Sequence record: PZ049338.1
DNA from: a phage
Strand: one strand, 5' to 3'
Length of the DNA: 64,000 nucleotides
Shown: in pieces, positions 1 through 64,000 of the stretch
How the letters are laid out: each line of letters opens with the position of its first letter
Numbering within the stretch: position 1 is the stretch's first letter
Program-made: the position numbers and the translations under genes
The notes under the pieces: generated by a model
Seen by the model: only the letters and a program-made list of their open reading frames with translations
What the model was told of the DNA's origin: nothing
Databases searched by the model: none

Positions 1-791
1 ATTTGCGACTTGTCCAGTCGCCGGACTGATGCGCGCCTGATGGATACGGGGGCGAGTACCTTTTCACTTTACACATCAAATTTTACTCCCCGACTATCTG
101 CGAATTAAAGATTAATCAGTGTTAATTGACGCAGTGACACGCCTCAAACGAGATAATCAACCATTGAAATCAATCAAGGCCGATTAAATAAAACTTGTCG
201 TTGTTGTGCTACGTTGTCGCATTCTTTATATAATCTTTCGGTAGTCTTAGTTGTGAGTAGGTAGAATTTTCATTCATTCGCTATCACTATTCGATTACGC
301 GGCCTCTCGGCCTATCATCTTTTCAATCACTAGCCCACTTATTCTATTCAGTGAGATACCAAATTAACACTATACCGACGCTTAGATGTATAGATGATGT
401 TCTAGTCTGGTTAAATCAGTCTTTACTTTGATGGCAACATGACACGTTGTGTAAACCGCTGGCACTTAAGCCGTCACGCATTGCGTTTTACGCCACCTTT
501 TCAACCTTCCTTGCAAGCCTTGCGACTTTTAAGGTCGGGGCAAACTACTCCGGCTAAGTATTCAGTGTCTTATGTTTCCCACTGTTACCCGCTTTCGTCA
601 ATAAGCCGTAATTTAAAACCATCCGTTAATCAGGTATGATTGCCACATTGTCGGGGGGAAGTATCCGACTGATGTTTACCGTTGGTTATACGGCGGGCTA
701 TTGCCCCTTAAGGTGCGGCCTATGTGGTAGGCTGCCTTTGATGGGTAATGATTAACCTATCCCATCTATTTACTACTGGATAACTAATCTA

Positions 792-813
792 GTTAATCCA
801 CATATATTAAGAG
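792..813 (+). promoter_or_regulatory. Copy D of conserved 22-bp motif GTTAATCCACATATAT(A/T)AAGAG; candidate phage-specific promoter
   Basis: Near-identical 22-mer also found at 21677-21698, 44433-44454 and 63683-63704 (all on - strand); this copy faces rightward toward the late block. Confidence 0.3.
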
Positions 814-1418
814 ATAATCCCTTAATACGTCCTACTTAAAACATTCTAGGTTATCCCTTCCTACCTTGTCAACCTTACTTAGAAAATTCTTTCTTCTGGT
901 TGACTCACCTGATAGTTACTTGGCTATTCAGCTTCACTATCTGGTATGTGGTAGATTATAGGTTTAACCTTTCTACCTTGTCAATAAGATATTTTAATTT
1001 ATCTTGCTGACCTTTACTACCTATCAGGCTTTCGCGTTGTTGCTGCGTCGTCCTGATATGATTAACTATACGCAATCTTTTCAGATATGCAAACTAATAT
1101 TTTAATTATTTTCTAACTTTCTTTCATCTCACTGATTTATAACGGATTATTTCTTGATATTCTTTCTTGATTCAGTGGATAAGATACGGGATACGGCTTA
1201 TCTATCCCATCTATAGCGTCACCTTTCCACCTGGACAAATTGGAACATCAATCACCTTATCTATTCCCTACCTTTCCAGCTCATAGATTCATGCCTGATT
1301 GATGATCTTTCTTGTGAGCTGGAAGCTAAGAGATAACACCGCATGAATTAAAACTAGATAAAGGGCACTAGATAGAAACATGCGGAACGTTATCCCATAC
1401 GTCTTAATTGCTATTACA

Positions 1419-1447
1419 CGGAAGAAAGGAAAGGAAGAAAGGAAGAA
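1419..1447. repeat. Short tandem repeat (GGAAGAAA-like units, about 3 copies)
   Basis: Direct reading: aggaaaggaagaaaggaagaaaggaaga. Confidence 0.6.
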
Positions 1448-1560
1448 AGGAAGATACACCATACGGATTAATGCTTATCAAACTATCGTCGGGTAACGGT
1501 GCAATGATTAAGATTGATGCGACCAATGGTCGTGTTATGACCTGCGGTCATGCGTACCTA

Positions 1561-1722
1561 TTATCAAAGTCAACAATCAAACGATGATTATCAAAGACGA
1601 TTATCAAACGATAACTATCAAAGACGATTATCAAACGATAACCATCAAAGGATAACTATCAAAGGATAACTATCAAAGGATAACTATCAAAGGATAACTA
1701 TCAAAGGATAACTATCAAAGGC
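1561..1722. repeat. Tandem array of 14-bp units GATAACTATCAAAG (5 perfect copies preceded by degenerate copies); iteron-like
   Basis: Direct reading of perfect head-to-tail 14-mers at ~1651-1720 and variants (cgattatcaaa, gataaccatcaaag) upstream. Confidence 0.8.
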
Positions 1723-2843
1723 TGGCATTTTAAACACCGACGTTTTAGCCTCACAAAATAACGGGAAGAAATATAGCTCAGGATACTTACTATTAGTAAG
1801 AACATAACCATGCTGGTTATTATTACCATGCTATCTATGCGATGGCTTATCATTAGGTAGCTAACTATAACATCGTGCATCATATTCCATTGGTATCATT
1901 AGATGACTAATCATGTGCGTGCATAGTATATCACTTGAGATAATAACGCATGAATACTATATCACTTCCCATTATCAGCGGAGGTATATTAATCCCGTGA
2001 ACTAATAGCCAACTAATTACTTATGATATAGTTGCCAATGTTATTAATAGATGAGGTATGGTATCATTTGTATATTAATAATAAGCAAGCTATCTATTCA
2101 CTGGATGCAATTACAGTATTGTGCTTCATCCAATAGGCTGTATAATCGTTGTTACATTGTTAACGGTATATGTGCCGACCCACTTCCCCCTTTTTAAAAG
2201 TTGTGTGCGCAGCTAGCCCCCTATACCACCGCGTGAGAGTATGAGAATGAGGATACCCTAACCAATTAATGGGTGAGAGTGATTGCCCGTGGGTATGACC
2301 TCCCATCAGACAGTACTCATGACCTCCCATCTATCAGTGTCAGTAGAGGCCGAAGGCCTTGGTCTTACCAAAGGTAAGTGACTTCCCATCTATTTTCACT
2401 TTCTTTCAGTGTAAACAGTGTAAATCTGTAAGAAAATTGAAAATTTTGAACTAAAGTTCATGTACGAAGGAGATAGAGATTGATAAGAGATTCTTAAACA
2501 GTTTCTTATATATCTCCTTCTTATCCATTCTTATATATCCTCTCTTCTCTCCTCTATAAAAGCCCCTCTTATATTTAAAAATCCATAAACCAATTACGCT
2601 GAACAAGAAGAAAGTATAAAGGAGGTTATGACCTTCCATCTGATTGATAAGATGAGTACCCATCAACTATTTTAATCTTTTCAGTGTAAGTCTGTAATGT
2701 TTTCCATTTATCAGTGCTATATGTAACTGTAGCATCTATAAGGTTTATGTAATTAATAAATAGATAGATGGGTGGATGGTGGGAACTACATTCGCTGGAA
2801 GCGAAACTATTGCTTCTGGCAATTATTAATTGAAGGAGTGAAC

Positions 2844-3230
2844 ATGTCTGACAATAACGAATTACTTGATTCCATTGTTGAAGGTCGCTCCGTCAAGACT
2901 GGACAGTTTGTGAAGGGTAATACTCAAGGTAAGGGCCGTCCGAAAGGTAGCCGAAACAAAATGACTCAACGAATGTTGAATCGTGTTGCTGAACGAAGTG
3001 AAGATGGTTTGTCTATGGAAGAAATCATGATGGATATCGCCCAAGACCCTCAAATGCCAGCAGAGCTTCGCTTTAAAGCAGCAGCTAAAGTTTCTGACCT
3101 CGTTTATCCTAAAGCATCTTCTGTTGAAGTTAAGATGGACGATAAAGAAAGCATGACTAAAGAACAGATTGATGCTCGCCTTAAAGCTTTGCTTAGTGGT
3201 GGCCATACAACTGAAGACACTGAGGACTAA
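2844..3230 (+). CDS. Putative terminase small subunit
   Basis: ATG at 2844 preceded by GAAGGAG; basic N-terminal GKGRPKGSRNK-type motif; ~0.5 kb upstream of large terminase. ORF-track start at 2772 looks like an upstream extension. Confidence 0.4.
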   Translation: MSDNNELLDSIVEGRSVKTGQFVKGNTQGKGRPKGSRNKMTQRMLNRVAERSEDGLSMEEIMMDIAQDPQMPAELRFKAAAKVSDLVYPKASSVEVKMDDKESMTKEQIDARLKALLSGGHTTEDTED

Positions 3231-3232
3231 AT

Positions 3233-3469
3233 ATGATTGGACTGATATTTGATATTCTTATTCCACGCTTCCGTACTTCTGATTTTTGCCTTGAGGGTAA
3301 TGATGCTGAAGGTTATGACGCTGTGTGTGAATATACGTCACGAGATGTAGGAGAACGCTTCGATAAGATAGCAAGTATCAGTTACTTTCAACTCTTCGGG
3401 TTTGTTCTGTTTCCTAAAGTACATCTAGATTCGATTCGTACGTTTACAAGAGAAGACGTACTGAAATAA
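3233..3469 (+). CDS. Hypothetical protein (78 aa)
   Basis: ORF starting 3 nt after the previous stop; no recognisable domain. Confidence 0.25.
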   Translation: MIGLIFDILIPRFRTSDFCLEGNDAEGYDAVCEYTSRDVGERFDKIASISYFQLFGFVLFPKVHLDSIRTFTREDVLK

Positions 3470-3797
3470 ATTCCTTGCCAGCCAGCGAGGTTGACTTTCG
3501 TCGGGTAAGTCGTGAAAGAACCCGACCGCGAATTCAAAGTCTAGCTAGGGTGACAAGAGTATGACAGGCTGTCCTAGATAAGTGTCGGTACTCAACTAGA
3601 TGTTGTATTGGATGTTAGGTAAGTCAAGAGAGACAAGCCACGGTCGGGGTCGTCCACGTTAAACATTAAAACCCCGCCCCTCGAATACACGACTGAAGAT
3701 TTTCCAAATGACTAAAGGTTCAGAAAATTTTGCAGTTGCCGCTTTGCGGATTAGGGTGAGAGCCCTCGAAAGGTTTATAGTATACACGGAGGTAAGG

Positions 3798-5282
3798 ATG
3801 GATTTTAATGAAATCGACTTAGACTCCCTTCCGGAACATATCAAGTGGGAAATTATTGACTTACTAGAGGAAAGGGAAAGGGTCATTAAATATAATCGGA
3901 TTAACGAATTCGAACCCTACGAGTTCCAAAAGAATTTTTATTCTGCAAGTGCTAAATTCAAAAGACGCTTCCTTTGTGCGGCTAACCGAGTTGGTAAGTC
4001 TTACTCTGAAGCGGTAGAAGTGTTTTATCATTTGTCAGGTCTGTACCCTGAATGGTGGGACGGACACAGATTTAAGAAACCAATCCTCTTATGGGCTGTT
4101 GGTATCACCGGTGACTCAACTCGAAAGGTGTTGCAGAAGGAGTTGTTTGGTACACCGATGGGCAAAGACCAAGATGCATTGGGAACAGGCGCTATCCCTC
4201 GTGACCTGATTGACATTGAGAACATCGAGAAAGACGGTAACATCATCAAAATCGCAAAGGTTAAGCATCATGATAAAAATGGTGACTTTGATGGTTGGTC
4301 TACTATCGAATTCCGCTCAACTCAACAGGGTGAGCACGTACTGATGGGTGCGACTGTAGATTATATATGGTTAGATGAAGAAGACCCGTTCAAGTCTATG
4401 GAAATCTATGCACAGTGCGTTACTCGTACTGCTACTACTGGTGGTTTGATTACCATCACCGCTACTCCTGAGAACGGTTTGACGAAACTGGTAGACCTGT
4501 TCATGAAAGACACGTCAGGTTACTTATATTTTCAGAATGCGACATGGGATGATGCTCCCCACTTAGATGAAGAAACTAAAAAAGAGTTGTTAGCATCTAT
4601 TCCGACATGGCAGCACGAAATGCGAAGCAGGGGGATTCCAATGATGGGCGAAGGTTTGATTTACGATATTGCAGAGTCTTCTATTATTACAGAGCCGATT
4701 GAGATTCCATCTCACTGGCGTAGACTTGCAGCAGTTGATATTGGTATCAGTCACGATACTGCGGTTGTATGGACAGCTTACGATGCTGCTACTGACTGTA
4801 TCTATGTATATGACTGCTACTCAGCAGATGCGGGCGTTCCTGCTATGCACGCTACAGCTATTAATGCTCGTGGCAACTGGATTCCTGTTATTCTTCCACA
4901 CGATGCTGATAACACTGAACGTGGTTCAGGTCGTAGTGTCGCGTCTTATTATGCAGAGGCTGGTGTCAACGTGATGCCTGAGACGTTCTATAATCCACTG
5001 GATTGGACGGGTAAGAAGAATAACTTCGTAGAACCGGGCATTATGGAAATCCTTCAAAGGATGAAGACTGGTCGCTTTAAAGTGTTTAGCACTTGTGGCA
5101 AGTTCTTCGAAGAAATGCGTCGTTATCACCGTAAAGATGGCAAGATTGTCAAAGAATTCGATGATACAATGGACGCAGCACGATATTCAGCACTCTCAGT
5201 AATTGGACGTGGTGTAAGTGCAGGTGAAGCAAGTGCTGGCTACAATGCAGCATTCAATGATAACTGGAATTACAATTACTAA
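3798..5282 (+). CDS. Terminase large subunit
   Basis: ATG at 3798 with GGAGG SD; Walker-A-like CAANRVGKS, DEED-type ATPase region and C-terminal nuclease-like domain; position before portal. Confidence 0.85.
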   Translation: MDFNEIDLDSLPEHIKWEIIDLLEERERVIKYNRINEFEPYEFQKNFYSASAKFKRRFLCAANRVGKSYSEAVEVFYHLSGLYPEWWDGHRFKKPILLWAVGITGDSTRKVLQKELFGTPMGKDQDALGTGAIPRDLIDIENIEKDGNIIKIAKVKHHDKNGDFDGWSTIEFRSTQQGEHVLMGATVDYIWLDEEDPFKSMEIYAQCVTRTATTGGLITITATPENGLTKLVDLFMKDTSGYLYFQNATWDDAPHLDEETKKELLASIPTWQHEMRSRGIPMMGEGLIYDIAESSIITEPIEIPSHWRRLAAVDIGISHDTAVVWTAYDAATDCIYVYDCYSADAGVPAMHATAINARGNWIPVILPHDADNTERGSGRSVASYYAEAGVNVMPETFYNPLDWTGKKNNFVEPGIMEILQRMKTGRFKVFSTCGKFFEEMRRYHRKDGKIVKEFDDTMDAARYSALSVIGRGVSAGEASAGYNAAFNDNWNYNY

Positions 5283-5300
5283 CAATTATAGGAGTTTAGA

Positions 5301-7664
5301 ATGTCAGATAATAAAATTACTGGCAACATCACAATTGATGAAGACACTCTGAGCACTCTCCAATACCAAGTTGGTACTTATTATAACCACGCTATTGGTT
5401 ATCATGAAGGGGAACTGGGTGTTCGTGCTCGGATGGGTTGGGAATATTACTACGGTAACCTCCCAGAACCCGTCACAAAGGGCTCTTCTAAGTGGGTTGA
5501 CCGAAGTGTATGGGAAAGTGTGAATGGTACGCTACAGGAGCTTGTAAGCGTTTTTACAAGTGGTGAGGATGCAGTTAAGTTCGCCCCGATGCACTCTAAA
5601 GATGCAGATGCTGCTATTGCAGCGACTAAGATGGTTAACAAGGTTCTTCTCCGTGATAATCCGGGATTCAACGTACTGCATGACGCTTTTAAAGAGTGTC
5701 TGATTGCGCGTAACTCGTTTATCAAACGTTACTGGAAAGTTGAGAAGAAAGTATTCACTGAAGAATTCGATGGTTTAACCAAAGATGAATTAGATGTGTA
5801 CCTCTCTGGTATTAAGGGAGATATTATTGAGTTTTCCTCTGAGATTAAGGATATGTCAGAAGATGAAGACGGTGATAATATCATTGAGACCCATGCTGAA
5901 GAGCAAGAAGAAAATGAATTTGAACAAATCGAAGATGAACCACAGGCACAAGCTATTCCTGAAGACATGACCTCTGCTGGTGACTTGCAAGACGAGCCAG
6001 AACCAGAACCTGTCGAAGAAACCGAAGCTGACAACGAAATTGCTGACATTGCTCCGGGTGCTTTAGCTAAGCCTGAAGAAGATTCCGAAGAAGAGGAAGA
6101 ACAAAACGAAGAAGACCAACTCTTCTGCGGCATTGTTACCTATGAAGTTACAACCGAAGGTGTTTGCGTTGAATATGTTCCTTTCGAAGAAGTAATCATT
6201 GAACCTACGGCTCGTTCCTTGCATGATGCCAACTATATCGGCCATCGTGTTCGTAAATCCAAGGACGAACTGATTCTTATGGGCTTTGATGCTGATGTTA
6301 TTGAAGAATTGAACCCAGCTTCGTCTGATATTGAAGCTGGAGTCATCGCTAACTCTCGTGTTAACAACCTGAACCCACTTAACGTGAGTGATGTGTTGTC
6401 TGTAGGTGACGAGAAGGCAGATAAACTGTGGTTGCATGAAAACTACATTAAGACATCTCTCATCTCTGGTCGTTTGGAGATTTTGCAGGTGTTTACACTC
6501 AACGGTCAGATTCTGGAAGTGAACCGTGTCAACGAATTCCCATTCGAGACAATGACTCCGTTCCCAATTCCGGGTTCTGTGTGGGGTGAATCAGTATTTG
6601 ACATTACTAAAGATGTACAGGATTTATCTACGACGCTGATTCGTGGTATGATTGATAACATCATGAACGCTAACTTCCGTAGATATGAAGCCATCAAAGG
6701 TCAGTACGACCGAGAATCATTACTGAACAACCGTCCGGGTGCAGTCGTTGAGGTTCTATCTCAAGGTGCTGTTACTCCTTTCCCATATCACCAATTACCA
6801 CAAGGTATCGACAACCTGCTTACTTACATTAATAGCAAGAAGGAAGAACGTACTGGTGTTAGTAAGGTAGGGCAAGGTCTTGACCCAAACGTGTTTAAGA
6901 ACGATAACTCGACTGCCACTGTAAATATGGTCATGAGTGCTGCTCAAAACCGTTTGCGCATGGTTGCTCGTAACATCGCTCAACGCGGTATGATGAGTTT
7001 GATGCTGTCCATCTACAACTTGATTCGTGAGAATGGTAAGACACCTATCAACGTTGAAACAGCTAATGGTAATGTAACACTTGACCCACGTAAACTGCCA
7101 CATCGTACTCAAATGATTGTAGCGGTAGCGGTAGGTGATGGTGAGCGTCGTGAACGTGCAGCAGGTTTGCAGAGTTTGATGATGTCTATGACTCAGATTC
7201 CTCAATTGCAACAGTTCCTGCAACCGAACAACGCATACTACTTAGCAACTCAACTGTTTGAGACTATGGGTATCTATGATGTGGAAAACTATCTGACTCC
7301 AATTGATAAGTTACCTCCTCCGAAACCAGACCCGATTCAAGAACTGACTATCCAGCAGTTGCAGGAGACAGTTAAGCAGATTGGTGTTACAACACAGAAG
7401 ATTCTGTCCGACGTTAATAATGAAGACCGTAAATCAGAGTTTGAGCAGCAGAAAGCTGCGGATGAAATGAGTCTGAAGATTAACGAGTCCCGCTCTAAGG
7501 TAGACAAGGAAGCTGAGGAGGTGGAGATTAAGCGACTGGAATTGCAACTTAAACGTGAGGAGTTGGCTATCCAACGTGAGTTGGTTGAGCTTAAGAAACA
7601 AGAGATGCTTGTTGAGGCTCAATTGGAAGCACGACAGACTCGCCCGGTTTCACTTGGGAGGTAA
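5301..7664 (+). CDS. Portal protein (787 aa) with ~90-aa acidic low-complexity insertion
   Basis: Size and position directly after large terminase; good SD; C-terminal coiled coil. Confidence 0.65.
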   Translation: MSDNKITGNITIDEDTLSTLQYQVGTYYNHAIGYHEGELGVRARMGWEYYYGNLPEPVTKGSSKWVDRSVWESVNGTLQELVSVFTSGEDAVKFAPMHSKDADAAIAATKMVNKVLLRDNPGFNVLHDAFKECLIARNSFIKRYWKVEKKVFTEEFDGLTKDELDVYLSGIKGDIIEFSSEIKDMSEDEDGDNIIETHAEEQEENEFEQIEDEPQAQAIPEDMTSAGDLQDEPEPEPVEETEADNEIADIAPGALAKPEEDSEEEEEQNEEDQLFCGIVTYEVTTEGVCVEYVPFEEVIIEPTARSLHDANYIGHRVRKSKDELILMGFDADVIEELNPASSDIEAGVIANSRVNNLNPLNVSDVLSVGDEKADKLWLHENYIKTSLISGRLEILQVFTLNGQILEVNRVNEFPFETMTPFPIPGSVWGESVFDITKDVQDLSTTLIRGMIDNIMNANFRRYEAIKGQYDRESLLNNRPGAVVEVLSQGAVTPFPYHQLPQGIDNLLTYINSKKEERTGVSKVGQGLDPNVFKNDNSTATVNMVMSAAQNRLRMVARNIAQRGMMSLMLSIYNLIRENGKTPINVETANGNVTLDPRKLPHRTQMIVAVAVGDGERRERAAGLQSLMMSMTQIPQLQQFLQPNNAYYLATQLFETMGIYDVENYLTPIDKLPPPKPDPIQELTIQQLQETVKQIGVTTQKILSDVNNEDRKSEFEQQKAADEMSLKINESRSKVDKEAEEVEIKRLELQLKREELAIQRELVELKKQEMLVEAQLEARQTRPVSLGR

Positions 7665-7667
7665 TGA

Positions 7668-7892
7668 GTGAACCTAACTGCATTAAGTAAATTAAAAGGA
7701 TTAATGGAGGGGGATGACCTCTCCAACCTTTTACAAGAGTTAAAAAATGATATTGCCCTGAGTATAGTTCAGACTTCATTCGACCAAAAGGAAAAGAGGG
7801 AAGAGCTATACATGCTAACTAAAGCTATAGATGGTTTACAGGTTAAGCTTCAGGAGTATGTTAACGAATATGATAAGATTCAGGAGATTTAA
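7668..7892 (+). CDS. Small coiled-coil protein (74 aa), GTG start
   Basis: ORF between portal and scaffold; predicted helical. Confidence 0.35.
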   Translation: MNLTALSKLKGLMEGDDLSNLLQELKNDIALSIVQTSFDQKEKREELYMLTKAIDGLQVKLQEYVNEYDKIQEI

Positions 7893-7894
7893 TA

Positions 7895-8950
7895 ATGGCT
7901 AATGACGCAATCGAAGTACAAGAAGTAGTAACTAACCCAATGTTCATTGATACTGACAACTTTAACTTCTTTGACCTTGAAGATGTAGTTGCTGATGATG
8001 GTAACGAACTCGGCTATAATACTAAGCAGACTGGCAAAGACCTGATGCCTAAAGAAGAAGTAGCTGAAGCCGATGAAGACGAAGGTGATGAGGATACTGA
8101 TGCCCTCCCTCCGGAAGAAGGCGAAGAAGGTTACGAAGATGAAGACGAAGAAGGTAATGAAGGCGAAGCTGACGAATCCGAACAAGCTGAAGCAGGCGAA
8201 GACGGTGAAGAAGTTGACTTTGAGACTTACGAAGTAACTCTGCCTAATGGCGAAGTCATAGTTCTCAGTGATGCTATCGCTGGTTACAAAAACGCTCAGG
8301 CGCTGGCGGCAGAACGCGAAGAGTTCGAGAGCGTGCGTAATAAATTCACTGATGAATCTGAGAAAGTAGCTAAGTATCTTGATTTGGCTCGTCTGGAAGC
8401 TGACCGTGTAATCGAAGATTATGAAGACTTCGACTGGGCAGCATACAAGAAAGATGACCCGGTTGGTTATGTAGAGAACCGTGAGTTCTTAGACCGCTAT
8501 CGTGCGCGTCGTCAGGAGATTATTGAAGCTCAGGAATCCTTAGAAGCAGAACGTGCTGCCAAAGAAGCTGAAGACTTTAAAGAGAAAGCCCGTGAAGCAG
8601 GTGTTATTCTGGCTCGTGATATTCCGGGTTGGAACAACGATATGTACCAGAGCCTCATGCTGTACGCAGTAGAGAATGGTGCGAATGCTGAAGAAATTGC
8701 TAACTCTGTTGACCCAACTATTTTTAAGATTCTGCACAAAGCAATGCAGTATGATAAGGGTAAGCAGGTCGTAAAAGCTAAAGTTAAGCGTGTTGGTGGT
8801 TCCCCGACTAAAGTAGCTAAGCCGTCTGCGAAAGTGACGACTACTACCTCTCCGGAGACCGGAAAACGTAAAGCAATCCTTAAGAAAATGGAGAATGGTG
8901 GCCTGAACGAGAGCGAACTGCGTAATTCTTTCAGTTTCTTGGAAGATTAA
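7895..8950 (+). CDS. Putative scaffolding protein
   Basis: Highly acidic (E/D-rich N-terminal half), helical, located between portal and major capsid gene. Confidence 0.55.
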   Translation: MANDAIEVQEVVTNPMFIDTDNFNFFDLEDVVADDGNELGYNTKQTGKDLMPKEEVAEADEDEGDEDTDALPPEEGEEGYEDEDEEGNEGEADESEQAEAGEDGEEVDFETYEVTLPNGEVIVLSDAIAGYKNAQALAAEREEFESVRNKFTDESEKVAKYLDLARLEADRVIEDYEDFDWAAYKKDDPVGYVENREFLDRYRARRQEIIEAQESLEAERAAKEAEDFKEKAREAGVILARDIPGWNNDMYQSLMLYAVENGANAEEIANSVDPTIFKILHKAMQYDKGKQVVKAKVKRVGGSPTKVAKPSAKVTTTTSPETGKRKAILKKMENGGLNESELRNSFSFLED

Positions 8951-9101
8951 TGGTTAATCTGTAAGGGTTTTATGATAAACGTACTAGAATAGTATGTTAA
9001 CAACAAGGAAATGCCTTGTGTGTTCAACAAAGAGTAACGAACGTGTTCGTGCTCACTGAGCCGCAAGGCAAACAACAATATTATCAGAGGAGAATTCTCT
9101 A

Positions 9102-10067
9102 ATGGCAGATACTACTTTAGTTTCTTATGACCTGAATGGTAAGAAACTTTCCTTTGCAAACTGGATTTCTAACCTGTCTCCTACCGAGACCCCGTTCGTT
9201 TCCATGACTGGCAAAGAAGCAATTAATCAGACTCTGTTCCAATGGCAGACTGATACGCTGGAAACCGCTAACCCGAACAACGCAGTTGTTGAAGGTTCTG
9301 CTGCTGAAGCTCCAGTTCGTAGCTCTACCACTGTACTGAACAACGTTACTCAGATTCTGCGTAAAGTGGTTCGTGTTTCTGATACCGCAAACGCTCTGGC
9401 GAACTACGGTCGTGGTCAGGAACTCCAGTACCAGATGGAAAAAGCTGGTAAAGAAATCAAGCGTGACCTCGAAGTTGCTCTGCTGCGTAACGGCGCTAAA
9501 GTTGACGGTAACGGCACTACTGCTCGTAAGACCGCTGGCTTTACTGCTCTGGTTGCTGCTAAAGGTGTAGCTGACCCGGACACTGGTGCTGTTGTTCATA
9601 AAGAGACTGCTGTTAAGTCTAAGATTTCTGAAGCAGAACTGTTTGACCTGACGTACAACCTGTACCTGTCTGGTTCTAACGCGAACATCATCATGTTCCA
9701 CCCGAAACACGCAAGCTTCTTCGCTTCCCTGATGGACACTCCGGCTGCTGGTACTAACCGCATGAAGATGTTCGACGGTAGCGATACTAAGTTTAACCAG
9801 TATGTTTCTAGCGTAGTTGACCCGCTGGGTCAGTTGTACAAGCTGATTCCTAACCGTTGGATGGATGAGACTGAGATCTACTTCTTCACTCCTTCTGACT
9901 GGGATGCTGCTCGAATGGATTGGGGTAGTCGTGGTACTACCACTGTTGCTGGTGCTCACGAACACGCATTGCGTATTACTGGTGGTATCTTCTCTCAAGG
10001 TGATAACCAGAAGCACAACAACATTCAACCATTCATTACTGTATATATGTGGCGTCGCATTTCTTAA
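9102..10067 (+). CDS. Putative major capsid protein (321 aa)
   Basis: Strong SD (AGAGGAGAA), follows scaffold gene, structured leader, codon usage typical of a highly expressed gene. Confidence 0.6.
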   Translation: MADTTLVSYDLNGKKLSFANWISNLSPTETPFVSMTGKEAINQTLFQWQTDTLETANPNNAVVEGSAAEAPVRSSTTVLNNVTQILRKVVRVSDTANALANYGRGQELQYQMEKAGKEIKRDLEVALLRNGAKVDGNGTTARKTAGFTALVAAKGVADPDTGAVVHKETAVKSKISEAELFDLTYNLYLSGSNANIIMFHPKHASFFASLMDTPAAGTNRMKMFDGSDTKFNQYVSSVVDPLGQLYKLIPNRWMDETEIYFFTPSDWDAARMDWGSRGTTTVAGAHEHALRITGGIFSQGDNQKHNNIQPFITVYMWRRIS

Positions 10068-10080
10068 TAGGAGTTAGTCC

Positions 10081-11787
10081 ATGCCTTTAATGAGATTACG
10101 AAATGTAGGGAAGACTGGTGTAACAACAGATATCCCTTCATATGATTTAAAACCCTCGGATTGGTCTTGGGCTAACAACGTTCGATTCCAAGCAGATAGG
10201 GTTCAGAAAGTGGGTGGCTCTAAGGCCGCCCTAACTCGTCTTATGCCACAAGAACATCCACTTGGTGTCGTACAGTGGCCTCTTACTGAATCACTGTTAT
10301 ATGGTACTTGGAAGCCTGGGACATCTAAGGGTAGTTTATGGGTGGCTCGTGGTAACTCACATGAGAATATTTCAAAAAGAGCCTCCGGAAGTAGTACACC
10401 TTTTGAATATGAGTGTTCTCCAGAGTATTCATGGGACTATACAACACTCTCTAACACAGTTATTTTTAATACTCGTCTTTCAGACCCACAAGGTATTAAG
10501 AATGGTCAAGCTTACTTCTCAGACCTTCCGGGTTGGGGTAAGCCCACAGCATCTACTACTGCAAACTGGAAAGCTAACCGAATTCGTGCATTTAAGAACT
10601 ACTTACTTTGCATGGGTATGTGGGAGAATGGTGTAGAGTTTCCTCAGCGTGTACGATGGTCTGATGTTGCAATGGTCGGTTCACTTCCTTCTAATTGGTA
10701 TGAAAATGACCAGACTAAAGATGGTGGATTTAACGACCTGACAGACTCATTATCACACATCATTGATGGTCGTCCTTTGCGTGACTCCTTTGTTGTTTAT
10801 ACAAACCGAGACACATTCATCATGGACTACGTTGGTGGTACAATGGTGTTCAACTTCCGTAAAATCTTCTCAGATTCAGGGATGCTTGCACCAAACTGTT
10901 GTGTTGAGTTTGAAGGTCAGCACTTTGTTATTTCAGAGGATGACATTTTCGTTCACAACGGTTCCACTCGTAGGTCTGTTGCTACAGGTCGTGTGAAAGA
11001 TTACCTCATGGCTCAGATTGCCTCTAACAACCACGAAGCTACTCGTGTATATGCATATCCTGCTCGTAAAGAGATTTGGATTACATATGTTAGTGATGGT
11101 AACACTCCATCTAACGCTGACGATAAGGTTTGGTCTTGTGATAAGGCTGCAATCTGGTCTTGGCAGTACGATACTTGGTCTTTTACAGACTTACCTAATA
11201 TCTATGATATTGGTATCGGATTATCACCTGAGACTGACTCTCGTTTCTGGTATGATAGTGAGTTCGTACCAACACCTGGAGACCCGACACAATATGGTGA
11301 CTATCCGTGGGAAGATCCTAAGATTCCTGAAGATATTTGGAAGAACAAGGTTCAGGGGTTCACAAGACATGTAATGTTCGGTGCCTCATCTGATATGTGC
11401 TTCTACAACCTTGATAATGGTTACTATTGGGAGAAGTATGATGCGGTGTCTAAGACTATTTCCAAAGTTCCAGTTGTTTGTGAATTAGAGCGTTCTGCAC
11501 TGGATTTCGATGAACAAGAACCTGATATCTCTTACCATAAATGGTGGAGGGCAGTTTACCCACAGATGGGTGGTACTGGTACAGTTCGATTCTATGTTGG
11601 TGGCTCTAACTCCCCTAACGGTGAACCTGTTTGGGATTCTTGGCAGGACTTTGATATCGAACTTGATTCTAAAGTTGACTGCTTCTCAAACTACAGATAC
11701 CCAGCAATTAAACTGCTTGATTCTACGGAAGGTGAGTGGTCAATGGTTGGATATGATGTTGAATACTTCAAAGAAGGGAATAGATAA
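10081..11787 (+). CDS. Virion structural protein (568 aa), possible tail tube/adaptor component
   Basis: Position immediately after capsid gene; Trp-rich beta-type composition; function by synteny only. Confidence 0.4.
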   Translation: MPLMRLRNVGKTGVTTDIPSYDLKPSDWSWANNVRFQADRVQKVGGSKAALTRLMPQEHPLGVVQWPLTESLLYGTWKPGTSKGSLWVARGNSHENISKRASGSSTPFEYECSPEYSWDYTTLSNTVIFNTRLSDPQGIKNGQAYFSDLPGWGKPTASTTANWKANRIRAFKNYLLCMGMWENGVEFPQRVRWSDVAMVGSLPSNWYENDQTKDGGFNDLTDSLSHIIDGRPLRDSFVVYTNRDTFIMDYVGGTMVFNFRKIFSDSGMLAPNCCVEFEGQHFVISEDDIFVHNGSTRRSVATGRVKDYLMAQIASNNHEATRVYAYPARKEIWITYVSDGNTPSNADDKVWSCDKAAIWSWQYDTWSFTDLPNIYDIGIGLSPETDSRFWYDSEFVPTPGDPTQYGDYPWEDPKIPEDIWKNKVQGFTRHVMFGASSDMCFYNLDNGYYWEKYDAVSKTISKVPVVCELERSALDFDEQEPDISYHKWWRAVYPQMGGTGTVRFYVGGSNSPNGEPVWDSWQDFDIELDSKVDCFSNYRYPAIKLLDSTEGEWSMVGYDVEYFKEGNR

Positions 11788-12011
11788 TGGCTGCAATCGA
11801 CAGGACAAAACAACCCTATCGTATTTACAAACCACTCTTCCTAGATGAAGACCAGATTAAGATGGACTTAGACCGAGAGTTTGAGTCCATCTCTCAGGCA
11901 CTCATTTGGGTAACGAACAATATGCTTATAATTGTTGATGCGGTCAATCCTCTTCTGATTGCTGCTGGTAAAGCACCTATTGTTCTTGAATATCCTAAGA
12001 CGAATAGCTAA
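11787..12011 (+). CDS. Hypothetical virion-associated protein (74 aa)
   Basis: Start overlaps upstream stop (TAATG coupling). Confidence 0.35.
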   Translation: MAAIDRTKQPYRIYKPLFLDEDQIKMDLDREFESISQALIWVTNNMLIIVDAVNPLLIAAGKAPIVLEYPKTNS

Positions 12012-12023
12012 GGAGCTAATAAA

Positions 12024-13256
12024 ATGGGCAAGAAAAGTACACCGAAGCAGACCACTACTTCAAAAACTGAGAATAATCCGTGGGCTCCGGCCCAAGACCA
12101 ACTCAAAGATATACTCTCTGAGGCTCAGAAACAATATGAAGCAACCGGTGGTCTCGATGGTAACTGGATTGATAAGAATTTCCCAGACTTAACACCAGAG
12201 ATGAAAGCATCTCTTGGTAATCTGGCATCTTCTGGTCAGTTAAATCAAGTAGCGGATAATATTAATAAGATTACCTCTAGTGCATCTACAAACGTAAATA
12301 ATGCCTCTAGTGCATTATCTGGAATGACTTCTGGTGGCATTACTGGTCAGCAGATTAATGATTTGGCTAGCTCATTATATGATAATGAACTTGTTGACAG
12401 TCAAGTTACAAGTCTCACTGATGATGCAATGTTAAACTACGACAAACAAGTTAATGCACTTAACCAAGCTGCTGGTGCAACTGGTAACATGGGCTCTTCT
12501 CGTGCTGGTGTTGCTCAAGGTGTTATGGCAGGTGAAACCAACAAAGCAATCGCTAAAGGTACAGCGGACATTACTAATGCCGCTCGTTCCTCAGCGTACA
12601 ACCAAGCACTTGGTACACTGCAAGGTAATCAACAGACTAATCTGTCTGCTTCTGGCGCTCTTGGTAGTCTCGGTATGAACCAAGGTCAACTTCAAGCTAG
12701 TAACTCTGATATCTATCAGAAGGTTCTCCAGAACGAAGCTACTGCTGCTAACGTGTGGCAATCTCAAGCACAAGGTAAAGCTGATAACGATTGGTTCAAC
12801 GCAACTGGTGCTGCTAATGGTGGCTGGGATAACCTGTCTAAATACTTGCAAATGGTTGGTGCCATTGGTGGTATGGGAGGTACTTCCAACTCTACCGTTA
12901 CATCTAAGACCTCAGGAAGCAGTGGTGGTATGTTCAACTCCATCCTTGGTGGTGTTTCTACCGGTGCCGGTTTGATTGGTGCTGGTGCTCAAGCTGGTTG
13001 GTGGTCTGACGCTGCTATGAAGAAGAACGTCAAGAAGACTGGCAAGACTAAGAAAGGTACTAACAAATATGAGTGGGAGTGGAACAAGGCAGGTGAGGAG
13101 AAGGGTATGAAGGGTAAGGCGTCTGGTGTACTTGCACAAGATGTTGCCAAGAAGAACCCTGAAGCTGTTAAGAAAACTCCAAGTGGCAAGCTGATGGTCG
13201 ATTATGATAAGACTGATGTTAAGCCTAAAAACTCTAAAGCTAAGAAGAAGAAATAA
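12024..13256 (+). CDS. Virion structural protein (410 aa), S/N/G-rich with Lys-rich C-terminus
   Basis: Good SD; low-complexity composition; followed by a terminator hairpin. Confidence 0.4.
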   Translation: MGKKSTPKQTTTSKTENNPWAPAQDQLKDILSEAQKQYEATGGLDGNWIDKNFPDLTPEMKASLGNLASSGQLNQVADNINKITSSASTNVNNASSALSGMTSGGITGQQINDLASSLYDNELVDSQVTSLTDDAMLNYDKQVNALNQAAGATGNMGSSRAGVAQGVMAGETNKAIAKGTADITNAARSSAYNQALGTLQGNQQTNLSASGALGSLGMNQGQLQASNSDIYQKVLQNEATAANVWQSQAQGKADNDWFNATGAANGGWDNLSKYLQMVGAIGGMGGTSNSTVTSKTSGSSGGMFNSILGGVSTGAGLIGAGAQAGWWSDAAMKKNVKKTGKTKKGTNKYEWEWNKAGEEKGMKGKASGVLAQDVAKKNPEAVKKTPSGKLMVDYDKTDVKPKNSKAKKKK

Positions 13257-13276
13257 GAGCCTTCGGGCTCTTTTCT
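13255..13276 (+). terminator. Rho-independent terminator with UUCG tetraloop
   Basis: AGAGCC-TTCG-GGCTCT hairpin followed by TTTCTT. Confidence 0.5.
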
Positions 13277-13291
13277 TATAGGAGAATAGAA

Positions 13292-14152
13292 ATGGGTAAT
13301 ATCTTATCAGCAATCACAGATGGTGCTTTGGATTCTATCAAAAGCCCCCTTAAGGTTGTAAAAGACATTGGTAAAGGTGATTTCAGCGGGGCATTTAAAA
13401 ACCTCAAACACATTCCCGGTAACCAAGAACGTGCTAACAAAGAGATTCTTCAATCTGCTGGTGTCCGAGGTTGGGTTGGTGACTATCCCGGTGAAAGTGC
13501 TGCTGCAATAGTTGGTTCTATCTTTGGCGGTGCAGCCCTTATGGGTGGTGGAGCAGCCGCAGCCGGTGGTGCTGGGGCAGCAGGTGCTGGAGGTGCTGCG
13601 GGTGGTTCTGCTGCTCTTGGTGGTGCAGGTGCTGCCGGATATTTAGCACCTACTGCTGCTGGAGGTGTTGGTGCCACAGGTGCTGGCAGTAGCTTAGTAT
13701 CTACAGGTGCTCTCTCAGCTATCAGTTCCCAAGCCCCATCTACTGCTGCACTGTTACAGATGGGTAATGCTGGGGTTGGTGCATCTACAGCAACTGCTGG
13801 TGCTTCGTCCTTTACTCCTGCAATGTTAACAACTCAAGGTGCTGCTGCATCTGGCGGTACTTATGGTGCTGCTTCTGCTCCTGCAATTGCATTGCAAACA
13901 CCTGCTGCCGGTGGTGCTTCTGCTGGAAGCTCTACAATGTCAAACCCTGAAACTTGGAATCAAATCTCTAAACTTGTGAACAGTGTTAAAAAACCAGAGC
14001 AAGAGAACCAAACACTTGCACCTGTTCCAATGGGTTCGGGACATCGAGGTAACTTCAACTTCGACCGTAAGAATTTCCAAAATCAGGCACTAACTCAAAC
14101 GTATGGTGAACTTTATAATAAACCTACGAAAACACCGAATATTAAATTCTAA
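13292..14152 (+). CDS. Gly/Ala-rich low-complexity virion protein (286 aa)
   Basis: ~110-aa G/A tract (GGAAAAGGAGAAGAGG...); strong SD. Confidence 0.4.
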   Translation: MGNILSAITDGALDSIKSPLKVVKDIGKGDFSGAFKNLKHIPGNQERANKEILQSAGVRGWVGDYPGESAAAIVGSIFGGAALMGGGAAAAGGAGAAGAGGAAGGSAALGGAGAAGYLAPTAAGGVGATGAGSSLVSTGALSAISSQAPSTAALLQMGNAGVGASTATAGASSFTPAMLTTQGAAASGGTYGAASAPAIALQTPAAGGASAGSSTMSNPETWNQISKLVNSVKKPEQENQTLAPVPMGSGHRGNFNFDRKNFQNQALTQTYGELYNKPTKTPNIKF

Positions 14153-14163
14153 GGAGAGATTAG

Positions 14164-14718
14164 ATGGCTACTAACGCCTACTTAGAGCGCATGAATCAGC
14201 TCCGTTCAGAAAGACGTCAAGTTAAAACTAGACAGTTAGAAGAAATGGGTGTTCCGATTCGTCGCCCAGAACAACATAGTAATTATAATGGTGCTTCACC
14301 TTCAGGTGTTCCTACTGGAGAAGCTCCTATCCCTCAAGAAGATGAATCATACAAAGACTCCCACTTCTATAATGCGTTTGAAGGTTATAAACAGCGTGAT
14401 GAGAAGTTTGGTAGTGTCATTGATGAACTCACTGAGTTAGCTACAGGTCTTCGTGAGCAGGTTAAACTAGGGTATATGCCTGAGCAAGTTGCTCGTCAAC
14501 GATTGACACAATTCGTAGGTGATACTCAACAGCAATTTGTACGTGCTAAGCCTCAACTGGAAAAAGAAAAGCAGAATAAGCAAATGGAAGCAATGTTAGG
14601 TGTATTAACTGGTGTTACACAGCAACAGCAGATGCAACAGCAGCAAGCCAAAGCTAACGAGCCTATCCCAGCAGAGGGTATTTCAGCAGAAGAAGCACAA
14701 CAAAGGGGAGGTTGGTAA
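14164..14718 (+). CDS. Hypothetical virion protein (184 aa), Q-rich C-terminus
   Basis: SD AAGGAGAGA; in structural operon. Confidence 0.4.
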   Translation: MATNAYLERMNQLRSERRQVKTRQLEEMGVPIRRPEQHSNYNGASPSGVPTGEAPIPQEDESYKDSHFYNAFEGYKQRDEKFGSVIDELTELATGLREQVKLGYMPEQVARQRLTQFVGDTQQQFVRAKPQLEKEKQNKQMEAMLGVLTGVTQQQQMQQQQAKANEPIPAEGISAEEAQQRGGW

Positions 14719-16361
14719 TGGCTGATTCTAACAGCCTGTCATTTGGTGCTCTCGCACTGAATACTGGCATTAATAATTTAAAGAAGGTTGTTAATCCTGT
14801 TATTAACACCTCTCTCGCTGAAAATGATTTCAAAGAGCAGAATGGTCGGTATCCAAACTCTAAGGATGAGTTGAATACTTTTATCAAGCAGGGTGGTCAA
14901 TCTGAACGTGACCGTCGTAATCCTGCTCCAACTCCTGCTCCTGCACAAGCGGCTCCAGAACAAGCTCCGGGTGAACCATTTAACCCATCTAGTCTGTTAG
15001 TTCCAGTGCAGAAACATCTTCCTACTCAACAGACACCTGATAGTGCTCAGGATAAGGCCGCACAGCAACGTGGGGCTCTTAATCAGCAAGCACAAGGCAA
15101 AGCCCAAGCTGTTGCGAAAGCACGCTCACAGGGCTACCAGGACGTTCCTAATGCTGCTCAAGACCCAGCGGGTAACTTAGCTGCTCGTAACGCTAACAAA
15201 GCTGCTGGTGTGGGTGGTACTTCTGGTGAGATTAACTTTAATAAAGAAGGCGAAGTACCTTCTCCTCAACAAGCTCAGAACATGCAGCTTGACCAATTGG
15301 GTAAGAAGACAGCCTTCAATATGGATGATATGCCTGAGTGGTATGAGTCTAATTCGTTTAACTATGGACTCATTTCTTTTGGTCTCAATCTGTTATCTGG
15401 TAACGATTTGGCTACCTCTTTTGGTGCCGCTGGTGAAGCTTTCTCTTCTATGTATGGGCAAGAGCGTCGTCAGATGTGGGCGCAAGATTTGATTAGTCAG
15501 GGATATTCCCCTACAGAGGTTGAAGAGTACATCCGTACTGGTAAGTCTGACGTATTGACCGACCCGATGGAGAAACAGGCTAAGCAGATTCAAATGGCTA
15601 CTGGTTTGGCTAATCTGGAAGCTATTCAGTACGAGAACTCTGATGAAGAGCGTCAGTACAAGAAAGACCAAGATAAGTTTGAACGTGATATCAAGATTCA
15701 GCAACTCAATGATTCCCGTGCTGCTCGTGCTGAAAGTGCTGCCCTCCGTCGTGAACAGATGGCTATCAATCAGGAGGAAAGAGAGTTACGTCGTCAAGAG
15801 CGTGCTGAGAAAGCTGCTGCGAAGGGTCAGGAGTATAAAGAAAGCTTGGCTAAGGCTGAGAACTGGTATACCCGTGCTCGTCAAGGTTATAAGAACTACG
15901 AAGATACAGTTAAGAGTTATGGTGGTGTTAACAACATTTACTCCGATAGTGCTTTAGGTAAGATTACTCAGGCTGCACTGACTGATGCTGTGTTCTCTGG
16001 TACCTCTGTCAAAGAAGCTGTTTCGAAGGGTGTTGACGAGAAGTTCGTTACCACTGTTAACCGTGAACGTGAGTTCTTGGCTCCTCTGCTCCGTAAGGAC
16101 TCTGGTGCTGCAATCTCTCAATCTGAATGGAAAACTACGGGTGAGATTTACTTCCCACGTCCGGGTGATACCCAGCAAACGATTGACCAGAAAGCTCAAT
16201 CTCGTGTTGTAGCAATGTTGGCAACCAACCCTCATGCATCTGGTGAACTCCGTGGTGCAGTTGATGCTTACACTCGTGGTGAGATTTCCTCTCTCCGTGA
16301 GAAAGGTGGTCGAGTTTATGCTCAATTACCAGACGGAAGGTGGTTGGAAATCCAACAATAA
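14718..16361 (+). CDS. Putative internal virion protein (~547 aa) with coiled-coil segment
   Basis: ATG at 14718 overlaps upstream stop (TAATG) with GGGGAGG SD; ORF-track start 14712 is a TTG extension. Confidence 0.45.
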   Translation: MADSNSLSFGALALNTGINNLKKVVNPVINTSLAENDFKEQNGRYPNSKDELNTFIKQGGQSERDRRNPAPTPAPAQAAPEQAPGEPFNPSSLLVPVQKHLPTQQTPDSAQDKAAQQRGALNQQAQGKAQAVAKARSQGYQDVPNAAQDPAGNLAARNANKAAGVGGTSGEINFNKEGEVPSPQQAQNMQLDQLGKKTAFNMDDMPEWYESNSFNYGLISFGLNLLSGNDLATSFGAAGEAFSSMYGQERRQMWAQDLISQGYSPTEVEEYIRTGKSDVLTDPMEKQAKQIQMATGLANLEAIQYENSDEERQYKKDQDKFERDIKIQQLNDSRAARAESAALRREQMAINQEERELRRQERAEKAAAKGQEYKESLAKAENWYTRARQGYKNYEDTVKSYGGVNNIYSDSALGKITQAALTDAVFSGTSVKEAVSKGVDEKFVTTVNREREFLAPLLRKDSGAAISQSEWKTTGEIYFPRPGDTQQTIDQKAQSRVVAMLATNPHASGELRGAVDAYTRGEISSLREKGGRVYAQLPDGRWLEIQQ

Positions 16362-16376
16362 TATTGGAGATGATAA

Positions 16377-19300
16377 ATGAATTTTGTGACTGACCCTAAA
16401 TTGCTTGAGGAGTTAAACGCAGGATTCAATCCACAGGGGGCTTCGGCCCCTTCGGTTGATTCCCAAACTCAAACCGCTCCACAGGAAGCAGAAACTAACT
16501 GGGGTATTTACGCTAAAGAAGATGGTTCCATTATGGACACTATCGGTTCTGGTTTGACCAGGATGGGGCGTGCTACCGCAGCAGCTATGGTTCCTAGTGA
16601 TGATGAGGACATGTCGGATTACGCATTAGCTCGCGCTCGACGTGCTAACGCAGAGTACAAAGCTGATGCTGAAAAGCTTGGTGTTGCAGGTCAGGTAGTT
16701 GCAGGTGCTGCAACATATGCCCCTGTTATTGCCGCTGGTATTGCTAACCCTCTGGCAGGTGCTGCTATGATGGGTGGTGCTACTACTGCTGACTCTCTTG
16801 CTGCACAGATTGATAACAATCAAGATTTAGACCTTAACAGTGCAATTGCTGCCGGTGCTGCATCAGCAGGTGTCGACCTTGCTACAATGGGACTCGCCTC
16901 TCGTGGCATGAATGTTGCTAAGGAATTAACATCCCCTGTTAAGCGTGCAATTGCCGGTACTGGTATACAAGCAACTCAGGGTGCTACTTCTAACGCAGCA
17001 GCTCAAGCTGCTATTAACTTAGCATCTGGTCGTCCTTGGAATGAAGGTCTGATAGAAGCTGCTGCCATTGGTGGTGTTGCAGGTGGTGGTTTACATGCTA
17101 CCCTCTCTGGATTGAACCACTCTGCAGGCACTCCACCTAATAAGGGTGGTCAGAAGGCTACAGAAGACCAAGTTAAGTTCGAAACCAAAGATGGGATTAC
17201 TCCTACGGGTGATTATCGTAATCAAGTGTACGAATACGCAAACCAACGTCACCAGTATGATGAAGACATTAACAACATCGACATTGATGATACTAATGGT
17301 TTGGATGCCGCTGTAAATGCTAAAGTAGGCATGGCACTTAACAACGGTACTGCCTCTGCTATTCAGGGCACTGCTAAGCTGTTAGATAAGTTTAAAGTAC
17401 CTAAGACTATTAACTTCTGGGATATGGATGTTGGTAATGGTATCAGTAGCCAACCTGTTGGTAACATAGCTCGCGATTGGTTCAATTTCAGTGACAAAGA
17501 CCTGTTGAAAGCTGGTGAATCTATTGGCCGTGCCAAGCAGACATTGACTGGACGTACCAAAGCACTGGAACAGGGTGAGTTTGAGGAATCCTTCCTTCGT
17601 CAGATGAAAGACTCTTACGATAAGGCCCAAAACGACATCTTAGGGCGTGCAGAATCCAACTGGCGTACCGTCGATAACATTCGTTCACAAATGACCGGTG
17701 CAGAGCGTCCTATGCGTGATTCTCTGAATATCCTGTCTCGTAACCTTGAAGACTACTCTAAGATGGTACGTGATGCCAACTTAGGTAAAGCCCCTAACAC
17801 CGATACTCTCCGTGCTGTTGTAGAAAGCATTGAAGTTAATGCTAAGAAGACTGGACTTCGTGACAAGCTGAAATCTCTTGTAGATGACGCTGAGCAGTTT
17901 GATGGTATCACAAACTTAGAGTCTGCACTGTTGTTTGCAAAAGGTGCTCAGAAGGTTGCTCCTGGCATCCATCGTGCTAACCCTGACCCACTGAAAGCAT
18001 CAAGCCAGAAGGCTGATATGCTGGATGCTGCTGCTGTTGCAACAGGTCAGTTCTGGTTACCTGTGGCTCGTCGTGGTCTTCGTGAGATTGGCGGTAAACG
18101 TTCTCAAGCTCGTTTGCGTGGTGAGAAGGCTCAAGGTGAAGTTGTTTCTCAATCCTTGGCTCGTGACCCACGTCCTGATTTTGTTAACCAAGCTGCTCAG
18201 CGTGGTGATTTCAAAGGTGCTGCTGATGAAGCTGCTGCTGATTTGGAATCAATGGGTATTTCTACTGGTCAGAAAGATGTATGGGGTCGTGAAGCCGAGG
18301 CTGCACCTGTACAAGAGACTGCACCAATCCAAGAAGCCCCGGTTACTCCGGAACCTAAAGTCGATGTTTGGGGTCGTCCTCGTGAGTTCACAGACCTGAC
18401 TGGTCGTGGAGTACGTGAGGCAGAAGCAGCTAAGGCTGAAGCAGAGGCCGCTAACGCACCTGTGGTAGACCCAGAAGCAGAAGCCCAGATAAGGTTCAAC
18501 CTTGGTGAAAGACTCGCTCAGGATGCTCGTGTGGACGCTCAGAGACGTGCTCCTGCACCAGAACCTGAACCTGCATTCACGGATAAAGACTCTCGTCGTG
18601 TAGATGACTTGCAAACCAAACAGAACACCGATGGTTTAACATCCTCTGAAGCTCGTGAACTTGAGTCACTTATTCAGCGTAAGCCTACGCCTGAAGTTAA
18701 GGAAGCAGAACCTGAAGCCCCTAAGAAAGAAGGTGTTAAAGCTTCTGAACTGGCTCGTAAACCCATCTCTGATAAGATTAAAGAGTTCAAGGAGTTGTCT
18801 CCTGAAGCTAAGAAAGACCCTCAACTGATTAACGAGTTTACTCGTAACAGACGTCTTCTCTCTGATGCTGATAAAGCTGTATCCTCTAAGGCTACTGCTA
18901 TGTCTGTTCCTCAGGAAGATATTTGGAGAATCATTGAACGTCAAGGTGGCTTGGAGTCTGTATTTAAGGATGGTCACTCTGCTGAACGTGGTCTGAATAT
19001 TCTTATGCAGAAAGATAAGATTGACTTGCAACGTAAAGCTGATATCGAAGCTAAGAATGCCGAAGATGCCGCTGACAGTGTTAATACTAAATCAGGGAAA
19101 GGTGAGACAACCTCTACTGATGAAGTTGATACTGGAAAGGTAATCGAAGACATGAAGAAAGACTTCATCTCTAAAGGTGTTTCTGGTGAGACATTTGAAG
19201 CTGCACAAGTCCGCGCTGAACAGACCCTTGGCCCAGATTATACACCAACGCAGTTAGCTAACGTTGTTAAATTACTGGCAAAAGAGAAAGCGGCTAAGGC

Positions 19301-20387
19301 TCGTGAAGAAGCTAAGAAGACTAGTAAAGCAGCTAAAACCTCTACTCCGGCAGCAACCCCTACCGTTGGTAGAACAATGCAAGACTCTTGGAATGATATT
19401 CATGGTTATGCACAGACACTCGGTGTTGATGCTGAACCTGAAATCCGTAAGGCACTTAAATCAGCCATGAACTCTGGTAACAAGGACAGGGCTAAATTTA
19501 AGGCACTTAGCGAGGCCAAGGAGCGTGAGTTGTACAACAAGGTAGACGACTTCATTGCAGAACAGCAGAAGGCCTACGAGCGTGCTTTAGCGGCTCCTAA
19601 GACCGAACAACCTGCTGAGTTGGGTGAATGGCGTAAGAAGGTTGCAGACCTCAAGAAACGTCGTGCTCGTGTTTCTAACTTCAATGACTGGCAGACTAAG
19701 AAAGCTAATGACCGCAAGGTAGTAGCAGAGAAAGCTATCAAAGAAGAAGAAGCTCGTACTAAGCGTTTAGAGGCTGAAGCTAAGAAGGCTGATGATGAAG
19801 CTAAGGCTGCTGAGAAGGCTATCAAAGATGCTGAAGAAGCTAAGGCAGCAGAGCAGAAGAAAATGGAAGAAGCTGTAGAGAAGGCTTTCGAAGAGAAAGA
19901 TATGGATGCTGATGTTATCGTAGAAGCTGGTTCCCAGTTGTTTGAGAAACTTGCTGCTCGTGTTAACAGTACAGATTCACCTGACTACAATAAGTTGAAA
20001 GCCATTATGACTGTTGTTGAGCGTAACCTGCCAGTTACCAAACTGAAAACAGGTGAACGTAATCAGGCTAAAGCTTTACTGCTGTCCCAGAAGGCACTGT
20101 TCGATGGTCTGGCTCGTAAAGCAGAGTTCCCGAACAATCCTGAATACTGGTTGTCTACAACAGAACGTGACTTAATTGGTGAAGCATACACTGGTAAGCA
20201 AGGGACTAAGGAGTACGGTTCCATGTATCAGCGTCTGCGTGCTGGTCTGTTCGAAGACGAATCAACTCGTGAGTATGTTCGATTCCCTATCGAGGCTCTG
20301 AATCGTAAGATTAAGAATCTTCGTAAGCGTGCTGAGAATACTACTGAACTTGGAGAGGGTGCTATTAACGTTCAGGACATCAAGTAA
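16377..20387 (+). CDS. Large internal virion / DNA-ejection protein (1336 aa), tape-measure-like
   Basis: Size and position comparable to T7 gp16-class proteins; long Ala/Lys/Glu coiled-coil C-terminal region; no catalytic motif recognised. Confidence 0.45.
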   Translation: MNFVTDPKLLEELNAGFNPQGASAPSVDSQTQTAPQEAETNWGIYAKEDGSIMDTIGSGLTRMGRATAAAMVPSDDEDMSDYALARARRANAEYKADAEKLGVAGQVVAGAATYAPVIAAGIANPLAGAAMMGGATTADSLAAQIDNNQDLDLNSAIAAGAASAGVDLATMGLASRGMNVAKELTSPVKRAIAGTGIQATQGATSNAAAQAAINLASGRPWNEGLIEAAAIGGVAGGGLHATLSGLNHSAGTPPNKGGQKATEDQVKFETKDGITPTGDYRNQVYEYANQRHQYDEDINNIDIDDTNGLDAAVNAKVGMALNNGTASAIQGTAKLLDKFKVPKTINFWDMDVGNGISSQPVGNIARDWFNFSDKDLLKAGESIGRAKQTLTGRTKALEQGEFEESFLRQMKDSYDKAQNDILGRAESNWRTVDNIRSQMTGAERPMRDSLNILSRNLEDYSKMVRDANLGKAPNTDTLRAVVESIEVNAKKTGLRDKLKSLVDDAEQFDGITNLESALLFAKGAQKVAPGIHRANPDPLKASSQKADMLDAAAVATGQFWLPVARRGLREIGGKRSQARLRGEKAQGEVVSQSLARDPRPDFVNQAAQRGDFKGAADEAAADLESMGISTGQKDVWGREAEAAPVQETAPIQEAPVTPEPKVDVWGRPREFTDLTGRGVREAEAAKAEAEAANAPVVDPEAEAQIRFNLGERLAQDARVDAQRRAPAPEPEPAFTDKDSRRVDDLQTKQNTDGLTSSEARELESLIQRKPTPEVKEAEPEAPKKEGVKASELARKPISDKIKEFKELSPEAKKDPQLINEFTRNRRLLSDADKAVSSKATAMSVPQEDIWRIIERQGGLESVFKDGHSAERGLNILMQKDKIDLQRKADIEAKNAEDAADSVNTKSGKGETTSTDEVDTGKVIEDMKKDFISKGVSGETFEAAQVRAEQTLGPDYTPTQLANVVKLLAKEKAAKAREEAKKTSKAAKTSTPAATPTVGRTMQDSWNDIHGYAQTLGVDAEPEIRKALKSAMNSGNKDRAKFKALSEAKERELYNKVDDFIAEQQKAYERALAAPKTEQPAELGEWRKKVADLKKRRARVSNFNDWQTKKANDRKVVAEKAIKEEEARTKRLEAEAKKADDEAKAAEKAIKDAEEAKAAEQKKMEEAVEKAFEEKDMDADVIVEAGSQLFEKLAARVNSTDSPDYNKLKAIMTVVERNLPVTKLKTGERNQAKALLLSQKALFDGLARKAEFPNNPEYWLSTTERDLIGEAYTGKQGTKEYGSMYQRLRAGLFEDESTREYVRFPIEALNRKIKNLRKRAENTTELGEGAINVQDIK

Positions 20388-20466
20388 TTGTAAGGTGTTG
20401 CAAATTATGGCACTAATATAGTTTGTGACACACTTGCAGATTCACCGTACCTGAATAGGACTTGAT

Positions 20467-20598
20467 AATGAACGAATATAAACTTCCTTCGAACAAAGAT
20501 AAAGATTTCTGGGAACGTAATAACGAATCTCGGAAAGAAAGCAAAATCACCAAAAAGAAGGGAGATAAAAACCCTTGGACTCCATACCGGAGTTGGTA
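20467..20598 (+). CDS. Small basic ORF (43 aa)
   Basis: ATG ORF not in track (under 60 aa), immediately followed by terminator. Confidence 0.2.
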
Positions 20599-20608
20599 AC
20601 CTTTACAG

Positions 20609-20630
20609 GGCTCCTTCGGGAGCCTTTTTT
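20609..20630 (+). terminator. Rho-independent terminator with UUCG tetraloop
   Basis: GGCTCC-TTCG-GGAGCC followed by TTTTTT. Confidence 0.55.
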
Positions 20631-20649
20631 CGTTTATGGGGTATAAGAT

Positions 20650-21075
20650 TTGAAAAAGAGATATTACAAGAAGAAAGAAGGGTCGTTGAAAGGGACTGGA
20701 TACGACTCCTTTTTAGAGAAGCATGTTCATGAGAACATAATCCCGAATGCCAGATTCCATGATAAGGGAGATAAGGTGTCTTATACCGTTTCTCATACTT
20801 ACGAACCTGATTTCGTATTAGAGAAAGATGGTAAGACTTACTTAGTGGAAACTAAGGGTAGGTTCAGGGATTCAAATGAGGCTAGGAAGTACATCTTTAT
20901 TAGAGAATTCTTACCAGAGAATACTGAATTGGTATTTGTATGGGAGAAGTCCAACACCATATTCCCGTTCGCCAAAAAGAGGAAGGATGGGACTAAAGCA
21001 ACTCATGAGGAATGGGCCATTAAGAACGGCTTTCGGAACTGGGTTCAAACATCATTCACAGAGGAAGTGTTATGA
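20650..21075 (+). CDS. T7 endonuclease I-like Holliday-junction resolvase
   Basis: Matches recalled T7 gp3 motifs: HTYEPDFVL...LVETKG...IFIREF; TTG start in track, true start uncertain. Confidence 0.7.
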   Translation: MKKRYYKKKEGSLKGTGYDSFLEKHVHENIIPNARFHDKGDKVSYTVSHTYEPDFVLEKDGKTYLVETKGRFRDSNEARKYIFIREFLPENTELVFVWEKSNTIFPFAKKRKDGTKATHEEWAIKNGFRNWVQTSFTEEVL

Positions 21076-21491
21076 TTAAGCATATAGCTACATGGGTTAA
21101 ACAAGTTGTATTTGGGGCTGGTATTGTGGCAGTCCTTGGTCTATTCCCACTAGGTTACAAATATGGGGTAGATTCTGAACACATTGCTCAACGAGCAGAG
21201 TATACCAAAGAACTTGAAACCTTAGTCAAACGTTATGACCAGACTCAAGGTATCTTATCAGCATTGGCTCAGGGTCAGCAAGTTTCATTGACCCTTTTAC
21301 GCACTAAACAGGATGGAGTGAAAAGTGACGTTAATAAGTACAATCAAAGCAGTAATGCTCGTATTTCTTGTCTTGATGATGAGTGGTTGCGGGTCTACAA
21401 CAACTCCATTACCGGAGATAAGCATAAATCCGGAAGCAAGGTTGATGGAAAGACCACAGGAAAGGTTAACACTGGAGATGGGAGCAAATAA
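21072..21491 (+). CDS. i-spanin (Rz-like), N-terminal TM anchor
   Basis: N-terminal hydrophobic helix then coiled periplasmic domain; ATGA overlap with upstream stop; contains embedded o-spanin ORF. Confidence 0.6.
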   Translation: MIKHIATWVKQVVFGAGIVAVLGLFPLGYKYGVDSEHIAQRAEYTKELETLVKRYDQTQGILSALAQGQQVSLTLLRTKQDGVKSDVNKYNQSSNARISCLDDEWLRVYNNSITGDKHKSGSKVDGKTTGKVNTGDGSK

Positions 21492-21603
21492 TGGTAATGC
21501 TCTTTCTGTTATCACTGAGAATAACATGATATGTGAAAGAGAGATTAATAAACTCACTGATTTGCAAGATTGGGTGGGGTTATTGAAACATGTGCCTAAA
21601 TAA
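21355..21603 (+). CDS. o-spanin (Rz1-like lipoprotein), overlapping i-spanin in a different frame
   Basis: Signal peptide ending in lipobox-like LMMSGC, mature Cys; classic overlapped Rz/Rz1 arrangement. Confidence 0.6.
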   Translation: MLVFLVLMMSGCGSTTTPLPEISINPEARLMERPQERLTLEMGANNGNALSVITENNMICEREINKLTDLQDWVGLLKHVPK

Positions 21604-21609
21604 GATATA

Positions 21610-21634
21610 GGGGAATATTAATTTCCCCTTTTTT
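21610..21634 (+). terminator. Rho-independent terminator ending the late block
   Basis: GGGGAA-tattaat-TTCCCC followed by TTTTTT. Confidence 0.6.
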
Positions 21635-21676
21635 CTTAAAAGTTTGTAAGATAATTAGAAATGTTAAGTAGAATTA

Positions 21677-21698
21677 CTCTTTATATATGTGGATTAAC
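21677..21698 (-). promoter_or_regulatory. Copy A of conserved 22-bp promoter-like motif, pointing leftward into the 21610-21634 hairpin
   Basis: Reverse complement reads GTTAATCCACATATATAAAGAG. Confidence 0.3.
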
Positions 21699-21831
21699 TC
21701 CACCCTATATAATAATAAAGACTGAGGTTAATTATCAGTGAAATAATAACTAGAACCAGTGGAATCATCCAATTGTCAAGAAAATTAAGTATTGACAGTG
21801 CTATCTTGTTCATACTTTGTAATCCACTCCT

Positions 21832-22551
21832 CTATCGTTGGGGGGGTTTAACTTTCTCGATAGCTGCTCTAAAGATTGCAGCACGGTGGAGTTTATCAGA
21901 TATTTCCGGAGAACGTAACTTAGTCTTTGGAACAATAATTGAGACATAAGCACTATCAGCAGAATCGAAAGGATATTGACTAATTGCCCTAACATCTAAA
22001 GCCCTCAAACCATGAATCTTCACAGGATATTTCTTTGTGATGTAAATGTGCTTGAAAACCTCGTCCATTCGCTCTCTCCAAGCCGGGGAGCGTATAGAAC
22101 GGTGTCTACCAACACAACCTATGGCTACACGTTCAAACCTCTCACACAGCCTCTCAAGACGTTCTAGAGACCCTTCGGAGTGCCATACAGGTACTGCCTT
22201 GCTTAGTAGGTGTTCTGGTAACTTCGCTAGGAGCGCGTCGTTTTCTTCATCAGTGCCGCCAATAACGTCAGGTACAATAAACCACCCGATACGAGCATAA
22301 AGAGACTCAACCCACTTATAATACTTATTCCAATGTTTATCCCAGTCAACTATCTCACCTTTACGATTCGATTTCATCCAAACAGAGAAAGCACCATTAT
22401 CAAGAATCAAGTCACAATCTAATTGAACTATACGCTTAATCTGGTCAGGGCGATGGAAAGAAACAAGGGCTCCACCTCCACGGTAGAGTGCCTTGATTAG
22501 CTCATCACCTTCACCACCCCAAATAGGGCCACCATGAAAGTGTATTGTCAT
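21832..22551 (-). CDS. Hypothetical protein (239 aa)
   Basis: First gene of leftward block; no confident domain assignment. Confidence 0.4.
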   Translation of the reverse strand: MTIHFHGGPIWGGEGDELIKALYRGGGALVSFHRPDQIKRIVQLDCDLILDNGAFSVWMKSNRKGEIVDWDKHWNKYYKWVESLYARIGWFIVPDVIGGTDEENDALLAKLPEHLLSKAVPVWHSEGSLERLERLCERFERVAIGCVGRHRSIRSPAWRERMDEVFKHIYITKKYPVKIHGLRALDVRAISQYPFDSADSAYVSIIVPKTKLRSPEISDKLHRAAIFRAAIEKVKPPQR

Positions 22552-23024
22552 TTTCGTTCCTGTAATAGTTTACGGAGCCTATCAAACTCAGCAAGCATCC
22601 AACCATATTGAGGTTGGTTAATTACTGTAGCATTATTAGGTTGTCCATAATAATAGTAATGCTCAAATGGCAATGTAGATTCAGAAAGCAAGATGCGGAT
22701 ATCCCGATGCTGTCTCAGTTTACAACGAATAGCTGCAAGGATAACTTCCTGATGCTCAAGCTCCATATTACCTCTGGTGTCAATACGGAACTCTTTAACA
22801 GTTTTACCAATACGTTTGGAGCCATGACCAGATGCCAGTCTGAATTCATCAAACTGACAACCAGTTAAGTAGTAATGCCAGAAGCCTTCCATTGAACGGA
22901 ATGAACCATATCCATCAACAATGAAGTCTCTGTCGTACAAGTTAGAAAGCATTCTACCAAGTTCAGTGTGACCTCTTGAGTAGATATTGATGTGCTCAAC
23001 ACCATCCAATGTGGGGTTTATCAA
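22548..23024 (-). CDS. Hypothetical protein (158 aa)
   Basis: ORF coupled to neighbours; weak resemblance to NADAR/YbiA-type fold only. Confidence 0.35.
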   Translation of the reverse strand: MINPTLDGVEHINIYSRGHTELGRMLSNLYDRDFIVDGYGSFRSMEGFWHYYLTGCQFDEFRLASGHGSKRIGKTVKEFRIDTRGNMELEHQEVILAAIRCKLRQHRDIRILLSESTLPFEHYYYYGQPNNATVINQPQYGWMLAEFDRLRKLLQERK

Positions 23025-23269
23025 AACGGAATATCCTCTTCTAACTGTCTACGAACCTCAGCCTCTGACATTTCAACACAGACAGGGCAATACCACTGAT
23101 TGTTGAGAACCGTTCCCCAGCCGCTTGCTACGGCCCCTGTTGTGGTTCGTATGCCACATGGACAAGGGACTAAGCCCTCGTCGTCAAGAATAAGTTTAGA
23201 TTTAGTTTTAGCCACCAAATAACTCCTTCGCCTGCTGTTTAAACTTCGCAACTTCTTCCGGGTTGTCAC
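23021..23269 (-). CDS. Small basic zinc-ribbon protein ending in SSB-like tail EEDIPF
   Basis: CPC...CPVC motif; C-terminus LEEDIPF resembles E. coli SSB tip DDDIPF. Confidence 0.4.
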   Translation of the reverse strand: MTTRKKLRSLNSRRRSYLVAKTKSKLILDDEGLVPCPCGIRTTTGAVASGWGTVLNNQWYCPVCVEMSEAEVRRQLEEDIPF

Positions 23270-23777
23270 AGTAGTTTAAGTCAGCTTCAAGTAATGCGTA
23301 ATGGATAACTTTCAAAAGATCTTGAAGACCATTCTTATCTTTGTGCCGGTATGCATACTTAATCATATTGCACTGTTGAAAATTTAACTGAGGATTTGCG
23401 TTGTAGAATTCAATTGGCTGAATACGCCCACTACCTGCTTGATAGTGAGAACCACCAACCATAGTGCTTAATGAATTACCCTTAGATGCCATCGCTAATT
23501 GCTCCGTGTGGTCATGTGAATAGTCTACTGGGGCAGTTTTATGTCCAGTAAGCATTGGTACGCAAATGTGGACTTCATTACGCTTACCCACATCAATTGC
23601 CTTTCTTTCATTACTTAATTCATACCCTGTCATTTGGGCTAGGTTATGAAGTTGGTCAGACACTATCTCATACATCTTTCTAAAAGCTTTGGCAGATAAG
23701 GATGCTTCCTCGTATTTTCGGCTTAATACCTGAAGTTCCGCCTCAGTCTCGAAGTGATTAATCATCGTCTTCATCAT
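23208..23777 (-). CDS. Hypothetical protein (189 aa); weak DUF3310-like resemblance
   Basis: GGSHY...IQPIEF motif region; assignment from memory only. Confidence 0.35.
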   Translation of the reverse strand: MMKTMINHFETEAELQVLSRKYEEASLSAKAFRKMYEIVSDQLHNLAQMTGYELSNERKAIDVGKRNEVHICVPMLTGHKTAPVDYSHDHTEQLAMASKGNSLSTMVGGSHYQAGSGRIQPIEFYNANPQLNFQQCNMIKYAYRHKDKNGLQDLLKVIHYALLEADLNYCDNPEEVAKFKQQAKELFGG

Positions 23778-23863
23778 CCTCAGATTTCTTAATCATAATC
23801 ATCATGCCCATTAATAGTAACATGAAAGCCAATACAAACAAATCACTAACAAATAAAGACGGG

Positions 23864-24208
23864 TTAGTAAACATAACAAGGTTTTCCTAATCGTTTCATC
23901 TCTGAAATCATATGCTTAGTCCCTTTGGACTCACCATCCCACATAATAATCGCTTGGTCGGCGTAGAGAGCCATCTTTGCATTGCGCAAGTGACCAGCCT
24001 TTTTACCATGTATGTGCCATTCGGCTGGGAATCGTTTAACTGGAGCACGACAACGAGCAGCTATACGCTCGCCATGTTGGTCTGGCCCTCGGGCTGTACC
24101 TGATACTACTTCGGTAATAGTCCTGCGGATATCCTTAGGAATCTGATTCCATTGAACCACAAACTCCTCCCAAGTTATATCACGACTTCCGGCAATGATA
24201 GTCTTCAT
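23864..24208 (-). CDS. SLOG/DUF2493-like (YspA-type) small protein
   Basis: IIAGSRD...MWDGESKGT pattern of the DprA/LOG-like SLOG superfamily. Confidence 0.45.
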   Translation of the reverse strand: MKTIIAGSRDITWEEFVVQWNQIPKDIRRTITEVVSGTARGPDQHGERIAARCRAPVKRFPAEWHIHGKKAGHLRNAKMALYADQAIIMWDGESKGTKHMISEMKRLGKPCYVY

Positions 24209-24209
24209 G

Positions 24210-24419
24210 TCAGAGTCCTTCTACGGTCTTACCTATTACGAAAACCTCTTCATCTGGGAAACGAGCTAAGTAACGCTGACCTGCTTCTTCAGCAGCCTCA
24301 GTTGTTGAGTGAACACTCTCACAGAACCATTCCCACTGACAGTAAGGGCTATCACTATATGTAGTAGCCATCAAAATAAATACCATCATATTAAAACCTG
24401 CTAGATAAGTCAGCACCAT
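24210..24419 (-). CDS. Hypothetical protein (69 aa)
   Basis: ORF in operon context. Confidence 0.3.
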   Translation of the reverse strand: MVLTYLAGFNMMVFILMATTYSDSPYCQWEWFCESVHSTTEAAEEAGQRYLARFPDEEVFVIGKTVEGL

Positions 24420-24831
24420 GTGCCGATATACGCTTATACTTCAGCGTCATTTCATAAGTAGAGGTTGCTTTTGTATATGCAATCCACTCTACACCCAATT
24501 CCATTGCAACTTCACGCATCCAACGATAACCACCCACGAGAGCACGCCTGTTAGCGTCTGTGGAGAACGCAACTAGTACAGACATACAATCACCTACATG
24601 CATATCAACTTCTCGGTAGAAGGCCATTGAGGCCACTATATTGCCATCATCACCGAACACTACATACTCATACCGGTTCATACTTTCAATGAGTATTTTT
24701 GTATTATAGTAGAACTCGAATGACTCTCGATGCTGGAAAAGGGGCTGACCAGCCCACACAACACCAGCAAATCTTGGAGAGAATCCTGCTGTGGGGCTGT
24801 TTGGCCCCTTAATGTATTTATGTACAGGCAT
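24391..24831 (-). CDS. Hypothetical protein (146 aa)
   Basis: ORF in operon context. Confidence 0.35.
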   Translation of the reverse strand: MPVHKYIKGPNSPTAGFSPRFAGVVWAGQPLFQHRESFEFYYNTKILIESMNRYEYVVFGDDGNIVASMAFYREVDMHVGDCMSVLVAFSTDANRRALVGGYRWMREVAMELGVEWIAYTKATSTYEMTLKYKRISAHGADLSSRF

Positions 24832-24845
24832 GGTCAGTTCCTTAA

Positions 24846-25100
24846 TTAATCACAACTAGAGCTAGAGCCAGAGTCACAGCTAGAACTACCACTGTCGTAA
24901 TTATCACTAGATGTTGCGATTGTAGTGGAAGTGGAGATACCTGCATCATCAGAAGTTACAGTTGCACGCTTAGTTGTCTTCTTAGCTACAACCTTCTTAT
25001 CTTCAGGGGTAGGGATGGTGCCATAACGAATCTTCTCGTTACAACGCATCAGTTCAAACATATTGCTATGAGTTTCTTTACCACATGCTACACAAGTCAT
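24846..25100 (-). CDS. Hypothetical protein (84 aa), Ser-rich C-terminus
   Basis: ORF in operon context. Confidence 0.3.
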   Translation of the reverse strand: MTCVACGKETHSNMFELMRCNEKIRYGTIPTPEDKKVVAKKTTKRATVTSDDAGISTSTTIATSSDNYDSGSSSCDSGSSSSCD

Positions 25101-25369
25101 TAATGTGCTCCTATAAAAGATTTATTTGAGATACTAGTTGGGCCGGTACAGTAATGAGAACCTGTAAAGTAACCACCACAAATTTGACAAGTGTAATCCA
25201 TGCTGGAGAACGGTTGTCCTGTGTTATTTACTGGAATCACTTCGCCATTACGGCCACGATTTGCTCGTACAAACCGCTTTGCAGCGGCAAGTAGAACATC
25301 ATAACCCATCTCTGGGCTTAATCCTTCAGACACAGCGATTGCTCGCTCTAACTGGGATAGTGTGTACAT
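25100..25369 (-). CDS. Hypothetical Cys-containing protein; start uncertain (25369 to 25537)
   Basis: Longest ORF overlaps ligase 3' end by 158 nt; an internal Met at ~25369 avoids the overlap. Confidence 0.3.
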   Translation of the reverse strand: MYTLSQLERAIAVSEGLSPEMGYDVLLAAAKRFVRANRGRNGEVIPVNNTGQPFSSMDYTCQICGGYFTGSHYCTGPTSISNKSFIGAH

Positions 25370-25379
25370 TTCATATACT

Positions 25380-26471
25380 TTATTCAATTGGATTTCCTTC
25401 TGCATCACATTCGCGGACGTAGAGTCCGACAGGGAACTGTGGTAAGCCATCGTTAGTGAGGGCTTGGTATTTGTAGGTAATCCATTTACCAAGGAGTTTA
25501 ACTTGGCTATCATATTTCCGAAAATCATGTCCACCACGCATTTTACACTTGAAGTAATTCTTAGTACCCTTCATCTGGCAGACGAGTACACCCTCTTCAT
25601 TAAGGTCTTTCTCAACGTGTGTTACGAATGCCTCAGCATCCTGCATTAACTTCCACTTCTGTAAGTTATGAGAGCGATGATTGAACTCGTAAAGACCATT
25701 CACATTACGAAGCATCATACCTTCATATCCATCATTAATGAATCTGTTCAGTAGAATCTGAGCAGAGATTTCATTATTGACTAAGATGTTAGGTACAACC
25801 TTGATGAACTGAGTTCTTACTTTAGTAACATCAGCAAGCATGTCATGTCGTGTTTCCCAAGTCACATCTGACACTGGAATATCAAACACATGGAACTCAA
25901 GTCGTGATGTATCTTTGTTAGGCTTCTTAGCCGCACTGACGATGTTTTGAAGAGGTAGTCCGTGGATGTACAACTCACCATCCAGCTTAGTGAATCCTGT
26001 CCGTTCAGATACGTCAATGATTTCTTTCTTTAAATGCTCATGGCAGTCATATGTCTTACCGCCTCGGCTATGGAGGATAACCCCTTCATGAGTGATCTCA
26101 GCAATGCATCGAAGCCCGTCAAGCTTAGGAGAAACGTAGCAAGGCCAACTAATACGATGTCCCACTTTTGTATAATCGTGGGCCAACATGGGGAGGATTT
26201 CTCCGACACCCATCGCTTCCTCAACAGTGGGTCGGTAGCATTTATCGATTTGTTTGTTGTATTTTGATTCAGCTTCCAACAGAGCTTGTTCTTGTGCTGT
26301 CGTTTCATTTGCACGTCCTACATTCTTAGGCTTAGCAACAGTCTCCTTGATTTGCATCTTACCACCAAGACGACCATGTGTGACAATAACAGTATCATCA
26401 GAGACTCCGACAGTCCAAATCTTAATGTTACCCTTCTTGTCCTTAGCAAACAACTCTTTACAATAAACCAT
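25380..26471 (-). CDS. ATP-dependent DNA ligase
   Basis: Adenylation motif I KLDGLR; ATG at 26471 with AAGGA SD; track start 26477 is TTG. Confidence 0.8.
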   Translation of the reverse strand: MVYCKELFAKDKKGNIKIWTVGVSDDTVIVTHGRLGGKMQIKETVAKPKNVGRANETTAQEQALLEAESKYNKQIDKCYRPTVEEAMGVGEILPMLAHDYTKVGHRISWPCYVSPKLDGLRCIAEITHEGVILHSRGGKTYDCHEHLKKEIIDVSERTGFTKLDGELYIHGLPLQNIVSAAKKPNKDTSRLEFHVFDIPVSDVTWETRHDMLADVTKVRTQFIKVVPNILVNNEISAQILLNRFINDGYEGMMLRNVNGLYEFNHRSHNLQKWKLMQDAEAFVTHVEKDLNEEGVLVCQMKGTKNYFKCKMRGGHDFRKYDSQVKLLGKWITYKYQALTNDGLPQFPVGLYVRECDAEGNPIE

Positions 26472-26489
26472 TCTCAATCCTTAGAGACG

Positions 26490-26511
26490 AAAAAGGCACC
26501 CGAAGGTGCCC
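26490..26511 (-). terminator. Rho-independent terminator (UUCG tetraloop) upstream of ligase
   Basis: On - strand GGGCACC-TTCG-GGTGCC followed by TTTTT. Confidence 0.5.
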
Positions 26512-26518
26512 TCTTAAA

Positions 26519-26989
26519 TTACAGGTTTTTAGTTGCACGCATAACTGCTGCAATGTTGGCGATATCTGTAGCTGACACAGAATCAAGGCCAAGTTCCTGG
26601 ATAACTTTCACAACATCCTTTGGGTCAATGTCGTCAGCCTCATCCACTGCAATCGAGCCTTCCACTTGAGCATTTTCACGAGGCTCTTCAAGATTGCCTT
26701 CACGAACCAGAGTACCATCAGAAAGGTCAGTAACGTCTTCAACATCCGTGGTATCAAGTGCATCATAGTCATTCACCGTAGCTTCTTTACCCTTGAACTC
26801 AAATACATCAGAACCTGAAGCTACAAGAGCACTCTCATAGGATGCTCGGGTCGTCTCCAATGTCTGGCCGCTCGTCATCGTAATATACACTGTCGAGTTC
26901 TGTGCAAAGCTCACCGCTTCCACTTTCTCCATGTTCACAAATACTTCCCGATTCGCATTCGCTAACGTCACTTGATAAAACTTCGCCAT
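26519..26989 (-). CDS. Acidic protein (156 aa)
   Basis: Good SD (TAAGGA); start overlaps 3' end of exonuclease gene by ~155 nt; D/E-rich C-terminal half. Confidence 0.45.
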   Translation of the reverse strand: MAKFYQVTLANANREVFVNMEKVEAVSFAQNSTVYITMTSGQTLETTRASYESALVASGSDVFEFKGKEATVNDYDALDTTDVEDVTDLSDGTLVREGNLEEPRENAQVEGSIAVDEADDIDPKDVVKVIQELGLDSVSATDIANIAAVMRATKNL

Positions 26990-27806
26990 TATTTGTATCC
27001 TTACTTAGTTCATAATCTAACCAGTCCCAGCTAAACAGGTTGTCTGCTGTTTGACCGATGTATAGTAAACGTGCTTGTTCAAGCATAACTTCTTCGTAAT
27101 TCTCACCAAATACCTTTTTGTATTCAGCGGAAACCACATCAAACATTTCCCTCACAGTAGTAAGACCATCCAACAACTTGATAGCTGTTGCCTCACCAAC
27201 GCCTTTACGACGCAGTTGAAGTTTACCACCCCACATGACTTCTTTTCGAATACCACATCCGGGAATGTTATCGGTATTGTCTCCAGTCAGCATTTGCTGA
27301 AAGAAGAATAATTTAGATTCGAACTCTGGAACCCAATGTTTCAGAACTTCTGGTTGTCTATCACCACAAGCCCATCTATAATGCCAACCAAAACAAGTCC
27401 ACATGTCCTTGTCACGAGTAGCAATCAGTGTATTCTCAGGGTCATTACGCTGCTCTATTGCCATCCAGTCGTCAGCCTCAATACCATCCACAATGATGTG
27501 GTTATAATATTTGACTATATGCTTCTCAACTGTTTCGTAATGGAAAGGCCTCGCTGTGTTTGGGTCACGATTACCCTTGTACTCCTGCTGAACAGCAACC
27601 TCATTTCTGAAATTACCTTTACCAGACAATGCACAAATGTAACTGTCTCCCTTGTTAATCTTAATGACATGACGTATTAAATCATCTACAAGCTTAACAA
27701 TCTCTGTCTCGGGTGCCGGTATATACTCACCCTTAATGTAAGGATGAGCAGCTTTAATAGCACCAATCTGATACCGAAGAATGTCAGCGTCAATCAGTAT
27801 ACGCAT
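26835..27806 (-). CDS. 5'-3' exonuclease / flap endonuclease (T7 gp6-like)
   Basis: MRILIDADIL N-terminus, EADDWM and LTGDNTDNIPG motifs resembling T7 gene 6 exonuclease. Confidence 0.8.
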   Translation of the reverse strand: MRILIDADILRYQIGAIKAAHPYIKGEYIPAPETEIVKLVDDLIRHVIKINKGDSYICALSGKGNFRNEVAVQQEYKGNRDPNTARPFHYETVEKHIVKYYNHIIVDGIEADDWMAIEQRNDPENTLIATRDKDMWTCFGWHYRWACGDRQPEVLKHWVPEFESKLFFFQQMLTGDNTDNIPGCGIRKEVMWGGKLQLRRKGVGEATAIKLLDGLTTVREMFDVVSAEYKKVFGENYEEVMLEQARLLYIGQTADNLFSWDWLDYELSKDTNNGEVLSSDVSECESGSICEHGESGSGELCTELDSVYYDDERPDIGDDPSIL

Positions 27807-27994
27807 TAGTTCTTCTCGTCAAATTGCTTAAGGGCACCGACTAGAGCATCAGCTTTAAACTTAGCTGTTGGTAGAGAAGGTTCTTCAACCTCCCGAACAT
27901 TGGTAGTCTTGTTTGTGATGTTGTACCAGCGCAATCCTTCATCCACTGTTACAACATACTTGTCATTCTCATAAACAACATTATCCATCGTCAC
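27806..27994 (-). CDS. Hypothetical protein (62 aa)
   Basis: ORF between sigma factor and exonuclease genes. Confidence 0.3.
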   Translation of the reverse strand: MTMDNVVYENDKYVVTVDEGLRWYNITNKTTNVREVEEPSLPTAKFKADALVGALKQFDEKN

Positions 27995-27997
27995 TCC

Positions 27998-28567
27998 TTA
28001 ACTCTGGAAGTTTACTGATTCTCTGTCAATGTTAGCGACTAATTGACTTCGAATACGATGGAGACTGACGTAAATGTTATTTGAAGACATGCCATACTTA
28101 TTGGCAACATCTTTAGTCGTGAGGTTCTTCAGGTAAACATCGGTGAACAATTCACGTTCTGATTCCTTAAGAGTCTCAAAAGCTCTCTGAACAAACGAGG
28201 AAGCTTCATCGGCTAGTAACTCACGAACAGGGTCAGTTAACCCATTATCATGGCATTCAAATTCGAGGACATTATCGTACATCTCCGTATCAACTCTGTC
28301 GAACTCTCGGCGTACATAACCATAACGAACATTGTTCGCAATAGTACCTATAACACCGCCTAACTTATCCCACTGGATTCTGTCCCAATACTGCCAAATC
28401 CTTAGCAGAGTTTCTTGAGCCAAATCTTCAGCCAGATGGTAATCTTTTTCCATGTAGTAGAATTGTTTCTGGAGAGGTTTCCAGAACTCTTCGTACAACT
28501 CTTCAAAAGTATATGTTTCTCGTTTTGGAGTAGGGGCACTAATTCTCTTAGCCATCATACATTCCAT
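27998..28567 (-). CDS. Phage-encoded sigma-70 family (ECF-like) sigma factor
   Basis: Region-2-like DLAQETLLRIWQYW and region-4 HTH LTTKDVANKYGMSSNNIYVSLHRIRSQL. Confidence 0.7.
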   Translation of the reverse strand: MECMMAKRISAPTPKRETYTFEELYEEFWKPLQKQFYYMEKDYHLAEDLAQETLLRIWQYWDRIQWDKLGGVIGTIANNVRYGYVRREFDRVDTEMYDNVLEFECHDNGLTDPVRELLADEASSFVQRAFETLKESERELFTDVYLKNLTTKDVANKYGMSSNNIYVSLHRIRSQLVANIDRESVNFQS

Positions 28568-28575
28568 GTACTGAT

Positions 28576-28599
28576 GAAAGAAAACCCCTCCGAAGAGGG
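28576..28599 (-). terminator. UUCG-tetraloop hairpin plus U-tract immediately upstream of sigma gene (terminator/attenuator)
   Basis: On - strand CCCCTC-TTCG-GAGGGG followed by TTTTCTTTC, ends 9 nt before sigma ATG. Confidence 0.5.
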
Positions 28600-28796
28600 G
28601 CTAAGTTTCAAGCCGCACTTAAGGTAGCGAATCACCTTTACAAACAGCCTCTATCTGTTGCACACCGTTAGCATTAAGGTTCCGGGTTCTATATTATCGA
28701 GGATAAAGTATATGCTGATGGACATATAGGCCATAGGTTATCTCCCAATTAGCCATCACCTTGGGGTAACATGCCCTTGCCGCTGTTTGAATTTAA

Positions 28797-29570
28797 TTAG
28801 AACGGGCAATCGTCGTCAAAATCCAGACCTTCATCTGGTTTATTGGTCGGCTTATTGTTACCGTACTTCTGTTCTTCACGAGTAGTGGTATTCTTTGGCT
28901 TTTCACCATCACCACTGTCGGCAATTGGTTCTTTGCCTGCATACGGAATGTGTTGTGCATCTTTAGCTTCTGCAATCACATCACGCTGGAATTTGTAAAG
29001 CTTGGAGTATGCTTGCAGCATCTCAGGGGTATCAATGTAAGGGTTATATGCTACCAGTTCTGAACGTGCTTCACCAACTTTGGACTTGTTTCGAGAAGAA
29101 ACAGCACCAATGGAAGTCACTTTGTTACGCTTCACACCTTTCTTCGTGGTATAAGAACCAACACCGATTGAAACAACTTCATTCAGGCGTTCCATGAACC
29201 ACTCGAGATTACGAGGAACTTCGGTAATAGTTGGGTCAATTGCTTTACAGAGGTCGAATACACCACCACGTTTAGCACCGGGGAAGAGGTAGAAGTCTTT
29301 GAACTGACAGGAAGGGCGAGGGTCGATAGGCTTACCGACTTTATCTTCTTCACCTTCGTATGTGCGACCAGTTGCGTCAACGTCAATAAGTTCAAAAGCA
29401 ATGGTACACTTGAATGCGGGAGCTTTCGCTTCACCTTGCCAATCTGGTTGAGGCTGAACACCTAAGCCAACAAAGCGAACGATACGTGCGTCGAATACAT
29501 CATCTTCAATCGCGTCGTATACAGTGAAAGATTTTTTAGAAGTGGAAGTAGATGGAATAGCAGTAGTCAT
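28797..29570 (-). CDS. ssb: Single-stranded DNA-binding protein with acidic C-terminal tail
   Basis: C-terminus DFDDDCPF matches the SSB-Ct paradigm (E. coli DFDDDIPF); position in replication module. Confidence 0.65.
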   Translation of the reverse strand: MTTAIPSTSTSKKSFTVYDAIEDDVFDARIVRFVGLGVQPQPDWQGEAKAPAFKCTIAFELIDVDATGRTYEGEEDKVGKPIDPRPSCQFKDFYLFPGAKRGGVFDLCKAIDPTITEVPRNLEWFMERLNEVVSIGVGSYTTKKGVKRNKVTSIGAVSSRNKSKVGEARSELVAYNPYIDTPEMLQAYSKLYKFQRDVIAEAKDAQHIPYAGKEPIADSGDGEKPKNTTTREEQKYGNNKPTNKPDEGLDFDDDCPF

Positions 29571-29665
29571 TATTTAATATCCTTATTAATTAATCTCAAT
29601 GTTGAGAGAACTGTTTATATCTCTCGCTCAGTTGTATATAGATTAGTGTAAGATAACTGAAAATC

Positions 29666-30097
29666 TTACATACTTTCTTGCATTATTTGAGAGCGACTAA
29701 CACCATCAAAGTAACAAAAATCGCCCACAATATTGCTATTAATATGGTATACTTCATTGAGGTTCTCACCTGTACGCTTGTGATAGTGATGGCAGATAGC
29801 TTTGTGAGCACAAATCAACCGACTCATGAACGCATACACATGGCTCCTGCCGTATGTACGACCATCCACTGTAGATGATTTCGTATTCACAAACCTGTCA
29901 ACAGCGTCATACTCTATCACTGGTAACATTCTTAGTGCAACAAATAGTGCATTGGTTGATGAAGGGCGGGAATGTCCCGAGTTCGCCGCCCCGTATAACA
30001 CATCCTGCAACCAACCACTAAGTTCATGGAGTTCATCAAAGTTAGAAAACAGGGACTGAATACAATGATTATCTAAATGGACTGTAGGACGTGACAT
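29666..30097 (-). CDS. Hypothetical protein (143 aa), His/Cys-rich
   Basis: ORF in operon context. Confidence 0.35.
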   Translation of the reverse strand: MSRPTVHLDNHCIQSLFSNFDELHELSGWLQDVLYGAANSGHSRPSSTNALFVALRMLPVIEYDAVDRFVNTKSSTVDGRTYGRSHVYAFMSRLICAHKAICHHYHKRTGENLNEVYHINSNIVGDFCYFDGVSRSQIMQESM

Positions 30098-30105
30098 TCT
30101 AAACC

Positions 30106-30510
30106 TTAAATCTCGAAGTGAGGGCCATCAAAACGTTTGTTCTTGTTCCAACCGTCAGTGGTTGGTGCCCAAGTACCACCCCACACAACACGAACGCCAA
30201 GTTTATCAGCGGAAGCTAACATATGAGCAGCCATAACAACAAAGCTTTCCAGATTATTCCAATCAACAGGGTAAGGTACAATATCAATTGCATGACTATA
30301 CCCATCAGATTGACGAAGGTGTTTAGAGTTCATAGTCCAAGATGAACCCTTGGCTACATATTCACGCTGCTTCTCAATAGTACGCATACCTTCTGTGATT
30401 GTCACATCGAAAGGCATATTCTTGAAAGCTTCGACACAGACAGCACGTAAGTCTGGATGAACTTGGTCAAGACGTTCTTGAGAGCGAGCACTAAGTTTAA
30501 CATTACTCAT
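30106..30510 (-). CDS. Endolysin, L-alanyl-D-glutamate peptidase (peptidase M15, T5-Lys-like)
   Basis: Motifs SKHLRQSDGYSHAIDIVPY, DWNNLESF, DGPHFE resembling T5 endolysin family. Confidence 0.8.
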   Translation of the reverse strand: MSNVKLSARSQERLDQVHPDLRAVCVEAFKNMPFDVTITEGMRTIEKQREYVAKGSSWTMNSKHLRQSDGYSHAIDIVPYPVDWNNLESFVVMAAHMLASADKLGVRVVWGGTWAPTTDGWNKNKRFDGPHFEI

Positions 30511-30528
30511 TATTAACTCCTTAAAGCA

Positions 30529-31041
30529 TTAAACATTGTCTTCAATATACCCTTTTTTAGGTGCTTCGTTGTGCATAACCTTACGAAGTTCTTGAAGGGA
30601 GATTGGGGTGTAGTTTAATTGCTCACATGATGTGCAGAAGTATCGCTTATCAACAATCTTAGCACGATGCATGTGTCCATGAATGTTCATCTTACCACGT
30701 AACTCAGCGGGATGCACTGGAATGTGGGTAAGCCAGAACTCTTTGTACTTAATAGGGCCAGAGACCCAATTGAATGCCTTGTGGAAATCCACATGGAAAT
30801 CATCATGGTTGCCCAGAATAAGATGTTTATTAGGGCAATTAATCTGCCTGATTAAGTCCAAAGCTGTAACATCAAACACCCAATCACCCATAAAGAACAT
30901 CTTATCACGAGATGTGACTAAGTTGTTAATGTTTGTGATGATTGTCTGGTCATGATGCTCGATTGATTCAAACTCAGGGCGATACTTTAGGATGTTACGA
31001 TGGGCGAAGTGCCCATCTCCTAGGAAATATACTTCAGCCAC
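30529..31041 (-). CDS. Calcineurin-like metallophosphoesterase
   Basis: Motifs GDGHF, GDWVFD, GNHDD, GHMH. Confidence 0.7.
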   Translation of the reverse strand: MAEVYFLGDGHFAHRNILKYRPEFESIEHHDQTIITNINNLVTSRDKMFFMGDWVFDVTALDLIRQINCPNKHLILGNHDDFHVDFHKAFNWVSGPIKYKEFWLTHIPVHPAELRGKMNIHGHMHRAKIVDKRYFCTSCEQLNYTPISLQELRKVMHNEAPKKGYIEDNV

Positions 31042-31351
31042 GATTAATCCTCTTCTAAGGCTACAAGTTGCATTAATGCACCACCAAGCAGTTTGTGGTT
31101 CATCTTAGCTTCAGCTTCATCTTCGTAGACTTTCTGAACAACCTTCTGGTCTTTGCCAGAGGAAATAAGGAATGCGTGGTAATAGTAAATGCGCTTCTCA
31201 ACCATTAATCTCAACCTCGTCTACATATGAATAGGAATTATCGTAATCATAAGACTCACATACACGGTATGCTTCATCCTTGTCATGAGTTGCTAGGATA
31301 AGTCTCCAACCTTCTCCATCTACCCCATCAACCCATACGTGGTAATACTTG

Positions 31352-31555
31352 TTAGAGGTCACTATTCAGTAAGTCCACCGCATATTCATAACCTGACCAG
31401 TTATCAACACCTGCTGCACGAAGGGCTTCAAGAAACTCAAGTTCCTCGTCTGCTTCTTCTAAAGTATTAACGATGCCTTGTAACTCTTCAGTCATCTTAA
31501 CATCATTACCTTCGATGTACTTCTTTAAAATAGATGATAACATTAGATTGTGCAT
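31352..31555 (-). CDS. Hypothetical acidic protein (67 aa)
   Basis: ORF. Confidence 0.3.
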   Translation of the reverse strand: MHNLMLSSILKKYIEGNDVKMTEELQGIVNTLEEADEELEFLEALRAAGVDNWSGYEYAVDLLNSDL

Positions 31556-31758
31556 CCATCACAAGTTAAGTCACCCATAAGTGACAGGGAGAGTAGGCGA
31601 GATTGTTCGTCACTGTAAAGCTGGTCAATCTCTTCTTTGAGTTTAGCCAGTTCAGTGAAATTAATCAACTGACCGTGTTCGAGGCAGTCCGTCTTAAATA
31701 CAAAGAGTGCTTCAACTTCTGTTGAATCTTCATCTGTATATTTATCAATATATTCCAT
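31543..31758 (-). CDS. Hypothetical protein (71 aa)
   Basis: ORF. Confidence 0.3.
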   Translation of the reverse strand: MEYIDKYTDEDSTEVEALFVFKTDCLEHGQLINFTELAKLKEEIDQLYSDEQSRLLSLSLMGDLTCDGCTI

Positions 31759-31985
31759 TATCGTACCTTCTTGTAAACTAACATACCAACATCGTTGGTG
31801 AATGGTTCAAGTTCTTTTACCCGGAATAACTCAACACGGCAATCAACTGTCGAGTATTTCTCAATGTTCTTTTTGACAGCTCGAGCATTCTTACGAGTTT
31901 TACATGAGACTGTAGTGTATGACTGTGTTCCACCACTGTAGTTATAGGTCGTCTTTACAACCCATTTATCTCCACTGTAAATCAT
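31758..31985 (-). CDS. Hypothetical protein (75 aa)
   Basis: ORF. Confidence 0.3.
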   Translation of the reverse strand: MIYSGDKWVVKTTYNYSGGTQSYTTVSCKTRKNARAVKKNIEKYSTVDCRVELFRVKELEPFTNDVGMLVYKKVR

Positions 31986-32332
31986 ACTTTAACTCCAAAT
32001 TTATTTTTAAGAGTATCTTTAATCCACTCAAGACGGTGTAAATTCAAGTGATGCTTGCGATAATTCTGGTCATTGATATATTGTTTTGAGCCAAACGGGA
32101 AGTCTGGGTCAAGATTATCTTCTTTGAAGAGATTTATCAATTGACGCATGATTGCAGTATTACTCCTCAACCCGTAATAGCTTGAGTAAGAAATAGAGTT
32201 ACTGCACAGGCCATTATGGAAATCAACCCACTCTGGTGGCTTGAGTGAATCATGAATGTGATAATACTGATATAGGAAGTCTTGAAGATTTCGTTCCTTC
32301 TTACGGAACAGTTTTCGGAGGAAATTAATCAT
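31982..32332 (-). CDS. Hypothetical protein (116 aa)
   Basis: ORF. Confidence 0.35.
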   Translation of the reverse strand: MINFLRKLFRKKERNLQDFLYQYYHIHDSLKPPEWVDFHNGLCSNSISYSSYYGLRSNTAIMRQLINLFKEDNLDPDFPFGSKQYINDQNYRKHHLNLHRLEWIKDTLKNKFGVKV

Positions 32333-32523
32333 TGTTGTGGAATCTCAAATGTTAATGGTTTAACCCTGAAGGTTATGTGTGGGTAATCTTTAATAAGACT
32401 TGCAGCTTTGACTATAGCATCTTGCTCTGTCGTGAAGATTAACAATTGACCACCGAGGCTTGCTACAGAGCCTAACTCGGTAACAATGGCCCATGTGACG
32501 TGTACGTGAATCTCTCTTCCCAT
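32329..32523 (-). CDS. Hypothetical protein (64 aa)
   Basis: ORF. Confidence 0.3.
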   Translation of the reverse strand: MGREIHVHVTWAIVTELGSVASLGGQLLIFTTEQDAIVKAASLIKDYPHITFRVKPLTFEIPQQ

Positions 32524-32583
32524 TATTCCACACCTGCAATTAATGTTACTGTATATTTACGACCACCTCTAACATCTTCAACC

Positions 32584-32988
32584 TTAGTTACAATACCTTC
32601 CATTATGATTCCTTAATCGGTAATAAATTGCGGATTCAGTTCTGCCCAATCGTGCAGCTATAGTTTTAACAGGAACACCTGCTCTCCACATCTCAAAGCA
32701 ATCGTCATGACTTTCTCTGTAACGATTTACGTTTGTTTCAGTAGCATGTTCAGAGCCTTCAAGAATTTCAAGGTGTTCTGGGTTACAGCAAGCCCTGTTC
32801 CTGCATTTGTGATTAATCTCACAACCTTCAGGGATTGAGCCGTTAAGTTCTTCCCACACTAACCTGTGGTACATCACCCAAGTATTTTTACCAATATTCT
32901 TGCGGAAGTACCCATCACTGTTAAGTTTATGAGAAACGGGGATTTTACACCCCGTATTAGTAATATCAAATACAAGTTTCTTTGGCAT
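32584..32988 (-). CDS. HNH homing endonuclease directly downstream of DNA polymerase gene
   Basis: HRLVWEE...EINHKCRNRACCNPEHLE motif plus C-terminal HTH; ATG 3 nt after polymerase stop. Confidence 0.6.
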   Translation of the reverse strand: MPKKLVFDITNTGCKIPVSHKLNSDGYFRKNIGKNTWVMYHRLVWEELNGSIPEGCEINHKCRNRACCNPEHLEILEGSEHATETNVNRYRESHDDCFEMWRAGVPVKTIAARLGRTESAIYYRLRNHNGRYCN

Positions 32989-32990
32989 AT

Positions 32991-34835
32991 TCAATGGGTA
33001 TGGAACCAGCTTGCACCAAGCATTGAGTCTGAAGCTAATGGACATTCCATATTCAACGACTCTCCAGCTTTTTTAACACACTGGTCAATCAACTCTCTTA
33101 ATTTAACTACATCTTTGGTGGCGCAAGTGAACTGCATCTCATCGTGCATCATAATGACCTGATTTGCAAACAGCTTATCACGTTTAACCCAAGAAATCAG
33201 GTAGCAGTCAGCAATCTTCATAACAATAGAACCAGCAGACTGGAGCATTGTATTCAGTGCTTTATGGGTCATCACCTCACCGGAGTTAGGGTCACGACGC
33301 ATAATCAACTTACGACCATCAATAGCTGGAACCCAACCATGTTTCGCTGCGAATGTTTGTACCCACTCCATAAGAACTGGAATACAAGGACATTCTTTCA
33401 GGAACTTATCACGAGCTTCCTGACCTTCGGCAACACCACCACCTAACTGAGCACCTAAGTTCGCATTACCAGCGCCATAGAGGAAAGCATAGATAAACGT
33501 CTTAGCCTGCTTACGAGTTGCTAGACCTGCAAGCTTCTGGTTGTGCGAGTGGATATCACCATTCAGAAGAACTTCACGATACTCTAGAGCGGAGTCGAGT
33601 GCTTTCTGATAATACTCAGCCTCTCGTGTCTTACCAGCTTCGAGAGCTTCCTCAAGCAGCATACGAGATACAGCAATGAGGTAGTGAGTAAGCATACGAA
33701 GTTCAAGACCTGCACCATCCCCACCTACGAAAGCCTGTTGGCCCTCTGGGATAAGGTATGTACAGTGTCCTACATCTTCCCACTTCTTACCATTGAACTC
33801 CTGCATGATGTTAGTCAGTGGCTTACGACGAAACTTGCCAGACTCAATCATTTTCTTGGTGAGCTTAGGAACCAGAATGCCACGACGACCCATCTCAGAG
33901 TCACAGTAGTCACCCTTAAATAAGTGACGACATTCTTCACCCAGCAACGCACCAGCAGCAGGAATGTTAACAATTGTCTTGTGACGCATACGAGCAGTTG
34001 GTGTAGCGCATGGGTTGGCTTCACCAGACAGCTTACCATCAGCACGTACTTGAGCAATCAAACCTTCTAAGAGGGAACGACGATGCGCAAGCTGCATACG
34101 ATGCTTCAAGAGCGTCAATGCCTGACTCTCATCCTCACCAACTGAATCAAAAGAATCATCAGTGATTTGTGGAGAAGTCGGCCAGAACTGTTTCAGTAGA
34201 AGTTTCTTCTTAATGGCATCGAAGTTAGGAACCTTTCTGCTCAGGTCGAAACCTAAAGCAACCAGAATTGCCTTCATGTAACCCTTCGTCTGGTCACGGA
34301 AGTGTGTATCAATAAACCCGTTAACAGCGTTGGTGAATGCAAGTCTGTCCTCAGAATCACACTGTTCATTGATGAACTTAGCGTATGAGGTTTTCTCCAA
34401 ACGTTTGCGATACTGCCAAACTTGGAAAGGTGTCTTCTTCTCGTTCCACTCAGTAGGAACCCAACCCATATCCATCATGACTTTCTTCAGTCGAGATGTT
34501 TTACCAGGGTCGAATGGTGTATACCATACAGCGGAGAATGGCCCACTAACATCTTCAGAAGAGAGTCCATGAATGTCCATGTACTTCTGAACGAATGCTT
34601 TAGGTTGACCGTTCAACTTAAACGGAGCTTTATACTCTGAACCCTTGTGCATCATAGGAGGAAGCAAAGGGATTAATTCGAGGTCAATCTTGAGGATACG
34701 CTCATTCAATGAGTGAACCAACCAAGAAGCACCACGCTTATCAAAGTTACAGCCATGTTTCCACTGATTCGAAATCAAATCAGCGACTTTCTGTTCTAAC
34801 AGGAATGGTTTAGTCCAATCCGGCTTGATATCCAT
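32991..34835 (-). CDS. DNA polymerase, family A (T7 gp5-like) polymerase domain only
   Basis: Motif B RKQAKTFIYAFLYGAG, motif C MMHDEMQF, GAGLELRMLTHY; lacks the 3'-5' exonuclease domain. Confidence 0.85.
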   Translation of the reverse strand: MDIKPDWTKPFLLEQKVADLISNQWKHGCNFDKRGASWLVHSLNERILKIDLELIPLLPPMMHKGSEYKAPFKLNGQPKAFVQKYMDIHGLSSEDVSGPFSAVWYTPFDPGKTSRLKKVMMDMGWVPTEWNEKKTPFQVWQYRKRLEKTSYAKFINEQCDSEDRLAFTNAVNGFIDTHFRDQTKGYMKAILVALGFDLSRKVPNFDAIKKKLLLKQFWPTSPQITDDSFDSVGEDESQALTLLKHRMQLAHRRSLLEGLIAQVRADGKLSGEANPCATPTARMRHKTIVNIPAAGALLGEECRHLFKGDYCDSEMGRRGILVPKLTKKMIESGKFRRKPLTNIMQEFNGKKWEDVGHCTYLIPEGQQAFVGGDGAGLELRMLTHYLIAVSRMLLEEALEAGKTREAEYYQKALDSALEYREVLLNGDIHSHNQKLAGLATRKQAKTFIYAFLYGAGNANLGAQLGGGVAEGQEARDKFLKECPCIPVLMEWVQTFAAKHGWVPAIDGRKLIMRRDPNSGEVMTHKALNTMLQSAGSIVMKIADCYLISWVKRDKLFANQVIMMHDEMQFTCATKDVVKLRELIDQCVKKAGESLNMECPLASDSMLGASWFHTH

Positions 34836-34938
34836 ATCTACCTCAACATTACTAGCCGTACACCTGACGAATCAGTTGGGAGTTAAGTCGGCATTCGTAG
34901 TTATCCTTGCCGCCTCCGAAGAGGCAGCGATGTAGGTC

Positions 34939-35205
34939 TTAGTTAGCCCACTTAGTAAATCGACCGGTATTCAAATCACGTACAACGACGTTGGTTCGGA
35001 ACAACTCTTTGAGTTCTTCTTTAGCCTTCATCAGTTTTTGTTGTTTGTAAATCTTACCAACCTGAATACGTGTAGGTTCGTCATTCGTTTCAAACAGAAT
35101 CTTAATGTCCTTGCTGACAAGCTCAGGAAGAGTCCTATAAACTGCTGAAGATATGAAACGACCTTTGGTAGTGTATTCACGGTACTCGATAACTAATTTA
35201 CTCAT
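34939..35205 (-). CDS. Hypothetical protein (88 aa)
   Basis: ORF. Confidence 0.35.
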   Translation of the reverse strand: MSKLVIEYREYTTKGRFISSAVYRTLPELVSKDIKILFETNDEPTRIQVGKIYKQQKLMKAKEELKELFRTNVVVRDLNTGRFTKWAN

Positions 35206-35429
35206 TTTGCTGCTCCATTAGCATTAGGGAAATAACGTTCATAATTTCTTGCGTGGTTAGTTTCCAACTTAGCCACACATTGACGACAGAATGGATACAA
35301 TCCACTGTCAGAGTTCGCAGATTCATCGAAGTGATAAACCCCACGAAGTTGTTTACAGCACTTGCAAGTGATGCACTGGCCGTAAGTTGTTCTTGCGTAA
35401 TTGTTAATTAAACGCTTAACCATGTCCAT
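35202..35429 (-). CDS. Cys-rich zinc-finger protein (~75 aa)
   Basis: CITCKCCKQ...CRQC; ATG at 35429 with GGAG SD; track start 35456 is GTG inside the terminator hairpin. Confidence 0.4.
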   Translation of the reverse strand: MDMVKRLINNYARTTYGQCITCKCCKQLRGVYHFDESANSDSGLYPFCRQCVAKLETNHARNYERYFPNANGAAK

Positions 35430-35444
35430 TAGGACTCCAGAGAC

Positions 35445-35468
35445 AAAAAAGGCCACCCGTAGGCAGCC
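35445..35468 (-). terminator. Rho-independent terminator
   Basis: On - strand GGCTGCC-TACG-GGTGGCC hairpin followed by TTTTTT. Confidence 0.45.
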
Positions 35469-35565
35469 TTGTGTTAACCTTCACCCCAGCCCGTATTAGA
35501 ATCCATCGAATTCATCATACGTCCCAGTTCTCTTCACCAGCAGTGTAACCAATTGCATTCATTCG

Positions 35566-35922
35566 TTAATCCTTCTTCTTCTTGCTCTTAGGCTTGCTCA
35601 CAGGTAAACGGGACTTAGCGCCCTTACGTCCACCTGCGGCCTTACCTTTTGAGCTACCAGACTTACCACCAGCAGACATATTCTCGCTGGCATCACGTAA
35701 ACGCAAATTACTGCGGTCATTGGAGCCACCATCTTTAACTGTCTTCTTGTGGTCAACGTGTACAGATGTTGGCAATTTTCTACCGATGCTCTTTTCCATC
35801 TCTCGACGGGCACGGTGTCGCATTGCATCCTTAGACTTCTTACCAACGCCGGTATCACCACGCTTTATAGCAGTGATACGTTCTTGTGCGTAGTTTCGTA
35901 CATAACCCGGTGAACTAGGCAT
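35566..35922 (-). CDS. Small basic HNH-family nuclease
   Basis: VHVDHKKTVKDGGSNDRSNLRL HNH signature; GGAGG SD. Confidence 0.5.
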   Translation of the reverse strand: MPSSPGYVRNYAQERITAIKRGDTGVGKKSKDAMRHRARREMEKSIGRKLPTSVHVDHKKTVKDGGSNDRSNLRLRDASENMSAGGKSGSSKGKAAGGRKGAKSRLPVSKPKSKKKKD

Positions 35923-35934
35923 TCAACCTCCATG

Positions 35935-36150
35935 TTAATCAGAGCATGAACGGGTGACCCCTCGCTCTCCAACTGGTGCGCGTTCTTTTGCTTGCCAGTC
36001 TTGTGCGAGTTTTTGATAATTCTCAGCTTCTTCCACATTGCCATTTGCATATGCTTCATCACGCATTGAAAAACACCAGTCAACCGTTGATGCGTTACTC
36101 TTGTCCATTATAATCACCCCATTCGTATTCATATTCGTCGAAACGTTCAC
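35935..36150 (-). CDS. Hypothetical acidic protein (71 aa)
   Basis: ORF; preferred over overlapping 35865-36083 ORF. Confidence 0.3.
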   Translation of the reverse strand: MNVSTNMNTNGVIIMDKSNASTVDWCFSMRDEAYANGNVEEAENYQKLAQDWQAKERAPVGERGVTRSCSD

Positions 36151-36265
36151 CCGGCATTGTTTCTTTACAACACGGGCATATGTAATAGTGTGAATAGTCC
36201 TCAGTGCTTACGCGTTTCATGGGAACAAAACACCAATCACATTCAATACTTTTCACACCGTACAT
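36095..36265 (-). CDS. Small zinc-ribbon protein (~56 aa)
   Basis: CDWC...CPCC; internal ATG at 36265 with AAGGTA SD avoids overlap with upstream gene. Confidence 0.3.
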   Translation of the reverse strand: MYGVKSIECDWCFVPMKRVSTEDYSHYYICPCCKETMPGERFDEYEYEWGDYNGQE

Positions 36266-36275
36266 AATGAATACC

Positions 36276-36545
36276 TTATTTAAGACTCTTCTCAACTCTA
36301 CGAGTAATATACTCACGAGCTACTTTAGGATTACATTCCATTAAGAGGTCTTCAACATCTTCGTTGATTTCACTCTTCGTTACAGTTAACTGATGAAGAT
36401 ACTTACCCTGAATAATCATTGCAATCTGCAGAGCTTCATCAAAACTTGATTGATTGACAGCCTCTTGTGAGGCCATAACTGATTGGATGATTTGGTTTAC
36501 ATCAAATTCAACCAAGGAGCCATCATCTTTCTGATATTTTACCAT
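36276..36545 (-). CDS. Hypothetical protein (89 aa)
   Basis: ORF. Confidence 0.35.
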   Translation of the reverse strand: MVKYQKDDGSLVEFDVNQIIQSVMASQEAVNQSSFDEALQIAMIIQGKYLHQLTVTKSEINEDVEDLLMECNPKVAREYITRRVEKSLK

Positions 36546-36553
36546 TCACTACC

Positions 36554-37003
36554 TCAGCGACCAGAGCGTACAAAGTATGCCAGCTTGTCGATGGCAGCTA
36601 CTAATTCTTGCAAGATGCTAACAGTCACATCATCCTCTGTATCAAACAGACGAGCCACATGACCAGTTATTGTTTCCAGAGTTTCGACCATATCAGACAA
36701 CATCTCTGAACTGTCGTAGCTGTCAACACCTTCACTGAACCAGCGAACTTCATGATAATACCCTGCCGTTGATTTGACAGGATGCTGTAGGCCACGTAGC
36801 CGCTCAGCAACAATATCAGACCATTCATCAGCAACAGTATCAATATCTTCGAACAGTTTATGGAGACTTCCAAAGTTGGCTCCGGTTACGTTCCAATGAT
36901 AATTCTCTGCCTTGATGGACAGTAATTTGAGGTTGGCAACCACTGGATTCAATGGGTGCAGATTATCTTCACCACTTTGACGTGACGGTCTTGGAGATAA
37001 CAT
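36554..37003 (-). CDS. Dps/ferritin-like protein
   Basis: HWNVTGANFGSLHKLFEDI...DIVAERLRGL resembles Dps family ferroxidase/DNA-binding signature. Confidence 0.5.
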   Translation of the reverse strand: MLSPRPSRQSGEDNLHPLNPVVANLKLLSIKAENYHWNVTGANFGSLHKLFEDIDTVADEWSDIVAERLRGLQHPVKSTAGYYHEVRWFSEGVDSYDSSEMLSDMVETLETITGHVARLFDTEDDVTVSILQELVAAIDKLAYFVRSGR

Positions 37004-37659
37004 TACTCAGTTTCCTTAATAGTTGCTTTCAAGGCCGACCAAGCGACCGGATAAAGGTCAGTCATGATTGCATCAAGTTGCTGTGCAAACAAACGAACCT
37101 CGTATTGAGCATGAGTGCTCGAACGTTGACGGTATACTTCAAACCAACCATACAGTGAACCAGTCCATACCCATTCTGTAACCATCCCTTGCGGGAGTAC
37201 AAAGCGAGCCTGCTCTGGTGCAATGAACTTAATCAGCTTATCGTAGGCAAGTAATGCTGCTTCATATGCGTAATTATACAACACAAGAGCTTCATATTTC
37301 TTAACACCTTCAAGAAGTACACCACCGCCATCATGCAAGTTATCAGGTCGTGCAAAGATTTCCTTAGGAATGAACACTTCGACATTACCATCTTTATATC
37401 GACGGCTCATTTCGTTCCAAGAAAATCCAACCTGATGCTTACCTAGCTGGCGAGCGATTGCGATTGGGGCTTTACAGCGAAGGGTCACTGTTGCGTGCCG
37501 GAATGGGGTTACATGACGTTCACGAGCTAAGAACTTGACCAAGCGAACATCTCGCTCATTCAACTCACCTTCTCGTGTTACACCATAAGATACTCGTGCT
37601 GCGTTAACAACTGAAGTATCATCACCCATTAAATCTACTAATTGCGCTTCAATAGTCAT
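37003..37659 (-). CDS. ThyX-like flavin-dependent thymidylate synthase homolog (non-canonical motif)
   Basis: AARVSYG N-terminal and QLGKHQ...S...SRRY region resembling the ThyX RHR-x-S motif with RHR replaced by KHQ. Confidence 0.45.
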   Translation of the reverse strand: MTIEAQLVDLMGDDTSVVNAARVSYGVTREGELNERDVRLVKFLARERHVTPFRHATVTLRCKAPIAIARQLGKHQVGFSWNEMSRRYKDGNVEVFIPKEIFARPDNLHDGGGVLLEGVKKYEALVLYNYAYEAALLAYDKLIKFIAPEQARFVLPQGMVTEWVWTGSLYGWFEVYRQRSSTHAQYEVRLFAQQLDAIMTDLYPVAWSALKATIKETE

Positions 37660-37673
37660 CCTTGACCCTTATA

Positions 37674-37883
37674 TTAATATTCGATTTTACTTAAAATGAA
37701 AATAGCACCATCAGGTGTTATATTAGCCTTATGCATTGACACTTTAATGTTATGCTTACGGGCAGGTATGAGGTTTTTCAACCCTGCACGGGCTTCTTTT
37801 CTTGTTTTATAAGTCATTAACAATGGTAAGTCGTCTGACTTATCTTTATTAAGAAGCTTGAGTACCCAAATCCATTGAGACAT
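37674..37883 (-). CDS. Hypothetical protein (69 aa)
   Basis: ORF. Confidence 0.3.
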   Translation of the reverse strand: MSQWIWVLKLLNKDKSDDLPLLMTYKTRKEARAGLKNLIPARKHNIKVSMHKANITPDGAIFILSKIEY

Positions 37884-37892
37884 GATTGTACC

Positions 37893-38078
37893 TTAAATAT
37901 GTTCGAAATCTTTACGAGTGGCTTCACGAATATAGAAGCCTTTATAGCCATGACTTGTTGCTAAATCATGTGCTATCTTCTTTGTAGCACAGATAGCCAT
38001 AAGGCAACCCTGCACGACAATAACATGGGCACGTAGTTCACGTTCCATTAACTGTATTCCATTTCTGTTGATTGACAT
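37893..38078 (-). CDS. Hypothetical protein (61 aa)
   Basis: ORF. Confidence 0.3.
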   Translation of the reverse strand: MSINRNGIQLMERELRAHVIVVQGCLMAICATKKIAHDLATSHGYKGFYIREATRKDFEHI

Positions 38079-38223
38079 TCATTACATCGGGTTTTCTTTA
38101 CAGTAATCTCGACATATTGTTTGTTCTTCCCACGAGAAGGAGAGCCTTTCTTAAGCTCTCGAATCTTCGTATAGGAAATGTTAAGCTCTATTCCAGAGCA
38201 GGTTGGACATCTCACTATTCACC

Positions 38224-38466
38224 TCAGTAATTGTAAGGGTCGTAGTCCAAAGAATCAAACCCGTAATCTGAACTATCAAGATAGCGACCCGGAAAACCCA
38301 TTCGCTGATAAGTTGGTTCGCTAGGGATGGTGTTACCACGAGTGATTTTCTTAACTTGGTCAGAGGAGAACAAAGCTAATCCTTCAGAGGTTCGGGCCGA
38401 AGCCCGTTCCCCTTTCTTGACAACCTTACCCTTCTTTAACCAATCTTCGAAGGAGCGGTATTGCAT
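38224..38466 (-). CDS. Hypothetical protein (80 aa)
   Basis: ORF. Confidence 0.3.
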   Translation of the reverse strand: MQYRSFEDWLKKGKVVKKGERASARTSEGLALFSSDQVKKITRGNTIPSEPTYQRMGFPGRYLDSSDYGFDSLDYDPYNY

Positions 38467-38468
38467 GG

Positions 38469-38684
38469 TTATTTACCCCAATGTTCAACAAACTGTTGAA
38501 ACACTTTACGGTCGAATGTGAAATTACGAGCAATATTACATTCAACAAAAGTAGAGCCCATATAGTCTATAGACAATTCATCAGTGTGACCGTGAACTTG
38601 GATAAGGCGTTTAATCTTATCCTTCTCCTTCCGAGGTAACATACGGAATGCTTCCTGTATGTCTGTAATATGCTTAATTTTCAT
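38469..38684 (-). CDS. Hypothetical protein (71 aa)
   Basis: ORF. Confidence 0.3.
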   Translation of the reverse strand: MKIKHITDIQEAFRMLPRKEKDKIKRLIQVHGHTDELSIDYMGSTFVECNIARNFTFDRKVFQQFVEHWGK

Positions 38685-38950
38685 CAGCGAGTCTCTTCTA
38701 AGTCTCGGTTAACACCCACATTACCATCAAGGTTAGCCTGCACTTGAGCAGAAATAACAATCAGGTTCTTAGGGTAGGAGAGGGTTGTTTTACCAGAGCT
38801 AAGCACATGGATTCGAACTTTCAGAGGAGTAACATCCACAACTCGGGCTATTTCTAGCCCTTGGTTGTATTTACCATTACCCCAGACAACAATATCGTCC
38901 AGTCGAATCACCCGGTGCAGCTTATCACGGTGATTGTGTGACAGTAACAT
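38684..38950 (-). CDS. Hypothetical protein (88 aa)
   Basis: ORF. Confidence 0.3.
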   Translation of the reverse strand: MLLSHNHRDKLHRVIRLDDIVVWGNGKYNQGLEIARVVDVTPLKVRIHVLSSGKTTLSYPKNLIVISAQVQANLDGNVGVNRDLEETR

Positions 38951-39240
38951 TAATCAAGACCTCGCACTGTAGAGAGGATGAAATTACGCAGCATGTCTTC
39001 AGTCTGCATCCCTGTTTTGAAACCTACTGGCTTCTTGTTTTCATCAAACACGATGATGGTTGGGACACCACGGATGCCAAAGGTACGAGCTTCTTCGCGT
39101 ACTCCGTCGTCTTCGATGCTACGGGATTCAAAAGTAAATCCCTCTTCTTCCAGTTCATCTTGAACTTTCTTGAAGATAGGCTCGATTGCTTTGCAAGGAG
39201 CACAGGAAGTACCAAAGTATTTAATTACAGAGTAAGCCAT
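38950..39240 (-). CDS. Thioredoxin-like protein (CAPC active site)
   Basis: GTSCAPCK active-site motif and GVPTIIVF cis-Pro loop region. Confidence 0.65.
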   Translation of the reverse strand: MAYSVIKYFGTSCAPCKAIEPIFKKVQDELEEEGFTFESRSIEDDGVREEARTFGIRGVPTIIVFDENKKPVGFKTGMQTEDMLRNFILSTVRGLD

Positions 39241-39998
39241 TATTCACCACCTTCGTTGTCTAATTCCATTGCTTTAACCACTGCCTTACAGAAGCCGCTT
39301 CGAACGATATCGTCAGAAGTACCTTCAACAACAGCAGCATAGTCGCCCAGAGCGTGACGGTTGATAAAATCAATCGCCCAATCCAGACCATTTTCACCAC
39401 CCATATCATTCTGCTCGGAATCCCCGATACAGAACAGCTTAGAGTTCTCACCCAAGCGAGTCATGATTGAGTACATTTCATCAGGTTTGGTATTCTGAGA
39501 TTCATCCACAATGACCACAGCGTTCTCGAAAGAACGACCACGAACATATTCCAGTGGTACGAATTCAATGTTACCAAGACCCATCTGGCACTCATAGAAG
39601 CCATGACCGTAACGACCTTTGATTACATCTACCATAGGCATCAGATACGGTTCAAACTTCTCTTTCAGAGTGCCGGGCAGGAGACCAAGAGATTTACCCA
39701 TACCAACCGAAGGTCGGCTCAGTACAATCTTCTGAATCTTGTTCTGCTTAAGCCAATCTGCGGCTTGACTCATGAGTACAAAAGTCTTACCGCAACCAGC
39801 AGGAGCGTCAACAAACACAACCTGAGCTTCCATCATGCTAGTATGAAGTTCACGTTGGAACTCATTCTTAGGGATGATAGGCTTGATAATGTTTGCTGTC
39901 TCAAACTCACGACGAGCGTGTTGGCTATTACGACGAACAGTTTCTTCGCGCAGTGCTTCACGACGTAATTCACGACGACTAGGCTTAAGTTTCTTCAT
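39240..39998 (-). CDS. phoH: PhoH-like ATPase
   Basis: Walker A DAPAGCGKTF and PhoH-like downstream motifs. Confidence 0.75.
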   Translation of the reverse strand: MKKLKPSRRELRREALREETVRRNSQHARREFETANIIKPIIPKNEFQRELHTSMMEAQVVFVDAPAGCGKTFVLMSQAADWLKQNKIQKIVLSRPSVGMGKSLGLLPGTLKEKFEPYLMPMVDVIKGRYGHGFYECQMGLGNIEFVPLEYVRGRSFENAVVIVDESQNTKPDEMYSIMTRLGENSKLFCIGDSEQNDMGGENGLDWAIDFINRHALGDYAAVVEGTSDDIVRSGFCKAVVKAMELDNEGGE

Positions 39999-40602
39999 TA
40001 TTCAACTCCTCAGTGTGACCAGAGCCAGCATATGCTTGAGTAGCACCCTGCTGACCGTTGTAGTTACCTTTAACAGCGTAAGAGTCGTTACCAACGTCTT
40101 CGTGTTCAAAGAATACCATCTGACCAATGCGCATACCGGGTTTGATAAGGAGTCGGTGATACTTGTTCATATTCTTGAACTCCATAGTAAGCTGTGCGCC
40201 ATGCCAACCGGCATCTGCCCAACCTGCCATCATGTGTTCAAGGAAGCAACGAGCCACTGTAGAACGTAATACAAACTGACTGGAGATAGTATTTGGTAAG
40301 TTAAATGTCTCAACAGAGTGAGCCAAGAAACACTGACCCGGTTCGATAATCAAACCAGTCTCAGGGATAATCTGTTTGATGAACTTAGGAGATTGCTTTG
40401 CAGCAATATCAATCGGTTCAGAATGAACACCCGGAACAGCTTCAGCCATACCAGAAAGGTCTTGGTATTGCCATGCAGGGGCTTCGACCAGAATCTCGTT
40501 ACCAATACGGATATCAATACTCGCTGAGTTTACGTTCTCATGCAGAGCGTCAATAACATTTTCATCAATCAGTTGGTGCAATCGTGTAGAAGAGAGTAAC
40601 AT
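39985..40602 (-). CDS. dCTP deaminase / dUTPase-superfamily enzyme
   Basis: AGWADAGWHGAQLTMEF motif typical of dCTP deaminase family. Confidence 0.55.
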   Translation of the reverse strand: MLLSSTRLHQLIDENVIDALHENVNSASIDIRIGNEILVEAPAWQYQDLSGMAEAVPGVHSEPIDIAAKQSPKFIKQIIPETGLIIEPGQCFLAHSVETFNLPNTISSQFVLRSTVARCFLEHMMAGWADAGWHGAQLTMEFKNMNKYHRLLIKPGMRIGQMVFFEHEDVGNDSYAVKGNYNGQQGATQAYAGSGHTEELNNEET

Positions 40603-40785
40603 TAACTATCCTTAGTCTTCGTCGTTGTCGTTAAAGCGGAATGGGTCGGAGCATTCAATTACCCCAGCGTCTTCGTCTAAGCGAAAGGTCATTCCTGCAA
40701 TTTCAAAATCGGAGTCCATCATGTGTTATTCCTTAACAAGAGGCCACACTTATTATAGTGACCTCTAGAGAGTATCCTTACACCG

Positions 40786-41283
40786 TTATTTGTAAAAGAT
40801 TCTGCTATGTGGAGGATTCAACCAATCAAATCCAGCCAGATTGCAAAGATGCTCATACAAAGCAACGGTAACATTTACGTCCTGCTCACAGTAAGTGAAC
40901 ATGTCTTCAGTGAACACATCCCAAGCATTCTCTGTCTTGCCATAATCGCCTTTATAGATACCAAGCTCACGACCCCATGAATCCAGTGAATGACCACCGG
41001 GGCGGTCAGGCTGGAGCATACGGCTGAGAACTAAGGTATCAAAGGTGTTCATGTGGAATTCAAGACCACTGAGTTTAGCCAGAGTCGGGAGGTCATAATC
41101 AATGATGTTATGGCCAACCGTTAAATCGAAGGACATTAAATCCTTCATATACTTGTCTAAATCTTGTGGTCTATAACCCTGTCGCTCTTTCGGTTGACTA
41201 GGGTCAATAATCCAGGCACAGTGAAATTTGGAGACATCAATATAGAGATTGTTAGTCTCTATATCTGTACAAGCAATCTTCAT
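40786..41283 (-). CDS. DNA polymerase 3'-5' exonuclease domain (T7 gp5 N-terminal homolog), separately encoded
   Basis: Exo I DIETNNL, Exo II VGHNIIDYDLPTL, Exo III YCEQD; N-terminus closely parallels T7 DNA polymerase. Confidence 0.8.
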   Translation of the reverse strand: MKIACTDIETNNLYIDVSKFHCAWIIDPSQPKERQGYRPQDLDKYMKDLMSFDLTVGHNIIDYDLPTLAKLSGLEFHMNTFDTLVLSRMLQPDRPGGHSLDSWGRELGIYKGDYGKTENAWDVFTEDMFTYCEQDVNVTVALYEHLCNLAGFDWLNPPHSRIFYK

Positions 41284-41292
41284 TAATACACC

Positions 41293-43089
41293 TTAGAATG
41301 GTCGACTATCATCACGACTGACTTCATCAGAGTCAGGCTCCTCTCCCGGGATAGAGAAAGGATTCTTAGGGTCATACTCATCAGCAGTACGCTGTCTCAA
41401 TCGACCTGTAACTGGGTTATAGGAAGTTGGGACAATACCTGTCTGACCGAAGTTACGGTCTTTCAGGAGACGAATCTGAGACAAGTTACGAGCATCACCA
41501 TCTGCCTGCTTGTTACGCTCAAAGCCCAGAATTAACTGGGAGAATCGCATAAGAGCACGCGAACCTGTGAACTGCACTTCCTGAACCTGACCACCTTCCT
41601 CGTGCGGAGCACCAGTTTTAGGTGGGTTCAAGTGACTGAATACGAAACATGTGAACTCCAGTTCGTTACACAGTCCAGCCAGTTCTACAGCAATACGAGC
41701 AACTTCGGTGTTAATCTCAGTCGCTGATAAGTGTGATACCAGTGCGGTGATGTTATCTAAGAAGATGAACTTCACACCATGCTCCACAACCCAGAAACGC
41801 ATACAGCGTTTGATATCTTCCCAATCATTCTGACCAAAGTTCCGGTAAAGGAACAGATGGCCATCATACTTCAGAGCTTCACTCTTAAGCAGTTCAGGGT
41901 CGAACTCAACATCTGGGCGATGGAAAGGTATATTAGCAGATTTACCTGCGATGTTTTTGATTGTGTTACCTACAGTCTCTTCCAACATGAAAGCGCCCAC
42001 TTTCTCTTTGTGGACGTTAATGAGGTGAGCACTAAGTTCGTGAGCAAGCAGTGTTTTACCACCACCCACACCACCACCAATTGCAATCACTTCACCATAT
42101 CGGAGACCGAAGGTTAACTCTGTAAGACCTTCCCAAGGGAATGATAAACCCCACTCAGGCTTCTTCAGCGCATCTTCCAGACACTCAGCTACAGTCGTTG
42201 AGCCAGCCGGAGATTCTTTTGCAGCATTGAAGCGTAAGCAGTTATTAAGTTCGAGGTCACGACCGTCCATGAGGAGGTCATTAGCGTCCTTAATTGGAGC
42301 ACCATCTTTACGGAACCCTTTAGGGATTCGGGCAATCTTAATGTTCGGATACATCGCTCGAATCTTGTTCACAGCATCATCACCAGCTTCATCGTTATCC
42401 ATGCAGACAACAACTTCAGCGAATGATTCTACGAATGCACGGTCACGAGAGAACGCAGCCGCTGCTGATTTCGAGCCATCCGGTAAAGAAACACATGCTG
42501 GTTTGTATGTACTCTTAGAGTTCTCTGTCAATACCTGAAAACCAGACATTGCACTGAGTTCGTCTTCAAATACAAACAACTTACCTGTGTACACATCACC
42601 AAGACGTGCTTGGGACATACCGAAGAAACTACAACCTGATGCTGCACCTACAGCATAAAAACCTTTAGGTTCTAAGGTGCGAACTTTGTAAGCACGGATT
42701 GCTCCGTCCTTTTCCTTCGGGTAAAACTGAGAGATAGGTTCCCGGTTAGTGGATGAAAGACCAATACGAACACCAAAACGTTCGGCAACTTCTTTCTTCA
42801 CACCACGAATGGTGCAGTTCTGAATAGGAAGCTCTTGGACTTCCGCTAAACGTTCTTGTACTTCTTCCTCGGTCAGTTCACGGAATTCATGACGAACTCC
42901 TTCCCACTTCTCGCGGTTACCTTCTTCAACCTGTTCGTAAAAACCATCACGACTACAGTAAACCCACTGCTCGCCGGTCTCAACATTTTCCCAATGCTGA
43001 AGATGGTTGCCAGTTCGGTCATGGCCTGCTGCCGTACAGGTTGGACATGCAGAATCACCAAGGATTCTTTTGTTTCCATAAACTTTCAT
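41293..43089 (-). CDS. Primase-helicase (T7 gp4-like)
   Basis: N-terminal zinc finger CPTC...C, TOPRIM region, DnaB-type Walker A GGGVGGGKT; acidic C-terminus ending RPF. Confidence 0.85.
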   Translation of the reverse strand: MKVYGNKRILGDSACPTCTAAGHDRTGNHLQHWENVETGEQWVYCSRDGFYEQVEEGNREKWEGVRHEFRELTEEEVQERLAEVQELPIQNCTIRGVKKEVAERFGVRIGLSSTNREPISQFYPKEKDGAIRAYKVRTLEPKGFYAVGAASGCSFFGMSQARLGDVYTGKLFVFEDELSAMSGFQVLTENSKSTYKPACVSLPDGSKSAAAAFSRDRAFVESFAEVVVCMDNDEAGDDAVNKIRAMYPNIKIARIPKGFRKDGAPIKDANDLLMDGRDLELNNCLRFNAAKESPAGSTTVAECLEDALKKPEWGLSFPWEGLTELTFGLRYGEVIAIGGGVGGGKTLLAHELSAHLINVHKEKVGAFMLEETVGNTIKNIAGKSANIPFHRPDVEFDPELLKSEALKYDGHLFLYRNFGQNDWEDIKRCMRFWVVEHGVKFIFLDNITALVSHLSATEINTEVARIAVELAGLCNELEFTCFVFSHLNPPKTGAPHEEGGQVQEVQFTGSRALMRFSQLILGFERNKQADGDARNLSQIRLLKDRNFGQTGIVPTSYNPVTGRLRQRTADEYDPKNPFSIPGEEPDSDEVSRDDSRPF

Positions 43090-43156
43090 GACTTAATCCT
43101 TTTCCATGTCATTAAGCTTGCTGCGGGTATTACTTAGTGCCTTAGGTTAGATAACA

Positions 43157-43831
43157 TTACAGAGTGTCATAGTAGTCTGCGCGATTATGCAGACACCAGT
43201 CACCCGACTCAACACGGTTACTGTCGCCTTGGTCTTCATCAATGTGATAAATCCAAGCCTTTGCGAAGGAACCATCATCCAGTTGGATTTCAACCTGCGT
43301 ACGGTTATAGAAACCATTCTCAGGGTCACAGGCACTGTACCCTTCCAGCATGTCGTATGCACCAGTCAGACCTTCCAGAGGTGCTTCAAATACATCAACA
43401 ACAACCTGCTTGCCAGACTTGTTAGCCTTAAGGTTCACGGAAGGGAAGTAGGAGCCACCGTAGCGATATAAATCGAACTGGTCTACAGTCACACCCTTAC
43501 TTACAAATTCACCGCCGCCACGAGCGTTTACGTGGAAATTCTGCATGTTGCGACGCAGAGAGCCATAAGTTGCGATGAATACTTTACCGTCTGAAGGAAT
43601 TACTAAGTTCTTTGACATTACTTGTCCTGTTTTAGGTTGTAGATAATATTTAACTTCGACAAATCGCCATGTGTTCTGGAGGTTCTCTGCCATTTCTTTT
43701 GCTTCTGGGTAAGTTAAGCCACAGCCAAGCTGATAACCTTCCTCACCCTTACTCATGCGACCAATCAGTAAATAACGAACTTCATGGTCACCTGTTAGTG
43801 GTTCTTTAATTGAGAGCTTCATCTTATACAC
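43157..43831 (-). CDS. GGCT/AIG2-like (gamma-glutamyl cyclotransferase fold) protein
   Basis: YGSLRR motif characteristic of AIG2/GGCT family. Confidence 0.45.
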   Translation of the reverse strand: MYKMKLSIKEPLTGDHEVRYLLIGRMSKGEEGYQLGCGLTYPEAKEMAENLQNTWRFVEVKYYLQPKTGQVMSKNLVIPSDGKVFIATYGSLRRNMQNFHVNARGGGEFVSKGVTVDQFDLYRYGGSYFPSVNLKANKSGKQVVVDVFEAPLEGLTGAYDMLEGYSACDPENGFYNRTQVEIQLDDGSFAKAWIYHIDEDQGDSNRVESGDWCLHNRADYYDTL

Positions 43832-43887
43832 TTCTCACCCCTTGTTATGTTCGACAAAGGCCACTCCGAAGAATGACCTTTAGCAAA

Positions 43888-44424
43888 TTACCAGAGCTTA
43901 TTAAGAGCCAGATTATTAGTAATCACTGGTGTGCTTTCGTAATCATCCAGAGATGTTGGGCCCATACTAATAGCACCATATCCAGTTACGTGAACACTTA
44001 CACGGGTCATCTGGTCGAAGAATTCCTTCATCTGAGACGGTTCTGTGATGTTCTTTCCAGCAACACCAAGAACCTGTACACGCTGACCAGAGGAGCGCAG
44101 ACCCTTCTTAGTGACCACTGCCGTAACTGTCTGACCAACAACAGTGGGCTTAGTTAATACCTCAAAGAACACACCGGATATGTCAGTTACACCCTGTTCC
44201 ATATGCATTGTTGCATAGTTAACTTTGTAGGTGTTTGGAACTTCATATACACGGGTAGATTTGAAAGTAGTACCAATGTAGTTATCTGCATTGAAGTCAC
44301 GGGAACGGCTACGACGTTCAGCCTCAATGAGAAGTGATTGGTAATAACCTTCCAGTATTTCACCAACACCTTTACGAGTTGTACTTAACCCGATTACTCG
44401 GGAATATCCAATAATTAAGAACAT
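43888..44424 (-). CDS. Hypothetical protein (178 aa)
   Basis: ATG 8 nt downstream of conserved 22-bp promoter-like motif. Confidence 0.45.
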   Translation of the reverse strand: MFLIIGYSRVIGLSTTRKGVGEILEGYYQSLLIEAERRSRSRDFNADNYIGTTFKSTRVYEVPNTYKVNYATMHMEQGVTDISGVFFEVLTKPTVVGQTVTAVVTKKGLRSSGQRVQVLGVAGKNITEPSQMKEFFDQMTRVSVHVTGYGAISMGPTSLDDYESTPVITNNLALNKLW

Positions 44425-44432
44425 TAAGAATC

Positions 44433-44454
44433 TCTCTTTATATATGTGGATTAA
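44433..44454 (-). promoter_or_regulatory. Copy B of conserved 22-bp promoter-like motif
   Basis: Reverse complement GTTAATCCACATATATAAAGAG followed by AGATTCTTAATG (start codon). Confidence 0.35.
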
Positions 44455-44457
44455 CTA

Positions 44458-44997
44458 TTACAATTTCTGAGTCACTGTTTCGTAGGTGGTTACTACCTTT
44501 TTCTTCTTCTCAGTGATACCGGAAAGAAGTGCCCAATAGAAACGACCGCCATGACGTTCAGCCATCTCAGCAGCAATCTGCTCTGCCTTCTCAGCAGTTT
44601 CCACCACTACGCGAGGTGGACGAGATGATTCAGGACACCACAAGATATACTTACCGAGGTTCTTATCTTTAGGAGAAGCCTTGGCTTCCGCTTTAGCTGT
44701 CTCTTGGGTAGCAGTAGAACTTTCACCCAAATCGTTGAGACGCCATGTATACAAGGCAGTACCTGATAGTAGGGTCAGTCGGCTACGAATGATGAAGCTG
44801 GTTGGTCGCTGATTCAACTGTATAGAATACAATTGACGACCATGCTTGTCAATTAAGCACACTTCCCAACGACCCGGATATAACAAGTAGATTCCAATAG
44901 TGTACATGAACCTATTACCAATACGAGCCTCTGCACGGTCATGGTCATGGAAGTTGAAGTTAACAGAAGAGGGGATGTGGATTAACTTCTTAGACAT
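44458..44997 (-). CDS. Hypothetical protein (179 aa)
   Basis: ORF. Confidence 0.4.
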   Translation of the reverse strand: MSKKLIHIPSSVNFNFHDHDRAEARIGNRFMYTIGIYLLYPGRWEVCLIDKHGRQLYSIQLNQRPTSFIIRSRLTLLSGTALYTWRLNDLGESSTATQETAKAEAKASPKDKNLGKYILWCPESSRPPRVVVETAEKAEQIAAEMAERHGGRFYWALLSGITEKKKKVVTTYETVTQKL

Positions 44998-45203
44998 TAT
45001 TTACCAACCTTAGTTACGCTTTCAACAAGAGCATAAGGGAATGCGGCTTGCAATTCCATGTGACCTGCCTTACCACCAATAGTCTTGTTCTCAATGAAGA
45101 TGTAGAACTTGTAGTGGTGAGGGTCAATCTGAACCATTGTTGCAGGAATGATTTTATCCGCAGAGTCAAGAAGTTTTACACGATATTTAATAATCTCAGC
45201 CAT
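44997..45203 (-). CDS. Hypothetical protein (68 aa)
   Basis: ORF. Confidence 0.3.
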   Translation of the reverse strand: MAEIIKYRVKLLDSADKIIPATMVQIDPHHYKFYIFIENKTIGGKAGHMELQAAFPYALVESVTKVGK

Positions 45204-45207
45204 TTCT

Positions 45208-45477
45208 TTAATCCCAGTTAGGTTGGAGGTCTTTCATTGCGAAGTCACGTACTTCACCACGTTCACGGCAAACAGCTTTTACGAACCACTGTTCACCTTC
45301 ATGGTACTCAGAGATACCATACCAAATATTGATTGGTACAATAGTGCGCTCTGCTGTTTCACCGCGCCAGTTAGTGTAGGTCACACGGTGTGGTACTTGT
45401 AGAACTAATAACTTTGGTCGTGCTGTTTCAGAAGGGACTTTCGTCGTCATAATCTTCACCGTAGACAATAGAATCAA
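45208..45477 (-). CDS. Hypothetical protein (89 aa)
   Basis: ORF. Confidence 0.3.
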   Translation of the reverse strand: MILLSTVKIMTTKVPSETARPKLLVLQVPHRVTYTNWRGETAERTIVPINIWYGISEYHEGEQWFVKAVCRERGEVRDFAMKDLQPNWD

Positions 45478-45703
45478 TGAACGCTTGATGTTTTGCCAAC
45501 TTCTTTTTCATGAGTTTGTTGTGGACTTGAAGAATATTAGAGACCTCTTTGGTGACAGTCACATGAGGTACAGCAACACCTTCAGCGAATTTTAGTCGCT
45601 TAAAGGGAGCGACAAGGTAAATGAACTTAGCAACTTCAGTGTTGTTTCGTAAATTTACCTCTTCCCCATTAGTTAACTTATAATACACCCAGAGATTCCA
45701 CAA
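45428..45703 (-). CDS. Small protein ending in SSB-like acidic tail DYDDESPF
   Basis: C-terminal motif resembling the SSB C-terminal tip. Confidence 0.35.
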   Translation of the reverse strand: MWNLWVYYKLTNGEEVNLRNNTEVAKFIYLVAPFKRLKFAEGVAVPHVTVTKEVSNILQVHNKLMKKKLAKHQAFIDSIVYGEDYDDESPF

Positions 45704-46865
45704 TAATTACATCGTTAGTTGTAACCATGATTTCCCAGCCAGCCAGTTCGAACATACCACCGGTGAATACACCTACGTTACGAACATCATCGTTACGCAT
45801 CTGAACGATGTAGATGCCGTTTTCAACCAAGCGAATTGGTTCCTGACGCGTCACAGTAGCTGTTACCTCTGCTTCGATAGCGAAGTTTTCATCTTCAGCA
45901 GCTTCTACTGCATTGTCTGTGGCAGTCTGGTTCTGAGTTACAATGTCAACCAGTTCCTGAGCGGCAGCGTTACCACGAACGATTGCTGCTTGCAATTCAC
46001 TGTTGGTGTTCACTTCATTTTGCAATTCAGCCAGAGCTTCATTAATATCTTCGACAGCATAAACTTCCTGACCATTGAAGATTGCCATTACGTTGGCTGC
46101 AAAACGTTCTGCGTTAGAACCGGTCATACCCGGAGCAGTGTTAACTTCCAGTACCCACGCTTCATCACGACGAGTAATGAGGTCAACTGCACCGTAGTCC
46201 AGACCCAGAGCAGCGATTGCTTTCAGGGCTTCACGCTTAGCTTCTTCATTAGGCTCAGCCTGCTGAGTTGCATAAATCCAACCAGTGTGGTGATTTCGGA
46301 TAATATCACTGTATTCTGGCAGGTCAGCGTAACCGTTCACACGCTTCTTCTGCTGAATGTTAGTGATAACACCATTCATCACATGGATGCGGTATTCACG
46401 ACGCTGAGCATTAACACCCTTGGTGTAAAGCTGTGCATTAGCCAGAGTACCTTGAACACCATCACCGAAAAGCTCTTCGTTGTTGGTTGCAATCACAATG
46501 CCTTCACCAGAGTGTCCAGAAAGGCGTGTACGGCAATAAACCAGATGACCTGCATCAAGCCATGACTGAGCTTCTTCACGGTCTGTAGTGTACTCTACAG
46601 TCTTCACATCATTGCGACGGAATACTTCGAAAGAGATACGTTTGTTGGTCGCATTACCAACGTTGTACGGGTTGTTCAGGATGCGGGCATTGCCGATGAT
46701 TTCGGCAGATAGGGAGGATGAACCGTAGTTGACAATTAAGTCACCACTGCGACCACGGAAGCGAGAGCCATCAGTCAGGAGACGAAGTGCTCCCGGCATT
46801 AAAGGCATGAGTTCGTTCAGGGTGTCAGAAGGGCCATTTGAATATACACGTAAGCGAGGTGCCAT
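45678..46865 (-). CDS. ATP-grasp ligase (RimK/glutathione-synthetase-like)
   Basis: Flexible loop RTRLSGHSGEGIVIA, EYRIHVMNG, DYGAVDLITRRDEAWVLEVNTAPGM matching ATP-grasp motifs. Confidence 0.75.
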   Translation of the reverse strand: MAPRLRVYSNGPSDTLNELMPLMPGALRLLTDGSRFRGRSGDLIVNYGSSSLSAEIIGNARILNNPYNVGNATNKRISFEVFRRNDVKTVEYTTDREEAQSWLDAGHLVYCRTRLSGHSGEGIVIATNNEELFGDGVQGTLANAQLYTKGVNAQRREYRIHVMNGVITNIQQKKRVNGYADLPEYSDIIRNHHTGWIYATQQAEPNEEAKREALKAIAALGLDYGAVDLITRRDEAWVLEVNTAPGMTGSNAERFAANVMAIFNGQEVYAVEDINEALAELQNEVNTNSELQAAIVRGNAAAQELVDIVTQNQTATDNAVEAAEDENFAIEAEVTATVTRQEPIRLVENGIYIVQMRNDDVRNVGVFTGGMFELAGWEIMVTTNDVIIVESLGVL

Positions 46866-46907
46866 TGTTGTTACCTTTTCAGTGGGTTGTTGGAAATCAA
46901 TATTATA

Positions 46908-46927
46908 AGAGGCTCCGAAGAACCTCT
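46908..46927 (-). terminator. Intergenic UUCG-tetraloop hairpin (weak terminator or processing site)
   Basis: On - strand AGAGGTTC-TTCG-GAGCCTCT; downstream tract only moderately U-rich. Confidence 0.3.
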
Positions 46928-46938
46928 GAAATATGGAC

Positions 46939-47178
46939 TTAAGCGGCCATCAATGCGATGAGTTTGCGGTTTTCATTCCTGAGAGCACCAATCTCATCAT
47001 CAATAAGACTGTAGTGGTACGATAACATTTGGAGGGACATTTCACCTACATCTGAGGCAGTCATCTGCTCGACGTAAGTTGCCTTCTCCTCAATCAGCCG
47101 TCCAATGTCTTTGTTGTTTTGTGCTATTAAATCCATCGCCTCTTTACGAGCAGCTCTTGCGACTTCATTATCAGCCAT
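46939..47178 (-). CDS. Hypothetical protein (79 aa)
   Basis: ORF. Confidence 0.3.
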   Translation of the reverse strand: MADNEVARAARKEAMDLIAQNNKDIGRLIEEKATYVEQMTASDVGEMSLQMLSYHYSLIDDEIGALRNENRKLIALMAA

Positions 47179-47402
47179 TAGACTTCAATCCCCTTCAGAC
47201 GGCAGTAGTCAGCCAGCATCATGTGGATTGATACCGGATAAGGGATAGCCACTTTAACACCTTTTTGCTCTTCGTAAAGACCAATCTGGTAGGCACGAAC
47301 TGCACGGAGCATATCAGAACCTAAATCAGTCATTGGAACTTTACGAATCACAACCGGGTTCTCCAGACGAAGAACCTTAACTTCTTTCATTGAATCATCC
47401 AT
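47178..47402 (-). CDS. Hypothetical protein (74 aa)
   Basis: ORF. Confidence 0.3.
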   Translation of the reverse strand: MDDSMKEVKVLRLENPVVIRKVPMTDLGSDMLRAVRAYQIGLYEEQKGVKVAIPYPVSIHMMLADYCRLKGIEV

Positions 47403-47417
47403 ATTCTCATTTACCTA

Positions 47418-49409
47418 TCATTTCTTGTTTGAAACTTTACCCGGAACCTTTCCAGTTTCCAGAACTTTTGAACAGCGTTCACAGCAAGGTGTACTGCCGA
47501 TAAACTCTGTAACCGCTGCTTTGTTGAAAGGAATCTTGTAGTTGCAGAAAGAGCAAGTGTTCATCTCTTCCCACTGAACCAGAGTCACTTTCATACCGTT
47601 TTGCAGAGACTTGCGATAAGTCAGGATTGGTCGGACATTACTGCCGCTATTCTTCCGCGCTTCCACAATCTCATTCTGGAGAGCTTTCAGTTCACTCTTC
47701 AGATGCTTGTTACTGTGGCACTGTAAGCAGAGGCTCTCAACCTCTGATTCAGCATCAACAGGTAACTCTTCTTGACAGTTGATACATTCAAAACGAAGCG
47801 AGTCGTCAGAGGACGTCTTTACACCATCAACTAACCCCGCATCTACACAACCACCACAATAGGCGTAATCATGATAGATTGTTGAGTCTGCCACGAAATC
47901 GAACGGTATTGGAGAGCCACAGTTTCCGCAGCAATTGTAAGACCCGTTTCCCTCCCATTCCTTTTTTGTGACTACAGTTCCGTCACGAGTTGTGTCCATT
48001 GTGTAACCATCATCTTCCTCTTCTTCGAGTTCAGAGAAGTCACCAATTGAAACACCGGGAGTGGTAAGAGTTAGAGCCGGCGGGGTACGATTGTTCTTGA
48101 CAGTGTTGAACTCTGTCAGAATATCATTGATATCTTCATCTAACGAACCTTCATCATCCAAATCCAATGTTGAAGGAATTAGGGTCTCACCTTGTGGTGA
48201 AACATCAGATACGATGATAGTCAGGATGTAGTTTGATTCGTAACAAGAGATAATCTTGCCTTCGAACATACCACCATCGGTGTACATTTCCAGAGGAACG
48301 CCATGACCCTGAACCTCAATGTAAGCGCCTTCACCTATCCAACCGGTAAGTTGACCTTTCTGAGGATTCTTAGGATACGGTTCGTACTGATACGCTTCGA
48401 ACACCATACGTTCATGCATCTTGTATGGAACCTGATGCACTTCCAGAAGTTCGTTAAGCTGCTTGTACTTGTTGCTCACTGAATCAGGGACACCAATGTG
48501 AGAAGGCTCAACGTTGCTTCGATTAACGCTGCTGCGAGAAGGATTGTTATAAACACGCGACGAGCCGTAGGTGTCATAACGGTCTGAAAAGTAGTCATCA
48601 TACGACTGGTAGGAATTGCCCCAGTAGCGCGATTGGTATACCGTTTGAAACACAGGCAGCTCGTGCTTGATTTCCTCCTTAAATACCAGACCATCAGTTG
48701 CATCAAATACATACTGAGTTCCGACTTCGAGTTCAAACTCTTTGTCGAAAGTTGGGTTCCACTTCTTACGGGACATAATCCACTTGAGCATGTCCTTCTC
48801 AGAAGCACCATACCAGTCACCACCAGTGGTCTTCATCATGTAGAATGGACGCTCGTCGTTACGCAGGAAGTTCAGCGTATTCAGCTTAGCGTCATGCCAC
48901 ACCAGAACGAATGCACCATGCAATTTCTTGATGGTTTCTTCGATACCGATAGTTGCGATTGAATGGCAAACGTTCTCACTGTCCACTTCAAACTGCTCAT
49001 GGTCAGGGAGTAGGCTTTGGTTTACTAATGAGCCGTTGTGAACCAGAGTGATATGTCCACATTGGAATGGGTGGGCGTTCTTGTCAACCACAGCTCCAGC
49101 AGTTGCATAGCGGTTGTGACCAACAATGAATCGAGGGTACGACACTGATGTTGTTTTAACACCGAGGTTGTTAACATTCTCAGAACGATGCTGAGCAATA
49201 TCTTTCCACAGAGTTGAACGAAGGAAAATGTCACTTGGTACAGCTTTCTTAGCCGTCTTCAAGAAGGCATCCTGCTGATACGGCTTGTAATAAGCCATCA
49301 CCCCAGTTGAATGGTCGCCTCGGAACACATCGGCATACAACATCTGCTCGAAACGCTCGAGGTTAGTTGAAGATAAGGCGGTTCCACCTACAAATACAAT
49401 TCCACACAT
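47418..49409 (-). CDS. Class-II (Ntn) glutamine amidotransferase-like protein with C-terminal triple zinc-ribbon region
   Basis: N-terminal MCGIV nucleophile; C-terminal CxxC pairs (CGNC...CGGC, CINC...CLQC, CSFC...CERC). Confidence 0.55.
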   Translation of the reverse strand: MCGIVFVGGTALSSTNLERFEQMLYADVFRGDHSTGVMAYYKPYQQDAFLKTAKKAVPSDIFLRSTLWKDIAQHRSENVNNLGVKTTSVSYPRFIVGHNRYATAGAVVDKNAHPFQCGHITLVHNGSLVNQSLLPDHEQFEVDSENVCHSIATIGIEETIKKLHGAFVLVWHDAKLNTLNFLRNDERPFYMMKTTGGDWYGASEKDMLKWIMSRKKWNPTFDKEFELEVGTQYVFDATDGLVFKEEIKHELPVFQTVYQSRYWGNSYQSYDDYFSDRYDTYGSSRVYNNPSRSSVNRSNVEPSHIGVPDSVSNKYKQLNELLEVHQVPYKMHERMVFEAYQYEPYPKNPQKGQLTGWIGEGAYIEVQGHGVPLEMYTDGGMFEGKIISCYESNYILTIIVSDVSPQGETLIPSTLDLDDEGSLDEDINDILTEFNTVKNNRTPPALTLTTPGVSIGDFSELEEEEDDGYTMDTTRDGTVVTKKEWEGNGSYNCCGNCGSPIPFDFVADSTIYHDYAYCGGCVDAGLVDGVKTSSDDSLRFECINCQEELPVDAESEVESLCLQCHSNKHLKSELKALQNEIVEARKNSGSNVRPILTYRKSLQNGMKVTLVQWEEMNTCSFCNYKIPFNKAAVTEFIGSTPCCERCSKVLETGKVPGKVSNKK

Positions 49410-49465
49410 GGATAATAATCCTCTAAGTTCATTTAAATGGGGCCGAAGCCCCTGTTTGTTAATAC

Positions 49466-51133
49466 TTAAGCGATATGGTCGTTATCTGGCTCATAATCAT
49501 CGTCTTCTTCAATATCGTCATCTTCAGATGATTCATACATATCGTAATCACCACCACGACGAGGTACAGGGACTTCATTACGAGCTTCACGGTTCTCTTC
49601 ATTACGCATGTCTACGAACTGACGGTAGAAGTTTCCGAACAGACGAGAACGTTGAGCCTGATTGGTTTCGTAGATGAACCAATCAATGTCAAAAGTGATG
49701 CCAAGCATATCGCACTTCCAACGCAACTCAGCTAACCAACGGAATGTCAGCATTGGAGGGCGGGTGTTCTCCAACAACCAAGTGCCATTACTGCGGGTTT
49801 CCAGATTGATTCGCAGGTGTTCCCAATAGCGAGGTTCCAGATAGAAATTTGTACGATGACTTGAATCATCCTCGGCAGATTTCACAGTGTGAACGTAAGC
49901 ACTGAGTTTGCGTAGGGTTGACATTGAAATCACTTCATATGCCAGTTTGTAGCCAATGTCCAAATCTTCTTCGAAGTTCTGAACAACCTTCGGCAGACCC
50001 TTACGAATTGCGCTGTGAATCGGCAATGTTGATAGGTACTCAATGAAGTCACTATCAGTACCTTCGAAGTTCACCGCCAGTTCCTTCAGTGATAAGAAGC
50101 GGTTAGTCAGGCGAATAATGCTGCCCTTACGCCACTTGGCCTCACTAATACGGAATTCAACTGAACCAAAACTACTCATCGGTAACAAGTTCAGTGAAGT
50201 GTACTTATCCCATTCACGGGTTACACGATTAGTGAAATCGTGGTTGTCCAGATGCCAGTTGTTAGCCAGAGTAGCTAACTGCTCCTGTGCAAAACCAAGA
50301 GCAACACAGAAGTTGTTCTTGTAACGATGCCAACCAGAGCAGCGGAACAGTACACGCTCATAAACAATATACGCAAGAATCATGCGCTTCAGTTGAGCGA
50401 CACTCAAATCACGTACATCAATGTGAACGTGGGTGGAGCAACGCCAAGATGTATCTGGCGTATGACGGAACAGGAAGGAGTCGATTTCCAGGGATGCTGC
50501 ATAGAGGTCACGACCACCCCAAGGGGATGAACATACAAACTCCATACCTGAGTTACGAAGTGAACCATCTAGCTTTGCTTCCCAATACTGGAAAGTTGGC
50601 TCATCACTGAGGTGAATCTCTTCGAGTTCAATCTCAATACCTGCCAGATGTGTTCCAACAATTAAAGGATGACCCTGAATAGTTGGGTAGGTTGCACGTT
50701 GCCCGTAAATCTGTGCAATATTCATGTTATTCGATACCTCTACGTTTCCGGAGATGAAGCCGTTGCGGCTTGGATTATTAACGCTTCCGTGTCTCTGGTT
50801 ACCAATCTCTTCCCGTAGATTGTCTCGTGTGTATGCGTGTTGACCTCTTTGAAGTCCAGTGAAGAGGCTAGGTCTCTGGCTTTCGCGCTCCATTCTCCGC
50901 TGTCTTGCTTGTTCATCAGCACGGTTATTCAACCACGTCATGAAGGCACTATCTTCTGACTGAGCTACCCCCTGATTCACTATTGGCACAGGTGGCTCTT
51001 CGAAAGCTTGAGATACAACACTTTCTGTTACATTCGGAGGTTGATAATTAGCCCATCTGTCCATGTGTACAGTGGCTTCAACGTCGAAGAAACCCCCAGT
51101 TAATCCTGGGGAGTTGTTACTGTTATTTGGCAC
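49466..51133 (-). CDS. Amidoligase-like protein (GCS2/glutamine-synthetase-like fold candidate) with acidic C-terminus
   Basis: THVHID H-x-H motif; operon context with ATP-grasp and amidotransferase. Confidence 0.35.
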   Translation of the reverse strand: MPNNSNNSPGLTGGFFDVEATVHMDRWANYQPPNVTESVVSQAFEEPPVPIVNQGVAQSEDSAFMTWLNNRADEQARQRRMERESQRPSLFTGLQRGQHAYTRDNLREEIGNQRHGSVNNPSRNGFISGNVEVSNNMNIAQIYGQRATYPTIQGHPLIVGTHLAGIEIELEEIHLSDEPTFQYWEAKLDGSLRNSGMEFVCSSPWGGRDLYAASLEIDSFLFRHTPDTSWRCSTHVHIDVRDLSVAQLKRMILAYIVYERVLFRCSGWHRYKNNFCVALGFAQEQLATLANNWHLDNHDFTNRVTREWDKYTSLNLLPMSSFGSVEFRISEAKWRKGSIIRLTNRFLSLKELAVNFEGTDSDFIEYLSTLPIHSAIRKGLPKVVQNFEEDLDIGYKLAYEVISMSTLRKLSAYVHTVKSAEDDSSHRTNFYLEPRYWEHLRINLETRSNGTWLLENTRPPMLTFRWLAELRWKCDMLGITFDIDWFIYETNQAQRSRLFGNFYRQFVDMRNEENREARNEVPVPRRGGDYDMYESSEDDDIEEDDDYEPDNDHIA

Positions 51134-51717
51134 TGTGGTAATTCCTTGGCTAAAAAGCGAACCAAGTGACGTGCTTCAGCAGCCACTTCGATAGCATCGT
51201 CAGAGAGGAACTTACCGATGCTCACATCCTTGTAGCGTAAGTCTGAATTGACACGCAGGAATACCCCTCCAATAACTTCAGGATACTCATTTTTGTTGAA
51301 GAACGCTTTGATGTTCTCCCAACTAAAGCGGAAGTTGTTACAGATACGGCTGTGGGTTAACCCCTTCTTAGTTGAGCGATTTGCACGATAACTGACCCAT
51401 ACGAAGTTGTTTCCAATCTTCACGAATGCAGGCTCAGGTAATTCTAGAACCAGATTCGGGTCAGTATGAGAGATGGATACGTTACGGTAATTACCATCGT
51501 CACCCATCGTCGTTCCGTGGAATACCAGAGCATCTTCAGCTTCCTGAGAATACGCTGCACGGTCACGCTGTGCTCGCGTCATTTCACTGAAATCCAGAAC
51601 AGTATTGTCATGGGTCACTGCGTCAATCTGGAAGGGCTGGACTTTACCAGCCTCATCCTTCAGACCAACGTAAGTCCCAGAGTAATACATTGAGAAATCG
51701 TCGGTAAGCATTAGCAA
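51100..51717 (-). CDS. Hypothetical protein (205 aa), translationally coupled in amidoligase operon
   Basis: Overlaps both neighbours by short coupling overlaps. Confidence 0.4.
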   Translation of the reverse strand: MLMLTDDFSMYYSGTYVGLKDEAGKVQPFQIDAVTHDNTVLDFSEMTRAQRDRAAYSQEAEDALVFHGTTMGDDGNYRNVSISHTDPNLVLELPEPAFVKIGNNFVWVSYRANRSTKKGLTHSRICNNFRFSWENIKAFFNKNEYPEVIGGVFLRVNSDLRYKDVSIGKFLSDDAIEVAAEARHLVRFLAKELPQCQITVTTPQD

Positions 51718-52514
51718 ATCTCCATCACACGTACATATTCTTTAGCCAGAGCTTTGTCATTGTTGTTAATGACACGCTGTACTTCTTCCGGGTTGATGAT
51801 TGATGCGATGCCACGGAAATCACCACGCATCATAGCGAATGCTTTCTGAGCTTGTTCCCAAGCCCATTTGCGATTCTCTTTGTTCATAATCCAGAAGTTG
51901 GACATTACACGATATTCGATACCGTATGGCTTGAAGCGGCAAGCACCAGCTTTACCATACAGTTCTTTTCGACGGTCATCACCGTCCAGCAGGAGGGCGG
52001 GCAGTCCCAGGAAGTAGTCACACATCACGCCGAGAACTTTCTGACTTTCGGACGTCACAGTAGTAACTGTATCGTAGCCAACGTGGATGTGACCACCTGC
52101 TGTACGAAGACCGGGGTCAGCAGCTTGAGGTTTAGGATTACGCATACCAGTCAGTGCGTTGTAATCAGGCTCACAGCCGAATACGAATGCATCTTTGTGG
52201 AAGCGTTCCAGTTCAGCAGCGGTGTAGATATGAGAACTGACATTCATTGCCAGTTCATGACCTACATAACCAACTGCTTCTTCACAGTATTTGATACCAT
52301 CAACAATGTTCTTGTCGAAGGATTCAAAATCACTATGCGGGTTGGTGTCGAACTCAACCAGCACGTTATCTTCCTGAATACGAACGTCTTCCGTGACTGC
52401 TTTCTTGTTGTACTTGTCCGCTCCAAGCAGACCTGAAACAGAACTGATAGCCCCTGTGCTCGAATCACGAGTGAACAACTCAGGGTCGGTAGCCAACAAA
52501 ATAACATTAGACAT
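51711..52514 (-). CDS. Amidoligase-like protein (second copy, 267 aa)
   Basis: GGHIHVGY H-x-H motif. Confidence 0.4.
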   Translation of the reverse strand: MSNVILLATDPELFTRDSSTGAISSVSGLLGADKYNKKAVTEDVRIQEDNVLVEFDTNPHSDFESFDKNIVDGIKYCEEAVGYVGHELAMNVSSHIYTAAELERFHKDAFVFGCEPDYNALTGMRNPKPQAADPGLRTAGGHIHVGYDTVTTVTSESQKVLGVMCDYFLGLPALLLDGDDRRKELYGKAGACRFKPYGIEYRVMSNFWIMNKENRKWAWEQAQKAFAMMRGDFRGIASIINPEEVQRVINNNDKALAKEYVRVMEIC

Positions 52515-52534
52515 TTCGTTTTCCTTAAAGAGGG

Positions 52535-53671
52535 TTAATATTTAGGGTTGTAACCGTTTGCTTCTGCGAAAGCAGCCAAAGCAGCAATTGCAGCTTCAGC
52601 ATCTCTCTTGTTCATGTCACTATGAACCGGACTGTATGGGTGGTCTTGCGAACCAGATGTTGGGCCTGCAATGTAGAAACCAACAACACTGTTCCATTCT
52701 TGCACGCCTGGGATTACTTCATCACCAGCGATACTGAAAGCATCAACCATCTTACGGTAGCGAATTGCGTTAGAATGGTCAGTATCAATATCACCAAATG
52801 TATCACGCTCACGCGCTACATCACGGGAATTGGTTCTCCAGTTCCAGTAAATACCCTTGTAGCGGTCATCAAACACCACTTCAAGACTTTTAAAGTGCGA
52901 GTCACGATAGTAACCACGCTGATTCTTCCACGTATCCTGCACGTAGTCGAACTTGTCAACACGCTGATGGAGGAGGTTAATCAGGCCTTGAGAACCAATG
53001 GTGTCCGGAGAGAACCAGTTATACTCACCAGTACGAATTGGTTGATAATACTTATCGACCTTGCCCGAGAATGCACTCTTGTTAACAGTGATGTTAAAGA
53101 AGTGCGCGATGATGGCAGAAAAACGTCGCGTGTATCCACAATGCAACGCCTCTTTATAAGCGGTGACGAATCCACCATAGTTACAGAGGTTGCGGAACAA
53201 TGACATTGCCAACATAACTTCGTCAGCTTTGCGCTTGCCAATGTGGAAACGAATTACGCCAAGCTTTGGATGAACCTTCACCCAAGACTTATACATTGGC
53301 AACTCTTCCAGCAATAACTTCATTTCACTGAAATAGTTTGGGCCACAAGTTTTAAGCATGTACTTGACGCGTGATTGTTGATTTTCGATTTGGTAGAATT
53401 CCTCAGGATATTCACCATCGCCATGAGTATCCATTGGGGCAGACCACATGTGACTAATGCCATACTCAACTTCAAAATCGATGTGCTTCTGTTGGTGACC
53501 ATCACGCTCACGGATATTACTGGCTTCTACCGGAGTGAAATGTTGTGTCGGGCTGTCAGGGTTAATTAGGCGCTGCTCATGCCAACGATTAACACCCATT
53601 TTACCGAAACAAATACCTTGGGCACGGAAGGATTTTCCGTCCTTAAACATTACGCGATATTGAACTGACAT
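52535..53671 (-). CDS. Hypothetical protein (378 aa), paralog of the downstream-coordinate neighbour
   Basis: N-terminus CFGKMGVNRWHEQ aligns with CFGFMAYINQWNEH of 53672-54628. Confidence 0.45.
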   Translation of the reverse strand: MSVQYRVMFKDGKSFRAQGICFGKMGVNRWHEQRLINPDSPTQHFTPVEASNIRERDGHQQKHIDFEVEYGISHMWSAPMDTHGDGEYPEEFYQIENQQSRVKYMLKTCGPNYFSEMKLLLEELPMYKSWVKVHPKLGVIRFHIGKRKADEVMLAMSLFRNLCNYGGFVTAYKEALHCGYTRRFSAIIAHFFNITVNKSAFSGKVDKYYQPIRTGEYNWFSPDTIGSQGLINLLHQRVDKFDYVQDTWKNQRGYYRDSHFKSLEVVFDDRYKGIYWNWRTNSRDVARERDTFGDIDTDHSNAIRYRKMVDAFSIAGDEVIPGVQEWNSVVGFYIAGPTSGSQDHPYSPVHSDMNKRDAEAAIAALAAFAEANGYNPKY

Positions 53672-54628
53672 TTAGTTACCTTTTACATGTTCGTTAATGA
53701 GAGCAATGCAATTGAGGAGTTCTTCTTCATCAAGCTGATGGTAGCTTGAGGAATTATTACGAATCAGGCTCTCCAGTGTCTGACTGGTTGGTGAATCTGA
53801 TGGAGCACCTTGTACATCCATGAGAATATCCTTTAGGTCTGCTTCATGACCTATACGCTCGAAGATAGGTGCTGGTTCACCTTCCCCATCGTAGGTGGTC
53901 TCCATCGTACCATCACGGCCATAGCCGCTTGCAGTGGAACCCCACTCACCTTGCCATGCGTGTCCCAGACGACCTTCCATAATCATAATAATGTCATGGA
54001 TTTCAGTATCATCTTGGAACAGTTCAGAGTCATCACTGCATTGATACCAGTAACGAACCTCACCTTTCCAATTCGCATTGCCATTAAACATCATGGAGTA
54101 GATGAAGGCTTCTTTAGGTGAGTAACCTTTGTTACGAAGGAGTTCGTACAGTCGGTTACATGCTGTGTATTCAATCAAGTTACGGAGCATCATTGCACCG
54201 ACGATTGTTACCTGCATTTGCTGACCGCATAGAGGCCATGTAATACGAACGTTGGCATTACCCCAATTGCCACTATATTCAGATACCTTATCAAGGTTCT
54301 CTACAGTCACATTGCTGTAGAATTGTGGGAATGCTTCCATGATTGCAACTAAATCAGCTTCAATCATCCCCTTAACCGCGTCAGAATTACAACGAGGCAC
54401 TGGTAACCAAATTAAGAAGTGAATGTTATCTGATTCGAAGTCGGGGTTTGCGCAGTAAACACTTTCTGCATCCTCCCAATCAAAATCTTCATCATCTTCA
54501 TTTACAACATGCCCTAATCCATTAACGTAATGCTCGTTCCATTGATTGATGTAGGCCATGAAGCCAAAGCATGGGCGAGAGTGACGGAGTTCCTTCCCTT
54601 GTCCGTTAACAGTGATAGCTTGTACCAT
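53672..54628 (-). CDS. Hypothetical protein (318 aa), paralog of 52535-53671
   Basis: Shared N-terminal and mid-protein LRNL...Y motifs. Confidence 0.45.
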   Translation of the reverse strand: MVQAITVNGQGKELRHSRPCFGFMAYINQWNEHYVNGLGHVVNEDDEDFDWEDAESVYCANPDFESDNIHFLIWLPVPRCNSDAVKGMIEADLVAIMEAFPQFYSNVTVENLDKVSEYSGNWGNANVRITWPLCGQQMQVTIVGAMMLRNLIEYTACNRLYELLRNKGYSPKEAFIYSMMFNGNANWKGEVRYWYQCSDDSELFQDDTEIHDIIMIMEGRLGHAWQGEWGSTASGYGRDGTMETTYDGEGEPAPIFERIGHEADLKDILMDVQGAPSDSPTSQTLESLIRNNSSSYHQLDEEELLNCIALINEHVKGN

Positions 54629-54690
54629 TTGTTTGTTACCTTAGAGAGTTAAAGCTTAGAGCCCTCAATTAAGAGGGCGACCTTGAATTA

Positions 54691-55062
54691 TTATTCAGTT
54701 ACTTGCAGCTTGGAAGATTCCCAAAGCTGGTCTACCAGATGAACGCGCTTAACTGCGTCGTCAATGAATTGGTTGAGTTGAATACGCTGGAACTTCTCAG
54801 CCTGACGAGAAAGCAGGAGCTCTTGGTACTGAGCTTTCAGGAAGTTGCGAGTTACCACCAGAGTTTTCTGACGATGCCCAGCTTTGCCCAGACGGATTTC
54901 AGCATTAATAACACTGAGTTGGTCGCTGATTGATTTGCGTAGGACTTTCGCCGCAGACACTTCCAGATTAAAACGCTTAAGGTCTTTACGAGCGTTAGTC
55001 AGTGCTGAGCCTTCAGATTTCAGGATTGCTTCGATAGTTGCGATATTACCAATCTTATTCAT
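54691..55062 (-). CDS. Hypothetical coiled-coil protein (123 aa)
   Basis: ORF. Confidence 0.35.
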   Translation of the reverse strand: MNKIGNIATIEAILKSEGSALTNARKDLKRFNLEVSAAKVLRKSISDQLSVINAEIRLGKAGHRQKTLVVTRNFLKAQYQELLLSRQAEKFQRIQLNQFIDDAVKRVHLVDQLWESSKLQVTE

Positions 55063-55507
55063 TGCTTTTACCCTTAGGTTTGTGGAGTTTTAGGAAATAA
55101 TGGTTACGATATTTAAACGCTTTCTTACCTTTAGCCCAATAAGGTCTATCAGTACCACTGTAGAAGTGGGTGTAGCGATACTTGGGTTTATAACCGGGCT
55201 TCATCACCTTGCTGGCTAAGAACATTGCCTGTGCATAAGCTGCCTTCTCTTGACTCGTTTGTGGGTGAGTCTTGAAGACCTTCTTTTGCATAGTCAGCAA
55301 ACCGTTGAAGTCTTTGTGTTTAAGGCGTTTTGTCCAATCGAACTGACTCTTTTGCAGAACAACTTTACAAGCAGTATCTGGGTAACGTTCATCAGTGACA
55401 CGAGTCGCTATAACATCAGCAACTAATTCCATGCCCTTGTCACCCTCGCCTCCGGCCTCCGTATATATTGTTAATGTAAGTGCTAATAAGCACGCTGCAA
55501 AGCTCAT
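55055..55507 (-). CDS. SleB-like cell-wall hydrolase with N-terminal signal/SAR-like segment
   Basis: Hydrophobic N-terminus then EAGGEG...VADVIATRV...YPDT motif resembling SleB/Hydrolase_2 family. Confidence 0.5.
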   Translation of the reverse strand: MSFAACLLALTLTIYTEAGGEGDKGMELVADVIATRVTDERYPDTACKVVLQKSQFDWTKRLKHKDFNGLLTMQKKVFKTHPQTSQEKAAYAQAMFLASKVMKPGYKPKYRYTHFYSGTDRPYWAKGKKAFKYRNHYFLKLHKPKGKSNE

Positions 55508-55568
55508 TGGGGATTGCTCTCCTAGTGAGGTTAGTTAATGGCTCTCGTAAGAACCCTTAGTAACTTCG

Positions 55569-55832
55569 CTACGAAGCAGTTATTTCAACTGATTTAAATA
55601 CCTTCTCAACAGGTAGGTTGTGGGCCATATTTCGGGCTTCACCTGTTTCGAGATTAACAACTTTCATGTACTCTTTACCACGGCAAACACCACCGAGTAG
55701 CATATATACACGGTGCAATGGGCACCCTTCGAGGGCAAATACAGAGCCCATATGTAACTCACCAACAGTGATAGTTGTTGGATTAAGGTTAGTGGTAATT
55801 TTAACCTTTGTCATTTTCGACAATCTCCACAC
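55569..55832 (-). CDS. Small protein, member of 6-copy paralog family
   Basis: Shares G-x-x-F...VNLETG core motif. Confidence 0.4.
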   Translation of the reverse strand: MWRLSKMTKVKITTNLNPTTITVGELHMGSVFALEGCPLHRVYMLLGGVCRGKEYMKVVNLETGEARNMAHNLPVEKVFKSVEITAS

Positions 55833-56280
55833 GAGGACAGTATTTATCTTTATTGCTGCGATACATCACAACAATCCAGTTTGAATCACGACGCTCTTTC
55901 TTACGTCGTTTCTTTTCAGCACGAGTTTCATATGTGCCAGTTCGGTAGTCACGGTATATTCCACGAAGGTAGTAGAATAACCAACCAACACCAAATGATA
56001 CACCAGCCAAAGCAGCAAAAGATAAGGCACCAAGAGCAGGGGCAGCGAACCATGTCCACCAATTGAATGACAAAATATTCTCATGTCCAAGGAGAGAGCC
56101 ACCAACCATTGACAGTGCAGCGTACAATACTGCAATGAGACCTGATAGCATCACAAAATGAAATACTGTCCGCCAGAAGTATTCGCAGAAGTTGCTCATG
56201 TTATCCCAATGATAACTGGAAAGGCTTGACATTTTTTTGTTAAACTTGTGCAGCCAACCGTTCTTATTAACCTTAATCAT
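55801..56280 (-). CDS. Membrane protein with 2-3 TM helices (holin candidate)
   Basis: Hydrophobic segments FHFVMLSGLIAVLYAALSMVGG and WTWFAAPALGALSFAALAGVSFGVGWLFYY; basic C-terminus. Confidence 0.4.
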   Translation of the reverse strand: MIKVNKNGWLHKFNKKMSSLSSYHWDNMSNFCEYFWRTVFHFVMLSGLIAVLYAALSMVGGSLLGHENILSFNWWTWFAAPALGALSFAALAGVSFGVGWLFYYLRGIYRDYRTGTYETRAEKKRRKKERRDSNWIVVMYRSNKDKYCPRVEIVENDKG

Positions 56281-56546
56281 TACGCATCCCCGATATGTTT
56301 ACATTCAACTTTAACACGGACAACCTGAGTATCAGCCAGTGGTGCGCTGACATTACCAGTCTCGATGTTAGTCAGGTGTACGCGGTGGTATCCCGGAAGA
56401 GCATTAATACTAACATTTGAGGAGTTGGCTACATCACCAACTAGGTAAAGAGTGTCGCCATTAACAAAACGAACAACTTCACCGGGTTTTGCTTGACAAA
56501 GACCAATAACTTTTGGCATTGGTACTTTTGATTTTGTCACTTTCAT
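56280..56546 (-). CDS. Small protein, member of 6-copy paralog family
   Basis: VRFVNGDTLYLVGD...INALPG motif. Confidence 0.4.
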   Translation of the reverse strand: MKVTKSKVPMPKVIGLCQAKPGEVVRFVNGDTLYLVGDVANSSNVSINALPGYHRVHLTNIETGNVSAPLADTQVVRVKVECKHIGDA

Positions 56547-56848
56547 TTATGTAACCTCAGGAATACATGTAACACAGTGGATGCACGGTTAGTAACTGAA
56601 TTAACCGAACGGTTTAGCTTCTTTGCAATCCAATCGCGAGGACGAATACCAGCCCACTTGCGAATGAAGTCATCATCCTTGTCAGTGTAAGGTTGACGCT
56701 GTTTTGCACGGGAGATTTTGAATCGTGAGCAGGCACCAATGATAACCGTCACAGTAGTACCCATCTTTTCAGCCACTTCTTCAACTGAATACTTCTTAAT
56801 CAAACGTTCTAAACGCTTGATGTTCTTATTTGTCCAAGTAAATTGCAT
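56543..56848 (-). CDS. HTH DNA-binding protein (101 aa)
   Basis: YSVEEVAEKMGTTVTVI helix-turn-helix-like segment. Confidence 0.35.
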   Translation of the reverse strand: MQFTWTNKNIKRLERLIKKYSVEEVAEKMGTTVTVIIGACSRFKISRAKQRQPYTDKDDDFIRKWAGIRPRDWIAKKLNRSVNSVTNRASTVLHVFLRLHK

Positions 56849-57118
56849 ATGAACCTCCTAAGTATTTAATAAAGGGCTCCGTAGAACCCTTGATAATTAC
56901 TCAGCATCAACAGTGAGTGAAATGCCGAATGCGATTAGGGCAAGAACTACAGCCGCTATTGCATACCAATCCATAATCACTCCTTATTCCATTTAACATT
57001 AAATGAGATAAGGCACGCCGCTGCCAGTGCAGTTTCAACAACAGCGATCACATGATTACCAACAGTCACATCGTATATCGCAAATCCCAACCAGAATGCT
57101 GTAAGGTACAGATATAGT

Positions 57119-57871
57119 TTACGACTGGATAATGCTTTCTTGAGCCAGTTCATCTTTCACCTGTTTAAGTGTAAATGTATTGTCGTCACAATCAATACCA
57201 ATAGGGCCGATAATACGGTATTTAGTATTGCGAGTTTCAACAAAGAAAGTACCAACCTTCTCAGAGATATTTACTACACGGGAGGTACTGATTGACAACC
57301 CATCACGGAAAGGGTGATTTCCGTGAGTGTGGGTATCGCTCCAGATTCGACCAGTCATGTACCAGTTGCTATCATTGGACTTGTAAATGATAGCAGATGA
57401 CAGTTTGGCGTCGAATTGTGGAATTGGTAATGGGACATAACCTTCACGCAGTATCGGATTTTGTTCATCCGGCATTTGAGTGAAAGGCTTCATCTCAAAC
57501 ATTATTTCAAAGTCACGAGCCCATTGGCGAATCCGTTTTGGATTTAAACCATTGACACGTTTGAAGTAACCCTGCTGATGTTCAGCACTGATTAATTCAT
57601 ATGACAAATCCAAATCCGTACGATGAACAGTGGAACACATCATCATAAGGTATTCATGACGACCACACCACACGTAAAGAAGATGTCCAATCTCCTCTTT
57701 AGTGAAATCTGTCGCTTCCGCCAGACGGTCAGTGATACCAAGCGCCAGTGGTTCAGGGAAACGCTTGTAGAAAAGGATTGGGAACTTCTCAATAAGTTCC
57801 GGCATACGACGCTTATAGAAATCGTACTGAACAGGGGTAACAGGGCGAAGTTTTACGCGTTGAGTTGTCAT
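57119..57871 (-). CDS. Protein with ProQ/FinO-like N-terminal RNA-binding domain
   Basis: LIEKFPILFY...PLALGITDRL...LLYVWCGRHEYL parallels E. coli ProQ N-terminal domain pattern. Confidence 0.4.
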   Translation of the reverse strand: MTTQRVKLRPVTPVQYDFYKRRMPELIEKFPILFYKRFPEPLALGITDRLAEATDFTKEEIGHLLYVWCGRHEYLMMMCSTVHRTDLDLSYELISAEHQQGYFKRVNGLNPKRIRQWARDFEIMFEMKPFTQMPDEQNPILREGYVPLPIPQFDAKLSSAIIYKSNDSNWYMTGRIWSDTHTHGNHPFRDGLSISTSRVVNISEKVGTFFVETRNTKYRIIGPIGIDCDDNTFTLKQVKDELAQESIIQS

Positions 57872-58134
57872 CTATTTGCCTCACATTTAATTACTTCGTT
57901 TATTTCTTCAGCCACACTCTTTGCCTCTTTATACGAGGTTAGTAAAGAGTTCCAGTAATCGTCACGGTATTCGTGAACAGTTAATGAACTAAGGCGCTCT
58001 TTGTAATACTTAGCGCGCTTTATTGCATCACGTCCAGTTTCTATCATGTGACGTGTGTTTTTAAGTCTTTTATTTCTGACGAGATTCTTCGTCATCCATA
58101 AATTTACGCTTCTTGTGTTCATAATGAACCTCAA
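57868..58134 (-). CDS. Hypothetical basic protein (88 aa)
   Basis: ORF. Confidence 0.3.
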   Translation of the reverse strand: MRFIMNTRSVNLWMTKNLVRNKRLKNTRHMIETGRDAIKRAKYYKERLSSLTVHEYRDDYWNSLLTSYKEAKSVAEEINEVIKCEANR

Positions 58135-58466
58135 TTGCGATGATTGTCACAACTGCAACAGCAGCGAGAGCGTATTCAATCCACCAGATATCAGCTAGGC
58201 TTGACATAGATGAAACCCTCATAGGCGGTGTAGATGAACTTACGACCGAGCAGTGTGCCTACAAGCACGTACTTTTGTTTAGTGGAGTTGGACACTACGG
58301 CCCCCCTGATATGGTGAGGAGTTAGGATACCAGAACATGTTCTTACTGTTTGCAATCATACCGAATCCGGTAAGACCCATCAGTTGGTCACACAATGCTT
58401 GAGCGATTGATTGAGGCTTGGTGGTAGATTCACTAACCTTGAAACTGACTTTAGGCTCTTTGTACA

Positions 58467-58757
58467 TTACAAACCCCCATGTCTACATTTAACAAGAATG
58501 CCGTCAATGATGATGTAGTGTGAATGGTAAACCATTTCACGAGGTATATCACCATGTTCGCTGTTCCACTGGATAAAGTTCATCCGTTCCCAATCAATAT
58601 ATTGGGACTTCGCTTGAGCAATTACTTCTTCCAGAGTGACTTCACCATAAGGACTCATTGACTTCATCATTTCACAAACTGACATATCAACTCCTGTCAA
58701 AGTCGAGAACAACACTACCGTTCTTCTCAATCTCAGCCATAACTTTATTGTACTCAT
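58467..58757 (-). CDS. Hypothetical protein (96 aa)
   Basis: ORF. Confidence 0.3.
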   Translation of the reverse strand: MSTIKLWLRLRRTVVLFSTLTGVDMSVCEMMKSMSPYGEVTLEEVIAQAKSQYIDWERMNFIQWNSEHGDIPREMVYHSHYIIIDGILVKCRHGGL

Positions 58758-58998
58758 TCACTGTTCGAACGAGTGCAGCCTTCGGGTTGGCTTGCATGGC
58801 AATACCCATGACAACGCCTTGAACTTGAGGGTCAGTCACCCAAGTATTAACGATTGCTGATGCACAACCAACAATCTTAGGAATCACGCGTGGTTTACGC
58901 TTTTCAGTGCGAGCACTATCACACTCGATAAGGTAAGTCATTATCAGTGCTTCAAGGGCTTCCTCATACTGAAAGAGTTTTTCATCTTGAACAATCAT
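58687..58998 (-). CDS. Hypothetical protein (103 aa)
   Basis: ORF; start region preceded by hairpin. Confidence 0.3.
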   Translation of the reverse strand: MIVQDEKLFQYEEALEALIMTYLIECDSARTEKRKPRVIPKIVGCASAIVNTWVTDPQVQGVVMGIAMQANPKAALVRTVNEYNKVMAEIEKNGSVVLDFDRS

Positions 58999-59249
58999 TA
59001 GAAGTCCTTAAAATAGGAGGCGGGGACGAGCCGCCTTTACCCTATGAGTTAAGTTTGCATGTAAGACCTAACAATCGGATGCCTTCAGCGGAATAAGCGT
59101 TATGCGTATCCTGCACTAAACTCCCGCCCCCTTAGTGGGCTGGGTGTATAAAGGGTAACGCCCTTATGGGCTAGTTACATGAATGTTAGTTTGATAGGAG
59201 ATCTGACGTCCTATCTCAAAGGGCTCTCAGAAGAACCCTTTACGATAGT

Positions 59250-59498
59250 TTACAGATGCAGCATGTACGTGTGCAGTGCATCGTGAGCCATCTCACGAGT
59301 TGGATAAGGCATAGACCAAAGTCCAGCTTCATCACTGTACACATAAGCACACTCATTACTTACCGGGTCACGCAGTTTGGTAATCAGTGGGTCAACATGC
59401 TCAACCACTATTGCACCGTGTGATGCTGCTTCTTGGAGGAGGTTTGCAGTATTACTTGTAACCCTCACACCTCCGAAGTATTGAAGATGTCTTGCCAT
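59250..59498 (-). CDS. Hypothetical protein (82 aa)
   Basis: ORF. Confidence 0.3.
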   Translation of the reverse strand: MARHLQYFGGVRVTSNTANLLQEAASHGAIVVEHVDPLITKLRDPVSNECAYVYSDEAGLWSMPYPTREMAHDALHTYMLHL

Positions 59499-59836
59499 TA
59501 TGAGAATAAACCTCCTCGACTGAATTTAGGTTTTGGTGGTTCAACCGACTTCTTCATTGTTACGAGTGAGTTCAACCCCTTCTTAATAGCTTCAGATATT
59601 TCAGCGTATATCTTTGCATCAAGTAGGATGAAATCCCCAACAGGCTTGCCACCAGATAGTACACTCTGGATGGTTTCCTCACCAAAGGTAAACTTTGGCC
59701 CGAACCCTCCGAAGAAGTGGACTGTACCAGCCAATTCGTCACGAGAAACAATGCTCATTTCGATGTGAGTAACACCCGGCACTGAATCAAACTGACAGCG
59801 AATCTTAACAGATGGAAAACTCAGTACACTAATCAT
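59498..59836 (-). CDS. Hypothetical protein (112 aa)
   Basis: ORF. Confidence 0.35.
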   Translation of the reverse strand: MISVLSFPSVKIRCQFDSVPGVTHIEMSIVSRDELAGTVHFFGGFGPKFTFGEETIQSVLSGGKPVGDFILLDAKIYAEISEAIKKGLNSLVTMKKSVEPPKPKFSRGGLFS

Positions 59837-60108
59837 TGTTTCTTACCCGGAAGAAGTTTGTAGAGGAAATCCACCCAAAGTTTACCGAAGCAAATTCCAG
59901 TGAACACACCCAAAACAGCGACAAGGCCTAGGGGCCATAAGAAAATCATCACAGTAGTAAACGTTACATCTGGATGACCTTTCTTCTCACGACTTCTGAA
60001 CATATCAGAGCCTAGTTGGTCAGCCAGACGTACCGCACCGATTGTGGCTACAATTCCTATTAGGTAAATGGCAACTATAAGGATGAGGTAATCAGAAAAG
60101 CTGTTCAT
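59833..60108 (-). CDS. Small membrane protein with two TM helices (holin-like)
   Basis: LILIVAIYLIGIVATIGAV and VMIFLWPLGLVAVLGVFTGICF hydrophobic helices. Confidence 0.4.
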   Translation of the reverse strand: MNSFSDYLILIVAIYLIGIVATIGAVRLADQLGSDMFRSREKKGHPDVTFTTVMIFLWPLGLVAVLGVFTGICFGKLWVDFLYKLLPGKKQ

Positions 60109-60290
60109 TACAACATCTTCAGAGTTATTGATGAATCTTCACCTTCTGTAAACACGTTTGCATCCTTAACAGGATACTCATTACCTGAGGCATCTTCTAT
60201 ATAGACAATAGCTTCCGGCCCAGATTTAACAGAGAGGTTTTCAAGAACTCTGATTAATTCATCAACTGTCATAACAACCTCAATAATTAA

Positions 60291-60485
60291 TCAGCAGGAT
60301 TGGTCACAAGGCTGGTCGCCACAGGTTGTGCAGATTACCGGAGAGTAACTACACGCTGGGTATACTGACACACCATCCCACGTTTCACACCCACAAGCAG
60401 GGCATGTACCGTTAGATTCCATGTCATCGCCATCTTCAACTTCACCACCACCGTAACAAGTCATCGGTAATACCCCAAGTAACAT
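60291..60485 (-). CDS. Cys-rich small protein (64 aa)
   Basis: CPACGC...C...CTTCGDQPCDQSC. Confidence 0.3.
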   Translation of the reverse strand: MLLGVLPMTCYGGGEVEDGDDMESNGTCPACGCETWDGVSVYPACSYSPVICTTCGDQPCDQSC

Positions 60486-60606
60486 AATAAGGTTTCAAGA
60501 CAGTTAAGATGGAATTCTTCTTTTAAAGACAAAGAACCCACCTGCTCTTTCGCTTCTTTAAGGCGAGCGATTTCAGCCTCCACTGTTTCGTATGTTACTT
60601 CCATAC

Positions 60607-60873
60607 TTACTCCAGAATCTGGATTCTCACGTTAACTACGCGACATGGGTCGCCCGTGAAGTTTGATGTACCGATGATTGGCTCAGAACCCTGAGGAATC
60701 TCGACCGATTCAGTCAGATTAATTTTCAGGTAGAGTTTACCATCGACCATGAAGAAATCACCAGCGCGAATCAGTTCGAAAGCAACCAGCTTACCCATTG
60801 AAGGGAAAGCCAGTTCATTCTTACCGTGCCGCTTGGTGTCACCCCAACTTTTCGTACCAGATGTACCAAACAT
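60607..60873 (-). CDS. Small protein, member of 6-copy paralog family
   Basis: FFMVDGKLYLKINL core. Confidence 0.35.
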   Translation of the reverse strand: MFGTSGTKSWGDTKRHGKNELAFPSMGKLVAFELIRAGDFFMVDGKLYLKINLTESVEIPQGSEPIIGTSNFTGDPCRVVNVRIQILE

Positions 60874-60881
60874 TATTCACC

Positions 60882-61103
60882 TTAGTAGGTTAAGCCTATG
60901 ATTTTAGCATTAGGCTGTGGGTTGACTTCGGCATTTGGACGGAAACCATCAACTGAACCTGTGTGAAGGTTGACGCAAGTGATATAACCAGCGGTTACAG
61001 TGTCAGATTTAATCCAAAAACCATTAGAGTGTTGGAAAGCACTGCCATTTGCAAGGGCTGACAGTTCAACTGTTGGTGCTGATGCTTTAGCTTCAAATTG
61101 CAT
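60882..61103 (-). CDS. Small protein, member of 6-copy paralog family
   Basis: FQHSNGFWIKSD...CVNLHTG core. Confidence 0.35.
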   Translation of the reverse strand: MQFEAKASAPTVELSALANGSAFQHSNGFWIKSDTVTAGYITCVNLHTGSVDGFRPNAEVNPQPNAKIIGLTY

Positions 61104-61308
61104 TGTCGAGTGACTCCGTTACGAAAGTTGCCTTGCGACCTTGTGCATCAGTTACTTCATACACATCTTCGCTGTAATTAGGGATGAACCAGTCATGCCC
61201 GTCATGGAGCACCACACGGATGTGGGTTGGAGTGTGTTCAACGAGGATATAATCCTCAAGGAACTCAAACTCAGGGATGTTTGAACCAACACAGGTTGCT
61301 GTTGCCAT
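61093..61308 (-). CDS. Hypothetical protein (71 aa)
   Basis: ORF. Confidence 0.3.
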   Translation of the reverse strand: MATATCVGSNIPEFEFLEDYILVEHTPTHIRVVLHDGHDWFIPNYSEDVYEVTDAQGRKATFVTESLDNAI

Positions 61309-61444
61309 TTCTTATCCTTTGTTTGTTGTTGATTTACATAAGCTCACACCTAAGACAATGCACTCATTCAAGTGGAATGCAGAGGGGCGACAATACAAAG
61401 TGTATGAGCTTATGTAAAGCCCGCCAAATGGCGAGCAATACTCT

Positions 61445-61600
61445 TACTTGGTCAGATACAGATCTTCATAAGACCAGTTACCCTGACGTTTTACTGTCAG
61501 AGCGCGACCACGCAGCCAGAAGGATTCAACTTTCAGAGCGCCATTTGCTACGGCATCCATACGCTCAGGACGGTTCATTGCTTTAGTTGCTTTAGACATG
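61445..61600 (-). CDS. Small ORF (51 aa), not in track
   Basis: ATG ORF MSKATKAMNRPERMDAV... read on - strand. Confidence 0.2.
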
Positions 61601-61661
61601 ATTTACTCTCTTAGTGAGTGGGTTGATTTTACAATGTATAAGGAAACGTCACAGTAGTGAT

Positions 61662-61898
61662 TTACTTAATTCTTGAGCGGTGTGCCAGAACCATATCGTA
61701 CATTGGTACGACTTTGGTAGTAGGTACAATATATACAGGATAGCCGGTGTCAAGATTTACAGCATTGATACGTGAATTAGCATCAGTAACTATTGATGTG
61801 ATTCTGACATAAATCTCACCAGTCTCTCGTGCAAAGCAAGCACCAACTGACACTGTATCAAATGGAATCAGCTCTTTGGCTTCTTTTACAATTTCCAT
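61662..61898 (-). CDS. Small protein, member of 6-copy paralog family
   Basis: FARETGEIYVRIT...NAVNLDTG core. Confidence 0.4.
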   Translation of the reverse strand: MEIVKEAKELIPFDTVSVGACFARETGEIYVRITSIVTDANSRINAVNLDTGYPVYIVPTTKVVPMYDMVLAHRSRIK

Positions 61899-61900
61899 TG

Positions 61901-62143
61901 CTACCCCTTAACCTTTGAACGGTCAGTGATAACTAATTCAGGTCTTTTAATAACTTGGTCAGCAATCTTGAAAGGTTCAATAGTACCTGTCTCAAGACAC
62001 ACTGAGTTATATAGTGTTTTTGATGCACCGACAACACCATCAGTCTTGAGGTAGATGTCACCATCATACTCAAAACACTCACCGATGATTAAAGAGCCAA
62101 ATGGTGTTGTATTTTGTTTAGGTTTTAAGAACTCCATCACCAA
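61901..62143 (-). CDS. Small protein, member of 6-copy paralog family
   Basis: FEYDGDIYLKTD...NSVCLETG core. Confidence 0.4.
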   Translation of the reverse strand: MVMEFLKPKQNTTPFGSLIIGECFEYDGDIYLKTDGVVGASKTLYNSVCLETGTIEPFKIADQVIKRPELVITDRSKVKG

Positions 62144-62883
62144 CCCTCCATAGGGAATTCGAGATAGACCTGAGCATTAACACGAATTTCGTTCGTGATT
62201 CGGCTTGTACGGTCAGTGTTACGAGATACACGACCGAACCAACGCCACCCATTTGAGACGGCCTTAGTGCCCGTGTGCCACGTTTGCCAATCAAACTGAT
62301 ACAATGTACGGTCTTGGGCAACAACACGCTCCAGAGCGCCTACAGACAGCTTCTGTAGCACTTCTTTATGCCACTGGCGGTAGATTAATTCTCCGTCAGG
62401 TATTTGGCTGAAGTAGCTAGAGCCAATAGCAAAATCAGTAGGACATACATCAGCGTTGACCAGACCGAGGATGTGCTCCGAATGGTAAGCAGGATTGTCA
62501 TAATCAGGCTGACCAGCAGTGATAAAGTGCTGACCAGTAGGAATGGGAGGACGTGGTACGTCGTCATGATGGAATCCTGGAATTGCTGGATACCAACCCG
62601 GCATCAACATATGGACGCGGGAATCAAATACGCATTCATCAGCCAACCAATCATCTGGAAGGTTGTTGATAAAGCTGCGAGTGATAGGGCCACCGTTCTC
62701 CCATGCGAAATTTAAATCACAATTGAAGAACATTTGCTCGTTCTTGATTTCATCATTACTAATGCCTGATGCAAAAGAACCGAGCGGGTTTACTTTCGAG
62801 TGGAATATCTTTTCGGAGTTCATTTTAGGAACCTTTAACAGCGAAAGAGACAGCCTCATTAAGTGAGCGGAATCGTCCAACAT
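62137..62883 (-). CDS. Hypothetical protein (248 aa); possible Fe/2OG-oxygenase-like HxD...H pattern (weak)
   Basis: PGFHHDD...H segment; start uncertain (internal Met ~62823). Confidence 0.3.
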   Translation of the reverse strand: MLDDSAHLMRLSLSLLKVPKMNSEKIFHSKVNPLGSFASGISNDEIKNEQMFFNCDLNFAWENGGPITRSFINNLPDDWLADECVFDSRVHMLMPGWYPAIPGFHHDDVPRPPIPTGQHFITAGQPDYDNPAYHSEHILGLVNADVCPTDFAIGSSYFSQIPDGELIYRQWHKEVLQKLSVGALERVVAQDRTLYQFDWQTWHTGTKAVSNGWRWFGRVSRNTDRTSRITNEIRVNAQVYLEFPMEGW

Positions 62884-62997
62884 ACATACCTGCGGCAGAT
62901 GTTACAACGAACCACTGACCAATGTGAGAGATACCAGCGATGCGGCGATTATCATCATCAGCCACACGCCAGTAATCAGTGTGTATTTGCTTTACCT

Positions 62998-63279
62998 TCA
63001 TAAATCAAATCGCATACCAGCGTACTTGTACAGAGCGCGTTCTTCAGGCTCCATTGCGAATATTTTAAGTGTATTTGGCTCTTCATTTAGGTAATGCTTA
63101 GCAACACGTTCGATTTGGTCACGGCAGCTTTTAATATCAGCGTGCTCACTATAGCCAACAAATGAACTATACAGCACACCATTTAATTTGAAACCGATAC
63201 GCTGGATACGTGTTGGTGCTTTAATCCAAGGCATATTCGCGTTGGTGTACTCTTTAACGTAGATGGTAACAGTCGTCAC
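62998..63279 (-). CDS. Hypothetical protein (93 aa)
   Basis: ORF. Confidence 0.35.
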   Translation of the reverse strand: MTTVTIYVKEYTNANMPWIKAPTRIQRIGFKLNGVLYSSFVGYSEHADIKSCRDQIERVAKHYLNEEPNTLKIFAMEPEERALYKYAGMRFDL

Positions 63280-63290
63280 AGTAGTAACTC

Positions 63291-63674
63291 CTATCTGATA
63301 TGAGGGAGGGCATGGATGATTTCTCTTTGCTTCTCACTTTCAAAGTCAAACGAATCATCATCAAGCGGTAATAAAAACTTGGTTGCAATAAGTGCGTAAC
63401 CTATATCTAATATTTCACCTTGACCGGTTACAAAACCTTCACTGTAAATAATTGCAAGTTCATCCATATCTTCACCACAATTAAAGTAACCAATGCGGCC
63501 ATTGTGATTGATATGGGATACGAATACATAACCATCTTGCTCTGGATTGTATACAGCATCAGCACCATTAAGGATTTGATTAACAATAACTGATTTACCA
63601 ACCAGTTGAGCACGACCTTCGGGAGAGCGAGCACCGATTACCAGTGCCAGTTTACCTTCTTGAATACCACTCAT
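63291..63674 (-). CDS. Hypothetical protein (127 aa), first gene after promoter-like motif copy C
   Basis: ATG 8 nt downstream of the 22-bp motif. Confidence 0.45.
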   Translation of the reverse strand: MSGIQEGKLALVIGARSPEGRAQLVGKSVIVNQILNGADAVYNPEQDGYVFVSHINHNGRIGYFNCGEDMDELAIIYSEGFVTGQGEILDIGYALIATKFLLPLDDDSFDFESEKQREIIHALPHIR

Positions 63675-63682
63675 AAGAATAC

Positions 63683-63704
63683 CTCTTATTATATGTGGAT
63701 TAAC
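63683..63704 (-). promoter_or_regulatory. Copy C of conserved 22-bp promoter-like motif
   Basis: Reverse complement GTTAATCCACATATAATAAGAG followed by GTATTCTTATG (start codon). Confidence 0.35.
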
Positions 63705-64000
63705 TGAACACTAATTAATCACACTGAATCAGTGAAATTAAGTAGGGTGTCTGTCTCTTCCAGACTGTCACACTTAATCGGCCCAGCAGTGAACTGGCTA
63801 TGAGGTCATCAACACGTAATCAGGGAGAAAGGAGGGAAAACCCTGAGAACCAAACAATACCCGCCTAACTTATTAACCGAACTCAATCCACCTTACCCAA
63901 AGGAGGTAGGGCTATGTGGCCTAAGCCACGCGGTAGGATTGCGGTAATTTATAGTGGAGATAAGCTCACTCCACTGGCCTCTTGGATGGAGAGGTATTCT

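What the first reader, a model, noticed from the sequence alone, without database searches (positions are those of the whole stretch)
36554..37003. Dps/ferritin-like protein in a lytic phage
The HWNV...LHKLFE...DIVAERL pattern resembles Dps. A phage Dps could protect replicating DNA from oxidative damage or sequester iron during infection.
Basis: inference. Interest (0 to 1): 0.4.

Follow-up and report, generated by a model that had tools for sequence, protein, structure and literature searches.

The report
Phage-encoded Dps mini-ferritin gene
The gene encodes a small iron-oxidising, iron-storing Dps protein with a complete catalytic site; it is a conserved, long-annotated but never tested core gene of the phiEco32/7-11 group of elongated-head phages, so the call is right but not new.

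Summary
Window 36554..37003 (minus strand) is a 149-aa ORF carrying the quoted motifs. It matches Pfam Ferritin-like (E 8e-10), PHROG 3636 (E 2e-33) and dozens of solved Dps proteins (best E 3e-13). An alignment-based AlphaFold model (pLDDT 93.9) superposes on Dps crystal structures at 1.0-1.6 Å over 135 residues.

All ferroxidase-centre residues are present: H36, W37, H48, E52, D63 and E67 correspond to E. coli Dps H51, W52, H63, D67, D78 and E82. Except E52, where D and E alternate, they are invariant in ten phage homologues.

The window is a phiEco32/7-11-like podophage, 97% identical to Salmonella phage PKM.Hi.22.6. The gene lies in the replication and nucleotide-metabolism operon. Its start overlaps the thyX stop, and an ATP-cone remnant of NrdD follows 8 nt downstream.

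This is not new. 140 phage records carry a homologue, phiEco32 gp67 has been annotated "member of the Dps family" since 2008, and two papers detected the protein by mass spectrometry.

The likely function is consumption of Fe(II) and H2O2 to limit Fenton damage during infection. That is inferred, not shown. DNA binding is doubtful, because the N-tail is short and net neutral and the pI is 4.8.

The parts
36554..37003 (-). dps-like gene: 149 aa, 16.8 kDa, pI 4.8. A Dps-family mini-ferritin.
   Evidence: ORF listing. Pfam, PHROG and PDB matches. AlphaFold model with pLDDT 93.9. Foldseek TM about 0.85 and rmsd 1.0-1.6 Å to Dps crystal structures. dN/dS 0.20.
36800..36898 (-). Ferroxidase-centre segment, residues 36-68. 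It holds H36, W37, H48 and E52 (helix A end and helix B start) and D63, E67 and R68 (helix B). The spacing of 12, 4, 11 and 4 residues is identical to E. coli Dps H51, H63, D67, D78 and E82.
   Evidence: In alignment A1, H36, W37, G41, F44, H48, D63, E67 and R68 are invariant across 10 phage proteins plus E. coli Dps. In the 91-sequence alignment A2, H is present in 90, H in 89, D in 89 and E in 90 sequences. The E. coli reference sequence was verified as identical to PDB 1f30_A.
36953..37003 (-). Disordered N-terminal tail, residues 1-17 (MLSPRPSRQSGEDNLHP). It carries the lineage-conserved M-[LI]-x-x-[RK]-P-x-[RKS] motif. The tail has two Arg and two acidic residues, so it is net neutral.
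   Evidence: Low pLDDT for residues 1-17, with helix A starting at residue 18. Conservation of the motif in 7-11, pSal-SNUABM-01, A24, Privateer and BUCT695.
36629..36643 (-). Acidic cluster D121-T-E-D-D125 at the turn between helices C and D. It aligns with E. coli Dps D141-D142. It is the expected lining of the iron-entry pore; this is an inference.
   Evidence: D124 is nearly invariant (>= 90%) in A2. Alignments.
37003..37659 (-). thyX, flavin-dependent thymidylate synthase, immediately upstream. Its stop codon overlaps the dps start (GAGTAATG), and an AAGGA lies 12 nt upstream of the ATG. Translational coupling is likely.
   Evidence: Pfam Thy1, E 6e-42. Junction sequence.
36276..36545 (-). 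Stand-alone ATP-cone ORF of 89 aa, starting 8 nt after the dps stop. It corresponds to the N-terminal domain of the NrdD that follows dps in related phages.
   Evidence: Pfam ATP-cone, E 1.3e-8. 50% identity, E 3e-27, to residues 1-86 of phage A24 NrdD. Synteny.
38950..39240 (-). Thioredoxin gene in the same minus-strand operon.
   Evidence: Pfam Thioredoxin, E 1e-12.
35449..35470 (-). Terminator-like hairpin, the first one on the minus strand downstream of dps. It is a candidate end of the transcription unit.
   Evidence: Consensus scan only: 9-pair stem followed by a T-run.

Best explanation
The ORF encodes a genuine Dps-family mini-ferritin.

**Shown here**
- The protein has the Dps four-helix bundle with the short BC helix.
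- It keeps every residue of the inter-subunit di-iron ferroxidase centre. H36, H48 and E52 come from one subunit, and D63 and E67 from its two-fold partner. The neighbouring radical-trapping Trp (W37) is also present.
- It has an acidic cluster where the iron-entry pore is expected.
- It sits in the early/middle replication and nucleotide-metabolism operon. The order is primase/helicase, exonuclease, dCTP deaminase, PhoH, thioredoxin, ThyX, Dps, ATP-cone. Its start is coupled to the thyX stop.

**Inferred from established Dps biochemistry**
- The protein assembles into a hollow 12-mer.
- It binds Fe(II) at the twelve inter-subunit sites, oxidises it preferentially with H2O2, and deposits Fe(III) in the cavity.
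- During infection this would remove both Fenton reagents. That would protect replicating phage DNA and the redox-sensitive enzymes encoded beside it: flavin-dependent ThyX, thioredoxin and, in relatives, the glycyl-radical NrdD.

Direct DNA coating is not required for this role and is doubtful for this protein.
For: **Family identity**
- by sequence.
- the best NCBIfam models are all Dps or DpsA.

**Fold**
- pLDDT 93.9, with helices at 18-38, 44-71, 80-85, 98-121 and 125-148.
- the top 50 PDB matches are all Dps, for example Dlp-2 at rmsd 1.0 Å over 135 columns.

**Catalytic residues**
-.

**Selection and conservation**
- dN/dS is 0.20, and none of the 7 amino-acid differences from the PKM phages touches a ligand.
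- 140 phage records carry a homologue.
- The SU10 paper lists it among the few middle genes shared by all five C3 phages then sequenced (PMC4281155).

**Expression**
- The protein was detected by mass spectrometry in SU10 (6 peptides, 35.8% coverage) and in Privateer.

**Context**
-.
- The same redox and dNTP neighbourhood occurs in 7-11, pSal-SNUABM-01, phiEco32, A24, Privateer, BUCT695 and LAh_8.

**Origin**
- Only 25% identity to the host-type E. coli Dps, so this is an old phage lineage gene and not a recent host pick-up.
Against: - No experiment on any phage Dps was found.
- Dodecamer formation, iron oxidation and any phenotype are all inferred.
- The host already makes its own Dps, so the need for a phage copy is unexplained.
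- In distant viral contigs the Dps gene sits in unrelated contexts such as glycosyltransferases and a portal gene. The link to nucleotide metabolism is therefore specific to this lineage.
Confidence: 0.6

Rival explanations
1. The protein is mainly a DNA-binding or DNA-condensing protein, as the database name 'DNA-binding protein' implies. It would coat phage or host DNA to protect it physically, for example from nucleases or restriction enzymes, or to compact the host nucleoid. Iron chemistry would be secondary.
For: - PHROG 3636 and most GenBank records use the name 'DNA-binding protein'.
- The N-terminal tail carries a conserved basic motif. By my count on the alignment, it is net +2 to +5 in 7-11, pSal-SNUABM-01, A24, Privateer and BUCT695.
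- From my own knowledge, E. coli Dps binds DNA through a Lys-rich N-tail.
Against: - The name is inherited from the family, not tested.
- In this window's protein the tail has only R5 and R8, offset by E12 and D13, so it is net neutral.
- The whole protein is acidic, pI 4.8 against 5.7 for E. coli Dps.
- From my own knowledge, several Dps proteins with short or neutral tails (Listeria, Bacillus anthracis Dlp, Agrobacterium) do not bind DNA.
- Strict conservation of all ferroxidase ligands argues that the iron chemistry is what is selected.
Confidence: 0.15
2. The protein is a virion-associated cargo. It would be packaged in the elongated head to protect the packaged genome from iron-driven oxidative damage outside the cell, or it would be delivered with the DNA.
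For: - The homologue was detected by mass spectrometry in CsCl-purified Privateer virions, among ten proteins (PMC7881722).
- It was also detected in SU10 preparations.
- BFVD holds Dps-fold domains inside long proteins of uncultured phages that are named 'Prohead protease'.
Against: - The SU10 sample was only PEG-precipitated, and its authors warn that early and middle proteins may contaminate it. DNA polymerase and thioredoxin were detected as well.
- The structural study of purified SU10 virions assigns only gp20-24 as internal proteins and never mentions Dps. It analysed only the major gel bands.
- The gene lies in the replication operon, not the structural module.
- Long Dps-containing proteins that I scanned carry no capsid or protease domain.
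- An iron-loaded 12-mer bound to DNA could simply co-purify.
Confidence: 0.08
3. The protein is an iron buffer or donor for iron-dependent enzymes needed by the phage, such as Fe-S radical-SAM activase and RNR chemistry, rather than a protectant.
For: - Across Grimontviridae and Lahexavirus, dps is immediately followed by NrdD or by its ATP-cone remnant.
- An anaerobic RNR small subunit (the activase) lies nearby in LAh_8.
Against: - Among the window's large ORFs that I scanned, none is an NrdD catalytic subunit; only the ATP-cone remains. I did not search the window specifically for the smaller NrdG activase. Dps is nevertheless kept under purifying selection.
- phiEco32 has dps without any Nrd gene nearby.
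- From my own knowledge, Dps cores are small and iron release to client enzymes is not an established Dps role.
Confidence: 0.1

Closest known systems
phiEco32 gp67 (phi32_67, ABY52868.1) and its orthologues in Kuravirus and Grimontviridae: SU10 CDS67, Salmonella phage 7-11 gp073, pSal-SNUABM-01 gp077 'putative DPS protein', Privateer gp068.
   Same: - Same protein family (PHROG 3636).
- 39-51% identity over nearly the full length.
- Same invariant ferroxidase residues.
- Same replication and nucleotide-metabolism neighbourhood. The thyX-dps-ATP-cone order is identical to 7-11 and pSal-SNUABM-01.
   Different: - The Kuravirus proteins are 187 aa, with roughly 40 extra N-terminal residues and a C-terminal extension.
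- In Kuravirus the gene is separated from thyX by a small ORF and thioredoxin.
- The window protein has the least basic N-tail of the set.
WKV17116.1 and WHS68321.1 of Salmonella phage PKM.Hi.22.6 and phage PKM.Lu.22.1.
   Same: 95% amino-acid identity, with 7 differences, and the same locus. UniRef already names this protein 'Ferritin/DPS domain-containing protein'.
   Different: GenBank calls both 'hypothetical protein'.
Cellular Dps with solved structures: Bacillus brevis Dps (1n1q), B. anthracis Dlp-2 (1jig), Pseudomonas aeruginosa PA0962 (8ff9), Mycobacterium smegmatis Dps2 (2z90).
   Same: - Fold, with TM about 0.85 and rmsd 1.0-1.8 Å over about 135 residues.
- Ferroxidase ligands and their spacing (alignments).
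   Different: Only 24-29% identity. Oligomeric state and activity of the phage protein are untested.
E. coli and Salmonella Dps, the host's own protein.
   Same: The ligand set H51, H63, D67, D78 and E82 plus W52 aligns one-to-one.
   Different: - 25% identity.
- Scores 48.8 bits against a cut-off of 114 on the NCBIfam Dps equivalog model, so it is not an orthologue.
- Lacks the Lys-rich N-tail (K5, K8, K10).
Dps-like genes in gut Bacteroides phages ('Gratiaviridae') and Lactobacillus myophages (Benler et al. 2021, PMC8008677).
   Same: Phage-borne Dps proposed to raise tolerance to oxidative stress during infection. Bacteroides phage BS162P1 has a homologue with the same ligands.
   Different: Distant, about 25% identity. 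Different phage families, hosts and gene contexts.

Membership tests
Dps (DNA-protection-during-starvation) mini-ferritins, within the ferritin-like superfamily | Significant sequence match to the ferritin-like/Dps profile and to characterised Dps proteins. | tested here: met
   PF00210 at 39.2 bits against a cut-off of 24.5. PDB Dps hits down to E 2.8e-13. PHROG 3636, E 1.9e-33.
Dps (DNA-protection-during-starvation) mini-ferritins, within the ferritin-like superfamily | Four-helix bundle with a short BC helix in the long crossover loop, and no fifth C-terminal E helix as in 24-mer ferritins. | tested here: met
   Model with pLDDT 93.9 and helices at 18-38, 44-71, 80-85 (BC), 98-121 and 125-148. 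Best PDB fold matches are all Dps, at rmsd 1.0-1.6 Å. This is a predicted structure, not an experimental one.
Dps (DNA-protection-during-starvation) mini-ferritins, within the ferritin-like superfamily | Inter-subunit ferroxidase-centre ligands: two His and an Asp/Glu on one subunit, and Asp and Glu on helix B of the partner. In E. coli numbering these are H51, H63, D67, D78 and E82, with the adjacent Trp52. | tested here: met
   H36, H48, E52, D63, E67 and W37 with identical spacing. Except E52 (D or E), they are invariant in A1. Present in 89-90 of 91 sequences in A2.
Dps (DNA-protection-during-starvation) mini-ferritins, within the ferritin-like superfamily | Assembly into a hollow dodecamer with 23 symmetry. 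| not testable with these tools
   Only monomer prediction was available. Needs SEC-MALS, cryo-EM or multimer modelling.
Dps (DNA-protection-during-starvation) mini-ferritins, within the ferritin-like superfamily | Fe(II) oxidation (H2O2 preferred over O2) and iron-core formation. | not testable with these tools
   Biochemical assay required.
Dps (DNA-protection-during-starvation) mini-ferritins, within the ferritin-like superfamily | Non-specific DNA binding through a basic N- or C-terminal tail. This defines the DNA-binding subset, not the whole family. | tested here: inconclusive
   The 17-residue N-tail has a conserved RP-x-R motif but is net neutral (R5, R8, E12, D13). The protein's pI is 4.8.
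Enterobacterial Dps orthologue (NCBIfam NF006975 equivalog) | Score above the curated equivalog cut-off. | tested here: not met
   48.8 bits against a cut-off of 114. 25% identity to E. coli Dps. It is a Dps-family member but not an orthologue of the host protein.
phiEco32/7-11-type phage Dps (PHROG 3636) | Full-length match to the phage family profile and a conserved locus in a C3-podophage replication module. | tested here: met
   PHROG 3636 covers residues 16-147 of 149. Synteny with 7-11 and pSal-SNUABM-01. The window is 97% identical to a Grimontviridae phage.

The most novel reading that the evidence does not exclude
The phage Dps may be a dedicated partner of the phage's own dNTP-synthesis enzymes rather than a generic stress protein. 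It is translationally coupled to flavin-dependent ThyX, whose NADPH-oxidase side reaction makes H2O2 (my own knowledge). Across the lineage it is followed directly by the oxygen-sensitive glycyl-radical NrdD or its retained ATP-cone. In this reading it would act as a local H2O2 and Fe(II) sink that keeps this redox module, and the nascent DNA, working in aerobic or iron-rich cells. A second unexcluded twist is that a fraction is carried in the virion, as the Privateer proteomics suggest.
Probability: 0.15. Interest if true: 0.5.

Novelty: already known. Interest (0 to 1): 0.2.

Why it matters
If the inferred function is right, this lytic phage group carries its own iron and peroxide detoxifier as a core gene. 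That would point to oxidative and iron stress as a real constraint on phage replication in enteric hosts. It would be relevant to phage therapy candidates of the Kuravirus and Grimontviridae groups. It would also provide an easy test case, using a deletion phage, for why a virus duplicates a host stress protein.

As an annotation matter, the finding lets two 'hypothetical protein' entries in the closest genomes be named. It also exposes a propagated 'integrase' mislabel in many Kuravirus records, which could wrongly flag these phages as temperate.

It does not open a new question. The gene has been recognised since 2008.

Tried and rejected
- **Single-sequence AlphaFold.** The model was poor (pLDDT 52.7). 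I replaced it with a run on a 91-sequence alignment.
- **Word-indexed homologue search with the single protein.** It found only 4 hits. Repeating it with alignment A1 was swamped by enterobacterial Dps, because I had included the E. coli sequence. The exhaustive HMMER scan was the useful one.
- **Capsid-cargo idea.**
  - BFVD names some Dps-fold-containing proteins 'Prohead protease'.
  - The long Dps-containing representatives I could scan show only the ferritin domain in Pfam and PHROGs.
  - The SU10 proteomics sample was not gradient-purified.
  - The SU10 virion structure paper does not list Dps.
  - I kept this as a low-probability rival.
- **General linkage of phage Dps to nucleotide metabolism.** A scan of IMG/VR gave 16 loci. 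The distant ones sit next to glycosyltransferases, a portal gene or unknown genes. The linkage therefore holds only within the C3-podophage lineage.
- **The small CxxC...CxxC ORF (36095..36316) as the C-terminal Zn-ribbon remnant of NrdD.** No similarity was found, so I rejected this.
- **Recent capture of the host dps.** Rejected: 25% identity and a score below the equivalog cut-off.
- **A dedicated promoter for dps.** The consensus scan shows nothing convincing directly upstream on the minus strand. The only nearby minus-strand match lies inside the gene. Co-transcription with thyX is therefore assumed.
- **Literature searches for an experimental study of any phage Dps.** Nothing was found.

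Full report
**1. The observation**

Window 36554..37003 is exactly one ORF on the minus strand, 149 aa including its stop. The translation is MLSPRPSRQSGEDNLHPLNPVVANLKLLSIKAENYHWNVTGANFGSLHKLFEDIDTVADEWSDIVAERLRGLQ...

No other ORF at the locus is longer or conserved. The ATG overlaps the stop of the upstream gene (GAGTAATG), with an AAGGA 12 nt upstream. Against the two closest phages the gene shows 11 synonymous and 8 non-synonymous changes, giving dN/dS of 0.20. For comparison, thyX gives 0.12. It is a real gene under selection.

**2. What it is**

Sequence evidence:
- Pfam Ferritin-like PF00210, E 8.2e-10, above the gathering threshold.
- PHROG 3636, E 1.9e-33, over residues 16-147.
- 71 distinct PDB sequences at E <= 10. 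The 60 listed (E <= 4.5e-4) are Dps-family proteins or engineered chimeras built on a Dps scaffold, led by Bacillus brevis Dps at 2.8e-13 and P. aeruginosa PA0962 at 2.6e-12.
- 1575 cluster representatives at E <= 1e-3 in an exhaustive scan of 1.84 billion proteins.
- The best NCBIfam models are all Dps or DpsA, but all score below their equivalog cut-offs: 48.8 against 114 for enterobacterial Dps.

Structure evidence:
- A single-sequence AlphaFold model was poor, with pLDDT 52.7.
- With a 91-sequence alignment the model reached pLDDT 93.9 and pTM 0.87. It has helices at 18-38, 44-71, 80-85, 98-121 and 125-148, and a disordered tail at 1-17. This is the Dps topology, including the short BC helix.
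- The top 50 Foldseek matches in the PDB are all Dps, with TM about 0.85. Examples are B. anthracis Dlp-2 at rmsd 1.0 Å and B. brevis Dps at 1.2 Å, each over 135 columns.

**3.

I aligned the protein with nine phage homologues taken from GenBank records and with E. coli Dps.

The invariant columns are H36, W37, G41, F44, H48, D63, E67 and R68. These correspond to E. coli H51, W52, G56, F59, H63, D78, E82 and R83, with identical spacing. E52 corresponds to E. coli D67; D and E alternate at this position.

In the 91-sequence alignment these positions hold H in 90, H in 89, D in 89 and E in 90 sequences. D124, in an acidic D-T-E-D-D turn before helix D, is nearly invariant and aligns with E. coli D141. 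This is where the iron-entry pore is expected, which is an inference. None of the seven differences from the PKM phages touches these residues. The refutation condition 'absence of ligands' is not met.

**4. Where it sits**

The window is a tailed-phage genome. The plus strand at 3.7-20 kb carries terminase, portal, scaffold and structural genes. The minus strand carries DNA ligase, DNA polymerase, primase/helicase, exonuclease, dCTP deaminase and PhoH.

It is 97% identical over the 4 kb tested to Salmonella phage PKM.Hi.22.6 (Grimontviridae), and 96.5% identical to phage PKM.Lu.22.1.

The local order on the minus strand is:
- PhoH, 39240-39998
- thioredoxin, 38950-39240
- small ORFs
- ThyX, 37003-37659
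- Dps
- an 89-aa ATP-cone ORF, 36276-36545, starting 8 nt after the Dps stop
- further small ORFs
- a terminator-like hairpin at 35470-35449

The same thyX-dps-ATP-cone order occurs in phage 7-11 and pSal-SNUABM-01. In Cronobacter phage A24 and Aeromonas phage BUCT695 a full-length NrdD follows dps. The window's ATP-cone ORF is 50% identical to the first 86 residues of that NrdD. Privateer and LAh_8 also have an ATP-cone-only gene there. In phiEco32 the cluster is dps, a small ORF, thioredoxin, thyX. Within this phage lineage, Dps is therefore a fixed member of a redox and dNTP-synthesis block.

**5. What is already known**

- tblastn finds a homologue in 140 of 50,697 phage records. Most are Escherichia (93), Aeromonas (11), Proteus (8), Salmonella (7) and Cronobacter (6) phages of 70-100 kb.
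- phiEco32 phi32_67 has been annotated 'DNA-binding protein; member of the Dps family' in the 2008 record.
- pSal-SNUABM-01 calls it 'putative DPS protein'.
- UniRef names the 95%-identical PKM protein 'Ferritin/DPS domain-containing protein', although GenBank says 'hypothetical'.
- The SU10 paper lists it among the few middle genes shared by all five C3 phages. It detected the protein with 6 peptides and 35.8% coverage (PMC4281155), but in a PEG-only preparation that the authors say may contain non-structural proteins.
- The Privateer paper detected it in CsCl-purified virions and states that its function is unverified (PMC7881722).
- Benler et al. noted Dps-like genes in gut and Lactobacillus phages and proposed oxidative-stress tolerance (PMC8008677).
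- I found no experimental study of a phage Dps.

**6. How it most likely works**

Shown here:
- Dps fold.
- Complete ferroxidase ligand set.
- Purifying selection.
- Core-gene status in the lineage.
- The protein is made, from published mass spectrometry on homologues.
- Co-location and start-stop overlap with thyX.

Inferred from established Dps biochemistry:
- Twelve subunits form a hollow cage.
- Fe(II) binds at the twelve inter-subunit sites and is oxidised, preferentially by H2O2.
- Fe(III) is stored in the cavity. Both Fenton reagents are removed, and hydroxyl-radical damage to DNA and enzymes is suppressed.

I put 0.6 on this being the selected function during infection. I put about 0.95 on the narrower statement that this is a Dps-family protein with an intact ferroxidase site.

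DNA binding is uncertain. The tail motif M-L-x-x-R-P-x-R is conserved and basic in relatives. In this protein it is net neutral, and the protein is acidic, pI 4.8.

**7. Rivals**

- *DNA coating or anti-nuclease role (0.15).* It rests mainly on an inherited name and the conserved tail.
- *Iron donor for Nrd/Fe-S chemistry (0.10).* It fits the NrdD adjacency. However, Dps persists where NrdD's catalytic part is not found among the ORFs I scanned (this window) or where no Nrd gene is nearby (phiEco32).
- *Virion cargo (0.08).*
  - For: the Privateer proteomics, and BFVD entries in which a Dps-fold domain lies inside proteins named 'Prohead protease'.
  - Against: I could not verify such fusions in the long Dps-containing representatives available to me.
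  - Against: the SU10 structural study does not report Dps in virions.
  - Against: the gene is not in the structural module.

**8. Comparison and membership**

The protein works like, and is a member of, the Dps family. The sequence, fold and catalytic residues were tested and met. Dodecamer formation and activity are not testable here.

It is not an orthologue of the host Dps: 25% identity and a score below the equivalog cut-off. It belongs to the phage family PHROG 3636, together with phiEco32 gp67 and 7-11 gp073.

**9. Verdict**

The feature is ordinary for this phage group and has been annotated for years, so novelty is 'already known' and interest is low (0.2).

What remains open is why these lytic phages keep their own Dps. 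The conserved coupling to ThyX, thioredoxin and NrdD, and the Privateer virion detection, give two testable but low-probability twists (0.15 combined, interest 0.5 if true).

Noticed in passing
window 36276..36545 (-): Stand-alone 89-aa ATP-cone gene directly after dps. It is 50% identical (E 3e-27) to the N-terminal domain of the full-length NrdD that occupies the same slot in Cronobacter phage A24 and Aeromonas phage BUCT695. ATP-cone-only versions also occur in 7-11, pSal-SNUABM-01, Privateer and LAh_8. There are 0 non-synonymous and 4 synonymous changes against PKM.Hi.22.6, so it looks retained (a possible dATP/ATP sensor) rather than decaying. No NrdD catalytic ORF was seen among the window's large ORFs.
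   Followed up: partly
window 36095..36316 (-): Small ORF with a CxxC...CxxC zinc-ribbon-like motif (PHROG 29481, unknown function) next to the ATP-cone gene. The pairing recalls NrdR (Zn-ribbon plus ATP-cone) split into two genes. There is no similarity to the NrdD C-terminus.
   Followed up: partly
GenBank records listed, e.g. NC_070982.1, OP293233.1, NC_070984.1, MN715356.1: In many Kuravirus genomes the Dps homologue is labelled 'integrase'. This is a propagated misannotation that could wrongly suggest a temperate lifestyle for phage-therapy candidates.
   Followed up: no
window 45678..51133 (-): Cluster of an ATP-grasp/RimK-like 'ribosomal protein S6 glutaminyl transferase', a GlmS-like glutamine amidotransferase (663 aa) and an amidoligase (555 aa), by PHROG matches. 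Presumably a small-molecule or peptide-modification module.
   Followed up: no
BFVD entries A0A6J7XDU5, A0A6J7WPK9 and A0A6J7WIS1: Dps-fold domains embedded in 333-763-aa proteins of uncultured phages named 'Prohead protease'. This hints at capsid-targeted ferritin-like cargo, reminiscent of encapsulins. I could not retrieve or verify these sequences. Other long Dps-containing proteins showed no extra known domain.
   Followed up: partly
window 16377..20387 (+): 1336-aa ORF matching only PHROG 32895 (unknown function), located in the structural module. Possibly a large internal or ejection protein.
   Followed up: no
window 35566..35922 (-): 118-aa Lys/Arg-rich ORF (PHROG 4590, unknown function) with a weak HNH-endonuclease match (E 1.6e-3, below the Pfam cut-off). 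It lies just upstream of the terminator-like hairpin at 35470-35449.
   Followed up: no

What the first reader, a model, noticed from the sequence alone, without database searches (positions are those of the whole stretch)
38950..39240. Phage-encoded thioredoxin with CAPC active site next to a T7-type replisome
T7 DNA polymerase uses host thioredoxin as its processivity factor. Here a thioredoxin with an altered CAPC motif is encoded in the replication block, which suggests the phage supplies its own processivity subunit or redox partner for the split polymerase. No ribonucleotide reductase is seen in the window to explain it otherwise.
Basis: partly seen in the sequence, partly recalled or inferred. 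Interest (0 to 1): 0.45.

Follow-up and report, generated by a model that had tools for sequence, protein, structure and literature searches.

The report
Phage thioredoxin in nucleotide-supply module
This is a real, conserved thioredoxin gene of a 7-11/phiEco32-type enterobacterial phage that is already annotated in relatives; its gene neighbourhood ties it to DNA-precursor supply more than to the T7-like polymerase, and the idea that it clamps the polymerase is already published, untested and not favoured here.

Summary
ORF 38950-39240 (-) encodes a 96-aa thioredoxin with a C13-A-P-C16 site: Pfam E=1e-12, AF2 pLDDT 93, 1.3 Å rmsd to E. coli TrxA, dN/dS about 0.08.

The window is about 97% identical to phage PKM.Lu.22.1 (Grimontviridae). 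It has a T7-type replisome with a split family A polymerase. No RNR is encoded in the window, and none is annotated in the near-identical complete genome.

The polymerase subunit does carry a shortened insertion (about 55 aa, against 76 in T7) at the position of the T7 thioredoxin-binding domain. Its last third is homologous to T7's. However:
- The same loop occurs in LUZ24, which has no thioredoxin (about 100 further Pseudomonas phages share this polymerase), and in Aeromonas phage APT65, which lacks the orthologue.
- The thioredoxin travels with the dNTP genes (dCTP deaminase, PhoH, ThyX, Dps-like).
- In relatives it abuts nrdA or lies near nrdD.
- Here an 89-aa stand-alone ATP-cone ORF (36276-36545) is the relic of a lost nrdD.

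The most likely role is a redox-active thioredoxin feeding ribonucleotide reduction, now by the host enzyme. The processivity-factor idea was published in 2021 for these phages and remains possible at about 0.2. The finding is ordinary and already annotated.

The parts
38950..39240 (-). Thioredoxin gene, 96 aa. It has the minimal Trx fold and lacks strand beta1 and helix alpha1 of E. coli TrxA.
   Evidence: ORF; Pfam PF00085 E=1e-12; PHROG 22; AF2 pLDDT 93.4; closest PDB structures are E. coli TrxA, rmsd 1.3 Å; dN/dS 0.08 against phage 7-11.
39193..39204 (-). Active-site codons C13-A14-P15-C16. They are preceded by Ser, not the canonical Trp.
   Evidence: Translation. CxPC is invariant in the 25 short homologues aligned, with A/G/M/V at the variable position.
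39061..39063 (-). Pro60, the equivalent of the cis-Pro76 of E. coli TrxA, within R-G-V-P-T.
   Evidence: Alignment with TrxA; invariant column in A4.
39240..39998 (-). PhoH-like ATPase. Its stop codon overlaps the Trx start codon (TAATG).
   Evidence: Pfam PhoH E=2e-54; junction sequence.
38684..38950 (-). Conserved 88-aa protein of unknown function. Its start codon overlaps the Trx stop codon (TAATG).
   Evidence: PHROG 10984 E=1.5e-35. Adjacent to Trx in 7-11, ECO319P1 and IMG/VR loci. Still present in APT65, where the Trx is missing.
39985..40602 (-). dCTP deaminase, part of the dNTP module.
   Evidence: Pfam DCD E=6e-33.
37003..37659 (-). Flavin-dependent thymidylate synthase ThyX, part of the dNTP module.
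   Evidence: Pfam Thy1 E=6e-42.
36554..37003 (-). Dps/ferritin-like protein. In relatives it always lies directly upstream of nrdD.
   Evidence: Pfam Ferritin E=8e-10; PHROG 3636; synteny in ECO319P1 and APT65.
36276..36545 (-). Stand-alone ATP-cone ORF of 89 aa, the N-terminal relic of a class III RNR gene (nrdD) at the syntenic position.
   Evidence: Pfam ATP-cone E=1e-8. 48% identity to aa 1-86 of ECO319P1 NrdD, E=1e-25. PHROG 487 (NrdD) positions 4-95 and its own PHROG 36488. Intact in 7-11 at 71% identity in the codon alignment (73% by BLASTP), with dS saturated. No other NrdD remnant in the window.
32991..34835 (-). Polymerase (palm, fingers, thumb) subunit of a split T7-clade family A DNA polymerase, 614 aa.
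   Evidence: phmmer against T7 gp5 E=6e-36; hhalign E=1.6e-53; AF2 pLDDT 90; best PDB fold matches are all T7 gp5.
34500..34679 (-). Insertion between thumb helices H and H1 (aa 53-112), at the position of the T7 thioredoxin-binding domain but about 20 aa shorter. It contains G98-P-F-S101, which aligns with T7 A324-P-Y-T327.
   Evidence: Alignments with T7, Klenow and Syn5. F100 is invariant and G98 and P99 are at least 90% conserved in 63 homologues. Modelled as strand-helix-strand at pLDDT about 90.
34167..34424 (-). Mostly helical insertion of about 86 aa after helix H1 (aa 138-223), absent from T7, Klenow and Syn5 polymerases.
   Evidence: helices 143-214 in the AF2 model.
40786..41283 (-). 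Separate 3'-5' exonuclease subunit of the polymerase, 165 aa.
   Evidence: Pfam DNA_pol_A_exo1 E=5.5e-7; annotated as exonuclease subunit in 7-11 and LUZ24.
41293..43089 (-). T7 gp4-type primase-helicase with an acidic C-terminal tail ending in Phe.
   Evidence: Pfam DnaB_C and Toprim_2; C-terminus EEPDSDEVSRDDSRPF.

Best explanation
The gene encodes a redox-active, minimal thioredoxin that belongs to the phage's middle-gene module for dNTP supply (dCTP deaminase, PhoH, Trx, orf88, ThyX, Dps-like, ATP-cone).

Proposed mechanism: host thioredoxin reductase and NADPH reduce the C13/C16 pair. The reduced protein then delivers electrons to ribonucleotide reductase, raising dNTP output during phage DNA synthesis. 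In this lineage the phage's own class III RNR gene has been lost, leaving only its ATP-cone as a separate ORF, so the client must now be a host enzyme. The most plausible client is class Ia NrdAB; helping to keep host NrdD activatable under anaerobiosis is a second possibility.

Shown: the fold, the CxPC and cis-Pro conservation, purifying selection, operon coupling, membership of the module, adjacency to RNR genes in relatives, and loss of nrdD.
Inferred: redox activity, reduction by host TrxB, and the identity of the client.
For: 1. It is a genuine thioredoxin. The model superposes on E. coli TrxA at 1.3 Å. CxPC, cis-Pro and the Gly92 equivalent are kept in all 25 short homologues aligned, while the residue between Cys and Pro drifts among A, G, M and V. 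dN/dS is 0.08.

2. It sits in, and is translationally coupled into, a nucleotide-metabolism block. The same block (dCTP deaminase, orf88, Dps, Trx, ThyX, PhoH) is conserved with shuffled order in Kuravirus.

3. The gene tracks the module, not the replisome. LUZ24 has polymerase (39% identity), exonuclease subunit and primase-helicase (47%) but lacks Trx together with the whole module.

4. Where relatives carry RNR genes, the small thioredoxin lies next to them:
- IMG/VR loci L016 and L017 have a 77-aa CAPC thioredoxin whose end overlaps the start of nrdA-nrdB.
- APT65 has lost the syntenic Trx but has a 76-aa WCQAC thioredoxin directly downstream of nrdB-nrdA.
- ECO319P1 has the order Trx-orf88-Dps-nrdD. 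The protein numbering in PMC7881722 suggests the same order in Privateer; this was not checked directly.

5. The window's ATP-cone ORF is the relic of that nrdD.

6. Precedent: cyanophage Syn5 thioredoxin is redox active, boosts genome replication, and is judged more likely to serve RNR than the polymerase (bioRxiv 10.1101/2025.10.05.680603).

7. The SU10 orthologue is detected as protein (PMC4281155).
Against: - This phage and all Kuravirus phages keep the thioredoxin under strong selection although they encode no RNR. The host already has TrxA, TrxC and glutaredoxins, so the benefit of an extra reductant is not obvious.
- The nrdD of the relative ECO319P1 is the formate-dependent type (C175, M382, C384 and G681 of E. 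coli NrdD are conserved at 58% identity; formate as reductant per PMC4493059). Adjacency to nrdD is therefore weaker evidence than adjacency to nrdA.
- The active site lacks Trp31 (Ser here) and the buried Asp26 (Lys here), which may lower classical thioredoxin activity.
- All replication and dNTP genes are clustered, so context cannot cleanly separate 'polymerase partner' from 'dNTP enzyme'.
- No biochemical data exist for this family.
Confidence: 0.5

Rival explanations
1. Dedicated processivity subunit. The phage thioredoxin docks, independently of redox chemistry, on the shortened TBD-like loop of the split T7-clade polymerase (around G98-P-F-S101). This would stabilise the thumb over the primer-template as E. 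coli TrxA does for T7 gp5, and would free the phage from dependence on host trxA. This is the first reader's reading, and the hypothesis published for Privateer and other C3-morphotype phages.
For: - The polymerase is T7-clade.
- It has an insertion of about 55 aa at the TBD position, which Klenow lacks.
- The last third of the T7 TBD is recognisably conserved, and F100 is invariant in 63 homologues. From memory (Johnson and Richardson 2003, not verified here), that T7 segment includes T327, which lies against Trx Cys32.
- The Trx surface residues R57-G-V-P60 and G77 (TrxA R73-G-I-P76 and G92) are conserved.
- Trx is present in every enterobacterial member of the polymerase family, whether or not it has an RNR (PMC7881722).
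- The primase-helicase has a T7 gp4-like acidic tail ending in Phe.
- T7 is very specific for its thioredoxin (PMC8010470), so a co-evolved phage copy is conceivable.
Against: - The same loop and the GPF[ST] motif are kept in LUZ24, which has no thioredoxin gene, and in APT65, which lacks the orthologue. A further ~100 Pseudomonas phage records carry this polymerase, and none appears among the thioredoxin hits by organism name.
- The loop is about 20 aa shorter than T7's, the T7 basic-loop region is not alignable, and the loop is modelled as an ordered strand-helix-strand element within a larger thumb subdomain at pLDDT about 90.
- Split T7-like family A polymerases with shortened TBDs failed to dock host thioredoxin in AlphaFold2 (PMC10201439).
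- Both cysteines are invariant, although T7 processivity does not need them (from memory).
- Kuravirus orthologues have Ser at the TrxA Gly74 position; from memory, G74D abolishes T7 support.
- Thioredoxin homologues also occur in T5-like and N4-like phages that do not have this polymerase.
- The gene is 4.1 kb from the polymerase subunit gene and is co-translated with PhoH, not with a replisome gene.
Confidence: 0.2
2. General redox housekeeping or stress protection rather than a specific link to RNR or the polymerase. Together with the neighbouring Dps/ferritin-like protein, the thioredoxin would keep phage or host proteins reduced, or limit oxidative damage, during infection. This is the 'stress response' reading used in some annotations.
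For: - Trx and the Dps-like gene are both universally conserved in C3-morphotype phages and lie close together (PMC4281155).
- No dedicated client is encoded in this genome.
- Several small neighbouring ORFs have CxxC zinc-ribbon-like motifs.
Against: - It does not explain why the gene abuts nrdA in distant relatives.
- It does not explain why the gene is lost together with the dNTP module in LUZ24.
- No peroxiredoxin, methionine sulfoxide reductase or other antioxidant client was found.
Confidence: 0.15
3. Dual function. The protein both reduces RNR and binds the polymerase, as host TrxA does in a T7 infection.
For: E. coli TrxA does both jobs (established knowledge; PMC7881722). None of the evidence above is mutually exclusive.
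Against: This is the less parsimonious reading. The phyletic pattern gives no independent support for the polymerase-binding half.
Confidence: 0.1

Closest known systems
Orthologous phage thioredoxins: Salmonella phage 7-11 gp079, phiEco32 'thiol-disulphide isomerase and thioredoxin' (YP_001671810), SU10 gp65, Privateer QIN94863; PHROG 22
   Same: Same family and same CAPC site. Identity is 99% to PKM.Lu.22.1, 72% to 7-11 and about 40% to Kuravirus and ECO319P1. The dNTP-module context is the same.
   Different: Nothing of substance. In PKM.Lu.22.1 the gene is merely labelled 'hypothetical protein'.
E. coli thioredoxin 1 (TrxA), the RNR reductant and T7 gp5 processivity factor
   Same: Same fold (rmsd 1.3 Å, TM 0.83). 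CxPC, cis-Pro76, R73-G74 and G92 equivalents are present.
   Different: Only about 26-28% identity. It lacks the N-terminal beta1-alpha1 (about 20 aa). Trp31 is Ser, Gly33 is Ala, and Asp26 is Lys.
Cyanophage Syn5 thioredoxin (gp25)
   Same: A small phage thioredoxin encoded inside a T7-like replication block. The same two hypotheses (RNR reductant or polymerase processivity factor) have been raised for it.
   Different: Syn5 encodes its own RNR (gp33 and gp34), whereas this phage does not. The two sequences are not detectably close. The Syn5 motif is CGPC.
T7 gp5 thioredoxin-binding domain (TBD)
   Same: An insertion at the identical position between thumb helices H and H1. The C-terminal part is homologous: SGPFSAVWYTPFDPGK aligns with GAPYTPVEHVVFNPSS.
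   Different: It is about 55 aa rather than 76 aa. The N-terminal two thirds, including the T7 basic loops, are not alignable. It is predicted to be ordered. It is accompanied by a further 86-aa insertion after H1. The polymerase is split from its exonuclease domain.
Phage T4 NrdC (thioredoxin/glutaredoxin) and NrdH redoxins
   Same: Small phage-encoded or RNR-associated CxxC redoxins that donate electrons to RNR (established knowledge).
   Different: Those proteins are glutaredoxin-like in sequence (CVYC, CVQC) and accompany a phage or cognate RNR. This protein is closest to classical TrxA and has no phage RNR partner.

Membership tests
Thioredoxin (Pfam PF00085 / thioredoxin fold) | Sequence match above the curated family threshold | tested here: met
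   48.4 bits against a cut-off of 23.5, E=1e-12; PHROG 22.
Thioredoxin (Pfam PF00085 / thioredoxin fold) | Thioredoxin fold: central beta-sheet flanked by helices, with CxxC at the N-terminus of helix 2 | tested here: met
   The AF2 model (pLDDT 93.4) has strands E3-9, E35-41, E61-65, E71-76 and helices H14-31, H47-53, H81-93. It superposes on TrxA at 1.3 Å. It lacks the extra N-terminal beta1-alpha1 of classical TrxA.
Thioredoxin (Pfam PF00085 / thioredoxin fold) | Two redox cysteines in a C-x-P-C motif, plus the cis-proline loop | tested here: met
   C13-A-P-C16 and P60; invariant in the 25 short homologues aligned.
Thioredoxin (Pfam PF00085 / thioredoxin fold) | Canonical W-C-G-P-C motif with Trp31, and the buried Asp26 | tested here: not met
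   The motif is S-C-A-P-C, and Lys7 aligns with Asp26. These are features of classical TrxA, not of the fold family as a whole.
Thioredoxin (Pfam PF00085 / thioredoxin fold) | Disulfide-reductase activity and reduction by thioredoxin reductase | not testable with these tools
   Needs an enzyme assay.
T7-type thioredoxin-dependent DNA polymerase holoenzyme | T7-clade family A polymerase | tested here: met
   phmmer E=6e-36; hhalign E=1.6e-53; the top 27 PDB fold matches are all T7 gp5.
T7-type thioredoxin-dependent DNA polymerase holoenzyme | A TBD insertion of about 76 aa between thumb helices H and H1 | tested here: inconclusive
   An insertion is present at that site but is only about 55 aa. 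The last third is homologous and the rest is not alignable. It is predicted to be ordered. PMC10201439 reports that only about 29% of T7-like family A polymerases have a TBD of at least 50 aa, and that split ones have a halved TBD.
T7-type thioredoxin-dependent DNA polymerase holoenzyme | Co-inheritance of the loop with the proposed thioredoxin partner | tested here: not met
   The loop is conserved in LUZ24, which has no Trx, and in APT65, which lacks the orthologue. Use of a host Trx there cannot be excluded.
T7-type thioredoxin-dependent DNA polymerase holoenzyme | Physical 1:1 complex and thioredoxin-dependent processivity | not testable with these tools
Biochemistry is needed.
RNR-coupled phage redoxin (NrdC / NrdH / phage Trx) | An RNR encoded by the same genome | tested here: not met
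   There is no RNR in the window or in the near-identical complete genome; only an nrdD-derived ATP-cone ORF remains.
RNR-coupled phage redoxin (NrdC / NrdH / phage Trx) | Gene adjacency to RNR genes in related genomes | tested here: met
   L016 and L017: a CAPC thioredoxin overlaps the start of nrdA. APT65: a mini-thioredoxin lies next to nrdA. ECO319P1: Trx lies 0.77 kb upstream of nrdD.
RNR-coupled phage redoxin (NrdC / NrdH / phage Trx) | Ability to reduce an RNR (host NrdAB) | not testable with these tools
   Needs an enzyme assay.

The most novel reading that the evidence does not exclude
The phage thioredoxin has replaced host TrxA as a dedicated, co-evolved processivity subunit. It would dock on the shortened TBD-like loop (aa 53-112) of a three-gene (polymerase, exonuclease, Trx) T7-clade polymerase holoenzyme, making these phages independent of host trxA. 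The related, wider reading is that Trx and the orphan ATP-cone together form a module for taking over the host RNR.
Probability: 0.2. Interest if true: 0.55.

Novelty: already known. Interest (0 to 1): 0.25.

Why it matters
If the favoured reading holds, this is one more auxiliary gene for nucleotide metabolism. It would show that phages with no RNR of their own can still invest in boosting the host's ribonucleotide reduction.

If the rival reading held, it would be the first virus-encoded thioredoxin processivity factor, and a natural three-part version of the T7 polymerase holoenzyme. That would interest people who study replisomes and polymerase engineers.

Either way the question is cheap to settle experimentally. 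[quoted passage not shown]

Tried and rejected
- **First homologue search.** The word-index search with the thioredoxin found only 2 proteins. A profile search was needed.
- **T7 T327 / Trx Cys32 contact.** I tried to verify this in the held literature. A search for T327C found nothing, and PMC2581573 is not held. The point rests on memory.
- **Host-factor data.** A search linking trxA to Kuravirus or phiEco32 phages found nothing.
- **ATP-cone ORF against PDB sequences.** No hit at E below 0.01.
- **'The CAPC motif is a meaningful alteration': rejected.** The middle residue drifts (A, G, M, V) within the family. The more notable departures from TrxA are the missing Trp31, the missing Asp26 and the missing N-terminal beta1-alpha1.
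- **'An RNR lies outside the window': rejected.** The window spans all but about 3.6 kb of the genome, and the near-identical complete genome has none annotated.
- **'The relative's NrdD is a thioredoxin-dependent class III enzyme': rejected.** It has the E. coli-type C175/M382/C384 residues of the formate-dependent enzymes.
- **'The ORF after the ATP-cone (36095-36316) is the NrdD C-terminal zinc ribbon': rejected.** It shows no similarity to NrdD.
Full report
**Observation**

Codons 13-16 (nt 39193-39204) read C-A-P-C.

Several lines show it is a real gene:
- It matches Pfam Thioredoxin at E=1e-12, 48 bits against a cut-off of 23.5, and PHROG 22 'thioredoxin domain'.
- An AF2 model built on 31 homologues has pLDDT 93.4 and beta-alpha-beta-alpha-beta-beta-alpha topology.
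- The closest solved structures are E. coli TrxA and its mutants, at rmsd 1.3 Å and TM 0.83.
- Against the phage 7-11 orthologue, dN is 0.22 and dS about 2.9, so dN/dS is about 0.08.
- A GAAGGTGGTG Shine-Dalgarno sequence precedes the ATG.
- The gene is joined by TAATG stop/start overlaps to the PhoH gene upstream and to a conserved 88-aa ORF downstream.

Relative to E. coli TrxA, the protein lacks the first 20 or so residues (beta1-alpha1). It has Ser for Trp31, Ala for Gly33 and Lys for Asp26. It keeps Pro40, R73-G74-x-cisPro76 and Gly92.

**What the window is**

The window is collinear with phage PKM.Lu.22.1 (Grimontviridae, 76.4 kb) and about 97% identical to it. It is more distantly related to Salmonella phage 7-11 and to the Kuravirus (phiEco32) phages. 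It covers record positions 3590-76396, so only about 3.6 kb of the genome lies outside.

The - strand from about 21.8 kb to 64 kb carries the early and middle genes. Around the thioredoxin, in transcription order:

| Coordinates | Gene |
|---|---|
| 41293-43089 | primase-helicase |
| 40786-41283 | family A polymerase 3'-5' exonuclease subunit |
| 39985-40602 | dCTP deaminase |
| 39240-39998 | PhoH |
| 38950-39240 | Trx |
| 38684-38950 | orf88 |
| (between) | five small ORFs |
| 37003-37659 | ThyX |
| 36554-37003 | Dps/ferritin-like |
| 36276-36545 | ATP-cone ORF |
| 35566-35922 | HNH endonuclease |
| 32991-34835 | polymerase subunit |

. The description 'T7-type replisome with split polymerase' is therefore correct. 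The thioredoxin sits in the nucleotide-metabolism block that separates the two halves of the polymerase.

**Is there an RNR?**

No RNR catalytic gene is in the window. This rests on a Pfam scan of all - strand ORFs of at least 90 aa from 21.8 kb to 63.7 kb, plus several shorter ones near the gene, and on tblastn with NrdD. None is annotated in the complete PKM.Lu.22.1 genome either.

- It is 48% identical (E=1e-25) to residues 1-86 of the 707-aa NrdD of Escherichia phage ECO319P1, which belongs to the same family.
- It hits the N-terminus of the NrdD PHROG.
- It lies at the syntenic position. ECO319P1 has the order dCTP deaminase, Trx, orf88 homologue, Dps-like, nrdD. Aeromonas phage APT65 has dCTP deaminase, orf88, Dps-like, nrdD.

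The 7-11/PKM lineage has therefore lost the catalytic body of its class III RNR and kept the ATP-cone as a separate ORF. That ORF is intact in 7-11 (71% identity in the codon alignment, 73% by BLASTP; dS saturated). Its K-R-D-G nucleotide-binding motif has degenerated, to KDDG here and ARQG in 7-11.

The 614-aa polymerase subunit is T7-clade: phmmer E=6e-36, hhalign E=1.6e-53, and the top 27 PDB fold matches are all T7 gp5. Alignments with T7 gp5, Klenow and Syn5 polymerase give the following picture:
- Klenow runs directly from helix H into the F-N-L-S-S motif of helix H1.
- T7 inserts its 76-aa thioredoxin-binding domain (TBD) at that point.
- This polymerase inserts about 55 aa there (aa 53-112).

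The C-terminal third of the insertion is clearly homologous: SGPFSAVWYTPFDPGKTSRLKK aligns with T7 GAPYTPVEHVVFNPSSRDHIQK. F100 is invariant and G98 and P99 are at least 90% conserved across 63 homologues. From memory (Johnson and Richardson 2003, which I could not verify in the held literature), T7 T327 in this segment lies against Trx Cys32.

The N-terminal two thirds, which in T7 carry the basic loops, do not align. AF2 models the region as an ordered strand-helix-strand element at pLDDT about 90. It is packed together with a further insertion of about 86 aa, mostly helical, that follows helix H1 (aa 138-223) and is absent from T7, Klenow and Syn5.

Czernecki et al. (PMC10201439) report three relevant points. 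Split T7-like family A polymerases have a TBD shortened by about half. AlphaFold2 failed to dock host thioredoxins on one of them. phiKMV-like polymerases carry an unrelated insertion after H1.

The sequence test is therefore half positive: a degenerate TBD is present.

**Does the thioredoxin go with the polymerase or with the dNTP genes?**

- *Distribution.* The polymerase family occurs in 240 phage records: Pseudomonas 101, Escherichia 95, Aeromonas 11, Proteus 8, Salmonella 7, Cronobacter 6 and others. Homologues of the thioredoxin occur in 250 records: Escherichia 99, Klebsiella 77, Salmonella 17, Achromobacter 9, Proteus 8, Cronobacter 6 and others. The Klebsiella records are about 110-kb T5-like phages and the Achromobacter ones about 73-kb N4-like phages. 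No Pseudomonas or Aeromonas group appears in the organism names listed for that search, which shows only the ten commonest.
- *LUZ24.* It has the polymerase subunit (39% identity, including the loop), the exonuclease subunit and the primase-helicase (47%). It has no thioredoxin, PhoH, dCTP deaminase, ThyX, Dps-like gene, orf88 or RNR, even at E=10.
- *APT65.* Its polymerase is 61% identical with the same loop. It has dCTP deaminase followed directly by orf88, with no Trx at that site. It does carry a 76-aa WCQAC mini-thioredoxin immediately downstream of nrdB-nrdA.
- *IMG/VR loci L016 and L017.* An unsplit T7-like polymerase is followed by a 77-aa CAPC thioredoxin whose end overlaps the start of nrdA-nrdB, and then by PhoH and ThyX.
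- *Kuravirus.* The order is exonuclease subunit, dCTP deaminase, orf88, Dps-like, Trx, ThyX, PhoH, polymerase subunit, with no RNR (PMC7881722).

The thioredoxin is therefore inherited and lost with the dNTP module, and it sits beside RNR genes whenever these exist. The TBD-like loop, by contrast, is conserved regardless of whether the thioredoxin is present.

Among the 25 short homologues aligned, both cysteines and the cis-proline are invariant, while the middle residue of the motif varies among A, G, M and V. 'CAPC' as such is therefore not a meaningful alteration, and the pattern is what is expected of a redox enzyme.

**Caveats on the RNR link**

ECO319P1 NrdD is 58% identical to E. coli NrdD and keeps C175, M382, C384 and G681. 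It is the formate-dependent type (PMC4493059), so its catalysis does not need thioredoxin. From memory, thioredoxin has been reported to help activate E. coli NrdD (Padovani et al. 2001). This is weaker support than the nrdA adjacency.

Kuravirus and the 7-11/PKM lineage keep the thioredoxin under strong selection with no phage RNR at all. [quoted passage not shown]

The only experimental study of a phage thioredoxin found here concerns Syn5 (bioRxiv 10.1101/2025.10.05.680603). It found redox activity and a replication benefit. AlphaFold3 docked the host thioredoxin, but not the phage thioredoxin, on the polymerase. The authors favoured RNR reduction.

**Conclusion on mechanism**

Estimated weights for the four readings:

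| Reading | Weight |
|---|---|
| Redox-active thioredoxin of the dNTP-supply module | about 0.5 |
| Dedicated processivity subunit on the degenerate TBD | about 0.2 |
| General redox or stress role, with the Dps-like protein | about 0.15 |
| Dual role | about 0.1 |

In the favoured reading, host TrxB reduces the protein and it donates electrons to RNR, which here must be the host enzyme because the phage's nrdD has been lost. I could not model the complex, so the decisive test remains undone.

**Comparison with what is known, and novelty**

The gene is an orthologue of thioredoxins already annotated in 7-11 (gp079), phiEco32, NJ01, SU10 and Privateer. The SU10 orthologue was detected by mass spectrometry (PMC4281155). 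The near-identical PKM.Lu.22.1 copy is deposited, though labelled hypothetical.

The finding is a correct but ordinary annotation, with a published, open functional question attached. What this analysis adds is modest:
- The mapping of the degenerate TBD.
- The phyletic argument that the thioredoxin follows the dNTP and RNR genes rather than the polymerase.
- The recognition that the orphan ATP-cone ORF is an nrdD relic.

Noticed in passing
window 36276-36545 (-): A stand-alone 89-aa ATP-cone ORF that is the N-terminal relic of a class III RNR gene (nrdD). It is 48% identical to aa 1-86 of ECO319P1 NrdD and lies at the syntenic position after the Dps-like gene. It is kept intact in 7-11 (71% identity in the codon alignment, 73% by BLASTP; dS saturated), but the KRDG nucleotide-binding motif has degenerated to KDDG here and ARQG in 7-11. 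It forms its own PHROG 36488, of unknown function. It could be a neofunctionalised regulator or decoy acting on host NrdR or RNR; this was not tested.
   Followed up: partly
window 38684-38950 (-): A conserved 88-aa protein of unknown function (PHROG 10984), translationally coupled (TAATG) to the thioredoxin stop codon. It is adjacent to Trx in 7-11, ECO319P1 and L014, and near it in Kuravirus. It is retained next to dCTP deaminase in APT65, where the thioredoxin is absent.
   Followed up: partly
window 34167-34424 (-), polymerase aa 138-223: A confidently modelled, mostly helical insertion of about 86 aa after thumb helix H1. It is absent from T7, Klenow and Syn5 polymerases and shorter in LUZ24-like ones. 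Its position is the same as that of the unrelated insertion described for phiKMV-like family A polymerases. It could itself contribute to processivity.
   Followed up: partly
window about 41293-41340 (-), C-terminus of the primase-helicase: The primase-helicase ends in an acidic tail with a terminal Phe (EEPDSDEVSRDDSRPF). This resembles the T7 gp4 tail that binds the polymerase (resemblance recalled from memory).
   Followed up: no
window about 9896-9902, compared with OQ829281.1 13245-22205: Compared with the 97%-identical PKM.Lu.22.1 genome, the window lacks an 8.96-kb block of tail and structural genes, including a 778-aa protein and the 962-aa 'tail formation protein'. This could be a natural deletion variant, a module swap or an assembly artefact.
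   Followed up: partly
window 32584-33045 (-) and 35566-35922 (-): Two HNH endonuclease genes flank the polymerase subunit gene. The one at 32584-33045 largely falls in a 470-bp segment (window 32525-32995) that is absent from PKM.Lu.22.1, which is typical of homing-endonuclease mobility. The nrdD body may have been lost in such an event.
   Followed up: no
window 43157-54628 (-): A cluster of gamma-glutamyl cyclotransferase, ATP-grasp (RimK-like), class II glutamine amidotransferase, amidoligase and phiEco32-type COOH-NH2 ligase genes. It is shared with phiEco32, 7-11 and LUZ24. Its function is unknown; peptide or metabolite ligation, or a DNA modification, have been suspected. The BASEL paper notes unexplained resistance of Gordonclarkvirinae phages to restriction-modification systems.
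   Followed up: no
window 36554-37003 (-): A Dps/ferritin-like protein that lies directly upstream of nrdD (or of its ATP-cone relic) in this phage, 7-11, ECO319P1 and APT65, and near the thioredoxin in Kuravirus. It is reported as one of the few genes common to all C3-morphotype phages. Its role is unknown.
   Followed up: no
window 27998-28567 (-) and 57119-57871 (-): A phage sigma-70 family (ECF-like) factor, as known for phiEco32 and 7-11, and a 250-aa protein with a ProQ/FinO RNA-chaperone domain (Pfam E=3.6e-9).
   Followed up: no
L006 (ECO319P1) 15296-16911: In the relative ECO319P1, nrdD is followed by two ORFs that look like a macro domain and an RtcB RNA ligase (judged from the sequences only). 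No nrdG was seen in the fetched 24 kb, so the activase may be elsewhere in the genome or supplied by the host.
   Followed up: no

What the first reader, a model, noticed from the sequence alone, without database searches (positions are those of the whole stretch)
43157..54628. Uncharacterised ATP-grasp / amidoligase / Ntn-amidotransferase / GGCT operon inside a phage replication block
Eleven co-directional, translationally coupled genes encode an ATP-grasp ligase (45678-46865), two H-x-H amidoligase-like proteins (49466-51133, 51711-52514), an Ntn glutamine amidotransferase with a triple zinc-ribbon tail (47418-49409), a GGCT/AIG2-like protein (43157-43831) and a tandem paralog pair of unknowns (52535-53671, 53672-54628). 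Together these have the enzymology to ligate amino acids or peptides onto a protein, nucleotide or small-molecule acceptor and to trim gamma-glutamyl linkages. Comparative-genomics work has predicted phage amidoligase systems of this type, but I know of no experimental substrate. The operon sits next to the primase-helicase and carries its own 22-bp promoter-like motif (44433-44454). Candidate targets are the virion (capsid or internal proteins), DNA bases, or a host factor.
Basis: partly seen in the sequence, partly recalled or inferred. Interest (0 to 1): 0.85.

Follow-up and report, generated by a model that had tools for sequence, protein, structure and literature searches.

The report
Conserved phage glutamyl amide-ligase cassette
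This is a real block of phage genes, already described from genome comparisons and found in hundreds of phages, that encodes several ATP-driven amide-bond-forming and glutamine/gamma-glutamyl-cleaving enzymes whose substrate nobody has yet identified.

Summary
All seven named genes sit at the stated coordinates on the minus strand. Profile searches confirm a RimK-like ATP-grasp, two glutamine-synthetase-fold ligases (Amidoligase_2 and phiEco32-type COOH-NH2 ligase), an Ntn glutamine amidotransferase with three zinc ribbons, and a GGACT-type cyclotransferase. The window is about 97% identical to Salmonella phage PKM.Hi.22.6.

The cluster is not new. It is the [quoted passage not shown] predicted by Iyer 2009 and Hardies 2013, with phiEco32, 7-11, LUZ24, PaP3 and RIO-1 listed as carriers. 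The cassette-specific ligase is in 315 phage records and at least 6,493 protein clusters. I found no experimental substrate.

What I add:
- The catalytic residues of all five enzymes are invariant across about 11 lineages.
- Three further proteins belong to the cassette: a roughly 205-aa beta-barrel protein, DUF7195, and the "paralog pair". The pair defines an unannotated family of 129 representatives with no detectable PDB relative (pLDDT 94).
- The 22-bp motif is real (4 copies, 0 expected) but lies inside the cluster.
- Kuravirus homologues are early genes and are expressed.
- Extreme GATC and palindrome avoidance argues against global DNA hypermodification.

Most likely the cassette builds and trims a glutamate-containing amide conjugate on a host amine. 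The acceptor is unknown.

The parts
53672..54628 (-). parA (318 aa): first gene of the cassette and a member of an unannotated family. Conserved residues are C20-F21-G22, R149-N150 and Y236.
52535..53671 (-). parB (378 aa): a distant tandem paralog of parA that abuts it with no gap.
   Evidence: BLASTP E 0.006; same family HMM (L002 orthologue 8e-83). Family members sit immediately upstream of COOH-NH2_lig in unrelated metagenomic contigs.
51711..52514 (-). phiEco32-type COOH-NH2 ligase type 2, a glutamine-synthetase / GCS2-fold carboxylate-amine ligase.
   Evidence: PF14395 2.1e-7, above the cut-off; PHROG 8.9e-104. 22 invariant residues, including E54, H142, H144, R193, E200 and R202, in 12 lineages. 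Present in 315 phage records and at least 6,493 protein clusters.
51100..51717 (-). u205 (about 205 aa, phrog_4877): a conserved non-enzymatic protein built of small beta-barrels, always located between the two GS-fold ligases.
49466..51133 (-). Amidoligase_2 (GS-fold ligase) with a low-complexity N-terminal extension and an acidic C-terminal tail.
   Evidence: Pfam 3.7e-4, below the cut-off; PHROG amidoligase 7.7e-82. Invariant residues are E167/E169/E171, R193, H235/H237, E259, R270 and E326/R328.
47418..49409 (-). Class-II (Ntn) glutamine amidotransferase domain, followed by a linker, a beta-rich domain, an acidic linker and three zinc ribbons.
   Evidence: GATase_6 1.5e-15. The N-terminal MCG, R30-G31, H98-x-R100, N111-A-H-P114, H124-N-G126 and D143-S144 are conserved in 12 homologues. 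At least one CxxC...CxxC ribbon is present in nearly all lineages.
47178..47402 (-). DUF7195 small protein (74 aa), a conserved cassette component located between the GATase and the ATP-grasp.
   Evidence: PF23825 1.1e-33. The equivalent unannotated 72-aa ORF in a PaP3-like phage scores 5.5e-18. The same position is occupied in metagenomic contigs.
46939..47178 (-). 79-aa protein found only in Moazamivirus-type relatives (lineage-specific filler).
   Evidence: HMM hits only in L001, L002 and L003; phrog_36016.
46902..46930 (-). Sigma70-like promoter candidate (TTCAGA-17-TATAAT) in the 73-nt gap before the ATP-grasp gene.
   Evidence: Consensus scan. A promoter is annotated at the equivalent place in phage 7-11. 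Function was not tested.
45678..46865 (-). RimK-like ATP-grasp ligase with a lineage-specific C-terminal extension of about 130 aa.
   Evidence: Pfam RimK 3.1e-6; NCBIfam rimK_fam 1.1e-9, far below the subfamily cut-off; PHROG 1.3e-105. G120/G122, E157-x-R159, K173, D228 and E240-x-N242 are invariant.
44458..45703 (-). Four small lineage-specific ORFs (91, 89, 68 and 179 aa). The 89-aa one (45208-45477) carries a WYL domain.
   Evidence: Homologues only in Moazamivirus-type loci; WYL 8.2e-6.
44433..44454 (-). 22-bp repeated motif (AGTTAATCCACATATAnnAAGAG core) immediately upstream of the start codon of 43888-44424.
   Evidence: 4 copies in the window against 0 expected; alignment. Found only in PKM-type phages, not in 7-11.
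43888..44424 (-). 178-aa lineage-specific protein of unknown function.
   Evidence: phrog_23983; homologues only in 7-11-type phages.
43157..43831 (-). GGACT/AIG2-type gamma-glutamyl cyclotransferase with an N-terminal extension of about 78 aa. It is the last cassette gene before the primase-helicase (41293-43089).
   Evidence: Pfam GGACT 8.2e-16. Y89-G90 (YGSL) and E163 (LEGY) are invariant in 9 homologues. The SU10 homologue was detected by mass spectrometry.

Best explanation
This is the phiEco32/7-11-type phage amide-ligase cassette. It is a set of early-expressed proteins that probably work together to make and trim a glutamate-containing, amide-linked conjugate on a host-derived acceptor.

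**Shown here.** Five enzymes are present with intact catalytic residues. They occur in a fixed gene order with three conserved non-enzymatic or unknown partners: the parA/parB family, u205 and DUF7195.

**Inferred from family chemistry.**
- The two glutamine-synthetase-fold ligases activate a carboxylate as an acyl-phosphate and join it to an amine or to ammonia. GCS2/GS-type enzymes typically form gamma-glutamyl amides.
- The RimK-like ATP-grasp adds a further amino acid, most likely glutamate.
- The Ntn amidotransferase domain retains the residues that bind a glutamine or gamma-glutamyl group with a free alpha-amino group. It either delivers ammonia to a ligase (carboxylate to carboxamide) or hydrolyses a gamma-glutamyl amide.
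- The GGACT enzyme removes a gamma-glutamyl group as 5-oxoproline.

**My commitment on the acceptor (weakest step, inference only).** I favour a small host amine or carboxylate, most plausibly a cell-envelope precursor such as the peptidoglycan stem peptide. This is the published proposal. The pathway would remodel the infected cell early, for example to exclude superinfecting phages. I consider phage DNA or virion proteins less likely targets.
For: **Domain identities:**

**Catalytic residues invariant across about 11 lineages:**
- COOH-NH2 ligase.
- GATase, including the Asp that binds the substrate alpha-amino group.
- Amidoligase_2, ATP-grasp and GGCT.

**Fixed synteny.** The order par - COOH-NH2_lig - ~205 aa - Amidoligase_2 - GATase - DUF7195 - ATP-grasp - GGCT recurs in these groups:
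- Zobellviridae, HMO-2011-type and crAss-like phages.
- Metagenomic contigs.

**Extra hydrolases in distant versions.** They add a class-I GATase / C26 gamma-glutamyl-hydrolase-like protein, and phiM6 also has second GATase-II and GGCT copies. This reinforces glutamine/gamma-glutamyl chemistry.

**Timing and expression.** In the Kuravirus relative SU10 the homologous genes are early-class. ATP-grasp, GATase, GGCT and the 23-kDa u205 homologue were detected by mass spectrometry (PMC4281155).

**Published proposal of peptidoglycan modification / superinfection exclusion:** PMC10580990, PMC6256558, PMC5498523.

**Host range.** The top ten genera, which hold most of the 315 records, and every locus inspected are Gram-negative.
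Against: - No component resembles an enzyme known to bind UDP-MurNAc-peptide or lipid II, and no Mur-ligase domain was found.
- GGACT-type enzymes need a free alpha-amino group on the glutamyl residue. Intact stem peptides do not offer one (family knowledge).
- Eight to ten proteins, including three with no enzymatic signature and a zinc-ribbon/beta-barrel tail on the GATase, look more like a macromolecule-directed complex than a simple metabolic pathway.
- The cassette is nearly always embedded among replication genes. A DNA- or replisome-linked role would explain that more directly.
- No experiment of any kind supports any acceptor.
Confidence: 0.45

Rival explanations
1. Protein tagging or polyglutamylation. 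The ligases attach glutamate, or a short glutamate-containing peptide, to a lysine or a C-terminus of a host or phage protein, for example a replisome, ribosomal or RNA polymerase component. This would be analogous to RimK on ribosomal protein S6 or PafA/Dop pupylation. GATase and GGACT would act as deamidase and de-conjugase.
For: - The ATP-grasp is closest to RimK-family glutamate ligases.
- PafA and Dop are GS-fold ligases, like the two amidoligases (family knowledge).
- GGACT acts on epsilon-(gamma-glutamyl)-lysine (family knowledge).
- The beta-barrel protein u205, DUF7195 and the zinc-ribbon tail look like protein-recognition parts.
- Timing is early.
Against: - The conserved small protein DUF7195 has no conserved C-terminal Glu or Gln that would mark a Pup-like tag.
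- The GATase keeps the residues for a free glutamine or gamma-glutamyl group rather than a peptide.
Confidence: 0.2
2. DNA or nucleotide hypermodification. The cassette decorates a base, or a nucleotide precursor, with an amino-acid or amide group during replication and so protects the phage genome from restriction.
For: - The cassette lies beside the primase-helicase and DNA polymerase in most lineages, and between the primase and uracil-DNA glycosylase in a crAss-like phage.
- The 20.8-kb Bas87 stretch I fetched keeps EcoRI and EcoRV sites at about the expected number.
- The GATase carries zinc ribbons and a beta-barrel that could bind nucleic acid.
Against: - The window shows extreme avoidance of GATC (8 observed, about 245 expected). 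Seven 6-bp palindromes are completely absent. Phage 7-11 shows the same pattern (0 GATC against 80 expected in 21 kb). This is the signature of DNA that is exposed to sequence-specific enzymes.
- The cassette has no hydroxymethylase, base-exchange enzyme, DNA kinase or aGPT-Pplase-like hit.
- The window has an ordinary ThyX and a dCTP deaminase.
- In two large metagenomic phage contigs the cassette is followed by NUDIX and AAA_28 genes, with no primase-helicase within the few kb downstream.
Confidence: 0.1
3. Auxiliary nitrogen or glutamine metabolism. The genes simply boost or redirect host glutamine, glutamate or glutathione turnover ("recycling of host material") to feed nucleotide synthesis.
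For: - Marine-phage and Planctomycetes-phage papers treat the amidoligase and GATase genes as metabolic AMGs (PMC10580990; PMC10945688 listed; PMC5498523).
- Every enzyme uses glutamine or glutamate-type substrates.
Against: - None of the enzymes is an orthologue of a host metabolic enzyme. All NCBIfam scores are far below the equivalog cut-offs.
- Strict co-inheritance of three ligases with three non-enzymatic partners in a fixed order is not what a simple flux booster looks like.
Confidence: 0.1
4. Synthesis of a free peptide-like small molecule, non-ribosomal or from a ribosomal precursor (RiPP-like). It would act as an inhibitor of a host process or defence system, with gamma-glutamyl used as a transient protecting group as in butirosin or ergothioneine biosynthesis.
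For: - The pairing of an ATP-grasp with a GGCT mirrors BtrJ/BtrG. The pairing of a GCS2-type ligase with a class-II GATase-like hydrolase mirrors EgtA/EgtC (family knowledge; a weak EgtC hit appears).
- There are weak ATP-grasp matches to RiPP maturases.
- Several conserved small ORFs lie in the cassette.
Against: - No candidate precursor with a conserved core or terminus was found.
- There is no transporter or self-immunity gene.
- The matches to RiPP maturases have E about 1e-4 and lie far below the cut-offs.
Confidence: 0.12

Closest known systems
phiEco32 / Salmonella phage 7-11 / LUZ24-PaP3 / RIO-1 "peptide-bond (peptidoglycan modification) cassette" (Iyer et al. 2009; Hardies et al. 2013; Duhaime et al. 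2017, PMC5498523)
   Same: It has the same five enzyme families in the same order, at the same place upstream of the T7-like primase-helicase. Pfam PF14395 is named after the phiEco32 protein.
   Different: - This phage and its Moazamivirus-type relatives add three zinc ribbons on the GATase and long extensions on Amidoligase_2, the ATP-grasp and the GGCT.
- They also insert six lineage-specific small ORFs (79, 91, 89, 68, 179 and 178 aa), one of them WYL-domain.
- The published seven-gene descriptions do not count the par family, u205 or DUF7195 as components.
Gamma-glutamyl protecting-group pathways: butirosin BtrJ (ATP-grasp) / BtrG (GGCT-like); ergothioneine EgtA (GCS2-type ligase) / EgtC (class-II GATase-like hydrolase); putrescine PuuA (GS-like) / PuuD (C26)
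   Same: They combine an ATP-dependent gamma-glutamyl ligase with a gamma-glutamyl-removing enzyme of exactly these folds (family knowledge; weak EgtC match; C26-like proteins in distant cassettes).
   Different: - No orthology: all scores are far below the curated cut-offs.
- The acceptor-specific enzymes of those pathways are absent.
- The phage cassette has three ligases and several non-enzymatic partners.
RimK (ribosomal protein S6 : L-glutamate ligase) and its cofactor-tailing relatives MptN and CofF
   Same: These are the best sequence matches of the ATP-grasp. The ATP-grasp Mg/ATP residues are conserved.
   Different: The score is 38 bits against a subfamily cut-off of 143, so this is not a RimK-family member in the curated sense. 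It also has an extra C-terminal domain.
Pupylation (PafA ligase / Dop deamidase, GS-fold)
   Different: - There is no Pup-like tag and no sequence or profile similarity.
- A GATase and a GGCT are present instead of a proteasome.
Peptidoglycan amidation systems MurT/GatD and AsnB1/LtsA
   Same: They carry out glutamine-dependent amidation of a stem-peptide carboxylate by pairing a ligase with a GATase. This is the logic behind the published hypothesis.
   Different: MurT is a Mur-ligase-fold protein and GatD is a class-I GATase. LtsA is a complete asparagine synthetase. None of these architectures is present here.

Membership tests
phiEco32-type phage amide-ligase cassette | Contains a PF14395 phiEco32-like COOH-NH2 ligase type 2 | tested here: met
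   30.9 bits against a cut-off of 25, E 2.1e-7; PHROG 8.9e-104; 74% identical to the 7-11 protein.
phiEco32-type phage amide-ligase cassette | Contains a second GS-fold ligase of the Amidoligase_2 family (PF12224) | tested here: met
   - The Pfam score of 20.9 bits is just below the 22-bit cut-off.
- PHROG amidoligase families match at 7.7e-82 and 4.6e-55.
- The HMM built from it recovers the annotated amidoligases of 11 other loci.
- The catalytic E-x-E-x-E, H-x-H and E-x-R residues are invariant.
phiEco32-type phage amide-ligase cassette | Contains a class-II GATase, a RimK-like ATP-grasp and an AIG2/GGCT protein in one co-directional block | tested here: met
   The same block is annotated in 7-11, PaP3-like, Kuravirus and phiM6 genomes.
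phiEco32-type phage amide-ligase cassette | Located in the early/middle region next to the T7-like primase-helicase | tested here: met
   The primase-helicase is at 41293-43089, 67 nt downstream of the GGCT gene. The early class is inferred from SU10.
phiEco32-type phage amide-ligase cassette | Modifies host peptidoglycan (the proposed function) | not testable with these tools
   This is only a published hypothesis. No sequence feature here specifically supports a peptidoglycan substrate.
Class-II (Ntn) glutamine amidotransferases | N-terminal catalytic Cys after Met removal, the Arg and Asp that bind glutamine, and the Asn-Gly oxyanion hole | tested here: met
   The MCGIV start, H98-N-R100, H124-N125-G126 and D143-S144 are invariant or nearly so in 12 homologues.
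Class-II (Ntn) glutamine amidotransferases | A fused acceptor or synthetase domain, as in GlmS, PurF or AsnB | tested here: not met
   Matches to GlmS, PurF and AsnB cover only about residues 1-270. The rest is a linker, a beta-rich domain and zinc ribbons. The RefSeq product name "L-glutamine-D-fructose-6-phosphate aminotransferase" is therefore not justified.
RimK family alpha-L-glutamate ligases | Score above the curated family threshold | tested here: not met
   TIGR00768 scores 38.1 bits against a cut-off of 143.4, and the S6-glutamate ligase equivalog scores 21 against 331. The protein is ATP-grasp superfamily and RimK-like only.
ATP-grasp superfamily | Glycine-rich loop, the E-x-R and Lys ATP contacts, and the D...E-x-N magnesium ligands | tested here: met
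   G120/G122, E157/R159, K173, D228 and E240/N242 are invariant in 12 homologues.
GGACT/AIG2 gamma-glutamyl cyclotransferases | YG(S/T)L substrate loop and catalytic Glu | tested here: met
   Pfam scores 59.1 bits against a cut-off of 22.8. Y89-G90 and E163 are invariant in 9 homologues.
Thymidine-type DNA hypermodification pathways (5-hmdU kinase / aGPT-Pplase) | Presence of a DNA base kinase, an aGPT-Pplase or a pyrimidine hydroxymethylase | tested here: not met
   None of the cassette proteins or the 116 par-family members hits such a Pfam family. The neighbouring thymidylate synthase is annotated as ThyX.
Pup ligase / Dop family | Sequence or profile similarity to PafA/Dop, and a Pup-like tag ending in Gln or Glu | tested here: not met

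The most novel reading that the evidence does not exclude
The cassette is a replication-coupled DNA or nucleotide modification system of a chemically new kind (amino-acid or amide decoration installed by GS-fold and ATP-grasp ligases). It would account for the so-far unexplained restriction resistance reported for Gordonclarkvirinae. The par family (no detectable PDB relative), u205 and the zinc-ribbon GATase tail would be the DNA-recognition parts.
Probability: 0.1. Interest if true: 0.9.

Novelty: new member of a known kind. Interest (0 to 1): 0.45.

Why it matters
**Scale of the open problem.** The cassette is one of the most widespread multi-enzyme modules in podoviruses without a known product. 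The cassette-specific ligase alone occurs in 315 sequenced phages and in at least 6,493 protein clusters from metagenomes. Carriers include therapeutic-candidate Pseudomonas (Bruynoghevirus) and E. coli (Kuravirus) phages, abundant marine phages and a crAss-like gut phage.

**What identifying the acceptor would settle.** It would decide between several quite different biological roles: cell-wall remodelling, protein tagging, DNA protection or metabolite synthesis. It would also allow the misleading database names ("ribosomal protein S6 glutaminyl transferase", "L-glutamine-D-fructose-6-phosphate aminotransferase", "D-alanine--D-alanine ligase") to be corrected.

**Tractability.** The phage in this window infects Salmonella, and its Kuravirus cousins infect E. 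coli K-12 derivatives, so the question can be addressed genetically.

**Structural interest.** The par family, and to a lesser extent u205, are high-confidence models without PDB relatives and are worth solving in their own right.

Tried and rejected
1. **PDB sequence searches.**
   - The two GS-fold ligases gave nothing meaningful.
   - The ATP-grasp and GATase gave only weak superfamily hits.
2. **Single-protein searches.**
   - The viral-contig scan with the COOH-NH2 ligase found only 2 close loci.
   - The word-indexed protein search with parB found only 5 proteins.
   - Both were replaced by tblastn against phage records and a full profile search.
3. **Idea that the par family is an aGPT-Pplase, kinase or other known enzyme.** No Pfam, NCBIfam or PDB hit supports it.
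4. **Idea that the par family is a degenerate GS-fold ligase.**
   - hhalign against the COOH-NH2 ligase profile gives probability 0.1%, and Foldseek finds nothing.
   - I keep it as a weak lead only.
5. **Homology of the par family to the syntenic unknown pairs of Bruynoghevirus, crAss-like and Zobellviridae phages.** hhalign gives probability 37% and E 3.6e-4. HMM hits are top-ranked but not significant. This stays unresolved.
6. **DUF7195 or other small ORFs as a Pup-like tag or RiPP precursor.**
   - Their C-termini are not conserved.
   - The recurrent C-terminal "LENK" of small ORFs in Klebsiella phage Asterion is most likely a ribosome-binding site plus an overlapping start codon. I inferred this from the codons, not the DNA.
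7. **The SleB-like cell-wall hydrolase two genes upstream as support for the peptidoglycan idea.** The adjacency is not conserved in Kuravirus, and the protein looks like the phage's SAR-type endolysin.
8. **Restriction-site avoidance as a cassette-linked trait.** GATC avoidance is specific to the 7-11/PKM lineage and absent in other carriers.
9. **The AFDB Foldseek library** was unavailable.
10. **Literature.**
    - The Iyer 2009 and Hardies 2013 papers are not held in the library, so their content is cited second-hand.
    - Nine literature searches found no experimental study of the cassette.

Full report

Yes. Transcription therefore runs from 54628 down to 43157 and on into the primase-helicase gene (41293-43089).

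The window is 97.6% identical over this region to Salmonella phage PKM.Hi.22.6 (OR053651, Grimontviridae). It is more distantly related to Salmonella phage 7-11 (Moazamivirus) and Cronobacter phage GAP52. The GenBank record annotates 15 CDS in the interval, not eleven, and almost all of them as "hypothetical protein".

Profile searches confirm each domain call:

| Gene | Pfam result | PHROG result |
|---|---|---|
| 43157-43831 | GGACT, 8e-16 | gamma-glutamyl cyclotransferase, 1.5e-40 |
| 45678-46865 | RimK ATP-grasp, 3e-6 | 1e-105 |
| 47418-49409 | GATase_6, 1.5e-15 | 2.7e-161 (phrog_4736, annotated GlmS-type aminotransferase) |
| 49466-51133 | Amidoligase_2, 3.7e-4 (just under the gathering score) | amidoligase, 8e-82 |
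| 51711-52514 | PF14395 "phiEco32-like COOH-NH2 ligase type 2", 2e-7 (above the gathering score) | 9e-104 |

The MCGIV start, the H-x-H motifs and the three CxxC...CxxC zinc ribbons are directly visible in the translations.

The two unknowns at the head of the cluster are genuine but very distant paralogs (BLASTP E 0.006). A single family HMM scores their near-identical counterparts in PKM.Hi.22.6 at 8e-83 and 6e-61.

**2. The 22-bp motif and coupling.**

The motif at 44433-44454 occurs four times in the window against none expected. Its invariant core is AGTTAATCCACATATAnnAAGAG. Among the loci I fetched it is found only in PKM-type phages and not in 7-11.

It lies inside the cluster, directly before the start codon of 43888-44424. 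At most it could serve that gene, the GGCT gene and the replication genes downstream. It cannot serve the ligase genes.

A sigma70-like site (TTCAGA-17-TATAAT) lies in the 73-nt gap before the ATP-grasp gene, at the same place as an annotated promoter in 7-11.

Several junctions overlap or abut, which is compatible with translational coupling. Gaps of 56-73 nt precede the GATase, ATP-grasp and GGCT genes. The cluster is therefore co-directional but is not shown to be a single coupled operon.

**3. What it is: a conserved cassette.**

tblastn with the COOH-NH2 ligase finds 315 phage records. They include Kuravirus and relatives on E. coli, Bruynoghevirus (LUZ24/PaP3) on Pseudomonas, and phages of Vibrio, Aeromonas, Proteus, Cronobacter, Klebsiella, Pseudoalteromonas and Sinorhizobium, plus a crAss-like gut phage. 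A profile of the family matches at least 6,493 protein clusters at 90% identity in public data. All those listed are single-domain proteins of about 267 aa.

I inspected the surrounding DNA in 11 distinct lineages and ran iterated HMM searches over all their ORFs.
- The COOH-NH2 ligase, Amidoligase_2, the class-II GATase and the RimK-like ATP-grasp are present in every lineage. The crAss-like amidoligase was found by Pfam.
- A protein of about 205 aa (phrog_4877) lies between the two GS-fold ligases in most lineages.
- The GGCT gene is present in seven distinct lineages.
- A T7-like primase-helicase follows within a few kb in most of them.
- More distant versions add a class-I GATase / peptidase-C26-like protein. 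PhiM6 also has a second GATase-II and a second GGCT.

**4. Already in the literature.**

Duhaime et al. [quoted passage not shown] They list phiEco32, Salmonella phage 7-11, PA11, tf, LUZ24, PaP3, RIO-1 and CW02 as carriers, citing Iyer et al. and Hardies et al. 2013 (PMC5498523). [quoted passage not shown] An OM43-phage paper repeats the superinfection-exclusion idea for phiEco32 (PMC10580990). The UFV-P2 paper tabulates the same gene order, including two unknowns upstream and a 72-aa ORF (PMC3890496).

Nine full-text searches found no experiment on any component. The two founding papers are not held in the library, so I cite them second-hand.

**5. Are the enzymes active?**

Alignments across about 11 lineages show invariant catalytic sets:

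| Enzyme | Conserved residues |
|---|---|
| COOH-NH2 ligase | 22 invariant positions, including E54, H142/H144, R193 and E200/R202 |
| Amidoligase_2 | E167/E169/E171, R193, H235/H237, E259, R270, E326/R328 |
| ATP-grasp | G120/G122, E157/R159, K173, D228, E240/N242 |
| GGCT | Y89-G90, E163 |
| GATase | N-terminal Cys, H-N-R, N-A-H-P, H-N-G, D-S |

In characterised class-II GATases the conserved Asp holds the alpha-amino group of glutamine (family knowledge). This domain therefore binds free glutamine or a gamma-glutamyl group with a free amino group.

The GATase has no fused synthetase domain. Matches to GlmS, PurF and AsnB stop at about residue 270. What follows is a low-complexity linker, a beta-rich domain, an acidic linker and zinc ribbons. 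Nearly all lineages keep at least one ribbon, and this lineage has three.

The RefSeq product names for the relatives are over-specific: "L-glutamine-D-fructose-6-phosphate aminotransferase", "ribosomal protein S6 glutaminyl transferase" and "D-alanine--D-alanine ligase". The NCBIfam scores are far below every curated cut-off.

**6. Additional cassette members that I could define.**

(a) **The par family.**
- A profile of the two paralogs and close relatives, searched against 1.84 billion representatives, gave 129 hits, 98 of them below 1e-10.
- The family has nearly invariant C-F-G, R-N and G-Y motifs.
- It has no Pfam, NCBIfam or PDB sequence match.
- The family HMM recognises the two unknowns upstream of the ligase in Kuravirus Bas87 (1e-15 and 4e-13), one in Vibrio phage Vp_R1, and four copies in an IMG/VR contig.
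- Two distant metagenomic members lie directly upstream of COOH-NH2_lig - ~205 aa - Amidoligase_2 - GATase.
- AlphaFold2 with 116 sequences gives pLDDT 94.4 and pTM 0.91.
- Foldseek finds nothing below E 0.5, and hhalign sees no relation to the COOH-NH2 ligase.
- I treat this as a family without a detectable structural relative. A degenerate GS-like fold is only a weak lead.
- Whether the syntenic unknown pairs in Bruynoghevirus, crAss-like and Zobellviridae phages belong to it is unresolved (hhalign probability 37%).

(c) **DUF7195.** The 74-aa protein at 47178-47402 is Pfam DUF7195 (1e-33). So is an unannotated 72-aa ORF at the same position in a PaP3-like phage, and the corresponding genes in metagenomic contigs.

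The remaining small ORFs between the ATP-grasp and GGCT genes occur only in Moazamivirus-type relatives. One of them carries a WYL domain.

**7. Timing and expression.**

In the Kuravirus relative SU10 the homologous genes lie in the early class (CDS 69-125, host sigma70 promoters). The ATP-grasp, the GATase, the YtfP/GGCT protein and the 23-kDa u205 homologue were detected by mass spectrometry in a PEG-concentrated lysate (PMC4281155). For the present phage, early expression is an inference from that relative.

**8. How it most likely works.**

The family chemistry is coherent.
- GS/GCS2-fold ligases activate a carboxylate as an acyl-phosphate and couple it to an amine or to ammonia.
- RimK-type ATP-grasp enzymes extend a carboxylate with glutamate.
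- Class-II GATase domains release ammonia from glutamine or, as EgtC does, hydrolyse a gamma-glutamyl amide.
- GGACT enzymes remove a gamma-glutamyl group as 5-oxoproline.
- The same fold pairings occur in gamma-glutamyl "handle" pathways: BtrJ/BtrG, EgtA/EgtC and PuuA/PuuD.

I therefore commit to a pathway that builds and trims a glutamate-containing amide conjugate early in infection. The acceptor is the unknown step. I rank the candidates as follows:
- A small host amine or carboxylate, most plausibly a cell-envelope precursor (the published proposal). This is my leading explanation, with overall confidence 0.45.
- Protein tagging, 0.2.
- A free peptide-like metabolite, 0.12.
- DNA or nucleotide modification, 0.1.
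- General nitrogen metabolism, 0.1.

**9. The DNA-modification reading deserves explicit mention.**

*For:*
- The cassette is embedded in the replication module in most lineages.
- The Bas87 stretch I hold keeps EcoRI and EcoRV sites at about the expected numbers.

*Against:*
- This window has only 8 GATC sites against about 245 expected. CAGCTG, CCATGG, GTGCAC, CACGTG, TACGTA, AGCGCT and GCATGC are all absent.
- Phage 7-11 has 0 GATC against 80 expected in 21 kb. That is the signature of DNA under sequence-specific attack.
- No cassette protein resembles a hydroxymethylase, DNA kinase, base-exchange enzyme or aGPT-Pplase.
- In two large metagenomic phage contigs the cassette is followed by NUDIX and AAA_28 genes, with no primase-helicase in the few kb downstream.

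**10. Verdict.**

The feature is a new member, in a phage nearly identical to deposited genomes, of a kind already described by comparative genomics. Its biochemical product remains unknown.

Its value lies in how widespread and tractable it is, and in the parts newly delimited here: the par family without a PDB relative, u205, DUF7195 and the conserved zinc-ribbon tail. It is not a surprise. Interest 0.45.

Noticed in passing
window 793-814 (+), 21676-21697 (-), 44433-44454 (-), 63682-63703 (-): A 22-bp motif (core AGTTAATCCACATATAnnAAGAG) occurs four times against none expected. In two copies a start codon follows within about 10 nt. The copy at 21676 points into the convergence zone between the plus- and minus-strand gene blocks. 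It is probably a phage-specific promoter or operator. It is present in PKM-type phages but not in phage 7-11.
   Followed up: partly
whole window; also L001 (Salmonella phage 7-11): GATC avoidance is extreme: 8 sites against about 245 expected in 64 kb, and 0 against 80 expected in 21 kb of 7-11. Seven 6-bp palindromes are completely absent, while GAATTC and GATATC occur at the expected numbers. Cassette-carrying phages of other genera do not share this.
   Followed up: partly
window 45208-45477 (-): An 89-aa ORF just downstream of the ATP-grasp gene carries a WYL domain (Pfam 8.2e-6). This domain is usually a ligand-sensing module of regulators. The ORF occurs only in Moazamivirus-type relatives.
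   Followed up: no
window 55055-55507 (-): A SleB-type cell-wall hydrolase (Pfam Hydrolase_2, 4e-16) with a hydrophobic N-terminus lies two genes upstream of the cassette in the early-side region. It is probably a signal-anchor-release endolysin and is annotated as "endolysin" in 7-11. The adjacency to the cassette is not conserved in Kuravirus.
   Followed up: partly
L004 (IMG/VR UViG_2974646952) 5604-10008: This uncultured relative carries four copies of the par family upstream of the COOH-NH2 ligase instead of two.
   Followed up: no
L015 13785-17032 and L017 15285-18927 (metagenomic phage contigs of 66 and 189 kb): Here the cassette is followed by a NUDIX hydrolase and an AAA_28 (NadR-like) protein rather than by a primase-helicase. 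The 189-kb contig also encodes a porin, TerD and a nucleoside transporter nearby.
   Followed up: no
L007 (Klebsiella phage Asterion) 8804-11063: Four small ORFs interspersed in the cassette all end in the residues LENK. This most likely reflects a conserved ribosome-binding site plus an overlapping stop/start (…GGAGAACAAATGA) rather than a protein motif; this is inferred from the codons, not read from the DNA.
   Followed up: partly
L010 (phiM6) 7558-8001; UFV-P2 ORF24 (PMC3890496): HNH homing-endonuclease genes are inserted between cassette genes in two unrelated lineages.
   Followed up: no
window 1-64000: ARAGORN finds no tRNA or tmRNA genes, although Kuravirus relatives carry a tRNA-Arg in the early region.
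   Followed up: no
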